Shown: piece after piece, positions 1 to 31,895 of the stretch
How positions within the stretch are numbered: position 1 is the first letter of the stretch
Layout: each line of letters starts with the position of its first letter
Assembly: GCA_008632985.1 (NCBI GenBank)
Contig: QPGO01000253.1
Coordinates: 62,001 to 93,895 of the forward strand
DNA length: 31,895 bases
From: Psammoneis japonica
Lineage: Eukaryota
Direction: 5' to 3'
Notes under the pieces: model-generated
What the model saw: the letters and a program-made list of their open reading frames with translations, nothing else
What the model was told of the DNA's origin: nothing
The model's database searches: none
Made by a program: the position numbers and the translations under genes

Positions 1-1514
1 GACAACTGCGAAACGATGCTGTTTCGATTGCTTTGGTGCAGGACAATTTGCCTGAATTGCAGATCACCCACCAGTGCTCCCTGGCAAACCCAGCATCAAT
101 CATTTGAAAACTTACAGAAAAAAGCAGTGGGTTCGTCGGGAGACTGCTGATCATCTTGGGTTCGGATGGGCGGGTGCTGATCACCTCAAACAGCTTCAAC
201 CATGCGATCAGCACGAAATGGAGTGCACAAAGTTGGTGACTCTTGATGTGACGGTGCCAAAATCTGATGGCATGACAGCGACGGAAAAGGTGACCGTTGA
301 CCCTTTTTTGGCCCCGGCACCTCTCAGTGCTTTGAGTTTCAACACGCCAACAAAGGGCACTCGCGCGTCCAGCGGAAATGGCACAGAACATGAAATCCTG
401 CGGCACGTGTTGAACATGAGCAAACGGGAAGCTTCATTGACGCCGCAAATGCAAATTGCTCTTGCAAAGGAGCAGCTTCTGAATGGTGTGGACCGTGACA
501 AAGAGAACAAACAACCAGAAGAGTTGGGGTGTGGGGACGAGATGAATTCGAAGGAGTCCAAGCCACCCAAAATCAATCTGTTCGATTTGAGTCCGAGTGA
601 AGTCAAACGACGGACGGGATTTGAAGACTTGAAGCACCTGTTGAGCTGCAGCATTGTTTGTTGTGAGGGCAACTTGGACAAGATGGTAGAGACTGCAACG
701 TGCTTGACATTCTTGGAGGAATTGATTCTCATGTACGAGCACACGCACGGTCGGACTCGCTCGCATTGGGAAGACATTGAAAAGGATTGGGGTGCCAACT
801 GCAGGACCTTGCAAAAGGTGATTGATCACCGTCTGCAAAAAGAACTGGAGTGTCGGGAGAGATGGCCGATGCATGCCTCCTGTGCCGAAGACGCCAAGTT
901 TCGTGATGAGAGATGGAATCAGCACTTCAGTCCGGTCGATGGACATCGTGTCATCATGCATGACGGAACGAATGTCCCGCTTCTTGATCCAAGCTCAGGC
1001 GATTTAAATCGAGCGCTTCACAATGTCCACCATGACATGTGTTGTGCAAAGGCTGGTGCAGCTGTGCAGCTGTGCAATTGGATTCTCGGCTTGCCGCTGG
1101 TGACGGGACACTGCGACGATGATCAGCTAATCAGATTCAGCAAGATGCTCGAATTGCAAAAGAACTTTGCAGACAACGACCCAGTTTCAGCTGGCGGCCA
1201 TGGCAAAAATGCAGCAATTGAAGAATTTCTGAACATGTTCGACAAAGGTCATCACATGCTTCTGGAAGCAAAAAGGCTGGGTCAACGTTGCTTGCAACCG
1301 ACAAAGTCGATTCTTTGATGGGCGGTGATGCAACCCTTGTTCAGCATCTGTGGCAGTGGTTGGATCAGGCAATGAGCGTGGCGTGAAGCGTTGCAAACTG
1401 TCTTGGATGCTCAAGCGAGGAATGCAAGACAAGCTGTGCAACGTTGATCGGCTTTGTGATGTTTGGGAGGCATGGAGCTTCCGCGTCAATTTCATGCACG
1501 AAGGCTTCCAGTGA
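1..1514 (+). pseudogene. Degenerate PIF/Harbinger/ISL2EU-like DDE transposase (DDE_Tnp_4-like), 5' end outside the window
   Basis: ORF 74-1318 has RVIMHDGTNVP, CCAKAG..VQLCNW..L..G..DD and FLNMFDKGH (canonical DKGY). After a frameshift near 1320 the C-terminus continues as SGNERGVKRCK..DVWEAWSFRVNFMH to TGA at 1512-1514. Tyr positions read as His/Cys; only about 6 TpA in 1.6 kb. Confidence 0.7.
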
Positions 1515-2896
1515 AGCACGACATTCTGGTGCATGCGATCAGATGCTGCGCTCCACTTGCAGTGTTTTGTGTGGGGAACGAACAACAACAAAGTCTCTAA
1601 CCCAGTTCTCTGTGTGACCCACCGCCTGCTCACTCTAAGAGGGCCCCGGTGTCAGCACCCACCGTACGGCAAACTGAGTCTGTTGTCACTGTCAGTGCCG
1701 TGGTGGTGCTGCACCGGTGCTCACCGTATGTCCGTCGCCATCAGATTTGTGACGTAGGCATTCAGTACAAAGAAGACGTAACATGTACGATAATACCAGG
1801 CCAACGTGCTTTTTACGGGGCCACCAGAAAATGGAAATACAATCGCTCCATGCTTCGTGCGTGCTTCATAACCTTACCGCCCGCCTGTGCGTGCTTCGTT
1901 GGTGCGTAGTCGTCGGTCGTACGATGTTTGTACGGTGTACGGTACCGTATTGTAGCAAGGATTTATAAGTCTGTCAGGATGTACAAGCTGCGTGGAACGC
2001 GTGTTGCCATGCGTGGTCAACAGCCTCTAAGTAATCTTGACGGTGCGAACTCCGCCGTTAAAGTATATAAATTTATTTTTATTTTATATATGTATTTGTA
2101 AAGCAAGAGACCGGACACGCGACGACTCCTCATTTTTTCAAGGGATCGCGCATCATTCATCAGAGCACACACACCATGATAATCGGAGCGCCGCTTATTA
2201 GACTATTGACGATCCTTTCAACAGTACCAACGCTATCTACTAGTCTTTACCTCCATATAGAAACAGATTATGTTGCTTTTTCGAAGGCAAGCGGCCAATT
2301 GTAAGGTGAAAAAAGGATTTTGTATTGACACCACGGTTCGAGACTCATTATCGCTCTCTGTCGCAATCGAATTATATTGTGCTTTTGTTTCGGCATCTCA
2401 CTCATTTTCTTTGACATGTTCGTCTTTATAACTCATATAGAGAAGCTGTTGAGCAACGTATCACCCCTACGGACGAACAATATCTCATACTTTCGTGTCG
2501 GTGTCGACACCATTTCTTTTCAACTCATGTTCTTCCTTATATCGGAACGGGGCTGTGGTGTGTCCTACGCTCTCTTTTGGACTGAACCAAGCAAGCTACA
2601 GTTGATAATTTCACGAATAATGACAATTATAATGTGCAATGGGTTGGATATTGACGTCCATGACCTTGCCGAGTGCCGGTTAGTAGTACTCCCTCGTTCG
2701 GGGACCGAAAACTGGGGTAAATCTTGGTGGCGTGGAGACTCTGCGATTGGAATGCGAGCGAGCGGGCTGGAATCTCGTGCAGTTTACTTCTGAAGGATGT
2801 GTACAATAAGGTATGTTTACATTTAAAGCAGTATTGATGCATCATGCATTTACAGTACCGGCATGACAAACAAACTAACAATATCATTCTCCATCT

Positions 2897-3148
2897 CTAT
2901 CTTTCCCATCTAGGTGGTGTCTTATTTTTGATTCTTGGCCAGTGATGAGGGGCAATGCATAAAATTTTAGTGCTTCTCTCGGGCTTCAAGTAATGGACAA
3001 TGCTTTGGACGAGACGCTTGCATCGTGTGTTTTGCGTCACGCGTATCCTTGCCAGCGGGCGACCCCAAAGTGGATCATTAGCGTGAATCAGCGCTTGTCG
3101 AAACACATGACAATTTGGCGAACTACAGCAGCATACATCATCACTCAT
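2897..3148 (-). pseudogene. Possible THAP-like N-terminal remnant of the P-element transposase
   Basis: MSDDVCCCSSPNC...PLW...ILCIAPHHWP resembles a THAP C2CH layout and lies near one end of the P-like element. No catalytic domain is recognisable downstream. Confidence 0.4.
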
Positions 3149-3260
3149 GGTTACAACAATCAATCAGTCATTGGGTTGATTGGCAATCGGCGGCAGATTT
3201 TAGAGCTACCATATTTGAAATTCCATTTCGTCTCTGTCTTCATCCACGTACGCCACCGCA

Positions 3261-3342
3261 CCATCACATTTCGTGCCGTCTGTTATCCCCCCTCCATCAC
3301 GTTTCGTGTGCCGTCTGTTTTCTCCCCTCCATCACGTTTCGT
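3261..3342. repeat. Short tandem repeat, 33-35 bp unit, about 2.4 copies, inside the P-like element
   Basis: CCATCAC(A/G)TTTCGT(GT)GCCGTCTGTT...CCCCT starts at 3261 and 3294, with a partial copy at 3329. Confidence 0.85.
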
Positions 3343-3543
3343 CTTCGAGGTATCTATGATATTTGTGCATGGTTATTTATAAATGATAAGTTCGTCCCGT
3401 CAGAAGCCCTACGTAGACTGCCGTAAAACGCAGTACAAATTTTAACGGTGTTCGTACCACGCATGGCAACAGGCTCGTGCGTAGATTTGTACCGGAGCTT
3501 GTACATCCTGACAGACTTATAAATCCTTGATTGTAGTTACTGA

Positions 3544-4268
3544 GACTCTGTCCAAACACTATCATAGGTATGATCATACCCACGTCACGCAGGCTTTTAT
3601 GATGACGTCATAGGTCATACCCGTAATGTTCTGTCCAAACACATTCGTACGTATGATAGTACCTCATAGACATTAATCGAATGATTCAAACTTACAGTAC
3701 GCGAAGCAACACCAGATACAACATGAATGAACCAGCGATAACAACACCACGAGAGCGACATGACCATGACGACGAAAACGCAACCATAAGGCGACAATAA
3801 GCCATACAAAGGACACCTATTGATAAAAAAATCATGCTTATGTATAACTTATGGCTAAATCAGTTGTCCGTAAGAGAGTATGACATGAATTTATTTTAAG
3901 AAACTGTTTGGCAAAATGGTTGTGTCAGAAGAGTCCAGAATGGCACACAAAGCCCCCCAAAGACAACAAGCGGCTCATGCATGGTCTTATGTGGTTGCCT
4001 CATATAATATACAGCCACATGCGCTTTGGACGTATCAAAAAACGATGCATATCGGTTGTTTTCGTGTTTCGTCGGTGGGGTATGATGTTGGGGTATGATG
4101 TTTCCGAGGAAGTCTGTTCTCGCGAGAACAAACATCCTCATGAAAGTTGGTATGGCCTAAAATTACGTCATGCATAGGGCTAATAACCACTAATTTTTTC
4201 GAAGAGGCTCATTTTAGGCGCTATGACGTCAGGTATGATCATACGTATGATAGTGTTTGGACAGGGTC
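3544..4268. mobile_element. Tourist-like (PIF/Harbinger) MITE, 725 bp
   Basis: About 37-bp TIR GAC(T/C)CTGTCCAAACACTATCATA(G/C)GTATGATCATACC at 3544-3580 and 4232-4268; 3-bp TSD TGA (3541-3543 and 4269-4271); internal partial TIR copy at 3631-3642; no credible ORF. Confidence 0.85.
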
Positions 4269-4596
4269 TGAAGTAGTAGGGCCTACATATTATGAATATA
4301 TACTGCTGTCAATCTCCAGTCGTGGAAATGACAGTTTTGAGGATAAAGTTTAATATTTAGGATTTTACAGATTGATTACATCAGTGCTTTATGATATAAT
4401 TGAAAGATTGGACATTTCATTGAAATTGAAGGTTAAATAAAAACTGCACAGATAACGGGGTTCACGCCAATTTTTTTTGCAAAAGTGTCTAATTTACGAC
4501 GACAAGTACTGCCAAGCACAGGTGTCGAACTTCTGTGGATCTTAGTTCTTAGTTGAGTGCATGCGTTGTGTGTCTTTTCTCAGTCCACCATGATCA

Positions 4597-6932
4597 ATGA
4601 TGAGGAATGCGTTGCTTCCGCTACTCGTTGCCGTCCAGGCAACCAATGCCTACAAGATCGCCCTTGTTCCCAAGATGACTTCGGCGGTTGGGTTTTACGG
4701 ATTGGTCGAGGAAGGATGTCAAGACAGTGCCGATCAGCAAGAGAACGTAACCTGTTTTTACAACGGAACTTTTGATGCAAGCGTCGAAGGATCTCTAGCT
4801 ATTCTGAACGACCTTATCGACGACGACACCATCGATGGCATTTCTATTTCAGTCCTGGATCAAGACGCCTACACGCCTGTGATTAACAGAGGGATTGCGC
4901 TAGGAAAACCCATCATCACGTTTGACAGCGATGCTCCTGAATCGAACCGCCTGGCGTACATTGGAACGAACAACTACGCTATGGGAAGAGAACTGGCCAA
5001 GCTATTGAAGCAAATCAAACCAGACGGAGGAACATATGGTATTGTTTCTGGCTTCGGACATAATTTACAGGAAAGAGTTCAAGGGGTCCGAGATGGTTTG
5101 GAAGACACACCATGGTTTGAAGTACGCGATTCCCCCAAGAATGGCTTGGAAGATTCCGCTATCAGCCTTGAAAAGATGTGGGAGTTGGTCCAGGAAAATC
5201 CAGCGATAAACGCGATTGTTTCCGTGGTGGGGTTGGTAAGTTTCAATTGAGCTCACTCCTACCAGGTGTACTGTCAATTTGTTTCTTTCTCACATCGGAA
5301 CGAACTCTTACTTTTTGTCTTCAGCCAATGTTCCCAGAGAACACGACAAACTGGAAGAACTTTGTCGATTCAAATCGAGACGTACTAACAGTGATCGCTG
5401 ACGCGCTCCCAGTTCAGCTTAGATTAATGCAAACGAGCTATGTTGACGCCCTCGTGGGACAACTACCATACAACATGGGTTTTCAGTCGGCAAAACGCTT
5501 TTGAAGGTTCTTGACGAGATCAACCAAGGCACTCCGTTAAACGAATCATTACCGTCTGATATCATCTTTGGCACCCATCAGCTAGAAGTCCTTCGCATTC
5601 CGCTCAAATTGCCCCCATTAAGTTTCAATTTCCACTACCTTGGGAATGTGGTTGTCGTCGGATACGTTCTCTGTGCAATTATTATCTTGGTTTCACTTGG
5701 GTTTGTGTACTGGACCGCGTACTTCCGAAAGAATCAGGTTGTCAGGGCTGGTCAACCGATTTTCCTCACCATGATTTGCGCTGGGACAATCTTGATGGCA
5801 TCGGCTATAATTCCTCTGTCCATTGATGACGAGAACAGCCAAACGTCCGCCGACATTGCTTGCATGTGCTCGCCGTGGCTCATCACCATTGGCTTCACTG
5901 TTTCCTTCTCGGCTCTCTTTAGTAAGACGTGGCGGCTGAATCAAATCTTTTTGAGTAAGAATTCCTTGAGACGAATCACGGTGACGGAGAAAGACGTAAG
6001 TATGCCCCAGCTCAATGTTTAACGTGAATCCATAGACATTATTTGTTCTCATTCCATGCGCACTTGTTTGCCAGGTCATGTTACCGTGTGTCGTTCTTTT
6101 GACGATGAATGTCATTGCCCTGATTTGTTGGACTGCGATCGCTCCGCTTAAATATGTTCGCACACTGGAAGATGGGACGGACCCTTGGAACCGTCCTATT
6201 GGTAGTTACGGTCAGTGCAAGAGCACTTCAGGCGCAGCTGGGAATTCTATTCCCTATTTAGTTGTCATTGCAGTCATCAATATTACAGCTCTTTTGGTGG
6301 CAAATTTCCAGGCTTACCGAGCTCGCAATATTAGGACAGATTTCAATGAAAGCTGGTACATTGCACTGACTAATGCGAGCATGCTGCAAGCGATTGTGGT
6401 CTGCCTGCCGATCATTTTCCTAACAAGAGAGAACCCTCAAGCTTATTTCATTGTGCTCTCAGTTGTACTGTTTATTGTTTCGGGAGCAATTCTGGTGTTC
6501 ATTTTTGTTCCCAAGACCCTTGCTTTGAAGAAGCGTCTCAAGAACCAAGACAGCCTGAAGAAAACTGTGAAGATAAGCGGCCTCCGTCTAAGCGGAGTCA
6601 CCGAATTGTCCGAGAGCCAACGTGCAGACATAGCTCAGGGAGGAGATGACCAGGTCAAGGCCCTATTGCAGCAATACCAGCTTCTCCCTTGGGAGGACAA
6701 AATGGCAGTGAAAAAGAAGCTTGCGATAATTTCAGAGGCAGGGTCTACAGTGTACTCGAGTGAGAGCCTGAAGCAGGTGACCTTTCAAGTGGAAGATAGT
6801 ATCCCTTCGAAGGGAGACGCGATTAGTGACGGGGTGGATTCAATTCCAGAATCAAGCCGGAGCGCTACAGAAACAGCGCCCGGAACAAGCTCCGATGGAC
6901 TTTCAGACGTCGCTGATGACATGGAGGCCTAA
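4597..6932 (+). CDS. Class C (GABA-B-like, 7tm_3) GPCR with an N-terminal type I periplasmic sugar-binding-protein-like domain; one frameshift
   Basis: Signal peptide, then RbsB-like motifs (DGISIS, GKPIITFDSD, YIGTNNYAMG, LQERVQG, VDALVGQLPYNMG). The 7TM part has VVRAGQPIFL, CMCSPWLITIGF..FSALFSKTWRL, FNESWYI and IFVPK. Introns 5236-5324 and 5996-6074 (GTAAGT..CAG). One extra A in the run at 5492-5495 would give SAKTLLKV and join the frames. Confidence 0.88.
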
Positions 6933-7090
6933 GGGTCTCCTCCGTGACAGGACTCGTTGGGGAATAACTACACAAGTAAATCGACAAAGAATGGGAATTG
7001 GGGGAGAATCGAGCATTGGAATTCTGAGCCACCGTGCCATTGAACTTCTGCATAATGGTTTTCACGCGTCCGCAAACGGAACTACACATC

Positions 7091-7109
7091 ATATATATAT
7101 ATATATATA
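7091..7109. repeat. (AT)n microsatellite
   Basis: ATATATATATATATATATA downstream of the GPCR stop codon. Confidence 0.9.
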
Positions 7110-7800
7110 ATTGCATCTTGTGCGAAGTTATAAGTCAAAATTTTCTTTTCATTTGTACCGCTTAAAAGATGTCGTGGTTTGTGTGCAACGCCATCACATG
7201 TTGCTTCATAAGGTATTTTGAGCGACTCTACTCAATGCGACGCTCTGCGGCACCAAACTCGAGCCTGCTGTTGCAGTGTAAGAACTGAAGTCAGAAGGAC
7301 CTTTTGTTCAAACTGCAATTGTCGCGATCCATCATTCCTCCTTCCTTCGTGGCTAGCTATTAGCTACTAGAGTAGCTGCTCTACTCTACTACTCTAGCTA
7401 GAGAGTAGGGCCTACTTACTCTAGCTAGAGTGCCGTAGATTGGCAAGATTGGTCCTATTTGGTGGATGGAGTCGTACTTGATACTTTTCTTTGCTTTTCG
7501 CGCAGGTTGTGCTTTTCGTCAGAAAATTCTATTTAGACAGAATTTGTTTAGTTTGTGCATTTTTCCGTTTTAAATTCTGGCGAAATACGGTACGAGATTG
7601 TGTGAAACTCACTCTTTGCTGTGAAATCTGTTTTTCGTGAAAAAAAAAAGAAACGAAAAGGCAGCCAGGGCCGAACCTCTCTATGAGTGTGTTGCTTATG
7701 TTTGTGTACCTCTAACCTGAAACCTTTTCCAACCCGTCACCTTACCTTCTCCTGATCCCTGTGAACAGCATCGCAGCCCATTATAAGTTCGAGTTGGGAC

Positions 7801-8238
7801 ATGAAGACGGCACCTGCCTTCCTTGTCAGTTTGGCAGCTATAATGAGTTCGAATCCACTCACTGGATCATCGGCAACTGCTGAGTCTTCAGGACGAGCGA
7901 CGAATGCTGCGTTTGCGTCGTCGATTCCTCCGGACGGCAAGGATAGTCAAGTGAATGAGGGGATGGATCTGCCGCAGCTACCTGAATCAGATCCTAATGC
8001 TGATATTCCATCTTTGAAACTTGGCGAAAGTATGAAACTCGACCATCTTGGACCCGTGATTATTAATTCAGACGGAACCACTCGACGGATCGACAACTGG
8101 GCCGAACTGACGGACAAAGAAAAAGAAGTTACTTGGCGACGAATTTCGAAGCGAAATGAAGAAAGACGCAAGAAACTTATGGCAGAAATGGAGCAGGAGT
8201 CTCAAGCACAGAGTTCAACTCGCAATGAAGATTTGTGA
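7801..8238 (+). CDS. Small conserved hypothetical protein, 145 aa
   Basis: Clean ATG-to-stop ORF with a hydrophobic N-terminus. The C-terminal motif LDHLGPVIINSDGTTRRIDNW.E.T..E....WRRI..RN resembles an uncharacterised algal/fungal family (recognised from memory). Confidence 0.72.
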   Translation: MKTAPAFLVSLAAIMSSNPLTGSSATAESSGRATNAAFASSIPPDGKDSQVNEGMDLPQLPESDPNADIPSLKLGESMKLDHLGPVIINSDGTTRRIDNWAELTDKEKEVTWRRISKRNEERRKKLMAEMEQESQAQSSTRNEDL

Positions 8239-8747
8239 ACGAAATAATCGACAATGCTTTTTCGCTGAAGAGAATTCCTTAACCTTAGGCTAGAACGACA
8301 CACAGTTGACTGACTCGGTCGCGAATTGTAGAAGTTTTAACGTAGTGGTTCGACTTTTGCGTTTTGCTTAAGTCAAAGTTGTTTGATCCAAAGGTATACA
8401 CTCAAAACACACCGTTTGCCGAGGATTTCATTCCGTACAACGGTATTCTCGTCGGTTCTCTTTCATTATTTCTTCAGTCTGATCGTCTTTGCAAATTATT
8501 TCCGAGGGCCCACATCGTAGGACCTGCTTATCGCCGCCTTTGTTGCCCTTTTCTCTCCGAGTAGATACTCTTCTTGTTCGAAAAGTCGACTGGACCATAA
8601 TCGGAAAGCTATGAAACTGCCGTTCGAGCAAAGATTTCAGTCCGTACGGTAGGTCTGTTCCATTTCACGATCGCTATGGTCGGCCATGATGCATTACAAG
8701 GTTTCGAAGAACGCATGGGATTGTGAATGCATGCGTCCCTTTTACTG

Positions 8748-10146
8748 TTACGATTCACATTCTCGTCGCTGTACTTTTCTTGGAAATTGACTCACAACGT
8801 TGACTTGTTGCATATTTTCCAAATTCACTTGATATTTGTTGTCGTCAAGAGACACCAACATGTTGGAATCGTCATCTTGACAGTGATACCGTTGATAGGC
8901 ATCTTCTAGTCGTACTCGACTCTCCTCATCATAGGATTTCCATCCACCATCCGTGTCGTACCACCAAGTGAAGTGTGGAGATTCTTTTTTTCGTAGTGGC
9001 TCCATAGTGCCGTTTCCATCATCATTACTCAGCACATTGGATTCCGATGATTGTCCGCGATTTAGGAGTGCAATCTCGGTAGTGGTCAAGAGTTTTCCTT
9101 GAGGTGACTGACAGGTAGGACACGCCGATGCTGAACACGCAATGACAATGCGACAGGTGTCGCACCACCAATCTCCCCATCGATAAGAAGTTTTTGATTG
9201 AGATCGAATAGCGATAGCACTAGTGTTGGACGATGATTCTTGTTTTGACGCCTTGTCATTTGAATCATCTAAATGAACGATATCTCCATTTCCGTTCTCA
9301 TGAATTCATTGTCCGTCAATTCGCAGAGCTCTGGGTTTCGATCTTGTTGTTGCCATCGAATAAGAGACCAATTCCCGCGTTGTTTTTAATCCGACAGTTT
9401 CGTATCACGACATTAGAGAATGGAGCATCGATACAGAGTTCAACAGCAGCCTTGTCCCGTCTAATTGTGCCCTGGACTGTACAATCTGTCATTTTCAAGC
9501 TCGTACCTCCGTAAGCATACAATGCCCGAATCGTATGATCCACCAACTGACAATTTTGCAAGGTTAATTGACACGAGTTGGATGGTTTGGTACCGCCACT
9601 TGCTCTCATACAAATTCCATGAACACCCGCATTGATAATTTGACAATCTTCCAAATGACATGTGGTGGCACCGAATCCCACCACGGCCGATCTTGCCGGA
9701 GCGTACAAACGACAATGAATCAAGCGTAATTGCGAGGTTTGTATACCCCACACCGCGAAACCTGCAATCGACGTAATTTCTGCATTACAAACTACACATT
9801 GGGCCCTGTTTCGTACATGAATGGCAGCACCAATTTGTTGAACGGAATCAACATCCTCTGGACTTTGATCATGATGCAAATTTATGTTGTGCAGATGCAA
9901 TTGACTTTTTTGATCCAAGAAGAACAAGGAATGGGTACTGCCAAAAATTGTTGGCTTATGGCTTGAAGAATCACAGACAATTTCCAATCGTTGGCGCTTT
10001 TGTAACCGAATTCTCTCTGGTAGGCGGATCATACAGCACGGATCTTTTGCAGGTGTGACCAAAATGACACGACCACAACCTTTCTCGATAACTGATTGAC
10101 ATGCCTGATGAAACACTTGTGATGAAGCATCATCGTTCGAAGACAA
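8748..10146 (-). CDS. Right-handed beta-helix + RanBP2-like zinc finger + WWE domain protein; apparent frameshifts at about 9295-9330
   Basis: 9316-10146 has parallel beta-helix repeats. The frame leading into ORF 8748-9089 reads GDWWCDTCRIVIACSASACPTC (about 9110-9177), followed by a WWE domain (WWYDTDGGWKSYDEE..LEDAY..YQVNLENMQQVN..RKVQR). Two 1-nt corrections give a natural CELTDNEFHENGNG linker. Confidence 0.68.
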
Positions 10147-10698
10147 TGGACAATTATATCATGTCATTCTCGGCTTTCGCCCCTCTTGTCGTTCGTCATG
10201 GGATGTCGTATCGTCTTGGTGGTCGCAGAGTTGAAAGATCGAACTCGCACGTCGCACGAACGCGCACGCAGAAATCTCAAGCTAAAAAAATCGCACCATG
10301 AGCACTCGCAACGCGGCACCGCTGGGGAAGAACAATGGTTTTCCACGCAAAGGTGCCAATAAGAAAAACAATTTCCAATTTCTGTTTCGCCCCTCTTGCT
10401 ACTTCTTCCTGTCGCAGCTTCGTACCGGCACAGCTTCACAGCTAGCTTCATGCAGCTTCACGACGAAGGCATGATGTGCGAATGTTGGATCGCTTTTTTT
10501 GTTGGCTGGTGGTTCCTGATTCCTTCTAAGGTGACTGACGACTGACCGACGCTCCCGCCTTTTTTTGTCGGACGGATATCGTCTGAGTCGTCCCGCGCCA
10601 TGACGTGCCGTCGATGTTCGTCGATTCGTCAGGGGCATCATTAGTGTTATCATATCGTCCTTTCCTACTGGACAAAGCGTTTGTCATATAACCGATAC

Positions 10699-13182
10699 AT
10701 GTCCCTACCGTCGCTCAGCACAAGACGTCTTTTTCCTTCTTTTCTACTCGTCGGCTGCTTCAACGTTCATTGCGTGTTTCCGTGGTCGTCACTTGTGATG
10801 CCAACTCGAAGATCGCAAGTTTCAGAAACAAGCATGAAGGAAATTGATACAGAAGAAAGAGATGTACCAACATGGTGCCCTGAGCAACAGATTTATATTG
10901 GAGGAATCGTACCAGATAATTCAGAGGTTGAGGCCTTGCTTTCCGAAAATGGCGGACAGCTACGAATCTTTGGATACGGTTCCTTGTGTTGGAACCCAGG
11001 TCAGGGTGCCGTTCTATCGTCTCCGGGCGTTACGACAACGTTGGGACGGGCTCGTGGATACAAACGATGTTGGGCCCAGCGGAGTGCCGATCACAGAGGA
11101 ACACCAGGTGCGTTCACACCTTTGTTCGCCGCGTGACGTAGTGTTTGCCACTGTTCTGTTGCCATTTCGTTCGGTTGTTCGCAGCTGCTGCACTACTGTA
11201 ACACCCGTTTGATCTTTACTTGCCATTTTGACTGATCAATCGCCACCTCCCTTGAAACTGTGCAGATTTTCCAGGTATCGTGTGCACTCTTCTGCGAGAT
11301 GATGAAGTGCATCAAATCAAAAAGGAGGCTCATGACAGAAGCGAGCCCCCATCCATGACGGAAGGTCTAATCTACACAGTACCCCCAGAGCTCGTGGATG
11401 ACTGTCTTTCGGAGTTGGATTTTCGTGAAAAAGGTGTAAGTACGTTTTTTTCATCATTGCATACCTATCAAGACGACAGAGCCGCATGGTACTCAAACGC
11501 TTCGTGCTTCGCCGTTTCTCTCAGGGTTATGCTCGTGATGTCATTGATGTTGTCCAAGACGATACGGGCAAGTCAGTGAAAGCTTTGTTATATCGTGGAA
11601 CTCCTGATAATCCAGCGTTTTGGAAACGAGCATTGCTAGATTTACCATTTGCCGCAGGTGAGTTCTTTTGTAATTATCCTTTCTCCGTCTCCTTCAGGTT
11701 CTCATCTGCCAACCATGCGTCTTTGCTTCATTCGAAAGCAACAATGGCTCAAGCGATTGGACCGAGTGGAAAAAATGACGAATATTTGGTAAGAACACGG
11801 TGCTGTCAAATAATATATACTCCTTCCATCTCATTAACTCCGCCACGTCGCCTCTTGTGCAGTTTAAATTGGATCATTTCCTTTCAGATGCCGTAGCCAC
11901 ATCACAGGCTGCAGCTGCCGCACTCGTGGATCATACCGGTGATAGCGACACTGGGTCTCTTGCCTCCATGGCACGAAGCTTTCAGCAGAAGCAGCTCTTC
12001 TTCTTGTTTGGGAGCGGTTCCAATCAACACAATCAGCTTTTGTTGGGCGACTCATCCAGTACTAGCAATGGTGCCAGTTTGGTAAACGGAGACGAAGCCC
12101 ATGAGCTCACAGAGATTGTTTTAGTTACTCCAATAGCCGCCGAAATAGAGAAACCCAAGCAACTTTTCGCGGGTGGGGGGCACAGTGGACTGCTGACTGG
12201 CTGCGGCACTTTGTACCTATGGGGCTGGAATCAAAATGGGCAGCTTGGACGCAAACTTGAAAATGAGGAGTCATCACCAATACAAACTATTGAAGCTTTG
12301 AAAGGGATAAAGGTAGAAGCTGCTGCTTTTGGACATGCCCACACCCTTGTGATTGAACTCGGCACTGGATTCCTGTATGCCTTTGGTGATAATGGCAGAG
12401 GTCAAGTAAGCGAACAAATGGAACAATCCACAATATCAGAGCCAGTCAAGCCTTTCTCCGAAAATTGCTTCATTGCTGTCGCTGCCGGTTTGTTCCATTC
12501 TGCGGCCATTACAGAGGAAGGAGACCTTGTAACGTTTGGATGCGGAAAGTTTGGGCAGAGTCTGCTTCGAGAAATTGAAAAGTGGCGTCCCCATGACGAC
12601 AGCAGATTGGTTGGAGTTGCCTGTGGTCGTCGGCACACGGTATTGCTAGACGATCGCGGTCGAATCTGGACAATGGGCGAGAACAAATATGGGCAGCTCG
12701 GACGAGACTTACCTTCTTCGACCAATGGGAAGTGGGACTCGGAACCTCGGCTCGTGGAGGGAATACTTGGATCGGGTGACTGTGAACATTTTAAAGTGGC
12801 GTGTGGCTGGTCTCACACAATAGTCACTGTGAAAGCAAAATCAGGCGTCACTGAGATATACGGGTGGGGAAGAAACGATAAAGGTCAACTGGGCACAGGA
12901 TCTCGCTCTTCTGTGCATATTCCTACTAAACTATTCAGTGACGAGTCGCGTATCCGAAAAGTTGCTTGTGGTTCAGAGTTTACAATGGTTATGGATGAGT
13001 CGGACAAGATCTTTGCTTGCGGTTGGAACGAACATGGAAACCTGTCGGCAGGACATACCGAGGATGTTCTGGAGTTGACGGAAATCAAAGGAGCCAGAGT
13101 CACAGCACCACCGTCGCTCGACGGAACTGGTGAAAAGTTGTTTGCCGCTGGCGGAGCTCACTTTTTGGCCATGATTTCATAG
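10699..13182 (+). CDS. ChaC-family gamma-glutamylcyclotransferase fused to an RCC1-repeat beta-propeller
   Basis: ChaC motifs IFGYGSLCW, HRGTPDFPGIVCTL, LDFREKGGY and GPSGKNDEYL. Introns 11108-11265, 11436-11524, 11658-11738 and 11789-11862 splice in frame into RCC1 repeats (WGWNQNGQLG, FGDNGRGQ, ACGRRHT, WGRNDKGQLG). Start is 10699 or 10798. Confidence 0.85.
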
Positions 13183-13227
13183 TCCCCAAAACCAGCTAGA
13201 GCGAGAACGCTACGAGTAGTAACATTA

Positions 13228-14635
13228 TCAGTTCCATCTTGGACCACAAACGCACAAGTCTGCTTCTCGTCGATTTAGCCAGCAGCAGGGACACGTTTGT
13301 GCTCGAGAACCTTGCCACGATCTTGCCCATATAATGTAAGCGTACCTATCTCCGGATGTAACTTGTGTGACTTCATGCAAATGACGACCAGCGTGAAATA
13401 GTGCTGTTCCAAGGCGTGGCTGAAACTCACCAACCAATCTCCCGGAGTCTGCATCCTTGGTCCCGCGCAATCCCCAAAAGTTCAGAGCTCCTCCTTGAAA
13501 CTCGTCGCCAATACAAAGATTCATTGTTACCTCCGAGTCATCTGTATGAGGGACGAGTCGGTGACGGGTTGTACCCGTCTGTGATGAGGGATCAACAGAA
13601 TACCCAGCAACGTACCCGTGCCTCCAGTCGAGTTCATCCATGCTTTCGCTTGCCGTGAAAAGATGCCGTGATATTGGCCGCATAACAAGATGAAACAAAA
13701 GGTCGTTGACCCATGCAAGCCCAATGGTATCGAGATCCGTGGGCCTGCGCCCCAACTTTAAGTGCGATAGTTCTTCAGTGTTGCCTGCTTCCGATATCTC
13801 TTTGATGTAATTTCTTAGCTTTGCGCAGAACTGAAAACAAAACCTTTAGCATTTCGCTGTCTCTCTAGAAAGTAGCATATCCTCTAGAGAGAGAAGTGAA
13901 TTTGCTTACCTCACTCGATAGCACCGGTAAAGAATACACATCAAACATTTCTTGGTCCATAATGTCCTCAAGCATCGCGGCGTCAAGTTCCACCGGGGTC
14001 TGGCCATTAAGGACTTCTTGAAGATTGGGAGGCCCCGACTTGAACTGCTTGGACCGAAATATGGCGCTTACCATCCTCGGATCTAACACATTGTTTTTGA
14101 CATCCTCCCATGTTTGTGGTGCAAGAGGTCCAACTTTCTTGTTCTGATTGACAGCATTGACTACGTCAGCAATTCCCCTCCTCAAGTCTAGAACATGCTG
14201 TTTCTGGTCCCGAACTTTTTTTAGCTGGGATTCTAGTGCCTGTTCCAATTTATCAATGTCATCCGTGGACCATCTGTTGAGATAGTTTGGATACCGATCG
14301 AGGCCTTCGAGGGCATGCCACAAGTGCGAGCGAACATTTACGGGGTCGTACCGTGAGCCCAATGTGTGTGCTCTACTTGCCGTGGTGGGTGTAGCGACAC
14401 GGTCAAGTCTTCGTTCTTTTTCGTTTATCGCGCCACCTCCAAGCTCTACCGAGGAACCAGTTTGATTCATTATGTTGTGTTGTACTTCTTCCGTTGCACC
14501 CGCCCTCGTGCAAAGTGCCACGCTAGTTGCCGCACAACAAGTCGGTGCACCACCAACCACAGCTTTTGACGCATGAACCGCGCCAATGGATAACCAAGGG
14601 AGCAGAAAATTCTTGCCAAAGCACGTCCTAATCAT
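13228..14635 (-). CDS. 2-oxoglutarate/Fe(II)-dependent oxygenase (OGFOD2/PLOD-like)
   Basis: HxD motif LVPHTDDSEVTMNLCIG..FQGGAL, distal His in HAGRHLH and the 2OG-binding Arg in SGDRY. Intron 13831-13909 joins LPVLSSE to FCAKL in frame. Confidence 0.85.
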
Positions 14636-14735
14636 GGATCACTGATGAAACAATCGTTTCACAGAATTTAAGTGCACGTTGCTGAATGATGCCTTTTGGA
14701 CTTTGATGTTGACGGGGGGGGATTCGTGAAGGCGA

Positions 14736-14752
14736 GTAAATACCGTATTTAC
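14736..14752. promoter_or_regulatory. Perfect 8-bp inverted repeat in the divergent intergenic region
   Basis: GTAAATAC-C-GTATTTAC; a second inverted repeat TGAAAC-AATC-GTTTCA lies at 14646-14661. Function is not shown by the sequence. Confidence 0.3.
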
Positions 14753-14983
14753 GGACAGACGTCGGAGCGAATTTTTTGAAAATTGTCGGAGGGAATGATG
14801 ATAAATTATAATCGTATTCGAATAAAATTTATGAATTTAGAATCATCCATCAATAATCATCCTCGAAGCAAAGCACAAAGCATCGCATAAGGTCTACTGT
14901 GTCTTCTTGAGCAGTTCTTTCTTTGTTAAGACTGCTTCTTACTAACTCGCAGCTAATCCGACGCAAGGATTTTTGTGGAAAGA

Positions 14984-17310
14984 ATGGATCCTGTCGACGT
15001 TGAAATACGAAACAAATTCCAGGATTACACCTTCGAACAAGAAACACAAGCAGACACGCAACACGACGAGCTGGGATCGCAACTTCCTGAAAGCATCTCA
15101 TGGCGAGTCAGCAACAGCTGGTCACTCATTTCAGGGGACAGACTAGAGAAAGTGGTAAGCGTTCTCGTCCTCTCCTGATGTTGCATCTTTTGTATTTCAC
15201 CATTTCTATTGTTCTCTCTACTCTAGGGAGTTGATTGCTTTCTCAGAATGTTCGACGAGCACCCTGAACTTCTTGCTCTGTTTCGTTTTGGTGGCGAATC
15301 CATCGCTCCCAATAAGCAAGGAATACGCGATTTACCCGCAACTCTAAAGCACCATGCTCTCGTTGTAATGCAGACAATCGGTCAGTGTGCCTCAGGGCTC
15401 ACAAAGTTGGAAGTACTTGTACCGAAACTTAGAGCCATTGGCAACGTGCACGAGTCTGCAGGAGTTCAACAGCACCATTATGATATTCTTTTCAGGCACC
15501 TCATGGAAGCCATTGCGGCGGAGCTAGGGCCAACGGAATTTGATGGAGAGACTAGACAAGGTAAGCGCCTTTCATCATCTCGGAGGAGGAGCGCCAACTA
15601 GTTCCCTTGAGCTTGGTCGTTCATTCATCTGTTTTCTTCCGTCTTCTCATAGCTTGGGAACTCGCTTTCAGATCAATCACGAGAATCATTGATCGTCCTA
15701 AGGACGTACTTCAGATGGAACCACTCGAAGGATATGGGGCACTCAATGCTGCCGCGTGCATGTATTTCACATTCTATGCACCATTTCGGATGGCTGGATT
15801 TACAGCAAGAAACGAAATCATGGAAGCGACATTCAACATCCTCACAACTGCAGCATCTTTTGTGCTGGTTCTTGATCTAGGAAGTCATTGGATTGTGGAT
15901 CAGCTCAGACGTCGGGAATTTAATGATATCTCGAAATGTGGCATCCTGCGTAGGAATATCTACCGATTTCTCTTCCCTGTGAAGTTCAGGGTAAGACGAT
16001 TTGTTCGGGGATTGGGGATGCAAAGATGGGCGAACTGGCGTGAAATGGACTTTATAGTACTCATGAGCTTTCCGTTGCAGTACGGTACGAATCTTATTTT
16101 CGGGCGCGAACCGCGGGCTGCGGGGGTTCATTGGACCTATACGCTCGGATTGCTGCGGATGGCAGCTGGAGCTCGAGTACTTCACTTTGTCAGGTGTGCC
16201 GAGAACAACTTGATGCTTCGACGTCGCGTTGAGCGCAGTGAACTGATGATGATTCGTGTTGTAAAGCTCTTGATCACAATGTTGGCTTTCATTCATTTTT
16301 CAGCCTGCCTATGGTGTATCGTGGCACGAGTTGAGCTTGGTCCGTCTACCGTCGAACCCAAAGCATCCTCATTTTTCCCAAATCCTGACCTTTTGATGGG
16401 TGGAACTGGAGTTTTGAATTCTTATATGCATGCCATTCATTGGGCTTGGGTGAATCTTGCCGGAATTGGAGAATGTGATTCCGTTCCTCAATCGTCGCTC
16501 GAATGCTTCATCATTCTCATCATCCACTTTTGCGGTGCGACTTTGTACACAGTCATGACGGGAAATGTCGTTGCTATTCTGGAGGAAATAACAGCAGAGC
16601 AGAATGAAACATCAACCGATCTCGCTGATTTGGGTCAGTATATGCATCGATGCCATGTCCCTGAGCACGCACAAAGACGAATTATGCAGGGGTATATGAT
16701 GCGTCAAGTTACGAGTGGTTCCTCGTCCGAAGATAAGGAATCGTTTGGAAGCGCACCCATTGCGCCCGCAATGGTCGCTCGGCTTCCAGCATACTTGCGT
16801 CAGGAGCTCAATTGTTACAGCCGCGCTGAGGCTATCAAGAACCGTGACCCTGCGTTTGGACAATGTAGCAACGAGTTTCTCTTTGCGATTGTTGGGGCAC
16901 TGAAATCCAAAACGGTACTTCTTCCTGGAGATTACTTTGTTAAAGAATCAGAGAACATACCCCAGCAAGTGATTCTGGTCGAACAAGGTACTATTGAGGT
17001 AATTCGAGATCGTAAATGCGTTCGACTTTTACAACGAGGAGACATCATCGGGAAAAGATGGTTGCTGAGCACAGGTGAGGTGGAGGAGTCACTCAGCGAG
17101 AAGACATCCTTACGAGCCGAAACAGCCTGCACCTTAGTTACTGGGCTTGGTTGCATAAAATCAGTCCGAGAGTTGAGTGAGCGATACCCAAAGGATTTTG
17201 CTTTGCTTCAATTCAATCGGCAACGCATTCTCGAGATACGAGAGAGCAGCTTAAAACGAAGGAACTCTCTTGAACTCTCGATCTCATCGCTGATGATCGA
17301 GGAAAGCTAA
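14984..17310 (+). CDS. Globin domain fused to a 6TM CNBD-family (KCNH/HCN/CNG-like) ion channel
   Basis: Introns 15155-15226 and 15561-15652 join the three ORFs in frame. Globin: A-helix SW, MFDEHPELLALF (CD1 Phe), LKHHA (E7), IGNVH (F8), H-helix AW. Channel: S1-S4, S5 IHFSACLW, pore helix YMHAIHWAWVNLAGIGECD, S6 ..GNV, C-linker (LPAYLRQEL) and a CNBD-like fold (PGDY, GTIEV, GDIIG). Confidence 0.88.
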
Positions 17311-17717
17311 GACAGATTAACGGTAGCTGAGGCTACTATTCAGATCACTCTACAATAGTCCAGGTCCTACTGATACACCGGCATTGATGTCTCTGGGCTA
17401 CCGTAGGTATTCAAACTTGTAGCCCTAGCTAGAGATCCGGGACGTGGGGTGACGTAAACAACGGACTAAGAGTTAGGTTGGATAGACATTTGTCCGGCAC
17501 TTACTCTCTAGTAGTTACCCATTGTGTCTCTCTAGTAGAGAGGATAGACTAGAGTTGCGTATTGGGTGAGTTATCACACCGGTATGATTGATAGTTATTT
17601 TGATCGACACCTGCATTGTTCTCCATGAAACTCTTTCAAGTTGTAGCTGCCAAGACAAACTAATCGACAGACAATGAGTTTTAGACAACAAAAAATAATT
17701 ATCTTAGAATTCAATAT

Positions 17718-20126
17718 CTACGGCTCAACTCCCTTCAATGAATTGAGAACATCCAATCCGTCCGTGTCGAAAAGCTTTGAAGCGTTGCTCTTGCTAACGG
17801 TTTCAAGCCATCCCTTTTTCTGTTTCTTGCTCGGATTTTCTTCCGGTTCTGATTCCATCACCTTTACTTGATCGTCTTCGAGAACACCAGGGTTCGCACC
17901 AGCTGTGTGGTCACAAGGGTATTGAACGATGAGACGAACACAGCCAAACCTTTCCCCAACAAGCTTGGGCACTACTTCCTCCCAGCGCCGCTTCAGACCT
18001 TGCTTAGACGTTATCTTAGTTGCGAGCTTCGGATCCGTATCTCGATTTTGATGGTATAAAAGGCTGGAGTGACCGATCTCAAAGCTTCCATTAGATTGAC
18101 ATTCTTTCTGTATTTGGCTTGTGATATGACCGCACGTAGTCTATGTACGAATCATTCCACATTATGAACATGAGATCTGGTCCAATTGCCGTGTCTGGGT
18201 AGCAGAATGGTGGCACTTGGCCCTCAAAAGTACAAGTTGTTGCAGCTTCGATCCAATGAATTGTCGCACTAGCGTCCTTGCATGACACAGCAAGCATTCC
18301 GTAGGCCGACCTATGGGGCACCGTATGCTTTTTCAAGACATCCCCTTTGTCGCCAAGCTGTTCTTGGAGTATTTCTGGAAGTCTCTTTTGAATCGCTGGC
18401 AGCATTACCTTCTCGAATAATCCTTCACCTAAGCCACCATCCTCTTGCGCTTTCATGTTGTCGATGGCCGTTGCTGGAGTGAGAAAAAATTGATGCCAGC
18501 TTGAATCACAATTGGCTCGTAGAGAACCGCCATGTTACTTTCGCAACTAAGAGCAGCTAAGCCAACCTCAACAAGCTCTGCGTGGTGCTTAGAAATGTAC
18601 ACCGGCTGTCCTCCAACGGCAAACTTGAAAGCGGCATTCTCCAGCACACTGGCAACCTGATGCCCTCCCTTCTCGACTGCGTGCTTAAAGGCACTGTACG
18701 CTGTGCCCTCAGGCGGGTCGAATGATTCTCGTCTGTCCCCACCCATGCCATCGAGATTCTTAATCGTTTCCCCGGTGTACTTGTCAATGTAGCGATCTAA
18801 AGCCTCTATCAGCGCGCACCCCTGAGCCGAGAATGATCCTCTCGTCCCGGTGTAGTTGTCTCTTTTCTCTCGTACCAAGTATAGCTCCAAAAAGGATGCG
18901 GACCACCGTGGGCAACCTCGAAGCCACTTGGAGATGTGACCAATCACGCTAGCAATTGAAGCTTTCCCTATTTCTTCAGGATCATCCAAGTCCAAGTCAA
19001 TGAAAGTGAGAAGATATTCTTGGACAGCGTTTTGGCATCGTGGATGTTGAAAGCCTTGAAGACAGTCGTGCTGTTCTCCGATAGCGTATGTGGCCGTTTT
19101 GCCATGACCGAATACGATGCTTCCCTGATCTCATCAATCGACATTCCTGTACCGGCTGCCAGTGGAAAGCCTGTATCTGAATCCAGAGTTACCGTCAGCA
19201 TGTTCGTCAATGCCTTGAGCACAGCAGAAAAGGCATGTCGCTTTTCACCCCCGTTCGAACTAAGGAAAAAATCATTTAGTTTTTTCAGAAGCTCTTGTGC
19301 CTCGTCTACCACCATCGTAGTCCAGGGCAGCACTTTTTCTCCGTTACGATTGTCAAGGGCAACTGTGACACTGACATCGTTTGGCCTCGTAAAGGCGTGA
19401 ATAACACATTTACCACAGACAAGACTAAAAAGGTCTTTTTCAATGCCTCCTTCGGGAACAGTTGCATCAAGAGCCAGTCGTACGGCGTGAGTTCTTGTTT
19501 CTTTTTGATTCAGCTGCTTGTTAATCGCATCGAAAACGGCAATTCGTCCAGCACACAATCTTGATGTGTCGATCCATGTTTCGCTGGTTCTCGTCGCTTC
19601 GGTTTCGTTGTCGCTGCAGTTGTTACTTTTCATCATCTTGGGAGTCACCTCCATCCAATTCACCCAGAAAATTATGTCCATGAAACTCCTGAAACGAACC
19701 CATCAGTCTCGATAGATCCTTCGACCCAGGGTCATTCGTTGTCTTAGCCACAAAGTACAAGCCAAAGTTGTGGCTGAGGCATTCGTAGACGGCGCGTGTT
19801 TTCCCCGCTCCTGAAGTGCCATACAATCCACTACAAATGTCCTTTGTTCCGTCAATGAACTGTGAACCTCTGTGCATTTGTGCGTGTCATTCTGGAGATC
19901 ATGCAACAACAGTGAAGGAATGGGAAGCTTCGTGCAGGAAGGATCCTGAGGAATGGTGCTGTGCTGCATTGGAGATCAGCCAATGGACCCTTCCCTGTGG
20001 ATGCATAAATGATTCCAAGCAGAAAGATTCATGTGGATGCTCATTGAAGTGCTCATCTACAAGATCAGAGCACAGTTGAGCAACAGTGCGCGCATCGGCA
20101 TCGGTTTCTGCATTCGCAGTTGCCAT
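17718..20126 (-). pseudogene. Crinkler/RHS-like P-loop NTPase + restriction-endonuclease-fold gene, disrupted
   Basis: Walker A GTSGAGKT, Walker B MVVDEAQ, AGTG, then PDTAIGPDL and SQAK (nuclease-like). Two in-frame TGA at about 19887-19901 and frameshifts near 19650, 18990, 18460 and 18110. Likely start MATANAE at 20126. Confidence 0.68.
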
Positions 20127-20428
20127 TGTTGTGGTTTTTGGAGAGAGAGCTGTTGTTGTTTTTGTTGTCGCTAAGAACAACCGAACGCCCACACCCACAC
20201 CTTCCATCTCCACGATTGCGACGATGCAGGTTCACCAGGCACAGCAAAAGTCTGTTGGCAAGCAACGCTTGCAAAATCGTGCAGTTGTGCTCGAGACATC
20301 ATGACATCTGGTCTACGTTGCCGGTCCGGATCTCTGCGTCCGTGCTCTTGCGCTGTCTGCGGCAGTTTTCTGCAGGCTTTTGTTCAACCTTATTTTCAAT
20401 TTGCCACCACATGCCAGACAATGTGACG

Positions 20429-21180
20429 ATGAGCAATTTGCGGGCAAGAGTTGTGCTGAGTGCCTTTGTGAGCTCAATCGTTTTGTTGTTGCAACAGAAG
20501 GCCTTTGTTGGTGGAGAAACCGACGAATGCAAGCCCCAAAATGCGGCAGTCATGACCCTTGTGACAACGAGCGATTGCGTCAAGGGCGCAAAAGTGTTGG
20601 CTCACTCTTTGGACAAAGTGAGCGCCTCTGGCGACCGAGTTTTGCTTTGCGCATTTCCCGAAGACGACCCTCATTTAGATCTCACACAAGAGCGTGTGCT
20701 CGACCTCCGTGATGCCCGCTGGACCAAGACTCGGAGACTCGCGTCAAATGACGGAACGCTTTCCATGTGCAAAGCATCAAAGGAGCAGCAGCGCACATTT
20801 GAACAGAGTCCAAAAGAGCTGGCTGGGTCAGCAAGATGCTGGGGAATGAGCAGCAAATTTGCAGTCTGGATGCCAGCTGAATGTGATGTCATCGTCTGTG
20901 TTGACGTGGACAGCTTGGTGCTTGACAATTTTGACTTTGTGTGCGATGTGATGAATGGGGCGAGTGGCGCCACCCTTTTGGCTCAGGGAACGCCATGTTG
21001 CTGGGAGGATCCACCTGACTGTGGCGCATTTTGTGGTGCTTTCATGGTTGTCAAACCCATGCCCCACATTCACAAATGCTCTCATGACCTTTCAGCTGAA
21101 AATTTCTTGGCCAAGGGGAACTGCCGCTGCTGAATCAAGTTTGCAAATCATGGCAGCCACTCCCTCGACACACACCGGCG
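20429..21180 (+). pseudogene. Truncated, hypermutated duplicate of the GT8 glycosyltransferase
   Basis: Aligns to 21682-22437. Every Tyr is replaced by Cys/His, YIDAD becomes CVDVD, there is a 1-nt deletion near 21115, and it is cut at the duplication junction. Confidence 0.95.
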
Positions 21181-21349
21181 GCTGTGCTGCATTGGAGATC
21201 AGCCAACAGACCCTTCCCCGTGGATGCATTGATGATTCCAAGCAGAAAGATTCATGTGGATGCTCTTTGAAGTGCTCATCTACGAGATCAGAGCACAGTT
21301 GAGCAACAGTGCGCGCATCGGTGTCGGTTTCTGTATTCGTAGTTGCCAT
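21181..21349 (-). pseudogene. Second, truncated copy of the Crinkler-like gene 5' end
   Basis: MATTNTETDTDARTVAQLCSDLVDEHFKEHPHESFCLES matches 19958-20126. Confidence 0.8.
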
Positions 21350-21681
21350 TGTTGCAGTTTTTGGAGAGAGAACTGTTGTTGTTTTTGTTGTTGTCGACAA
21401 GAATAACCGAGTGACGCCCACACCACACCTTCCGTCTCCACGATTTCAGATTGCGACGATGCAGGTTCACCAGGCGCAGCATTAGTCTGTTGGCGAGCAA
21501 CGCTTGCAAAATAATCGTACAGTTGTGTTCGAGATATGATAACTACGTCGCCGGTCCGGATCTCTGCGTGCTCTATGCTCTATCGCGCTTACATCGCGCT
21601 GTCTGCTGTCTGCGGCAGTTTTCCGCAGGCTTTTTTCTTTTTCATTTTCAATTTGCCACCATTCCAGACAAAAATGCGACG

Positions 21682-22728
21682 ATGAGCAATTTGCGGGTAA
21701 GAGTTGTGCTGAGTGCCTTTATAAGCTTAATCGTTTTGCTGTCATTGCAACAGAAGGCCTTTGTTGGTGGAGAAACCGACGAATACAAGCCCCAAAATAC
21801 GGCAGTCGTGACCCTTGTAACAACGAGCGACTACGTCAAGGGTGCAAAAGTGTTGGCTTACTCTTTAGACAAAGTGAACGCCACTGGTGACCGAGTTTTG
21901 CTTTACGTGCTTCCCGAAGACGACCCTCGTTCAGATCTTACACAAGAACATATACTCGACCTCCGTGATGCCGGCTGGACCAAGACTCGGAGACTCACGT
22001 CAAAAGACGGAACGCTTTCCGTTTGCAAAGTATCAGAGGAGCAACAGCAGATAATCGAACAGAATCCAAATGAACTAGCTGGGTTGGCAAGATACTGGGG
22101 AACGTGCAGCAAATTTGCGGTCTGGACGCTAACTGAATATGATGTCGTCGTCTATATTGACGCGGACAGCTTGGTGCTTAATAATTTTGACTTTGTGTAC
22201 GATATGATGAATGAGATGAGCGGTGCCACCCTTTTGGCTCAGGGAACGCCAGGTTGCTGGGAAGATCCGCCTGACTGTGACACATTTTATGGTGCTTTCA
22301 TGGTTATCAAACCCATGTCCCACATTCACAAATACCTTCATGACCTTTCAGCTGAAAATTTCTTGGCCGAGGGCGAACTACCTTTGCTGAATCAAGTTTA
22401 CAAATCATGGCAGCCACTCCCCCGATACACATTGGTGGCTCAAACCGAAACCGCACGACCACGTCCGAATGATGACCCAAACCAAAAAGTGGATTGGTCG
22501 CGTGTCGTAGTCTACGACTTTTCCGGCATGCCTCAAACCAAACCGTGGGTAACTTACGCGTTGCAGAAGGAACAGGGAAACAAGTATGCGCACGGTTATT
22601 TTGGAAGTTTGCCCGCCGGATCTCCCAACGTTGATATTTACATGGAACCGCAGTGGATATGGAATGAATACTACGATGCTATCCTACAAGAAAAGAGTGC
22701 CAGAGGCAGCACGGAACCCGACCTGTGA
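21682..22728 (+). CDS. GT8-family (glycogenin-like) glycosyltransferase
   Basis: N-terminal signal/anchor, AVVTLVTTSDYVKGAKVLAYSL, SKFAVWTLTEYDVVVYIDADSLVL (DxD), LLNQVY and KPW; intronless ORF. Confidence 0.9.
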   Translation: MSNLRVRVVLSAFISLIVLLSLQQKAFVGGETDEYKPQNTAVVTLVTTSDYVKGAKVLAYSLDKVNATGDRVLLYVLPEDDPRSDLTQEHILDLRDAGWTKTRRLTSKDGTLSVCKVSEEQQQIIEQNPNELAGLARYWGTCSKFAVWTLTEYDVVVYIDADSLVLNNFDFVYDMMNEMSGATLLAQGTPGCWEDPPDCDTFYGAFMVIKPMSHIHKYLHDLSAENFLAEGELPLLNQVYKSWQPLPRYTLVAQTETARPRPNDDPNQKVDWSRVVVYDFSGMPQTKPWVTYALQKEQGNKYAHGYFGSLPAGSPNVDIYMEPQWIWNEYYDAILQEKSARGSTEPDL

Positions 22729-22848
22729 CAAGGAATATCAATCTATACTAGGTACAATGAGTTACGTGTTTGTTGTATGGCCCGGCGACAGGTGTACCAC
22801 GGTGAGGAGATAAGCGCCTTGCCAGGGTGTAAATACAACACGGATTCT

Positions 22849-23628
22849 TCAATCCTCGTGCTCATGCTGCGGCTCAACGTACGTTCCGCACATCCAATGC
22901 AACATAGCAGGGGGTTCCATTATCCGCTTCAGCGGCCATCCTCGTACTTCGGCCAAGATGGGATAGACGTACTCTAAGAAGTAATAAATGTGTCCAACAA
23001 TAACCCCAATCACATCGATAGTCACGTTATTTCCAAGCAAGATGGAAAAGGTAAGCATGACCCATGGTAAGTAGGGTGCATTGAAGGTGAAGAAACCCAG
23101 AAAGCTCATTCGCACGTGTTCATTACGCCGTCCCCAGACGTAAACCATCATGAACGTCAGAGCCGACCCTAGGAAATGCACTCCAGTGTAAGAAGCCACA
23201 AGAGCCATGATTGTTACTCCAAACAAGAGCATAAGGACGAAATTAGCTGTTCTGCCTCGAAAGTCACCCTCCTCCAACAATCGGCAATAGCGAACCTATC
23301 AGGGGGGAATCAAGTCAATCGTGAGTCTCCAAACATAACACGCTTTCGCATCAGCGTCTGTGTGTGCACGACTTACCAAAAAGTACATATGGAAAAGAAA
23401 GTCCATCGAAAAGACCCCAAAGAAGAGATAGGACGTTATCAATCGCCAAACCTGACCTTCCGAGAATATCAGTCTCCAGTTGAAATAGAGCGAAAAGGGA
23501 CTGACAATGTCGATTGCGCACAAGGTTGTTGTGAGAAATGCCCCCGTAAAGTACAGTCGAGACACGGGCGGAATTTCCTTGTACCATGACATGAAATCCA
23601 CTCCACCGGCAGCACCTCCGAGATCCAT
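22849..23628 (-). CDS. DER1: Derlin (Der1-like ERAD component, derlin-2/3 type)
   Basis: IPPVSRLY, QVWRLITSYLFFG, FLFHMYFL|VRYCRLLEEGDFRGR, VYVWGRRN, APYLPW and GHIYYFL; intron 23296-23376. Confidence 0.95.
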
Positions 23629-24219
23629 AATGTTGTTGTTTTTATTCTACGACGTGTCTTATGAGTGAATCTGAAATCGTCTGAGCGCAACTTCGCGTTC
23701 TTTGATTGGAGTGACTTCGCGTTTGTGTATCCTTCAAATTCTTGTTCTTCAAGGTATCCAAGCAGACTTTTGTCCAGTAAGCTCTCTTATTCTTCAGTTT
23801 ACGTGGCGGGTGTGTTTTGCTTTAGCGATTCTCAGTCTGTTTCAATGCAATGCGATGCTTTTATCGTATCATGGGCGATGACTGTTCCAGGTGATGATGA
23901 CAACGCAACGGCGATCGATCGAGAATTTCGTTCCGGTTTGATACCGCAGATTTCTATAAGTATTGTACATACGAATAGTCTACGTCAAACCTCTGGTACA
24001 CATTTCATTGATGTCAAATAGTAACGAATAAAATCATTTGATATGAAAAGATTCAGTCATGCATTATAAAAATATAAAAGAAGTAATCAGTCATTTATGT
24101 CATTATTTTTAATAAAAACGGGATCGATCGCTTGCAGATTGCTGTGCTACACGGGAATGTGACCACAAAAAAAAAATCGAGAGCAACTCGGAAGTGTATC
24201 ATAAAATGTTGGCAACGAG

Positions 24220-24915
24220 ATGGATCCTTCTGATCGAGTTCTCCAAGCTCTTTCTCGCTTCAGGCAACTGTGCAAACCCAACACAGGATGTGAGACGCAA
24301 TGCTGAAATTGAAAGTGGGTTGTGAAAGTTTCATAGCGGCAAGAAGCATCGCCTTGAAACGGATGCGACAGTTTGATTGAATTGCCACGTGAAATTGGCA
24401 TGTTGACTCGGCTCGTTCGTTTCGAAGTATTTTCGCCTGTGACAATCTTATTCGTTTGCCTCCAGAAATTGGTCAATTGCAGCGACTTTGTGAGCTGAAG
24501 AATACAAACAGCACTGCGTGGACTTGGTGTAAAGAGCAATGATATTGACAATATGATGAATAGCATTGATGTAGATGGCAGCGCATCTGTCGATTTTGAT
24601 GAGTTTCGAGTAATCATGAGAATGAAGTTCAAGAAAGGGCCCGGCGTGAAGGTGCATCATCGACAGCAGAGGTTTCGAACCAAGATGCTTCAAAAGTTTT
24701 CAGAGACTTCCAGTGAGTCAATATCAGATGAACGAAACCTTTCAGAGGATATTTGATGTGATTGATTTGGATGGCAATGGTGTTTAGACCCACATGAGAT
24801 ACGAATTCTTCTGTGATCAATGGGCGTAGACGAGAAGGAGATCGCGTCGATTGACTTAGATCGAAGTGGAGGTGTCGACTGGGAAGAGTTTCGTACAATA
24901 TCATGAATGAAAACT
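24220..24915 (+). pseudogene. Calmodulin-like multi-EF-hand pseudogene
   Basis: EF-hand loops DVDGSASVDFDE, DLDGNGVLDPHE and DLDRSGGVDWEE lie in different frames, with frameshifts and in-frame stops. The 5' limit is uncertain. Confidence 0.75.
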
Positions 24916-25608
24916 TTGCTTTTTGAATGCGTCAATGCTACGTCTAGGCTACGAGTATGATGTAAACCGAATCTCATTTTCTCATCGATGTAATGCTTCT
25001 TGTCCGACGGCTGCTCCTCTCAAACTGTTGTATTCTGCCATACCATGCGCTTCTTCTTTTATGTCCCTAGCTAGTTGCACGCCGTTACGTTAGGCAAAAC
25101 TCCTGTTTCTTACTGTACTTCGAATGTTCGACGCTGTTTGTAACGTGTGTGCGTACGTCATTTGTCACCTCGAAACTCAATTCGAAAACGACAAGCGCTG
25201 CATGCCTTTTTGCCTCTGCCATTTCCATTCATTCCAGCAGTCGAACATTAACCTATGGATCATGAAGAGTGCAGGAGACCAAGCGTCGCCATCCCCAACG
25301 AGACCCCAGCCAAGATTCAGCGGATCAAGCGCGCTAGGCTTTTGGATTGAACGAGCAAGTATAATACTGTACCAGCCGAAACACTGGTTTAGATAAGGAC
25401 AAATGTCGTCGAATTCGATGTTTACTAGCTACGAGTTTTGCCGCCCTTGAACCGACTGGGCCGATCTAAGTGGCACATACTGTGTATTGGCGATGGGAGA
25501 TGGCAACTTGATCGCGCACGTTTCGGTCACCGTCTTCTTTCCCAGTTCAAGGAAGCCTAGTCATTTCTTCCAGTTGTTTGATATTAATTTTAATACAACT
25601 ACAACAGA

Positions 25609-26709
25609 TTACCATTCCTCGAGAATTGCTTCTTCCATCTCATAAGGTATGGCTGGATACCTATCGACGAGACTCAGCTCGTAACCTTTCGAAAGCTCTT
25701 CCACAAAATCATACTCCAGCAGTTCGTTCAACAGTAATTTTGCGGGAGTCTCAAGGTGCCCAAAATTCACTTCAAGCTGACGGAGGAACGTCTTGCGAGC
25801 CATGGTCTCCCCCGTTTCCAACAAATAGTCAGCCAGGAAGAAAAACGCCCATTCTCTTATCAATCTGTTCCCGCACTTGGGGCCTTTTCGATCCGTTGCA
25901 TGCAGTCTCAATGGAGCCCACGTTTCGCCACTCAGAACGCCGCACTTGACTAGCTCATTCGCCATTATGTGCACGCACAACCATGGCGACTGAGTCATCT
26001 TGATATCCACCAGTATGGCGCGATAGCGGGTGTTGTCGCGGAGATTAAAATAGGAAATCACTTCCAGCAGGGCAGCGCCGTCCGACTCCCAAAAAAAGCC
26101 GTCCCAAGGCAGCAGATAGGACAAATATGTGTCGTAGTCCCAAAAATACGAGTAATGAACATAATGCATCCGACATGTGTCGCTGTCAAGCACCCACTCA
26201 CAGGATCGCTGGTCTAAGTGAGAGGGCAAAACGAGGTGCCGTGTGATCCAACCCTCGTTGCCGCGCTGCATAAAGTCTTGGAGGAACGAAAGCTCGTGGC
26301 GGGCAAGAAGATGTCGTTTGCTCACATTGTCCGGCAGCACCACACACACATATTCGTCGTCAAGTTCGCCAGAAAAACGACCGGGGATTTCGAGTTGCAA
26401 GTAATCCAGGACGCGGCGAATCTCGGTGTAGCCTTGCAGGCACGGAATGCAGATAACGTCGTCGTCGTCGTCGCCGCCGTCATGGTGCTCGACGACCCAC
26501 TGCACTGCATCTGCCTTGAAGCGGAGTGGTAAATGGACCTCAAGAGTCATGGATCCATCTTTCTCGTCGTCCGTTGCATCACAGGAAAGAACGTCGGTCA
26601 AAAAGGGACTGGCTAGAACCAGGGCGTTGGGAGCGGTAATCCGCTCGTTGCCTTCGCCGCAAGCCGCCGCTGCCACGAGCACCACCTCTTTTTGGAGCAA
26701 CTCTTCCAT
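25609..26709 (-). CDS. Hypothetical protein, 366 aa, possibly two BTB/POZ-like domains
   Basis: Long intronless ORF. LVLASPFLTDVL..EVHLP..AVQWVV..VLDYLQL and a second similar block SFLQDFM..LVLP..SCEWVL..VISYFNL. Confidence 0.6.
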   Translation of the reverse strand: MEELLQKEVVLVAAAACGEGNERITAPNALVLASPFLTDVLSCDATDDEKDGSMTLEVHLPLRFKADAVQWVVEHHDGGDDDDDVICIPCLQGYTEIRRVLDYLQLEIPGRFSGELDDEYVCVVLPDNVSKRHLLARHELSFLQDFMQRGNEGWITRHLVLPSHLDQRSCEWVLDSDTCRMHYVHYSYFWDYDTYLSYLLPWDGFFWESDGAALLEVISYFNLRDNTRYRAILVDIKMTQSPWLCVHIMANELVKCGVLSGETWAPLRLHATDRKGPKCGNRLIREWAFFFLADYLLETGETMARKTFLRQLEVNFGHLETPAKLLLNELLEYDFVEELSKGYELSLVDRYPAIPYEMEEAILEEW

Positions 26710-26942
26710 TCTTTACTTTGCCAAAGAGTTGTTGATTACTTTTTGTGGTTGCTTTCGCGCTGTCGTATGATGTGAATGCTTCGAAGTCATCGCGCACCTC
26801 AATCACGACTTGGGACGAATGCACGTTTCGCGAGTCGTGAATGCTGAATGCTGGCAGATACAGCAGCAGGGAAGCGAGTCGTCGAAGCTCGCGTGTACGC
26901 GGAGCTCCGAGTGCCTTCCTGTCAACTGTCTTAACGTGCTGA

Positions 26943-27759
26943 CTGGATGCGTCCGGGCGATCCAGGAAACTTCGAAGACTTCGAAAGATTCCATATTCCA
27001 TGACATTTCTGTAAATTATTCTACGTGCAGAGCTCGTAGGTTGTTGGTACTTAATAAATAAGGGGCAATAGATAAAAGTTCGAACAAATATGTTGTGTGT
27101 TCGAAGCTTTCGAATATTGTTCGAAGTGTTCGAATTTTTGTCGAAAACATATTGCCCTCCAAAGATTTTGATTTATGTCACCTATTGTTCGAACTTTTCA
27201 TATTGCCCTTTTGGTCACTTCGAACTTATTCGAACAAAGTTCGAACTTATTCGAACAAGTTCGAAGTGTTCGAACAAGTTGAATAGTAGATCTCGTACTG
27301 CCTGTACGCGTTACTTGTCGCTTCGATTGTACGTACCGTATCTCATCATCTCATTGATAGAAGAGAGCACAAAACAACAACGTGAGATATCATACCGTAT
27401 CGCGCGTGTACCTACTAGTCTACCAGCAGTACACTACATCATTCGGCTACGGGATGTCATCGTGACATCATCATTCGTCTCCCCTGCCGTTACTGTACTA
27501 TTTTTATTTAAGAAAAAAACTTCGAAAGTGTTCGAAGTACTTCGAAGTGTTCGAAGTATTCGAACACTTCGAACAACTTCGAACACTTCGAACTTTCTTT
27601 GGGGCAGTATAAAGGGCAATAGAGAAAGAAATTTTACAATGTTCGAAGCTTTTGTCCATCCTACACGAGGTCCACGTAGAGATATATAAATAGGAATTAG
27701 GAATCTCTTAAATATTTTTCGAAACTTCGAAGTTTCCTGGATCGCCCCGCTCCATCCAG
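26943..27759. mobile_element. Foldback/MITE-like inverted-repeat element with TTCGAA arrays
   Basis: Perfect 23-bp inverted repeat GGGCGATCCAGGAAACTTCGAAG (26955-26977 and 27725-27747), extending imperfectly outward. About 25 TTCGAA copies lie in two arms around a roughly 200-bp core. No TSD found. Confidence 0.6.
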
Positions 27760-27819
27760 ACCAACACCTCGAGCAGAATACAAGTGGAGAGCATCTACTG
27801 ACGAGCAGTGACGAGTGCT

Positions 27820-30800
27820 CAGTCAAAAGTCTTTCACAAAACTGCCAGTGACCAAATTATGAGCCACCTGGACTGAATCTGCTGAGTGCAACAAACAGAG
27901 GTTCATCCTCCGCACACACTTGTGCTGGAGACCAGCACAAGTTTCAGGGTCAACCACTTTCACAACAGTCATCCAAGTGCTGCTGAACCAATGCATGGTT
28001 GGTCCAACATCCATGCAATGCCTGTGATCCTCAAAGCAGATTCCGGCCGATGGAAGTGCAGACACATTGGAGAATTTGGGTCGGTCGACAGATGGCCCAT
28101 TGCTCTCCCTCTCATTCACAGATTCCAGCAACCAAAAAAGAAACTGCAAATGAGAAAGCTTGCACAATTGGCACAAGTTCAGAGCAAAGCCCCTGCACAT
28201 CTTGACCGAGCCACAACACACACAACAAACAAAGGAAGCAATGCTCCCAAAAGGCCACCACCCTTGGACCTTCAACTGGTTGTTCTGAAAGAGTTCTCGA
28301 GTCAAAGGCTTCACAAGAAAATTGGTGAGCTGATCAGCCAATTCCATCTTGAATGCATCAAACTTGTCACAATGTGACCAGAGCCAGCACCACTTGATGA
28401 GAAAATGCTTGGCGCGATTCGTGATGCGGTGGTTGGCAGCCAGGCAGCAACCACCTTGATTGTCTTCAAACACACAAGCACAAACAGAAGTTTTGAGATC
28501 TTGGGGAATGTCCAAGGTGGAGACAATTTCAAGGAGCATGTTCTTCAAAGGTGGGAGTGTTCAAAGTGCACAGGAGGCGGCTTGGTGCTCAGCTTCAAAA
28601 GTGTGGAGCATGCAATGGCCAACTGGAGCTGCAATTTCCACACCAAAAGACACTCATTGAGAGCAATGAAGCATCTGGTGCAAGACCTGACCAAATTTAG
28701 ATCAGAGCCCTTTTTTCAGCAATGGAGACCAGCAAAAACAGCATCGTCAACCCAGCACAAGTCAAGATCCAAGTGACCGGTTGGAGACAGTGGCATCCCC
28801 TGATCACGTGTCCTCTCAAGGTGTCAGACAAGAGTCTTGATGGCAGCAGCATGCAACTGCTTTGGGTTGGAATTGAAGCGCGCAACCTGGCTGATGGAAA
28901 AGGAGGCATCAGGGCGGGTGTCAGCAGACAAGTGCAAGAGCATCCCAACGATGGAGGGGCAGCTCCAATCCTCCTGCATGGGGTCCTGTTGACATCACTG
29001 CCAAGTGCTTGAGATGCTGCAGGGAGCAAGTTTGGTTTGCAGTCTGTCACACTGGCAGCAGCCAAAATCTTGTCAAGAGTCAACCCCTTTTGAGACAACT
29101 TGACAGCACCATCATCTCGCCTTTTGAACTTGATGCCCAGAAACTTGGCAAAACTGCCCTCTTTTGTCTGCTCAAATCCTTTCTTGCACAGTTGAGACAT
29201 CACTCAGTTGATGGTGGACTCCTGTGCTGCACTGACACCACAATTGTTGACACGCAGGCAGACCATGCAATCTTTGTGGAGCAGAAGGCATTGGCTGCAC
29301 TTGCTTTGGATGAAACCCAAATCCAAGAAGGCCTGCAGGCAATGCTCATGCCACAACTTTGGAGCTGAAGAAAGTCCACAGTGGCTCTTGACATGCTTGA
29401 GACAGGTCTTGGGTCCTTTTGCAGAGTGGAAACCATGTGCTGGGAGATGGGTCCAAACTGGCTCTTCCTTGGGAAGCACCACCTGAATGAATGCAGACTG
29501 GAAATCAGCAGATGCAGTGTGCCATCCGAGGATTAGACTCAACACCAGAAATTCCAAAACTGCACTCCAAGCAACAACATGAGCACGGGCATCAAATGGG
29601 CTCCCTTCCTGCAAATTGCTGCAACAGCAGTGCCAAGCCTTGTGTTTCTTGATCTCACCCAATGGCAATCTGCCGGGAAGCATCTTGGCTCAAGCATTGG
29701 AGACTTGTGCTTTGACCCACATTCCCTGATGGACAAGAGCAGCAATCTCAAACTGTTGGCTGTCTTCAACCATTTCTCACAATCAGGAGGGCACATGGCC
29801 TCATCCCACAACAGCTCATCAGCATCCTTGATCTTGCACACTGACACCTTGTGCGCGGCAGGTGCAGTCATGGATGTGTTGCAACAACCGCGATCAAACT
29901 TGCAGGCACAATGAAAATCAACAAAGTGAGACAAGCATCCATGTCCCTGAGAACCATCACACCCAAGGCAATCAGGTGTCAGGTGCAGCACAATTCTGGG
30001 TGGAATGCCAAACTGGAGCAGGAGAGCTGCAGTGCCTCATTGTTGGCAAGGATGCACAAGTCTCTCAGGATGCACAAGCTCTGGTGCAAGACCATGCAAG
30101 AGGCAGCCTGTTGCCATGTGTGGTTTGGCCACCATCAAATTTTGCACTGGATTTTACCAAGGCTTGCGTCAGGCTTCTGATGGGATGATGAACTCATCAT
30201 TTAAAATTGACAACAAGATGGCAACAACTTGTGCTTCCAAAATGTTAAAAAAAAAATGAACAGAAGAGAGACAGTCATTGAACTCAAAAATGAAACCTGC
30301 CACCGACGGAATGAGGCTCAGTGCAACACTTGTCCATTGCAATCCAATGACCATTTGTCAGCCACCGTGTGCAGCAATGATGTTTGTTGATGAACAACAA
30401 TTGGTCCCCAGTGCAATGTTGAGCATCTTCAATCTGTGTTGTGCGCCAGAACTTGCTTTTGCTTTTGACTCACTCATGTTGAAAAGTGAGAACATTTGTG
30501 TGCTTGAACAGCAGAGTTTGCAACATCAAAATTGCTCATGGACTCATCACAGTGCACGTGGCAATGTGCGTTCCATGCAGCTTGCACATCCTGATGCATC
30601 TTTGTTTGTTGGACTGTGTGGGTTTGCACACATGTGCGCACTGCATGTGGAAAACATGCACAGAATTGCTGCTGAGTGAATCGACGTGCGGTGGATTTTC
30701 ACAGGTGCACAATCCACCAGGTCTGCAGGGAAGACAAACAGATGTGGCAATGGCAATCTTTTGTGCTGCAAAGTCATTGTCAACAAAAAATGCATGAAAA

Positions 30801-31000
30801 TTGTGTGGACCAGCACAAAAATTGACCGCTTTGCCAAATGGCTGTGTCTTGTTGTCTCCATGACTGAAATGAAAAGAACATGATCATGATTGACAATCAT
30901 GATCACATTGTGACATTTGTCCATCTCAAAGAGAAGGATGTCCACACCCTTCTTGGGCTTCCTCTGGATGTTCCTGACAGAAAATGAAGGCAAATGGCAA
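27820..31000 (-). mobile_element. Heavily degenerate Ty1/Copia LTR retrotransposon (RT-RNaseH, PPT, probable 3' LTR)
   Basis: ADFQSAFIQ, KSHCGLSSAPKLW (canonical KSLYGLxxAP), LRVNN (YVDD), FLGIKF, LSQKGL, VFEDNQG, RAKHFLIKW and NFLVKPL. Purine tract GAGAGGGAGAG at about 28103-28113 on the minus strand. Outer boundaries are approximate. Confidence 0.85.
30047..30604 (+). mobile_element. 558-bp P-family element nested in Copia, related to 1956-3529, TpA-erased
   Basis: Left end CAAGGATGCACAAGTCTCTCAGGATGCACAAGCT and about 150 bp align to the reverse complement of 3380-3529. The right end ..GCGTTCCATGCAGCTTGCACATCCTGA-TGCATCTTTG aligns to the reverse complement of 1956-2012 with a small deletion. 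Flanks ATTGTTGG and TTTGTTGG form an 8-bp TSD with 1 mismatch. Confidence 0.85.
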
Positions 31001-31895
31001 GAATTCAAACAATGACTCCTCACTGCTGTCTAAATGGCAGATGAGTCTCCGCTCAGAGACCGTCACAGGAGCCGAAAGACGTGCAAGTCGGCACAATCGG
31101 GCCACTGTTGTCATTCTTGTGAGCCTTGTGGCTCGAAAGCAAACTGCATCGCACGTGAACGCGCAGAACTAAAGCACACAAAACTGTGCACGGCAAACTA
31201 AACAGCGTGCGATGCTTCGCGCGCACCCAAATCCTGTTCAAATCCTGTCACTCCCCAGTTTGCTTGAGGAGCCACAGAAACAGATTCGACTTCAGATGGA
31301 ATGAAGTTCCAGAACATGAGGGGGCGGAGAAGGTCCCAGATTTGGGAGTGACCCCAATGCTTGCTGAGAATGTCAGCAGGGTTGCGGGAGCCTTCGATGA
31401 AGTGGAACTCAAGGCAACCAGAGGCAATTGCCTCACGCACATGGTGGAACGACAGTGCGGTGTGTCGCTTGTGTAACTTGGAGTGCGGGATGGTGGCACT
31501 GTCTACAACCGACTTGTTGTCACCGAACATGTGACCAATGTTGCGGATCGGGACGCCAAGGTGGCGCAGGGTGATGCGCAGGTCGATGATCTGCTCAACA
31601 CAAGTCCTTGCGGCAACAAATTCAGACCCGCAGGTCGCAGTCTCCACGGTGGCTTGTTTCTTGGAGAACCAATCAGCCGGGAATTTGTTGAGGAAGTGGA
31701 GCATTCCCATGACAGAGCGTCCGGTGAGCATGCAATGGTGCAAGTTTGCATCGACGCAGTGGGTGGCAGTGACGAACTTGCCAAGGGGCGGTGGAGCGTC
31801 CTTCGGGATCATCTCTTCTGCTTCACCATGCACGGAATGCATCCATTCATAGGCCGGAGCAGGGAGATCCGAACAGTCGGGCTCTTCCGTACGAA
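31000..31895 (-). mobile_element. Second Copia (diatom CoDi-like): RNase H, PPT and start of the 3' LTR; continues beyond the window
   Basis: HCVDANLHHCMLTGRSV..DWFSKKQATVETATCGSEFVAA..FGDNKSVV..KRH.ALSFH.VREAIA..NPADILSK. On the minus strand, GGGGAG is followed directly by TGACA at 31250. The far LTR end was not determined. Confidence 0.9.

Follow-up and report, generated by a model that had tools for sequence, protein, structure and literature searches.

The sensing of oxygen and gasotransmitters by ion channels is an old question, and the known cases depend on haem proteins apart from the channel, on haem that is only loosely bound or on the chemistry of cysteines. In the bacterial and archaeal globin-coupled sensors (GCS), such as HemAT, DosC and AfGcHK, an N-terminal haem globin is followed by a C-terminal output module, which can be a kinase, a cyclase or a chemoreceptor. 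A membrane-bound GCS is described from Geobacter (PMC8076648). Among eukaryotes, GLB-33 of C. elegans unites a globin covalently with a partner that signals at the membrane, a 7TM GPCR-like domain. The globin of GLB-33 reportedly occupies the C-terminal position. Neuroglobin and the hexacoordinate globins are free-standing, soluble proteins. On the channel side, the CNG channels (C. elegans TAX-4, human CNGA1/CNGA3) follow the order 6TM domain with pore loop, C-linker and beta roll. The KCNH channels (EAG/ERG/ELK), members of the same superfamily, carry a folded sensor-type domain, eag/PAS, N-terminal before S1, as well as a C-terminal nucleotide-binding-like domain with a degenerate site.

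The gene described here lies in a stretch of 31,895 nucleotides from Psammoneis japonica (contig QPGO01000253.1, positions 62,001 to 93,895; hereafter the window). It encodes a protein of 720 aa with, in this order, an N-terminal 3-on-3 globin, a 6TM pore domain, a C-linker and a degenerate CNBD-like domain. The CNG channels are its best sequence and structure matches and share its module order from the 6TM domain onwards, and the CNG filter Gly and Glu are matched in the window's copy. They differ from it in several respects: here a globin is present at the N-terminus, the cassette Glu is replaced by Lys, the cassette carries a variable insertion, the filter Glu varies within the globin-channel family and the cNMP_binding match stays below the Pfam cut-off. 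KCNH structures (8eow, 5k7l) are also matched, but the N-terminal domain is a globin instead of eag/PAS, the filter departs from the K+ type and the cassette Arg is apparently retained. When the translations of exons 2 and 3 were scanned against Pfam, no PAS family appeared at E ≤ 1, and the parallel with the N-terminal PAS sensor of KCNH drawn in the original prediction is sound as a positional analogy. Compared with the globin-coupled sensors, the output module is an ion channel, the host is a eukaryote and the globin is of the myoglobin/neuroglobin type. With GLB-33, whose partner is no channel, the protein has no homology beyond the globin. Finally, unlike in neuroglobin and the other hexacoordinate globins, the H helix continues into a channel.

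Gene structure and fusion

The gene model comprises the following features:

14984-17310, + strand: gene of three exons, with splicing read from the sequence (two GT-AG introns)
14984-15154, + strand: exon 1 (57 codons; translation P0003), with the ATG at 14984, a short acidic N-terminus and the globin A helix
15155-15226, + strand: intron 1 (72 nt, GT...AG), whose excision brings the exons back into frame and recovers, across the junction, the residues that homologues share
15227-15560, + strand: exon 2, with globin helices B to G; its translation (P0001) has 111 aa, and its last base opens an Ala codon split by intron 2
15561-15652, + strand: intron 2 (92 nt, GT...AG, phase 1), from the reading of the spliced frame
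15653-17310, + strand: exon 3, a single open frame with the globin H helix, linker, S1-S6, C-linker, CNBD-like domain and stop

In the open reading frames, the ATG at 14984 is the first one downstream of an in-frame stop, and the A-helix region of exon 1 can be aligned with homologues. Both introns share the donor GTAAGC. The original prediction had canonical introns joining the globin to the channel, which is what the GT...AG boundaries of both introns show, the second one falling exactly at 15561-15652. If intron 2 is retained, the globin frame runs into a stop at 15599-15601 and the H helix is lost. The spliced CDS measures 2163 nt (720 codons plus the stop) and contains no internal stop; the exon 3 translation (P0002) covers 15655-17307, followed by the stop codon at 17308-17310. 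Since the globin H helix and the channel occupy one exon and one frame, the fusion is independent of any intron call. Chance is excluded by the Pfam E-values given below and by matches to homologues that reach an E of 1e-205. As far as it can be read from the sequence, the globin and the CNBD-family channel are confirmed to be one polypeptide.

Conservation of the architecture in relatives

A precomputed Globin match is present in 15 of 22 first-pass homologues, and the relatives include a protein of the diatom Seminavis robusta (P0008). The domain is also found in 19 of the 49 best cluster representatives (E ≤ 1e-30), the remaining ones being truncated; among these 49, no representative with at least 110 residues N-terminal of the H-helix position lacks it. 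Four homologues, 786-868 aa long, come from contigs of only 2575-2876 nt, so that globin and channel must be encoded there in one continuous frame. Together with the Pfam matches and the spliced CDS, this recurrence in many relatives bears out the predicted combination of a full 3/3 globin with a 6TM channel, a C-linker and a CNBD-like domain.

In 20 full-length members, the mean pairwise identity is 0.39 for the globin and 0.37 for the membrane domain, and the two parts co-diverge with an r of 0.81, a value that none of 2000 permutations reached. Judging from these alignments, the globin equals the membrane domain in its degree of conservation and has diverged in step with the channel. Such co-divergence indicates one ancestral fusion kept intact, and only that; it does not demonstrate signalling.

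A search of the openly accessible literature yielded no description of a globin-channel fusion, nor did the passages searched in PMC7475203, PMC4101818, PMC1457004 and PMC8717448. The design of a globin plus a CNG-type channel is conserved and apparently undescribed. A protein-atlas search returned generic CNBD-channel clusters only. In an alignment-based locus search (13 rows), one weak metagenome locus (L001) was observed, with 32% over 58 residues.

The globin domain

Exon 2 matches the Pfam Globin family (PF00042) with an E of 4.2e-13 and 50.2 bits, against a cut-off of 22, over profile positions 2-103 of 117. The haem pocket residues were located at the following codons:

15281-15283, + strand: CD1 Phe (kept in 31 of 33 family sequences and replaced by Leu in the other 2)
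15353-15355, + strand: distal (E7) His (33 of 33), preceding the proximal His by 32 residues, the same spacing as in the neuroglobin alignment
15449-15451, + strand: proximal (F8) His (all 35 sequences covering the column), aligned to the F-helix His of neuroglobin

All three residues had been named in the original prediction, and their conservation agrees with it; in addition, the C2 Pro is kept in 33 of 33 sequences. The best PDB sequence match of the globin is neuroglobin (1oj6, E 3.6e-5). The fold was modelled on the full-length homologue P0006, which is 55% identical, and not on the window's own spliced globin. The AF2 model of this homologue (pLDDT 81.6, pTM 0.75) has the full complement of helices A to H of a 3-on-3 fold at residues 53-196. 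Its residues 50-201 find their top structure match in mouse neuroglobin (2vry; Z 17.6, rmsd 2.7 Å, 142 residues aligned), followed by myoglobin at Z 17.1 (142-143 residues in the neuroglobin and myoglobin alignments) and several hexacoordinate globins at Z 16-17. The sensor globins of AfGcHK and DosC score 12.2 and 12.1, respectively.

Both the sequence matches and the homologue model place the globin as neuroglobin-like and of the M (myoglobin-like) lineage, not of the bacterial sensor-globin type. A bacterial GCS (S) lineage was rejected on the same scores and on the fact that PF00042 is the only globin-type Pfam family at E ≤ 1. The comparison with globin-coupled sensors made in the original prediction stands for the arrangement, an N-terminal globin followed by an output module, but not for the type of globin. 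Considering its pocket residues, the domain probably binds haem. With His at both E7 and F8, as in neuroglobin and the other hexacoordinate globins, the haem may be bis-His hexacoordinate.

The linker and the transmembrane channel

The part of exon 3 running from the globin to the end of the membrane domain contains the following features:

15653-15732, + strand: globin H helix (residues 2-13 of the P0002 model) and conserved linker of 13-15 residues to S1
15733-16584, + strand: transmembrane domain S1-S6 with pore loop (Pfam Ion_trans; AF2 helices; Foldseek matches to CNGA1, HCN1, TAX-4 and SthK)
16129-16197, + strand: S4, in which two Arg (Arg168, Arg174) are invariant and one basic position varies
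16453-16482, + strand: selectivity-filter segment (P0002 residues 267-276), from the HMMER alignment to the TAX-4 filter

The linker between globin and S1 ranks among the best conserved segments in 13 aligned sequences: Trp1 and Pro15 are invariant, and Glu22, Pro23, Leu24, Gly26, Trp27 and Gly28 are at least 90% conserved. The conservation of the S4, pore and cassette segments given below is based on 13 sequences as well. Exon 3 matches Pfam Ion_trans with an E of 2.9e-7 (30.4 bits, cut-off 25), and its AF2 model, built for the window's own protein, aligns in Foldseek with CNGA1, HCN1, TAX-4 and SthK over about 500-540 columns, the best match being CNGA1 (7rhl, E 5e-15). HMMER aligns the sequence with TAX-4 (6wej) at an E of 3.3e-13, filter on filter. 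On the combined evidence of alignment and model, the channel is closest to the CNG/HCN/KCNH channels.

The S4 string quoted in the original prediction for its few Arg is present in the sequence, and the segment is indeed charge-poor; given its two invariant Arg, voltage could contribute to gating. The filter reads NLAGIGECD, exactly as predicted, and not TxGYG or GFG. Asn267, Leu268, Gly270, Ile271, Gly272 and Ser276 are invariant (13 of 13), and the T-x-G-Y/F-G pattern of the K+-selective members (HCN, KCNH, SthK, plant Shaker-like) is absent, the segment having no aromatic residue and no Thr. According to its alignment with TAX-4, the filter is CNG-like and of a non-K+ type. A K+-selective pore was rejected on these grounds. 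Residue 273, the position that follows the second filter Gly, is occupied by Glu in this protein but by Asp, Asn, Ala or Gly in its relatives, and because of this variability selectivity is not confidently readable.

The C-linker and the CNBD-like domain

The C-terminal part of exon 3 is organised as follows:

16585-16899, + strand: C-linker helices (AF2 model), aligned with CNG/HCN C-linkers
16900-17214, + strand: CNBD-like beta-roll domain (Pfam cNMP_binding below cut-off; PDB matches; beta strands in the model)
17050-17055, + strand: Gly466-Lys467, with Lys in place of the cassette Glu, aligned to the Gly-Glu of PKG and TAX-4 (Lys467 invariant, 13 of 13)
17113-17118, + strand: Arg487-Ala488 on the strand after the cassette (invariant, 13 of 13; model strand 485-488)

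The structural alignments run from the membrane domain through the C-linker and the beta roll. The Pfam cNMP_binding match has an E of 1.6e-3 and, at 18.8 bits, lies below the cut-off of 27.5; matches to PDB sequences comprise the CNB domains of PKG, the CNBHD of KCNH1 and the CNBD of HCN2. The canonical cassette (Gly-Glu ... Arg-Thr/Ser-Ala), which cNMP binding requires, is not found: the Glu is replaced, Arg487 is followed by Ala-Glu and the cassette loop has insertions of variable length. As the Arg-Ala pair belongs to the predicted strand that follows the cassette helix, the usual place of the cassette Arg, this residue is probably retained and not lost. Of the original prediction that the domain lacks both the GE and the Arg of the cassette, the first half holds and the second probably does not. 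Gating by cyclic nucleotides is doubtful with a cassette of this non-canonical sequence.

Proposed mechanism and alternative explanations

We lean towards the view that the product of the gene is a subunit of a tetrameric cation channel of the CNBD family (CNG/HCN/KCNH type) that bears a haem-binding neuroglobin-like globin on its cytoplasmic N-terminus and is gated by gas or redox state. The globin would be tied to S1 by the short, highly conserved linker. The E, F and H helices of the globin would move when the haem iron binds O2, NO or CO, or when its redox state or coordination changes. This movement might reach the gate from the H helix through the linker to S1 and the voltage-sensor-like domain, or through docking of the globin on the ring formed by the C-linker and the CNBD-like domain, as does the N-terminal eag/PAS domain in KCNH. 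Ion selectivity and the acting ligand we infer; since the filter is CNG-like rather than of the K+ type, the likely output would be a flux of non-selective cations or Ca2+, and the resulting depolarisation or Ca2+ signal would report O2, NO or redox state. The invariance of the haem pocket, the conserved linker and the co-divergence of globin and channel are hints of coupling, and control of gating by the globin seems slightly more likely than not from these sequence features. The originally proposed gating by O2, NO or CO, with weak voltage and cNMP dependence, is likewise a reasonable inference from the sequence. It is a more tentative proposal that the family acts as an ionotropic haem-based gas/redox receptor, whose own globin would bind O2, NO or CO and open or close a Ca2+-permeable pore.

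A complete globin in each channel subunit would, if true, be the simplest possible solution to gas sensing. Haem sensors, whose repertoire comprises kinases, cyclases, chemoreceptors and transcription factors, would gain an ion-channel output, and the CNG/HCN/KCNH superfamily a new N-terminal sensor; the protein could also be developed as a gas-controlled tool channel. Diatoms would have a one-protein path from the level of oxygen or nitric oxide to membrane potential and Ca2+ signalling. To our knowledge, no receptors are known in the NO/Ca2+ stress signalling of diatoms, and the globin-channel family would be a candidate link between NO and Ca2+ in these organisms. The connection of NO and Ca2+ in diatom stress signalling itself is described by Vardi et al. 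2006 (PMC1370914).

It is extremely improbable that the gene model is an artefact, with neighbouring globin and channel genes misjoined or with a pseudogene at the locus. The window's own protein is absent from the protein collection searched, which would fit an artefact, but the globin H helix lies within the exon and frame of the channel, the CDS is free of stops and the three modules show similar degrees of conservation. At least 26 database proteins carry this fusion too, some of them from contigs too short for introns, and the two-gene version was rejected. Given a true fusion, the channel might respond to haem itself, apo- and holo-globin gating it differently. A complete myoglobin-fold pocket usually holds haem tightly and not exchangeably, which makes such a labile-haem sensor quite improbable. 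The idea follows an analogy with the several K+ channels that are modulated by haem: studies describe inhibition of the KCNH channel Kv10.1 by intracellular hemin (PMC9420133) and regulation of KATP channels by haem and CO (PMC5834611).

Other explanations deny the globin a sensory role. One holds that it is a constitutive structural or regulatory N-terminal domain, tuning gating kinetics or assembly, with haem as a fold cofactor or absent. The eag domain of KCNH and the HCN domain have such a role in the closest channel families, and they share the position immediately before S1. We nevertheless judge this unlikely, because both His are strictly invariant and the CD1 Phe nearly so, which speaks for a working haem pocket and against a scaffold. 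On the other hand, many globins are enzymes (NO dioxygenase, nitrite reductase) and not sensors, and a non-gating globin tethered at the membrane as an NO dioxygenase, a nitrite reductase or an O2/ROS scavenger might protect the channel or shape local NO and O2, leaving gating to voltage or a cyclic nucleotide. Among the nearest relatives in sequence and structure are NO dioxygenases, namely flavohaemoglobin and bacterial single-domain globins, and the invariant cassette Arg and S4 Arg also fit this possibility. However, Pfam detects no reductase domain in the protein, the E7 His of 33 out of 33 sequences departs from the Gln/Tyr distal pair of NO dioxygenases, and so short and highly conserved a connection to S1 is hard to explain for a mere tether, so that an enzyme or buffer seems a rather unlikely identity for the globin. 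With regard to the gating by cyclic nucleotides, the distant member P0098 keeps the Gly-Glu of the cassette and passes the Pfam cNMP_binding cut-off; considering also the invariant Arg, some members of the family could still have cyclic nucleotides as their main ligand.

Gene Structure and the Globin-Channel Fusion

The gene is a three-exon gene on the forward strand of the window (14984-17310), organised as follows:

Exons and introns of the globin-channel gene
14984-15154, + strand: exon 1, beginning with the first ATG downstream of an in-frame stop
15155-15226, + strand: intron 1, 72 nt, GT...AG, GTAAGC donor
15227-15560, + strand: exon 2, Pfam Globin
15561-15652, + strand: intron 2, 92 nt, GT...AG, GTAAGC donor
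15653-17310, + strand: exon 3, stop codon at 17308-17310, Pfam Ion_trans

GC content is about 47%, and both introns are short, of the GT-AG type, with a common GTAAGC donor. The joined coding sequence (2163 nt) gives 720 codons plus the stop with no internal stops; the second intron has exactly the coordinates 15561-15652 of the original prediction. Its retention would lead the globin frame to a stop at 15599-15601, with the H helix missing. The fusion is independent of splice predictions, because the remainder of the globin profile, corresponding to the H helix, is encoded by the first ~13 residues of exon 3, in the exon and frame of the channel. Exon 2 matches Pfam Globin over profile positions 2-103 of 117 (E 4.2e-13, 50.2 bits, cut-off 22) and exon 3 matches Ion_trans (E 2.9e-7, 30.4 bits, cut-off 25), while cNMP_binding lies under its cut-off of 27.5 in exon 3 (E 1.6e-3, 18.8 bits).

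The same architecture recurs in related proteins. With the exon 3 translation as query, a word-indexed search returned 22 homologues (E 1e-205 to 3e-56), one of them titled 'Globin domain protein [Seminavis robusta]', from a diatom; a precomputed Globin domain is present in 15. Searched exhaustively with HMMER, 1.84 billion cluster representatives yielded 1703 matches at E<=1e-3, of which 49 reached E<=1e-30; beyond these, identity falls to 22-25% and the proteins are 1000-2900 aa long. The best 49 representatives were scanned with Pfam together with 7 weaker ones, hand-picked for their match to the query start or for their length, and Globin was found in 26 of the 56 (25 above cut-off), namely in 19 of the best 49 and in all 7 picked ones. 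Representatives without Globin are fragments or start too near the H-helix position for a globin to fit, and all those in this search with at least 110 residues ahead of that position carry the domain. Moreover, the contigs that bear four of the homologues, proteins of 786-868 aa, measure just 2575-2876 nt, which makes globin and channel a single uninterrupted frame there. The predicted joining of globin and channel is thus borne out, and the fusion is almost certainly real; an annotation artefact, in which the two would have been joined wrongly, is nearly excluded.

In pairwise comparisons of 20 full-length members, the globin averages 0.39 identity, the membrane domain 0.37 and the C-terminal part 0.34; globin and membrane-domain identities correlate with r 0.81, a value reached by none of 2000 label permutations. 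Such similar identity and co-divergence fit a single ancestral fusion preserved under similar constraint, which does not in itself demonstrate signalling.

Within exon 1 (14984-15154), the stretch ahead of the globin A helix comprises only ~30 residues, versus ~45-270 in aligned full-length homologues, and is longer still in distant family members; judged by this shortness, an upstream exon may have gone unrecognised. In one homologue (P0153) an EF-hand pair precedes the globin, and three more distant members (P0036, P0038 and P0074) have a common Cys-rich, zinc-finger-like segment there, which suggests that Ca2+ or other inputs might be stacked onto the same channel. The next-nearest relatives in the representative search (ranks ~50-150) have 1000-2900 aa, most with 2-5 separate query-matching stretches, and look like several CNBD-channel repeats strung together in one chain.

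The Globin Domain

The haem pocket is highly conserved. In the family sequences covering each column, the distal His is found in 33/33, the proximal His in 35/35 and the C2 Pro in 33/33, and CD1 is Phe in 31/33 and Leu in the remaining two. The nearest solved structures by sequence are neuroglobins (1oj6, E 3.6e-5), followed by bacterial single-domain globins, Vitreoscilla haemoglobin, flavohaemoglobins and plant non-symbiotic haemoglobins. A structural model of P0006, a full-length homologue 55% identical to the window protein, was built from a 34-row alignment (mean pLDDT 81.6, pTM 0.75) and places helices A-H between residues 53 and 196. Residues 50-201 of this model superimpose on mouse neuroglobin with Z 17.6 over 142 aligned residues (rmsd 2.7 A); myoglobin follows with Z 17.1, several hexacoordinate globins with 16-17, cytoglobin with 15.5 and flavohaemoglobin with 15.4. 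Since neuroglobin and myoglobin score above the bacterial sensor globins of AfGcHK (Z 12.2) and DosC (Z 12.1), the domain belongs to the myoglobin lineage, with a His/His pocket, rather than to the type of globin found in bacterial globin-coupled sensors. The domain is predicted with good confidence to bind haem, and the structural neighbours of the model suggest that the haem could be hexacoordinate.

The Channel and Its Nucleotide-Binding-Like Domain

In sequence, the exon 3 product matches TAX-4 (6wej, E 3.3e-13), CNGA3, HCN4, HCN1, CNGA1, KCNH1, SthK and AKT1. Its AF2 model (13-row alignment, pLDDT 72.8, pTM 0.45) contains S1-S6, a pore helix, C-linker helices and a beta roll, and Foldseek aligns it with CNGA1/B1 (E 5e-15), HCN1, TAX-4 and SthK over ~500-540 columns; a homologue model gave agreeing matches. 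The protein belongs to both the globin and the CNBD-channel superfamilies.

The filter segment (16453-16482) aligns with the TAX-4 filter in HMMER, its two Gly, and the Glu that follows them in the window's copy, coinciding with the corresponding CNG residues. Six of its 10 positions are invariant in 13/13 family sequences; the residue after the second Gly varies (Glu, Asp, Asn, Ala or Gly), and two positions further on there is always an acidic residue. The K+ filter signature is absent from this segment, which places the protein outside the K+-selective class, and the channel is probably non-selective or Ca2+-permeable. In S4, two Arg are invariant and one further basic position varies.

The degenerate phosphate-binding cassette of the original prediction holds in part. 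An invariant Lys stands where the Gly-Glu pair of PKG and TAX-4 has its Glu, and the cassette loop has insertions of greatly differing length among the family. The claimed loss of the Arg, on the other hand, is probably wrong, because an invariant Arg-Ala pair lies on the strand after the cassette. P0098, a distant, globin-bearing homologue of 823 aa (24-30% identical to the window protein over its three modules), keeps the Gly-Glu, and its cNMP_binding match exceeds the Pfam cut-off (29.1 bits); part of the family may thus combine haem and cyclic-nucleotide control.

Coupling, Function and Relation to Known Systems

The linker that joins the H helix to S1, 13-15 residues long, is among the best conserved stretches of the protein. 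In exon 3 numbering, Pro15 is invariant, and conservation is at least 90% at Glu22, Pro23, Leu24, Gly26, Trp27 and Gly28, a pattern that points to the globin being mechanically connected with S1. The globin might in addition dock onto the C-terminal ring, as the eag domain of KCNH channels does. The protein is most likely a haem-based ligand or redox sensor integral to a CNG-like channel, and the haem state is somewhat favoured as the factor controlling gating.

Other functions have to be weighed against this sensor. The globin could be a tethered enzyme, and flavohaemoglobins do appear among its neighbours, behind neuroglobins by both sequence and structure. It could also be a constitutive eag-like regulatory domain, since the globin takes the position of the eag domain in KCNH channels. 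No PAS family matched exons 2 and 3 in the Pfam scan at E<=1, and the protein is not a KCNH member; nor does it belong to the globin-coupled sensors, with which it shares a similar working logic, its globin being of another type. Finally, the domain could sense labile haem. Kv10.1 (PMC9420133) and KATP (PMC5834611) are haem-modulated K+ channels, which bind haem without a globin.

Among eukaryotic precedents in the literature searched for a globin linked to a membrane signalling protein, nematode GLB-33 comes closest (PMC13331133). Searches of openly accessible full texts, and of passages in globin papers, brought up no account of a globin-channel fusion; such proteins are present, unannotated, in public databases. 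The fusion is of high interest because it is open to direct test.

Neighbouring Genes

The following frames surround the gene:

Neighbouring frames
6036-6929, + strand: 7tm_3 (class-C GPCR transmembrane domain), E 2.2e-14
9319-10158, - strand: right-handed beta-helix protein, E 6e-14
11779-13179, + strand: RCC1-like repeat protein, E 2.5e-67
13231-14638, - strand: two adjoining open frames, head-to-head with the globin-channel gene
21415-22725, + strand: Glyco_transf_8-like, E 1.5e-5

The Pfam scan of neighbours gave no matches for the frames 17721-19702 (-) and 20048-21130 (+). The head-to-head pair is separated from the globin-channel start codon by 345 bp (14639-14983), and its downstream frame matches 2OG-FeII_Oxy_3 (E 3.4e-6, 28.3 bits, cut-off 27). 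The 2OG-Fe(II) oxygenases are an O2-dependent enzyme family, and their adjoining a putative O2 sensor may be a coincidence.

Follow-up and report, generated by a model that had tools for sequence, protein, structure and literature searches.

The window analyzed here is a 31,895-nt stretch of DNA from the diatom Psammoneis japonica (assembly GCA_008632985.1, contig QPGO01000253.1, positions 62,001–93,895, forward strand). Its features are listed in window coordinates, with TA and CpG contents given as observed/expected ratios (o/e).

1..1597, no strand: TA-free domain 1, truncated at the window start; contains 5 TpA (o/e 0.05); Harbinger-type DNA transposon relic.
56..1315, forward: PIF/Harbinger-type transposase relic, open frame of 420 codons; 493 homologs, DDE_Tnp_4 in 5 of 10 scanned.
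1956..3529, no strand: young TIR element, unerased; 37-bp TIRs 97% alike, target-site duplication ATTGTAG; TA o/e 0.81, CpG o/e 1.16.
3543..4269, no strand: second TIR-bounded element, unerased; TIRs at 3543–3587 and 4224–4269, 91% alike over 46 bp; TA o/e 0.88, CpG o/e 1.05.
19626..20126, reverse: P-loop NTPase gene X, 5' part; homologs of ~800 aa, AAA_22 in 2 of 15.
19833..21280, no strand: TA-free domain 2, unit A plus flanks; 6 TpA in 1448 bp, o/e 0.07.
19958..21183, forward: tandem unit A, the erased copy; 5' end of the divergent gene X, intergenic promoter region and truncated GT8 copy.
20429..21133, forward: GT8 pseudogene, cut at the duplication boundary; 1-bp and 3-bp deletions.
21181..22440, forward: tandem unit B, the unmutated copy; 45 TpA.
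21682..22728, forward: intact gene for a GT8 glycosyltransferase of 348 aa; Pfam PF01501 scores 26.2 bits (cut-off 24.3).
26943..27759, no strand: TIR-bounded 817-bp element, unerased, at the left edge of domain 3; TA o/e 0.78, CpG o/e 1.61.
27859..31895, no strand: TA-free domain 3, truncated at the window end; 4037 bp with 12 TpA (o/e 0.05); Copia relics.
28700..29689, reverse: remnants of a second Copia reverse transcriptase; RVT_2 at 26.2 and 14.6 bits, below the Pfam cut-off of 31.6.
30047..30206, reverse: erased old copy of the end of the 1956–3529 TIR element family, within domain 3.
31201..31893, reverse: Copia polyprotein, C-terminal part, open over 231 codons, within domain 3.

TA o/e is 0.05–0.07 in the three domains compared to 0.62 in the other 24.8 kb, a deficit with Poisson p values of 1e-16 to 3e-51. 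The domain boundaries are sharp to <100 bp, and GC rises with erasure (0.50 versus about 0.46). An earlier note on this DNA had placed the pattern at 19840–22437; it is wider, with two further TA-free domains in the same window. Nearly every TA step in dead transposons and a redundant gene copy of this diatom genome is rewritten to TG or CA.

The tandem units were aligned to compare the erased and unmutated copies. The alignment has 1272 columns, 1214 of them ungapped, and the units are identical at 1085 of these (89.4%). Unit A carries TG or CA at 38 of the 45 TpA sites of unit B (25 TG and 13 CA), two are kept, and the remaining five are other changes or gaps. Both strands are hit, as the earlier note had claimed, and its count for the GT8 coding part (32 of 32 TpA changed, 23 to TG and 9 to CA) was reproduced exactly over unit B 21698–22426. 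The single, new TpA that it described is the one TA kept in the coding part of unit A, at 20676, where unit B has CA. About 95% of TA is gone from unit A, whereas CpG decay is far weaker (20 of the 70 CpG of unit B are TG or CA, 29%) and transversions are rare (20/1214, 1.6%). The excess over CpG decay was also part of the original reading.

The direction of the change was determined from protein homologs. The intact GT8 has 42 homologs, the named ones from diatoms, and seven Tyr columns are conserved in 31–41 of them. At these columns the codons are TAY in the intact copy and TGY or CAY in the duplicate; therefore, TA was lost in the duplicate. The pseudogene encodes Cys or His at all seven, and the invariant residues C142, L150, R83 and S84 are gone as well. 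The same polarity is found in the two transposon relics. All seven strongly conserved Tyr that differ in the Copia relic are His or Cys, and among the 11 columns of its C-terminal part where Tyr is commonest, eight are His or Cys, two Phe and one Tyr. The Harbinger-type transposase relic has His at five conserved Tyr, including two adjacent columns that are Tyr in 107 and 105 homologs. Outgroup Tyr columns in three unrelated proteins thus agree with the polarity first proposed. The opposite scenario, in which RIP-like C>T mutation at CpA/TpG struck unit B and unit A is the unmutated state, has next to no chance of being right. Read from unit A, 25 of 135 TG and 13 of 111 CA are TA in unit B, which resembles light RIP, but at each informative Tyr column unit B, and never unit A, has the residue common to 31–41 of the 42 homologs. 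The ancestor would also need ~1.2 kb without any TA. Because the outgroup columns show TA loss, RIP on the intact copy is refuted.

The erased DNA has lost its coding capacity. All Tyr codons are changed, along with many Ile, Leu and Val codons. The removal of Tyr codons without added stops had been noted before; TAA and TAG stops are removed too, and therefore the dead DNA has long open frames. Gene X has two in-frame TGA in its 5' part, both within the TA-free part. The outcome of TA erasure for the affected DNA is permanent inactivation.

The sequence context of the changes was measured in the unit A versus B comparison with both strands folded. A>G occurred at 40 of 86 strand-sites after T, compared to 14/190 after A, 16/193 after C and 4/158 after G; TA versus all other contexts gives an odds ratio of 13 (Fisher test, p 1.7e-19). 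The 3' base ranks TAC (15/23), TAT (14/28), TAA (7/22) and TAG (4/13), a ranking that does not reach significance when TA sites are taken by themselves (chi-square p 0.087). Outside TA, an A with C as its 3' neighbor changed more often (17/127 compared to 17/414, p 5e-4). The TA steps left in erased DNA give a second view: 17 of 33 lie in YTAR, the context with no TAY on either strand, where 5.5 are expected (p 4.6e-6). In short, the mutated A follows T and preferably precedes a pyrimidine, and this enzyme-like specificity is seen twice, independently, in the unit comparison and in the surviving TAs.

A>G on one strand is indistinguishable from T>C on the other, and a thymine-centered chemistry fits the sequence equally well. 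The same targeted process could act on the thymine of TpA (a JBP/TET-type dioxygenase might, for example, oxidize it to 5-hydroxymethyl- or 5-formyluracil) or methylate its adenine at N6, with mispairing or decay producing T>C or A>G. This chemistry is a minority possibility that deserves some weight. TpA is palindromic, all counts fit, and the context rule in thymine terms is RTA. Dinoflagellates carry 5-hydroxymethyluracil preferentially at TpA and TpC. However, the literature matches listed are on dinoflagellates by title, and none of them reports 5-hydroxymethyluracil in diatoms by title or abstract. Near-saturation, at a rate ~10x that of CpG decay in the same DNA, is also hard to reach by occasional mispairing.

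The earlier note had called the process repeat-targeted and the reverse of RIP. All three domains do lie on duplicated or transposon-derived DNA, but the homology sensing that this implies is not supported. Unit A alone is mutated, and unit B has Tyr at 12 of 12 conserved columns. Domain 2 extends past the repeat at both ends, by 125 bp (left) and 97 bp (right). This overshoot into unique flanks is based on two short TA-free stretches only, with chances of zero TA at the background rate of 0.004 and 0.019; of the 1098 TA gaps in the rest of the window, 15 are at least 97 bp and one is at least 125 bp. The three young TIR-bounded elements adjoining the domains are unerased, with TA o/e of 0.78–0.88. 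The 817-bp element is multicopy: its word depth in read run X1 is 500–1000 versus about 57 (about 10–17x single-copy), and the contigs skip it. With one tandem copy alone hit and young multicopy elements spared, homology sensing is unsupported. The old family member at 30047–30206, aligned with the normal copy at 3372–3529, has TG at seven, CA at three and TA at two of 15 TpA. Overall, TA loss on both strands beyond CpG decay and the removal of Tyr and stop codons stand from the original interpretation, while homology sensing and confinement to one region do not.

The assembly was compared with contigs built from reads. X1 contigs with a word depth of about 50–70 cover 30 of 30 bins, and k-mer contigs at ~60x agree with the assembly. 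One 1761-base piece within domain 3 has six differences; three differences are listed within domain 2, and none creates TA. Places with G>A or C>T total 53 across the 12.9 kb compared, against roughly 200 TpA missing from domains 2 and 3 (211 expected at background, 18 observed). One contig of run X2 spans 21661–22747, the intact GT8. X1 comes from the same sample and study as the likely assembly source, and the type of its library is unrecorded, so this read check is not fully independent. An artefact, in which a modified base in repeats is misread and polishing fails there, had been raised as a concern and would suit the fact that all TA-free domains are repeat-related. We regard it as highly implausible. 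The read-derived contigs carry the erased sites, and units A and B also differ at CpG, by transversions and by indels. Moreover, if every polymerase read a modified base as G, one round of replication would make it a real G.

Erased copies are also found in other sequence data. Two of the 67 metagenome Copia loci are almost free of TA: L020 (3 in 2766 bp) and L041 (5 in 1025 bp). They come from two assemblies and are 94% alike, and L041 is only 72% alike to the window. In L020, 27 of 29 conserved Tyr columns hold His, Cys or Phe. The Tyr>His/Cys signature is present in 4 of 120 Copia homolog proteins in the database. The TA-free copies in two other assemblies and these four proteins likewise speak against an artefact. 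A third locus, L054, is strongly CpG-depleted over 651–2200 (CpG o/e 0.07–0.23), yet its TA is normal. Therefore, either methylated-transposon status alone brings no erasure or the species of that contig does not have the process.

A passive context-dependent bias of mutation or repair, such as GC-biased mismatch repair visible only in unconstrained heterochromatic DNA, would need no dedicated system. The erased DNA is all non-functional and the background TA o/e of the window is already 0.62. In E. coli, biased very-short-patch repair is thought to deplete CTAG towards CCAG/CTGG, and there too TA in a defined context drifts to CA or TG. Such a bias is nevertheless improbable here. Losses of TA, CpG decay and transversions differ greatly within the same 1.2 kb, the domain edges are sharp, other intergenic and intronic DNA in the window has normal TA, and L054 is a decayed Copia with normal TA. 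Very-short-patch repair is a slow genome-wide bacterial bias, whereas erasure here is near-complete and domain-confined.

CpG decay by 5-methylcytosine deamination also removes a palindromic dinucleotide domain-wide to TG/CA in silenced elements, and it co-occurs with TA erasure in domain 3 (CpG o/e 0.38). It affects another dinucleotide and another base, and the losses in unit A differ. The two processes can be told apart, because L054 is strongly depleted in CpG and its TA is normal.

Erasure is at the DNA level and not the RNA level because a DNA transposon relic is erased and because the tandem duplicate is erased including intergenic DNA and the start of a divergent gene. Hyper-editing of transposon dsRNA by an ADAR-like enzyme, followed by reverse transcription and integration, is therefore already contradicted by domains 1 and 2, and we give it very little credence. 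Domain 3 is a retroelement, the A>G changes are clustered, and the 5' neighbor order (T far above A and C, then G) resembles the ADAR preference for U over G. However, the duplicate retains its intergenic DNA and divergent gene head in place, the old TIR copy was erased in place, the TA-free stretch is longer than the repeat unit, and the 3' preference is for a pyrimidine and not G. ADAR hyper-editing and A-to-G hypermutated retroelements are known in animals (see PMC4866542). That route needs dsRNA and a retrocopy, and the TA specificity here is far stricter.

The pattern runs in the direction opposite to fungal RIP. Like RIP in Neurospora and other ascomycetes, it is heritable, dinucleotide-specific transition hypermutation of both strands that saturates in sharp-edged blocks, hits transposons and duplicated sequence and abolishes coding potential, with some spill-over into flanks. 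RIP is described as converting C:G to T:A mostly at CpA (PMC2621366). It makes DNA AT-rich, creates TpA and stops, and mutates both copies, whereas here A:T becomes G:C, TpA is destroyed, stops are removed, one copy is spared, and the host is a diatom and not a fungus. The diatom DNMT4 is described as related to RID and as having no known function (PMC9998398). A literature search found no published description of TpA-erasing hypermutation, in line with the earlier note, whose author knew of no described mechanism.

We lean towards DNA-level A:T>G:C hypermutation of TA in silenced domains, probably by an adenine deaminase recruited by chromatin state or small RNA. Within discrete domains, 5'-TA-3' becomes TG or CA through this transition on either strand, with a preference for a pyrimidine after the target A (TAC > TAT > TAA and TAG) and weaker action at other A-C steps. 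The affected DNA is that which is silenced (the DNA transposon relic, the Copia relics and the redundant truncated tandem gene copy), and neighboring single-copy genes and the functional GT8 copy are spared. In the likeliest chemistry, an enzyme would deaminate adenine in DNA to hypoxanthine, and replication would read this as G. Such an enzyme's preference, T-A-(C), would resemble that of tRNA adenosine deaminases, and it would be guided to a domain by chromatin state or a small RNA rather than by pairing between homologous copies. The sequence data themselves show the pattern with its polarity, domains and context preference, and its occurrence both in contigs built from reads and in other assemblies. 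The dedicated enzyme, attack on A rather than T, the choice of domains and the timing are the parts that we infer.

We know of no natural adenine deaminase that acts on DNA. All natural substrates of TadA and ADAT2-ADAT3 place U33 directly 5' of the target A, and the bacterial enzyme TadA recognizes U-A-C-G, which compares with a T-A-Y motif here that is strongest for TAC. In nature these deaminases work on tRNA, and to our knowledge TadA-type activity on DNA comes only from laboratory evolution (adenine base editors). Stramenopile-specific deaminase-SAM-Tudor proteins are described as members of the cytidine-deaminase-like clade and as predicted small-RNA editors (Iyer et al. 2011, PMC3239186). 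As lineage-restricted nucleic-acid deaminases with chromatin or RNP reader domains in a group that includes diatoms, they are a candidate effector, linked to the TA pattern by taxonomy alone.

A sliding TpA scan, together with a list of TpA positions, identified three stretches of the window that are almost free of TA.

1–1597, block 1, 5 TpA observed and 97.6 expected
19833–21280, block 2, 6 TpA observed and 87.3 expected
27859–31895, block 3, 12 TpA observed and 254.6 expected

The observed/expected ratio (o/e) of TpA is 0.05–0.07 in the blocks compared to 0.62 in the other 24.8 kb (Poisson p between 1e-16 and 3e-51). The block edges are sharp to less than 100 bp, and inside them TG and CA rise to 1.5–1.8, the GC dinucleotide to 1.2, and the G+C content to 0.50. 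Blocks 1 and 3 continue past the ends of the window. The earlier note placed the erasure, the conversion of TpA to TG or CA, at 19840–22437. Erasure is found there, but it is not confined to that interval, since the window holds two more TA-free blocks. Single-copy genes between the blocks have ordinary TpA.

4597–6932, receptor gene with a periplasmic-binding domain and 7tm_3, normal TpA
11800–13182, RCC1-repeat protein gene, normal TpA
15607–17310, cyclic-nucleotide-binding ion channel gene, normal TpA

Block 2 contains the erased copy (unit A) of a tandem duplication whose other copy (unit B) is unmutated.

19958–21183, tandem unit A, repeat unit of 1.26 kb
21181–22440, tandem unit B, repeat unit of 1.26 kb
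21682–22728, intact GT8 glycosyltransferase gene of 348 codons, its full length reached from unit B only

Each unit consists of the first ~170 bp of gene X (a P-loop NTPase gene on the minus strand, divergent from the GT8 gene), the intergenic region, and GT8 codons 1–252. The units are 89.4% identical over 1214 ungapped columns, 20 of which are transversions. The gene at 21682–22728 belongs to GT8 by Pfam (PF01501, 26.2 bits; gathering threshold 24.3), and its protein has 42 homologs at 46–63% identity with named sources in Seminavis, Fragilaria, and marine transcriptomes. The window is nuclear sequence from a diatom or a near relative of diatoms. The GT8 copy in unit A is truncated, carries 1-bp and 3-bp deletions, and gave no PF01501 match in the Pfam search. 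A read-derived contig of sequencing run X1 (depth 40.8) links position 19988 straight to 21211, and the 1222 bases absent from it are exactly one repeat unit. The joint may reflect an allele that lacks the duplication, some third arrangement, or an assembly graph that collapsed where the two units begin alike.

The count of 32 TpA sites changed out of 32 in the coding part of unit B, 23 to TG and 9 to CA in unit A, proved exact. Over the whole unit, the 45 TpA of B correspond in A to 25 TG, 13 CA, and 2 retained TpA, with the remainder gapped or otherwise changed. When the strands were folded, A>G changes were found at 40/86 strand-sites after T (47%), 16/193 after C (8.3%), 14/190 after A (7.4%), and 4/158 after G (2.5%). 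The odds ratio for A>G after T versus elsewhere (34/541) is 13 (p = 1.7e-19). The CpG decay reported for the duplicate is also present, and it is weaker, affecting 20/70 CpG in unit A (29%) compared to a TpA loss of ~95%. TG products outnumber CA products by 25:13 across the unit (p = 0.07) and by 23:9 within its coding part (p = 0.02), a skew in the duplicate that is at least partly explained by TAC codons; no strand bias was consistent across the three blocks. Five adjacent double changes between A and B (CA to TG or TG to CA) could be re-erasure of new TAs and could equally be ordinary changes in B.

Seen from unit A, 25/135 TG and 13/111 CA are TA in B. This view mimics light RIP acting on B, so the direction of change needed testing. 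The 42 GT8 homologs define 12 columns with Tyr in at least 30 of them, and B shares the Tyr at every one. At the seven that fall within the duplicated part, A carries six Cys and one His. Copy A also loses the invariant or near-invariant residues C142, L150, R83, and S84. The conserved Tyr residues are kept in B and replaced by Cys or His in A; therefore, TA was lost in A. The Tyr-based polarity of the earlier note is borne out at 7/7 duplicated columns, and the outgroups side with TA rather than with TG/CA as the ancestral state. RIP on copy B is refuted by the same comparison, in which outgroup residues match B and not A. RIP converts C:G to T:A, mostly at CpA, and creates TpA, whereas the outgroups show the reverse here, TA to TG or CA.

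The bases that flank the target were compared on the hit strand. Erasure affected 15/23 TAC, 14/28 TAT, 7/22 TAA, and 4/13 TAG sites (heterogeneity p = 0.087). At non-TpA sites, A before C was mutated at 17/127 positions compared to 17/414 otherwise (p = 5e-4). The TpA that survive in erased DNA of the window and of three metagenome loci encoding Copia relatives (L020, L041, and L054) provide a check that is independent of the A-versus-B comparison. YTAR, the context with TAY on neither strand, accounts for 17 of the 33 survivors (5.5 expected, p = 4.6e-6), and ATAT or ATAC/GTAT accounts for none (7.4 expected). Based on the 3' preferences between A and B and the contexts of the surviving TpA, the erasure motif would be T-A-Y or, in thymine terms, R-T-A.

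The two outer blocks contain transposon relics.

56–1315, block 1, 420-codon open frame, PIF/Harbinger-type relic with 493 homologs at E ≤ 1e-3
28700–29689, block 3, RVT_2 fragments, window matches below the Pfam cut-off
30047–30206, block 3, 160-bp end copy of an old TIR element with a young copy at 1956–3529
31201–31893, minus strand, block 3, Copia C-terminal polyprotein frame of 231 codons matching 1337 proteins at E ≤ 1e-3

The block 1 frame itself has no Pfam match, and DDE_Tnp_4 (PF13359) was found over the aligned part in 5 of the 10 long homologs scanned. Five conserved Tyr are His in this frame, two of them in neighbouring columns where 107 and 105 homologs have Tyr. Three of the Harbinger-type matches of at least 200 residues have less than 1% Tyr. 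The minus-strand frame in block 3 is homologous to Ty1/Copia, with PF07727 in nearly all of the 120 homologs listed from the 1337 (57–74% identity). Of the 11 columns where Tyr is commonest, 8 are His or Cys in this frame, 2 are Phe, and 1 is Tyr. The old TIR copy has TG at 7 of the 15 TpA sites of the young copy, CA at 3, and an unchanged TpA at 2. Four independent comparisons in the window thus agree on direction and on products. Only 12 TA are left in the heavily CpG-decayed block 3, which by inference hints at continuing or repeated erasure. A tblastx comparison of block 1 and block 3 (27751–31250) with 67 metagenome loci gave no match. The summed X1 word depth over 30610–31895 is 78,000–233,000 compared to ~57 for single-copy sequence, and 3241 contigs fall within 19000–31895. 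This depth indicates a repeat family of very high abundance across the Copia 3' end; ribosomal RNA was excluded as its source, as no Rfam family is found in the window. Run X3 is tiny (contigs of 58–518 nt), covers 31037–31895 only, and would fit a small-RNA-like library.

The erased state is supported by reads. X1 contigs, with a word depth of ~50–70 on single-copy parts, cover 30/30 bins of 19000–31895. Within block 3, the X1 pieces include 1761 bases with 6 differences, and another piece of 703 bases has 9. Blocks 2 and 3 are missing ~200 TpA (211 expected at background, 18 observed). The 53 places with G>A or C>T over 12.9 kb are too few to restore them. None of the block 2 differences listed (20260 A>G, 20623 C>T, and 21125 C>T) gives rise to a TA; another 105 differences over the whole stretch lie outside that list. 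X1 and the likely source of the assembly share one sample, and the library type of X1 is unrecorded; agreement with X1 therefore excludes an error of polishing but not all artefacts at the read level. Run X2, whose depth is very uneven, resembles a transcript library but is not recorded as RNA. It has no cover on unit A and is uninformative either way on expression of that unit.

Erased DNA is also found in other data sets. Among the 67 metagenome loci encoding Copia relatives, L020 has 3 TpA in 2766 bp and L041 has 5 TpA in 1025 bp. The two loci, from two assemblies, share 94% identity, and L041 and the window share only 72%. At 29 conserved Tyr columns, L020 has His at 13, Cys at 8, and Phe at 6 (27/29). 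The first 618 bp of L054 are TA-free, and normal TpA density follows near the start of the L020 homology (~651). Positions 1–650 of L054 are either older erased DNA beneath a TA-normal Copia insertion or part of a chimeric contig. Between L054 and L020, 0/66 TA are kept, at 73.5% identity and with many transversions, a divergence too great for clean polarity. The Tyr-to-His/Cys signature was present in full or in part in 4/120 Copia homologs from public protein sets (P0078, P0060, P0081, and P0149). Five public entries (P0078, P0060, P0165, P0256, and P0291) are TA-free relics called as long proteins almost without Tyr (e.g. 0/558 residues). Such Tyr-free entries are spurious, and they also offer a cheap route to erased DNA in protein databases.

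TpA erasure and CpG decay are distinct processes, since unit A lost ~95% of its TpA and 29% of its CpG, and L054 is CpG-poor (o/e 0.07–0.23 over 651–2200) with normal TpA.

All three TA-free blocks are transposon relics or a redundant duplicate. Three TIR-bounded elements adjoin the blocks and are probably young non-autonomous DNA transposons.

1956–3529, young TIR element, AT-rich and CpG-rich, 37-bp TIRs that are 97% alike, intact 7-bp target-site duplication ATTGTAG
3543–4269, TIR-bounded element, AT-rich and CpG-rich
26943–27759, TIR-bounded element, AT-rich and CpG-rich, ~10–17 times single-copy depth in X1

X1 contigs omit the element at 26943–27759 (joints 26921>27774 and 26952>27747), as expected for empty sites. 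The three elements are unerased, with TA o/e of 0.78–0.88 and CpG o/e of 1.05–1.61. Unit B retains its 45 TpA at background o/e; in RIP, both copies are mutated. Block 2 exceeds unit A by 125 and 97 bp, where the chance of zero TA is 0.004 and 0.019. A Tyr conserved in 8/9 gene X homologs is Cys here ~55 bp outside block 2, in an N-terminal region that is poorly conserved; another gene X Cys is common to both units. The intact unit B, the overshoot, and the spared TIR elements argue against RIP-like homology sensing. The earlier description of erasure as repeat-targeted agrees with what the blocks contain, and it is not supported by unit B, the three young elements, or the overshoot. Erasure would be either episodic, sex being rare in diatoms, or tied to a chromatin state that young insertions have yet to acquire. 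Selection must have removed lineages in which the working GT8 copy was hit.

What is seen is an A:T-to-G:C change at TpA that affects both strands, is close to saturated, is limited to bounded stretches of dead DNA, and has a reproducible flanking preference. The proposal first made from the tandem duplicate, a directed mutator that erases TpA in dead and duplicated DNA, is well supported, and the erasure is more extensive than that proposal had it. A dedicated enzyme would be responsible, and its simplest candidate would be an adenine deaminase that acts on DNA, given that hypoxanthine pairs with C. The sequence would be explained equally well by thymine-centred chemistry or by methylated adenine that decays. 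The erased DNA spans a DNA transposon, retroelements, a TIR element fragment, and a gene duplicated in place. ADAR hyper-editing followed by retrocopying needs an RNA intermediate, whereas a Harbinger-type DNA relic and an in-place unit with intergenic DNA are erased here, which argues for action on DNA and against copied-back edited RNA. ADARs prefer U or A over G on the 5' side of the target and G on the 3' side; here the 5' order is T, then C, A, and G, and the 3' preference is C or T. tRNA adenosine deaminases have U before the target A in every natural substrate, and the loop recognized by bacterial TadA is UACG. The erased sites resemble TadA/ADAT-like substrates in having the target A after T(U). 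As to a TadA-like 3' C, TAC is the site most often hit (15/23), but heterogeneity among TA sites gives p = 0.087. RIP is the nearest known system in logic. It differs in chemistry, in direction, in lineage, and in what happens to the second copy.

Tentatively, and with less than even confidence, we propose a heritable diatom genome defence that would deaminate adenine in DNA at 5'-TAY-3' on both strands of silenced transposons and redundant gene copies. As the counterpart of RIP on the A side, it would amount to a natural editor of adenine in DNA, guided by chromatin or small RNA and not by homology pairing, and still active in natural populations. No natural DNA-editing enzyme that turns A:T into G:C at a defined motif is known to us. 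Stramenopile-specific deaminase-SAM-Tudor proteins are among those listed by Iyer et al. (PMC3239186), and Hoguin et al. describe many diatoms as having DNMT4, a RID-related protein with no function assigned (PMC9998398). Neither has an evidential tie to TpA erasure here. Full-text literature searches, outside subscription journals and supplements, found no published TpA erasure in any organism.

If real, this would give eukaryotes a second, chemically distinct kind of hypermutation directed at selfish and duplicated DNA, located outside fungi and opposite to RIP in compositional direction. It would imply a natural A:T-to-G:C editing enzyme of interest for base-editing work. Diatom annotation would be affected, as erased DNA without TAA or TAG gives long spurious open frames, and Tyr-free "proteins" from it are already in public protein sets. 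The signature of TA o/e near zero with TG/CA excess could map silenced domains and date transposon invasions in ecologically major algae. It would also bear on the survival or death of diatom gene duplicates.

Gene X (18000–20126, minus strand) has homologs of ~800 aa, named from Attheya and Seminavis, with AAA_22 in 2/15. It contains two in-frame TGA within the TA-free part, and introns or decay change its frame farther downstream. Over 19000–19817 in this gene, an X2 contig matches with 17 mismatches and 13 gaps, so the expressed copy seems to be a paralog. Another X2 contig (depth 310) omits 81 bases at 23293–23375 with CT..AC ends, which correspond to a GT..AG intron of a minus-strand gene.

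Follow-up and report, generated by a model that had tools for sequence, protein, structure and literature searches.

The window, as we use the term, is the whole 31,895-nt stretch of DNA from the diatom Psammoneis japonica that was analysed. Two Copia retrotransposon remnants, L and R, form a stack at its right-hand end, a GT8 gene lies beside a mutated tandem copy of itself, and the left-hand end carries a probable DNA-transposon remnant. Features, with the basis on which each was placed, are as follows.

1-1597, plus strand: S1, the third TpA-purged patch that keeps its CpG, with a 420-codon frame at 56-1318 (composition)
3377-3529, plus strand: sister of a 160-bp piece within L, TpA- and CpG-normal (repeat comparison)
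19958-21183, plus strand: copy A, a GT8 pseudogene duplicated in tandem and purged of TpA (85% identity to copy B)
21181-22440, plus strand: copy B, a section of the intact GT8 gene (ORF 21415-22728), the unmutated internal control (Pfam Glyco_transf_8)
27823-28560, minus strand: 245-codon stretch downstream of the L reverse transcriptase, in a third frame (resemblance to RNase H judged by eye alone)
27859-31030, minus strand: L, a TpA- and CpG-purged stack with a probable degenerate Ty1/copia pol (composition, sharp edge, stops)
28697-29203, minus strand: L reverse transcriptase, C-terminal part (RVT_2, E 0.025, profile positions 189-242 of 244)
29204-29689, minus strand: L reverse transcriptase, N-terminal part, with SHCGL replacing the usual xYGL (Pfam RVT_2, Copia RT profile)
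29690-31030, no strand: purged DNA within the stack, of no assigned origin (TpA and CpG as low as elsewhere in L)
30047-30206, minus strand: 160-bp repeat piece in L with an unmutated sister elsewhere (73% identity to 3377-3529)
31031-31895, minus strand: R, the 3' end of a second Copia that runs beyond the window, TpA-purged yet CpG-rich (composition, contig ends)
31198-31893, minus strand: R RNase H frame of 231 codons, open to the window end and with its own TAG stop (Copia homology)

Elements and composition of the purged DNA

Across 27800-31895 (4096 bases), TpA occurs 13 times against 259 expected from base composition (observed/expected, o/e, 0.05), which makes exact the count of about 13 that a preliminary description had given for this stack. 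CpG stands at 95/250 (0.38), with TG at 1.81 and CA at 1.70, while the remainder of the window has a TpA o/e of 0.57 and a CpG o/e of 0.99. At the density of the window's TpA-normal DNA, 182 TpA would be expected per 4096 bases (Poisson P(<=13) = 3e-60). The left edge of the depletion is abrupt at 27858/27859: TpA is dense through 27858, and the next one lies at 28698. In the window's three purged patches TpA o/e is 0.02-0.16 and TG/CA o/e 1.4-1.9, compared with a TpA o/e of 0.62 in the flanking genes. The repeat adjoining L (26950-27800) has about 20-fold depth and is TpA-normal, so repetition alone is insufficient for targeting. Only one public sequencing sample carries the stretch, and as it may be the window's own assembly source it does not confirm the sequence independently; none of the public sequencing runs listed as carrying it is an RNA run.

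The stack was split for analysis into L (27859-31030) and R (31031-31895). L retains 5 TpA (o/e 0.02) and 40 CpG (o/e 0.22), where the host rate would give 175 CpG (P = 7e-35), with TG at 1.94 and CA at 1.76; the description of the left-hand Copia as poor in both dinucleotides thus stands. Its coding capacity is degraded: each minus-strand frame of 27860-29689 contains 13-19 stops, and there are at least two frame changes. The N-terminal part of the reverse transcriptase matches Pfam RVT_2 with an E of 7e-6 and 26.2 bits (gathering score 31.6) over profile positions 54-156, and its SHCGL aligns with alyGl of a local Copia RT profile (E 2e-4). These 162 residues (29204-29689) include no Tyr, 11 Cys and 12 His. 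An in-frame TGA divides the N- and C-terminal parts, which share one frame and are in collinear order, and an additional piece lies in a different frame at 28743-28994. The 27823-28560 frame, which matched no Pfam family at E <= 0.01, likewise has no Tyr, together with 18 Cys and 10 His. Pfam searches of 16 frames covering 29537-31168 gave no credible match.

A word search with the L reverse transcriptase piece found no homolog, and tblastn of R-family polyproteins against L gave no match except a repetitive protein, P0073, at 25-30% identity; a profile built from the same polyproteins matched L weakly. Since homologs of L were not found, its changes can be polarised only at a single motif and within the 160-bp repeat piece. 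There, the 14 TpA of the sister are read in L as TG in seven cases and CA in two, and the sister's 11 CpG as CA in six and TG in one, with one kept.

R has 7 TpA (o/e 0.16) and 53 CpG (o/e 0.83), compared with 48 CpG expected at the host rate. Its left edge, at about 31030, was placed by a step in CpG density and by loose contig ends at 31007 and 31080, and its summed contig depth of 94,000-189,000, versus about 57 in single-copy DNA, makes the family very abundant. By sequence homology, R is a Ty1/copia element homologous to the C-terminal RNase H of RVT_2-bearing polyproteins: it matches the C-terminus of Copia polyproteins of 1,500-1,900 aa with an E of 2e-83 and 67% identity, and relatives carry PF07727. 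There are neither stops nor frame changes across 204 aligned residues, and for the 231-codon frame to be open has a probability of 8e-4 given the element's own out-of-frame stop density. The right-hand Copia is therefore, as had been described, nearly free of TpA while rich in CpG and open in its RNase H frame.

R carries the consensus residue in 133 of its 158 conserved columns. Its eight conserved Tyr columns hold Cys (3), His (4) and Phe (1) and not a single Tyr; eight of nine conserved Arg columns are kept, seven of them as CGN, and the ninth is His (CAT). Where CVDAN has its Cys, 101 of 116 homologs have Tyr; at the Cys of TATCGSE, 114 of 116 do. Together with HCGL in L, all three proposed cases of recoded Tyr motifs were borne out against homologs or the Copia RT profile.

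The best public protein is 72% identical to R, so a Tyr-bearing source was not found within the family of R itself. Among 80 metagenome loci of R relatives (380,653 bases), TpA o/e falls below 0.15 in one 750-base patch only, and a single locus has Cys or His at three or more of seven Tyr columns. Because these loci rarely show low TpA or Tyr replacement, the purge is not inherent to the Copia lineage. The abundant copies of the R family may have been purged one by one, or the family may have been amplified after purging.

S1 retains 5 TpA (o/e 0.05) with a CpG o/e of 0.80, and its 56-1318 frame encodes 2 Tyr, 15 Cys and 23 His. The nearest Atlas clusters of this frame all carry DDE_Tnp_4 (score 0.83), a lead only; on this likeness S1 is probably a DNA-transposon remnant.

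The GT8 tandem pair and the order of loss

The GT8 pair provides a comparison of purged and intact DNA within the window. Copy A has 6 TpA (o/e 0.08) and a CpG o/e of 0.72, and its 362-residue frame contains no Tyr and gave no match to Pfam. Copy B has 45 TpA (o/e 0.53), a CpG o/e of 0.97 and an intact GT8 frame, with 44 homologs, among them named diatom proteins. Using these 44 GT8 proteins as outgroups, the ancestral state at 65 differing columns lies in B at 53 and in A at 7, with 5 ties. At conserved Tyr columns, B has Tyr in 6/6 and A has Cys in 6/6. On this outgroup comparison, the change in the pair runs from TpA to TG or CA.

Neutral sites have diverged by 4.7% between the copies (27/570). 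Over the same interval, 39 of 42 aligned TpA were converted in A, only one of them to CG; the products are TG in 25 cases and CA in 13, so that both strands are represented. From B to A, A>G changes number 44 and T>C changes 34, versus 16 for G>A and 20 for C>T; CpG accounts for 20 of the latter 36. Copy A has lost 20 of 63 CpG. This excess over B is small, since 12 of 57 CpG differences go the opposite way and polarity is incomplete.

In each of the four purged segments TpA is depleted further than CpG (TpA and CpG o/e: S1, 0.05 and 0.80; A, 0.08 and 0.72; R, 0.16 and 0.83; L, 0.02 and 0.22), and no 1-kb bin of the window is CpG-poor yet TpA-normal. The earlier proposal that TpA conversion comes before CpG decay is thus upheld in the window, on the basis of these four segments and one dated pair (39/42 TpA versus 20/63 CpG). 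For L and R we used in-frame stops and frame changes as age proxies free of TA and CG. Because L is stop-ridden and frame-broken and R is neither, CpG loss tracks decay, with TpA saturated in both. The proposed convergence of both processes on TG and CA also holds, as the TA+CG deficit balances the TG+CA excess in every purged segment (S1, 78/81; A, 64/70; L, 275/269; R, 33/33).

Methylation state, and not age alone, may lie behind the CpG contrast between L and R. A broader form of this argument is that the order is not kinetic at all: TpA erasure and CpG decay would be targeted separately, with S1, A and R unmethylated and L methylated, and ages would be irrelevant. Two observations fit such independent targeting. 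Copy A has lost barely more CpG than intact B, as if it were not specially methylated, and relatives of R elsewhere lose CpG but not TpA, which makes the processes separable: the public protein P0071 has lost 6 of 7 Arg columns and kept 5 of 6 Tyr, and the metagenome locus L022 has a TpA o/e of 0.61 with a CpG o/e of 0.07. Since these relatives show the CpG signature with Tyr or TpA intact, early TpA loss is not general in R's Copia lineage. However, L is older than R by the TA- and CG-free proxies, so time alone suffices, and the excess of TpA loss over CpG loss recurs in every purged segment. We therefore consider separate targeting an unlikely explanation of the order. As nearly every TA was rewritten well before the slower loss of CG, a fast, targeted DNA mutator is suggested.

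Target specificity and the proposed process

Specificity was measured as A>G on either strand between A and B. TpA accounts for 40 changes at 86 adenines, compared with 15/193 for ApA, 18/195 for CpA and 5/157 for GpA. Strands are mixed within single elements: besides the TG and CA products of copy A, R combines three Tyr-to-Cys with four Tyr-to-His replacements. The flanking bases may also matter. Of 23 surviving TpA, 11 lie in YTAR, whose share in the host is 0.169 (p = 6e-4), and 2 in RTAY, whose share is 0.317; the enrichment of YTAR among survivors suggests that the preferred target may be T-A-pyrimidine. In the pooled product excess, YTGY and RCAR contribute 189, versus 52 for RTGR and YCAY. 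Within the polarised pairs alone, the effect of the flank on strand choice is a trend that is not significant (p = 0.2).

A to G at WA motifs is the characteristic error of polymerase eta. TpA loss might accordingly be a by-product of error-prone patch repair, in which a polymerase-eta-like enzyme is drawn to damage in silenced DNA, such as the T:G mismatches left by 5mC deamination. The domain-restricted A to G changes, found alongside CpG decay in L, are of the expected kind, and copy A has a slight excess at ApA (15/193 compared with 5/176 in the reverse comparison). The TpA rate is nevertheless about six times that of ApA, which is sharper than a WA preference, and three segments were purged with CpG nearly intact, making CpG lesions an unlikely driver. 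We regard this explanation as quite improbable.

It is very improbable that functional elements avoid TpA themselves through codon usage or nuclease avoidance, even though R is open, CpG-rich and from a very abundant family, because seven of its eight conserved Tyr columns are Cys or His, copy A has neither a Pfam match nor any Tyr, L is full of stops, and non-coding parts were purged too.

ADAR-type A-to-I hyperediting acts on repeat-derived RNA and would mark only one strand of a retrocopy. An ADAR- or ADAT-type enzyme could in principle have edited UpA in retrotransposon RNA that was then copied into DNA. Two of the purged units are retrotransposons, and the changes resemble hyperediting in being A to G with U/T preferred before the edited A, a preference of RNA adenosine deaminases according to the discussion of Mettrop et al. 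However, both strands were altered within single units (copy A and R), and DNA that is not retrotranscribed was affected, namely a tandem host-gene copy and probably also a DNA transposon; editing before reverse transcription is hardly credible here. The reverse polarity, in which TpA-poor DNA is original and the TpA-normal copies arose by RIP-like C to T at CpA/TpG, has a probability close to nil: a two-copy comparison by itself gives no direction, but for the units tested this polarity is refuted by the outgroups, which favour the TpA-normal copy, and by the Cys and His that stand for conserved Copia and GT8 Tyr in the TpA-poor copies, and relatives of R have normal TpA.

Any account of the process has to accommodate what is established here: the direction of the change, its specificity for TpA, its occurrence on both strands, the domain edges, the order relative to CpG and the mass balance. 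With moderate confidence, we favour a DNA-level mutator that changes A to G at TpA in bounded silenced or foreign domains, well ahead of a slow and separate CpG decay. Its targets would be sharply bounded domains, here the remnants of two Copia elements and probably of a DNA transposon, together with one tandem copy of a host gene. The adenine of 5'-TpA-3' would become guanine on either strand, turning TA into TG or CA, with a pyrimidine preferred 3' of the adenine (T-A-Y). Since a hit on the first strand abolishes the TpA on the opposite strand, the end state would be TG or CA and hardly ever CG. The conversion would reach about 75-95% completion at a few percent neutral divergence, with CpG mostly intact; because it is near-complete at such divergence, TpA loss would be several-fold faster per site than CpG decay. 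CpG decay would follow as a separate, slow and later process, probably 5mC deamination, and add to the same TG/CA pool. The chemistry could be adenine deamination by a polynucleotide deaminase, with inosine read as G, and targeting may depend on chromatin state, without sequence homology.

Related systems and implications

Repeat-induced C to T mutation in Neurospora and other ascomycetes (RIP) occurs mainly at CpA, creates TpA, mutates both copies of a duplication and depends on cytosine methyltransferases of the RID/DIM-2 type. The process described here resembles RIP in that hypermutation consists of transitions at a particular dinucleotide, that repeated or foreign DNA is inactivated within bounded domains and that dinucleotide composition ends up strongly skewed. 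It differs in that TpA is destroyed and TpG/CpA raised, whereas under RIP TpA rises and CpA/TpG fall. Copy B of the duplication is also untouched here, unlike under RIP, and so is the roughly 20-fold repeat next to L. Deamination of 5mC in methylated transposons turns CpG into TpG/CpA, which fits the low CpG of L and the 7 of 11 sister CpG now read as CA or TG in its 160-bp piece. TpA cannot be removed in that way, however, and the three other purged segments keep a CpG o/e of 0.72-0.83.

A comparable mutating process has so far been reported only in one preprint, on another alga, the chlorarachniophyte Bigelowiella natans (Mettrop et al., bioRxiv 2026, 10.64898/2026.01.13.699255), as judged from its main text. 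In mutation-accumulation lines, A to G/T to C made up 210/211 and 20/20 mutations in two viral regions, all of these at TpA and at 7-9e-7 per site per generation, with GC to AT in the same regions at 3.9e-9 (NCLDV) and 0 (virophage) (10.64898/2026.01.13.699255). The authors propose that the process defends the genome, name an ADAT-like deaminase as the candidate enzyme, and report transposon-type domains among TpA-depleted CDS (10.64898/2026.01.13.699255). As far as that text goes, both systems show A to G/T to C at TpA, giving TpG or CpA by strand, restricted to certain non-host regions, and the TpA rate there lies far above GC to AT, as TpA loss here outruns CpG loss. The host differs, as do the targets: integrated NCLDV and virophage sequences were measured in B. 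natans, whereas those in P. japonica are remnants of Copia, a frame resembling DDE_Tnp_4 and a copy of the GT8 gene. Depletion of TpA there is 1.8-fold in one region and absent in the other, versus more than 90% erasure here. The main text of the preprint, which has no mention of CpG, diatom, trinucleotide or flanking, gives neither the order relative to CpG decay nor a T-A-Y preference. Literature outside subscription journals yielded no account of diatoms in which TpA has been erased, and passages in PMC4504042 and PMC9258296 were not relevant to it.

The reading of TpA loss as an active, fast process, first made in the preliminary description, agrees with the Bigelowiella rates, and the ordering implies a rate high enough for detection in mutation-accumulation lines. 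A more speculative extension, which we consider possible but doubtful, is that diatoms have a DNA adenine-deaminase defence, possibly derived from TadA/ADAT, that is specific for T-A-pyrimidine, aimed by chromatin state without regard to homology, and active in a burst on newly silenced elements, far ahead of methylation-driven CpG decay; Bigelowiella would share it, and it would be an old and widespread counterpart of RIP with the opposite chemistry. Should diatoms disable transposons and silenced gene copies by a fast, TpA-directed A-to-G mutator, this would stand next to fungal RIP as another major class of genome defence by mutation, in a major group of ocean algae. The preference for T-A-pyrimidine, together with the scarcity of double changes from TA to CG, would constrain the enzyme, and a natural DNA adenine deaminase, if it is one, would be of interest to base-editing technology. 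The ordering would also supply a practical clock, with TpA loss marking recent silencing and CpG loss long residence. Because Tyr codons and TAA/TAG stops are lost, purged elements show long false open frames and evade domain searches, a signature with consequences for annotation.

Composition of the TpA-poor block

The preliminary description had reported about 13 TpA in the 4-kb Copia stack at 27800-31895. We counted exactly 13 in these 4096 bases, compared with 259 predicted by base composition (observed/expected, o/e, 0.05), which confirms the observation. The o/e values for CpG, TG and CA in the block are 0.38, 1.81 and 1.70, respectively, and the window outside it has an o/e of 0.57 for TpA and 0.99 for CpG. 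With the TpA-normal DNA of the window as the rate, 182 TpA are expected per 4096 bases, giving P(<=13) = 3e-60. TpA is dense through position 27858 and next occurs only at 28698, so the left edge of the block is sharp. Two more TpA-free patches were detected in the same scan, at 1-1597 and approximately 19958-21183. The block was divided as follows.

Features of the TpA-poor block
27859-31030: L, the left-hand Copia unit; TpA o/e 0.02, CpG o/e 0.22
29204-29689, minus strand: Copia reverse transcriptase (RT) piece of L; Pfam RVT_2, E 7e-6, under the gathering score
28697-29203, minus strand: second RVT_2 piece of L, E 0.025; collinear, with the frame unchanged past a TGA stop
30047-30206: 160-bp piece of L, with a sister at 3377-3529 that is normal in TpA and CpG
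31031-31895: R, the right-hand Copia unit; TpA o/e 0.16, CpG o/e 0.83

L has additional pieces in two other frames, and every frame of 27860-29689 contains 13-19 stops; a Pfam search assigned 29690-31030 to no family. Compared with its sister, the 160-bp piece has TG or CA at 9 of 14 sister TpA and CA or TG at 7 of 11 sister CpG. The balance between CA and TG flips within L: CA outnumbers TG in 27859-30100 (35:16 and 36:19 per 250 bases, for instance), and TG outnumbers CA at 30360-31030 (38:30 and 38:28), which hints at oppositely oriented pieces or a strand-biased process.

The border between L and R was placed near 31030 using a step in CpG density and contig loose ends. R comes from a second Copia, of a lineage other than that of L, and represents its RNase H end. 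It matches polyproteins of 1,500-1,900 aa (E 2e-83, 67% identity) and retains the consensus residue at 133 of 158 conserved columns without a frameshift. As described earlier, R is nearly TpA-free while keeping an open RNase H frame (231 codons, terminated by its own TAG; P = 8e-4 from its own out-of-frame stop density) and many CpG (53, versus 48 predicted at the host rate), and L is depleted of both dinucleotides. The reported recoding of Tyr motifs was also borne out. The CVDAN and TATCGSE columns of R are Tyr in 101 and 114 of 116 homologs (62-72% identity), respectively, and the SHCGL motif of L corresponds to 'alyGl' in the Copia RT profile alignment; the description was thus correct on all points. 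Across eight conserved Tyr columns, R has Cys at three, His at four, Phe at one and Tyr at none, and eight of nine conserved Arg columns are retained (seven as CGN), the other being His (CAT). Summed contig depth at 30678-31895 is 94,000-189,000, versus approximately 57 in single-copy parts, in the single run containing the window; the Copia family of R, or its LTR, thus has a very high copy number.

Direction, products and order of the changes

A tandem duplication at 19958-22440 covers the 5' portion of a GT8 (glycogenin-like) gene, and its upstream, non-functional copy alone is purged.

Tandem GT8 copies
19958-21183: copy A, tandem duplicate 85% identical to copy B; TpA o/e 0.08, CpG o/e 0.72
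21181-22440: copy B, part of an intact 437-codon GT8 gene; TpA o/e 0.53

The 45 TpA of copy B are read in copy A as TG (25), CA (13), TA (2), CG (1), AA (1) or gaps (3). To polarise these changes, we used 44 homologs, including some named diatom proteins, as an outgroup. At the 65 columns where the copies differ, the outgroup agrees with B at 53 and with A at 7, with 5 ties, and the conserved Tyr columns of GT8 are Tyr in B (6/6) and Cys in A (6/6); therefore, TpA was destroyed in A rather than created in B. A to G changes on either strand of copy A affect 40 of 86 positions in TpA context, compared with 15 of 193 in ApA, 18 of 195 in CpA and 5 of 157 in GpA. Both strands were changed within single units, with TG and CA outcomes in A and, in R, Tyr replaced by Cys at some columns and by His at others. 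These both-strand changes exclude editing of just one RNA strand before reverse transcription, as do the purged gene duplicate and, probably, a purged DNA transposon, S1.

It had been proposed that TpA loss and CpG decay converge on TG/CA. In agreement with this, a mass balance relative to host o/e values matched the TA+CG deficit to the TG+CA excess in each purged segment (S1, 78 and 81; copy A, 64 and 70; L, 275 and 269; R, 33 and 33), with 12 and 20 for copy B as the control. TpA became CG at only 1 of 42 sites in the A/B alignment. Such rarity would follow if the enzyme requires T on the edited strand, as one hit would leave the opposite adenine in CpA.

The claim that TpA loss runs ahead of CpG decay was supported in this one window. 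In each of the four purged segments (S1, A, R and L), TpA is depleted further than CpG, relative to flanking DNA at TpA o/e 0.62-0.63 and CpG o/e 0.99-1.17, and there are no 1-kb bins across the window that are CpG-poor yet TpA-normal. Outside TA, CG, TG and CA, the A/B pair differs at 27 of 570 sites (4.7%); at this divergence, 39 of 42 aligned TpA were converted, versus 20 of 63 CpG, with CpG differences in the reverse direction (copy B) at 12 of 57. Rough logarithmic estimates for this DNA give ~2.7 events per TpA versus ~0.4 per CpG. By stops and frame changes, criteria free of both dinucleotides, L is older than R, so saturation of TpA in both together with CpG dropping over time gives a coherent picture. 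Within the limits of one window, the earlier interpretation is supported.

Flanking bases may also matter. Among 23 TpA surviving in the four purged segments, 11 are YTAR (host share 0.169, p = 6e-4) and 2 are RTAY (host share 0.317); YTAR places T-A-pyrimidine on neither strand and RTAY on both. The pooled product excess is 189 for YTGY+RCAR versus 52 for RTGR+YCAY, classes to which CpG decay adds, and the flank effect in polarised pairs alone is a trend (p = 0.2). We read this pattern as the edited strand favouring T-A-Y.

Targeting and known systems

Additional features
1-1597: S1, 5 TpA and near-normal CpG (TpA o/e 0.05, CpG o/e 0.80), with a 420-codon frame at 56-1318
4594-6932: host gene with a periplasmic-binding-protein domain and, after it, a family-3 seven-transmembrane receptor domain; TpA and CpG ordinary
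26950-27800: TTCGAA-rich, partly palindromic repeat adjoining the purged block
27216-27268 and 27513-27600: inverted repeats within it

The S1 frame encodes 2 Tyr, 15 Cys and 23 His residues. A Pfam search with it gave no match, and its nearest Atlas clusters all carry DDE_Tnp_4 (PIF/Harbinger-type transposase; score 0.83); S1 is probably a DNA transposon, with the DDE_Tnp_4 match as a lead only. Copy B and the flanking genes were spared from TpA loss. The 26950-27800 repeat, at ~20-fold the single-copy contig depth, has normal TpA (~60 per kb), which argues that repetition or homology alone is insufficient for targeting. Targeting presumably depends on chromatin state.

The nearest known counterpart is in Bigelowiella natans, where two integrated viruses undergo A to G / T to C hypermutation at TpA only (Mettrop et al., bioRxiv 2026, 10.64898/2026.01.13.699255), and the erasure described here belongs to the kind already known from that one preprint. 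There, the viral TpA rate is 7-9e-7 per site per generation versus 3.5e-10 genome-wide, GC to AT rates in the same regions are 3.9e-9 (NCLDV region) and 0 (virophage region), and an ADAT2-like deaminase is the proposed candidate (10.64898/2026.01.13.699255). Unlike here, TpA is far from exhausted in the viral regions (10.64898/2026.01.13.699255). The preprint's main text mentions neither CpG, diatoms nor flanking bases (10.64898/2026.01.13.699255), and the order relative to CpG decay and the T-A-Y preference are details added to it. No report of TpA erasure in diatoms was found in the openly accessible literature searched. Fungal RIP is a functional analogue, but its chemistry is opposite and it mutates both copies of a duplication, whereas copy B was spared. 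In the present case, an enzyme, a targeting signal and a role for 5mC are all inferred.

Copia relatives elsewhere

In 80 metagenome loci with relatives of R (380,653 bases), we found one 750-base patch with TpA o/e < 0.15, and only one locus has Cys or His in at least 3 of 7 Tyr columns. CpG-poor copies with normal TpA are frequent in this set (for example, L022, TpA/CpG o/e 0.61/0.07). Seven of 96 public protein relatives have Cys or His in at least half of the Tyr columns, and 11 have lost at least 30% of Arg with Tyr retained. Erasure is therefore a property of particular genomes, not of the element family; outside this genome, CpG normally decays with no accompanying loss of TpA.

The sole strongly TpA-poor patch, L027:51-800, is highly strand-asymmetric (CA o/e 2.86, TG o/e 1.46; CpG 0.69). 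Four public relatives of R from metagenome assemblies (the proteins P0075, P0107, P0140 and P0148) lack Tyr throughout the RNase H alignment, and all except P0107 have Cys or His in at least half of the conserved Tyr columns; locus L048 has Cys or His in 3 of 7, with TpA o/e 0.30. Together, these four proteins and L048 may represent the same signature in other organisms. Four predicted proteins (P0212, P0213, P0214 and P0222; contigs of 0.1-2 Mb) contain two tandem Copia RNase H segments with Tyr intact; gene callers have probably read through Copia insertions that are nested or in tandem.

Follow-up and report, generated by a model that had tools for sequence, protein, structure and literature searches.

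Erased zones and neighbouring features

The window, by which we mean the whole stretch of 31,895 nucleotides analysed here, contains three discrete zones that are nearly devoid of the dinucleotide TpA (Table 1). In these zones the observed/expected ratio (rho) is 0.05-0.07 for TpA and 1.57-1.75 for CpA+TpG, and TpA-free runs extend over 574-840 nt; across 14.5 kb of normal sequence, by comparison, the longest distance without a TpA is 124 nt. The zone borders are sharp, to within about 100 nt. Mobile DNA is represented among the targets by Copia sequences, a DDE transposase and a terminal-inverted-repeat (TIR) element, while in the glycosyltransferase duplicate a host gene has been hit. The named relatives of this one gene are diatoms, and on its evidence the nuclear genome is most likely that of a diatom; it is not that of Bigelowiella natans, the alga discussed below.

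Table 1. Positions of the erased zones and associated features in the window
Feature	Coordinates	Strand	Remarks
Erased zone 1	1..1597		5 TpA vs 97 expected; rho TpA 0.05, rho CpG 0.80
Degraded PIF/Harbinger-type DDE transposase ORF	56-1315	+	In zone 1
Copy 1, same TIR family as copy 2	1956..3529		1574 nt; TpA-intact
Second TpA-intact MITE	3543..4269		38-nt termini, 95% complementary; 14 nt from copy 1
Erased zone 2	19833..21280		Spans copy A (19958-21183); extends ~100-200 nt into copy B
Copy B of glycosyltransferase-8 duplicate	21181..22440	+	ORF 21415-22725; TpA-normal; Pfam Glyco_transf_8
MITE	26943..27759		TpA-intact, CpG-rich; 35-nt termini; many TTCGAA repeats; abuts zone 3
Erased zone 3	27859..31895		12 TpA vs 254 expected; rho TpA 0.05; continues past window end
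Ty1/Copia reverse transcriptase remnant	28700..29689	-	Two collinear RVT_2 pieces in one frame
Left target-site duplication of copy 2	30039..30046		ATTGTTGG, read directly
Copy 2, non-autonomous TIR element	30047..30604		558 nt; TpA and CpG erased
Second Copia pol, C-terminal part	31201..31893	-	Very abundant family (read depth)

The transposase ORF of zone 1 has no Pfam match of its own. It has 493 homologues, and the DDE_Tnp_4 domain (PF13359) was found in five of the eight that were scanned; in four long homologues this domain adjoins or overlaps the stretch matched by the ORF. Similarly, of the two tandem copies of the glycosyltransferase gene, Pfam recognises copy B only and not the erased copy A. 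Copy B has cover from a contig of run X2. Spliced forms occur in this run as well, so that it behaves as RNA-derived; among the runs listed for the window none is entered as RNA. X2 has no contig over 19900-21233 or 28571-30571, an absence of cover that is uninformative.

Zone 3 (rho CpA+TpG 1.75, rho CpG 0.38) is derived from Ty1/Copia retrotransposons. The two RVT_2 pieces of its reverse transcriptase remnant are separated by an in-frame stop and score 26.2 bits (profile positions 54-156) and 14.6 bits (189-242), both under the 31.6-bit cut-off, and a search for homologues of this piece among longer proteins found none. The second Copia pol ORF has 2997 homologues, with PF07727 in 9 of the 120 listed. 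Zone 3 yielded neither an integrase (rve) match by Pfam nor the direct repeats of an LTR pair, the latter even in a purine/pyrimidine coding that hides transitions; thus, the Copia elements are present as fragments. The description of copy 2 as lying inside Copia, given in the initial annotation, is borne out for its left flank only; the right flank carries no recognisable Copia domain, and Pfam at E values up to 5 detects nothing credible in the ORFs to the right of the element. A possible empty site for the MITE that abuts zone 3, in the form of an X1 contig joint skipping 26922-27773, was set aside as too weak, the shorter side of the joint having 23 letters.

Two members of one TIR family in opposite states

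The boundaries assigned to copy 2 in the initial annotation are exact, and its central contrast between a TpA-erased and a TpA-intact insertion is confirmed. Copy 2 has an 8-nt deletion in one terminus, and its right target-site duplication, TTTGTTGG at 30605-30612, matches the left one at 7 of 8 positions. Base composition predicts 43.2 TpA for copy 2, but it retains 3 (rho 0.07; Poisson P 2.5e-15), and the deficit remains significant when the rho of 0.57 in the genic background of the window is taken as reference (P 5.7e-8). Conversely, CpA and TpG together number 136 (rho 1.98), and CpG is reduced to 7 (rho 0.26). The erased state is unbroken across both junctions of the element, with rho TpA of 0.03 and 0.025 in the two flanks. 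These junctions are bridged by a Logan contig of DNA run X1 (record 7) spanning 29215-30975 with 6 other letters and about single-copy depth; the run may be from the same sample as that from which the window was assembled.

Copy 1 lies in the opposite orientation. Its inverted termini of 37 nt match at 36 positions, its 7-nt target duplication (ATTGTAG at 1949-1955 and 3530-3536) is perfect, and its dinucleotide composition is close to normal (rho TpA 0.82, rho CpG 1.16). It has short ORFs only, none of them a transposase, and Pfam finds no match in the two longest, so the assignment to the P family made at the outset is unconfirmed. Elements of the P superfamily combine terminal inverted repeats with a target duplication of 7-8 nt; the 37-nt termini and the duplications of the two copies (7-nt perfect and 7/8) fit this superfamily, and equally others with similar duplications. 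There is no autonomous relative of the element within the window. A scan of metagenomes with the core of the TIR gave a single match, L001, which we discarded as chance since the outer terminus is missing from it and BLAST finds no similarity between it and the window.

BLAST aligns the two copies, in opposite orientation, over two segments (117/160 identical, E 9e-23; 73/101 identical, E 8e-11). This homology is confined to the termini, with no alignment of the interiors, indicating that the copies are two members of one non-autonomous family and not, as first proposed, the same element in two places. The terminal alignment comprises 295 ungapped positions. Within it, the 25 TpA of copy 1 correspond in copy 2 to 10 CpA, 9 TpG, 2 retained TpA and 4 other dinucleotides, and the 20 CpG to 11 TpG, 4 CpA, 2 retained CpG and 3 others; no TpA or CpG is present in copy 2 that is absent from copy 1. 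The four changes originally quoted as examples are all contained in this alignment. Outside TpA and CpG the copies differ at 29 of 181 positions (16%), compared with about 45% inside these dinucleotides, so TpA loss runs far above other divergence. Accordingly, gBGC or neutral decay was rejected as an explanation, given that the rate at TpA is far above that at other sites and that CpG is lost simultaneously.

The perfect target duplication and near-identical termini of copy 1, which lies outside any erased zone, mark it as young, while the terminal deletion of copy 2 and its divergence at other sites mark it as old. The two insertions therefore do not constitute the natural experiment for which they had been taken, as locus or chromatin state is inseparable from age in this comparison.

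Direction, strand symmetry and substrate of the changes

The direction of change is from TA to CA or TG, as four independent comparisons prove. First, one site across the four termini of the TIR family reads TA, TA, CA and TG, which excludes a family consensus of CA/TG; in copy 2 itself, a single ancestral TA was resolved as CA in one terminus and as TG in the other. Second, at the 65 columns where the glycosyltransferase copies differ, 44 outgroup proteins favour the residue of copy B at 53 and that of copy A at 7, and at all eight columns where tyrosine is commonest in the outgroups copy A has cysteine. Third, the DDE ORF keeps none of seven tyrosine-majority columns of its homologues, having five histidines, a tryptophan and a leucine instead. 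Fourth, the Copia pol ORF keeps one of nine such columns, with replacement by cysteine or histidine, as against 137 of 157 other majority columns. The reverse polarity, with the CA/TG-rich copies as the ancestral form and a gain of TpA in the intact ones through C>T changes at CpA, would resemble fungal RIP, which is described as turning CpA into TpA and acting on duplicated DNA. Against it stand the outgroup support for the TpA-bearing copy, the replacement of conserved tyrosines in three unrelated erased ORFs, the recognition by Pfam of copy B only, and the normal TpA level of the intact copies, which show no excess over the rest of the window. We regard it as having a negligible probability.

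The glycosyltransferase duplicate gives the most detailed view of the changes. The 42 TpA of copy B correspond in copy A to 25 TpG, 13 CpA, one CpG and one ApA, with two kept. Thus 40 of 42 TpA have changed, whereas among the 1094 dinucleotides other than TpA and CpG the number is 178 (odds ratio 103, P 6e-28), and the difference between the copies at positions outside TpA and CpG is 5.3%. A>G changes number 28 at TpA and 15 outside it, with few at ApA, CpA and GpA. The TpG and CpA outcomes fall into 19 runs where 18.1 are expected, and this runs test gives no sign of strand-coordinated tracts in the duplicate. The base 5' of the changed-strand T shows no significant preference (Fisher P 0.24), and the base 3' of the changed-strand A a weak trend to C or T only.

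The same comparison of flanking bases shows a sparing of YTAR.

Since the CA and TG outcomes follow one another in random order, both DNA strands have been struck site by site, and this excludes an origin in edited RNA or cDNA. An ADAR-like A-to-I hyperediting of double-stranded transcripts, followed by reverse transcription and reinsertion, would be in keeping with the retrotransposon origin of zone 3, and ADARs are known to prefer a 5' U. Yet cDNA from one strand would carry only A>G or only T>C changes; the erasure extends equally to a TIR DNA transposon, a DDE gene and a tandem duplicate including its non-coding junction; and 15 A>G changes lie outside TpA as against the 28 within it. We accordingly give this scenario practically no weight. 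The proposal that the mutator acts in place on both strands of chromosomal DNA is thus borne out by the junction-spanning erasure, the CA and TG termini and the interleaved outcomes, and the elements affected without an RNA or cDNA stage include, besides the TIR element and the tandem duplicate already pointed out, a DDE transposase gene. It is further supported by a mutation-accumulation experiment in another alga, discussed below, where resident DNA was reported to mutate de novo at TpA only. These results together show, besides the direction of change, that the process is specific to TpA, symmetric between strands, confined to zones and active on elements that have no RNA stage.

CpG has also been erased, which the initial annotation had missed. 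Zone 3 and copy 2 have been strongly depleted of it and zone 2 in part, while zone 1 shows almost no loss. Since CpG persists in zone 1 (rho 0.80) although TpA is nearly gone there (rho 0.05), the two processes can be separated.

A trivial explanation would be a sequencing or base-calling artefact, whereby modified bases in silenced DNA would cause TpA (and CpG) to be called as CA or TG in the assembly although TA is really still present. The best read run shares sample and study with its two companions and could itself have supplied the reads of the assembly, and its library type is not on record, which leaves some room for such an artefact. Nevertheless, Logan's separate assembly of X1 reproduces 29215-30975 with the 6 other letters noted above, every site is cleanly CA or TG, and the erased copies bear indels, an in-frame stop and 5-16% divergence at other sites. 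Moreover, public proteins that stem from other records have likewise lost tyrosine to cysteine or histidine at tyrosine-majority columns, wholly in P0046 and P0188 and partially in P0210 (mostly to phenylalanine) and P0198. Finally, the same signature is reported to arise de novo in Illumina-sequenced lines of the chlorarachniophyte Bigelowiella natans (Mettrop et al., bioRxiv 10.64898/2026.01.13.699255). Together these points make an artefact very improbable.

Proposed history, and comparison with known systems

We consider it probable that the TIR element was an old insertion into the Copia cluster and that the whole block was subsequently hypermutated in place at TpA. In this history, a small non-autonomous transposon (copy 2) would have inserted long ago into a cluster of Ty1/Copia fragments, after which the whole block, as resident double-stranded chromosomal DNA, would have been mutated from TpA to TpG or CpA, with each event affecting a single site on a single strand, until TpA was nearly gone. 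The same process would have struck the DDE transposase gene of zone 1 and one copy of the glycosyltransferase tandem in zone 2, while a second, slower process, presumably deamination of methylated cytosine, would have stripped CpG in the same zones. Copy 1 would have been spared by its youth and its position outside all targeted zones.

As to the chemistry, deamination of adenine in 5'-TA-3' on either strand, with the resulting inosine read as G, has in our estimate an even chance of being correct. Alternatively, an enzyme of the TET/JBP kind could oxidise the T of TpA to 5-hydroxymethyl- or 5-formyluracil, which would pair with G and yield T>C on either strand. In the DNA of dinoflagellates, 5-hydroxymethyluracil occurs preferentially at TpA and TpC, and mispairing with G is a property of 5-formyluracil; furthermore, T>C and A>G lead to identical end states (TA to CA being TG on the other strand), so the counts fit both chemistries. 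However, TpC is spared, with [T>C]C occurring once in the gene duplicate, and the authors of the B. natans study favour an ADAT2-like deaminase, which in the preprint is likewise a proposal. We therefore view the thymine lesion as unlikely, if clearly less so than an artefact.

Targeting probably follows a silenced chromatin state and not sequence homology, because zone 2 and the repeat unit have different limits and TpA is retained in copy B. The tandem duplicate, with an erased copy beside its intact twin, thus argues for the targeting of domains over that of homologous sequences. Targeting directed at the elements themselves is also conceivable, since the borders of zones 1 and 3 roughly coincide with the ends of transposon-derived sequence. 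The separability of TpA loss from CpG loss offers, in addition, a relative clock for silencing marks. The erased genes also carry a warning for annotation: they lack tyrosine codons, have TGA as their only stop, present spurious long ORFs in all frames and are missed by Pfam.

A broader reading is possible, although we give it somewhat less than even credence. Diatoms and chlorarachniophytes might share an inherited, chromatin-directed enzyme system that edits duplex DNA at TpA, sparing YTAR and favouring RTAY, and thereby permanently destroys silenced domains; its targets would comprise retrotransposons, DNA transposons nested in them and silenced duplicates of host genes, and it might represent a homology-independent counterpart of fungal RIP. 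If true, this would amount to a widespread and hitherto overlooked arm of genome defence within the SAR supergroup and a natural source of an A-to-G editor of duplex DNA. Some diatoms are genetically transformable, and in these, candidate deaminases or thymine oxygenases would be open to knock-out.

The changes described here share with the footprints of ADAR and APOBEC a concentration of deaminase-type transitions in mobile elements. There, however, the changes are coordinated by strand and depend on an RNA or cDNA stage, whereas here the two strands are interleaved and elements that pass through no such stage are affected. The conversion of CpG to TpG or CpA in copy 2 (15 of 20 aligned sites) and in zone 3 (rho CpG 0.38) resembles the CpG decay of methylated transposons, yet such decay cannot yield the observed loss of TpA. 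With fungal RIP there is a broader likeness, as both systems ruin transposons and gene duplicates in place through dinucleotide-specific transitions at the DNA level, leaving sharp compositional domains. The direction is nonetheless opposite, RIP leading from CpA to TpA and the present process from TpA to CpA/TpG; further, RIP strikes both copies of a repeat, while here one tandem copy is erased next to a TpA-normal one and the erased zone is displaced relative to the repeat unit.

The closest counterpart is the TpA-targeted hypermutation of integrated viral DNA in B. natans (Mettrop et al., bioRxiv 10.64898/2026.01.13.699255), the only account of TpA-specific hypermutation found in a search of the literature outside subscription journals; the same search brought up none for diatoms. 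According to that preprint, 230 of 231 mutations that arose in two silent viral inserts during mutation accumulation were A>G or T>C, all of them at TpA, at a rate about 1000-fold above background; in the genome, 124 clusters were reported that are poor in TpA, rich in CpA+TpG and enriched for DDE and RT domains. The thresholds given there are a rho TpA of at most 0.43 and a rho CpA+TpG of at least 1.52 in three consecutive 1-kb windows; all three of our zones lie within these rho limits, and zone 3 alone is long enough for three windows.

As far as the preprint describes them, the two cases agree in that TpA is changed almost exclusively to TpG or CpA, on both strands of resident chromosomal DNA and in discrete regions, and in a TpA-poor, CpA+TpG-rich footprint that includes DDE-endonuclease and reverse-transcriptase domains. 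Since the signature matches that of B. natans, we take the two to be the same kind of process, and the phenomenon itself is not new to science: the window provides a real, new instance of one very recently described. The evidence differs in nature, consisting here of end states in sequence and there of real-time mutation data. The degree also differs, being near saturation here (rho TpA 0.05-0.07) as opposed to 0.45 in the NCLDV region of B. natans, and CpG is co-depleted in two of our three zones, while the term "CpG" is absent from the preprint's main text. The targets reported for B. natans are giant-virus and virophage inserts; those in the window are an LTR retrotransposon, two DNA transposons and a host duplicate, so the saturated signature falls here on transposons of three kinds as well as on a duplicated host gene. 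Finally, B. natans is a rhizarian, whereas the present genome is most likely that of a stramenopile; if this placement holds, the process extends beyond one species and beyond viral DNA to at least two lineages of SAR.

Three zones of TpA loss and their intact neighbors

A sliding dinucleotide count over the whole window delimits three zones that are nearly devoid of TpA and high in CpA and TpG, the remainder being ordinary (see table). Taking rho as the dinucleotide count relative to the base-composition expectation, TpA stands at 0.05-0.07 in the zones versus 0.57-0.64 in the genic background, and CpA+TpG at 1.57-1.75 versus 1.12-1.16. The longest TpA-free runs inside the zones measure 574-840 nt; over 14.5 kb of sequence outside them that counts as normal, TpA spacing has a mean of 25 nt and a maximum of 124 nt. 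CpG is lost unevenly, with a rho of 0.38 in zone 3 (locally 0.07-0.35), a milder loss in zone 2 (0.66), and hardly any depletion in zone 1 (0.80). Because TGA is the sole possible stop codon in sequence lacking TpA, open frames of 120-420 codons overlap one another on the two strands of the zones, with 0-2 tyrosines apiece. Gene finders would over-call in such regions, and Pfam mostly fails there.

Copy 1 of the family discussed below and the two MITEs, all of them short TIR elements whose termini are near-perfect, stand intact within 40-350 nt of the erased zones. The first MITE lies only 14 nt from copy 1, thus placing two young TIR elements side by side. The second is CpG-rich (rho 1.61) and TpA-normal, and some 40-100 nt separate its end from the zone 3 border; the Copia pol frame next to it stops at 27826, with no LTR found beyond.

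Coordinates of erased zones, duplicated genes, and TIR elements in the window
Feature	Coordinates	Description
Erased zone 1	1-1597	near-absent TpA, CpA+TpG-rich
Erased zone 2	19833-21280	near-absent TpA, CpA+TpG-rich
Erased zone 3	27859-31895	near-absent TpA, CpA+TpG-rich
TIR element, copy 1	1956-3529	1574 nt
TIR element, copy 2	30047-30604	558 nt
MITE	3543-4269	38-nt termini, 95% complementary; internal 34-nt direct repeat at 3547 and 3630
MITE	26943-27759	817 nt; 35-nt termini; dense TTCGAA-containing repeats
Glycosyltransferase-8 tandem duplicate, copy A	19958-21183	in zone 2
Glycosyltransferase-8 tandem duplicate, copy B	21181-22440

The two TIR-family copies and their Copia surroundings

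The initial annotation described one P-family element as TpA-intact in copy 1 and erased in copy 2. Its coordinates for both are exact, and all four terminus changes that it gave as examples are present in the alignment. Rather than the same element, the copies are separate members of a single non-autonomous TIR family with only their ends in common (117/160 and 73/101 identical, in opposite orientation). Copy 1 contains only short ORFs, the two longest of which have no Pfam match. The P-family label is tentative; the 7-8-nt target duplication of the family is compatible with P elements, though not peculiar to them. The target sites of the two insertions are alike, ATTGTAG (1949-1955) and ATTGTTGG (30039-30046), which hints at a target-site preference.

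Over the 295 ungapped positions of the terminal comparison, the erasure of TpA in copy 2 relative to copy 1 is confirmed: 19 of the 25 TpA of copy 1 have become CpA (10) or TpG (9), with 2 remaining TpA and 4 showing other states. CpG, a point missed by the initial annotation, is erased as thoroughly, its 20 sites in copy 1 corresponding to 11 TpG, 4 CpA, 2 CpG, and 3 others; no TpA or CpG at these positions is private to copy 2. The proposed natural experiment is real as a contrast in TpA but is confounded by age. Copy 1 looks young, with 37-nt termini agreeing at 36/37 positions and a perfect 7-nt target duplication, whereas copy 2 looks old, with an 8-nt deletion in one terminus, a target duplication agreeing at 7/8, and a 16% difference from copy 1 at positions outside TpA and CpG.

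The placement of copy 2 inside Copia holds on its left, where a reverse transcriptase remnant is found (RVT_2 in two collinear pieces, each under the Pfam cut-off), but on its right nothing is recognizable before a second Copia pol (C-terminal part, 31201-31893), and no LTR pair was found around it in zone 3. Copy 2 thus lies within a nest of Copia fragments. The Copia family at the right end of the window is extremely abundant, as 30572-31895 has a summed contig depth of ~1e5 versus ~58 in unique sequence and attracts most of the 3848 contigs of the DNA run X1 that match the window at a likeness of at least 80%. In the small run X3 (0.16 million letters), depth is seen in the last two bins only (30572-31895), with pieces listed at 31066-31895.

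Direction, strands, and specificity of the change

As judged by four independent lines of sequence comparison, namely the TIR termini, the glycosyltransferase outgroups, the DDE ORF, and Copia pol, TA is the ancestral state. The core site of the four TIR-family termini reads TA and TA in copy 1, and CA and TG in copy 2; since both termini of one element are alike at insertion, copy 2 changed thereafter, once per strand. Of the 65 columns that differ within the glycosyltransferase duplicate, 44 outgroup proteins favor copy B, which is TpA-normal, at 53 and the erased copy A at 7, and all eight columns with tyrosine commonest in the outgroups have cysteine in copy A. Tyrosine is absent from the 361 residues of copy A, compared with 22 in the 437 of copy B. 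The zone 1 ORF (56-1315) has 493 homologs, with DDE_Tnp_4 in 5 of the 8 scanned, and at the seven tyrosine-majority columns it carries His (five times), Trp, and Leu. The second Copia pol keeps 1 of 9 tyrosine-majority columns and 137 of 157 other majority columns.

The 42 TpA of copy B correspond in copy A to 25 TpG, 13 CpA, 1 CpG, 1 ApA, and 2 TpA, a change at 40/42 sites versus 178/1094 for dinucleotides other than TpA and CpG (odds ratio 103, P = 6e-28). Copy A has TpG or CpA at 20 of the 64 CpG of copy B, and the copies differ by 5.3% at positions belonging to neither dinucleotide. The CpA and TpG outcomes form 19 runs versus 18.1 expected, an interleaving as by chance that is incompatible with a single-strand or processive event and consistent with numerous hits to duplex DNA, each independent and on either strand. 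An edited-RNA/cDNA route is ruled out by the same interleaving. Zone 2 and the repeat unit are out of register, the zone beginning ~125 nt before copy A and extending 100-200 nt into copy B; beyond it copy B keeps normal TpA, and hence homology between the copies is not the target. The best database match of the glycosyltransferase is 63% identical; the two matches with a full organism name are from the diatoms Seminavis robusta and Fragilaria crotonensis, and a third name begins "Lepto." Among the differences listed between X1 contigs and the window, all three inside zone 2 (20260, 20623, and 21125) are CpG versus TpG/CpA, suggesting that CpG sites there are still mutating or differ between alleles.

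The earlier proposal that the mutator acts in place on chromosomal DNA is thus supported, in that a DNA transposon and a gene duplicate are both hit, on either strand. The transition process is TpA-specific, strand-symmetric, confined to the zones, and acts on resident DNA; it outpaces CpG decay, from which it can be told apart. Mechanistically, adenine would be deaminated in 5'-TA-3', on either strand, within silenced chromatin. We give adenine deamination as the chemistry about an even chance, the main rival being thymine oxidation at TpA. In a post hoc comparison, the 24 TpA surviving in the zones are YTAR in 12/24 versus 166/954 in the background (P = 3e-4) and RTAY in 2/24 versus 299/954, a hint which suggests that flanking bases matter. 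This bias may represent a flanking preference of the mutator or newly created TpA.

Read support and the Bigelowiella natans precedent

The reads derive from one sample in three runs that is possibly the assembly's own source, and therefore do not constitute independent biology. A Logan contig of X1 covers 29215-30975, including both junctions of copy 2, with 6 other letters and a depth of 68 versus ~58 in unique sequence. Run X2 has a spliced joint (23293/23375, CT..AC ends) that is missing from X1 and corresponds to an 81-nt minus-strand GT..AG intron (23294-23374); thus, X2 is probably RNA-derived despite its flag "DNA?". One X2 contig covers copy B at 21661-22747. The reading of TpA loss as a sequencing artifact is weakened by the indels, in-frame stop, and ordinary divergence that the erased copies also hold, and by the same tyrosine loss in database proteins of other records. 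At tyrosine-majority columns, P0046 and P0188 carry nothing but Cys, His, and Arg or Gln; the change is partial in P0198, and in P0210 the residue is mostly Phe, along with His and Cys. All four are homologs of the DDE or Copia ORFs with little or no Tyr, and their replacements at such columns show that further erased copies exist in public records.

In mutation-accumulation lines of B. natans, two integrated viral regions account for 231 of the 302 single-nucleotide mutations of the nuclear genome; 230 of the 231 are A>G or T>C, every one of them at TpA, with a rate of ~6e-7 per site per generation (bioRxiv 10.64898/2026.01.13.699255). The same preprint reports 124 TpA-poor, CpA+TpG-rich clusters in that genome, with DDE and RT domains enriched among TpA-poor genes, and its authors propose an ADAT2-like adenine deaminase as a hypothesis; the words "diatom" and "CpG" are absent from its main text. 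In literature searches on diatoms or phytoplankton, on this dinucleotide signature, and on genome defense by A>G or T>C changes specific to TpA, it was the only report of such a process found, with none in diatoms. The present window does not belong to the annotated genome of B. natans. All three zones lie within the preprint's rho thresholds, and zone 3 alone has the length demanded by its rule of three consecutive 1-kb windows. The TpA erasure described here is a fresh instance, in a new lineage and on new targets, of a kind whose first description dates from 2026.
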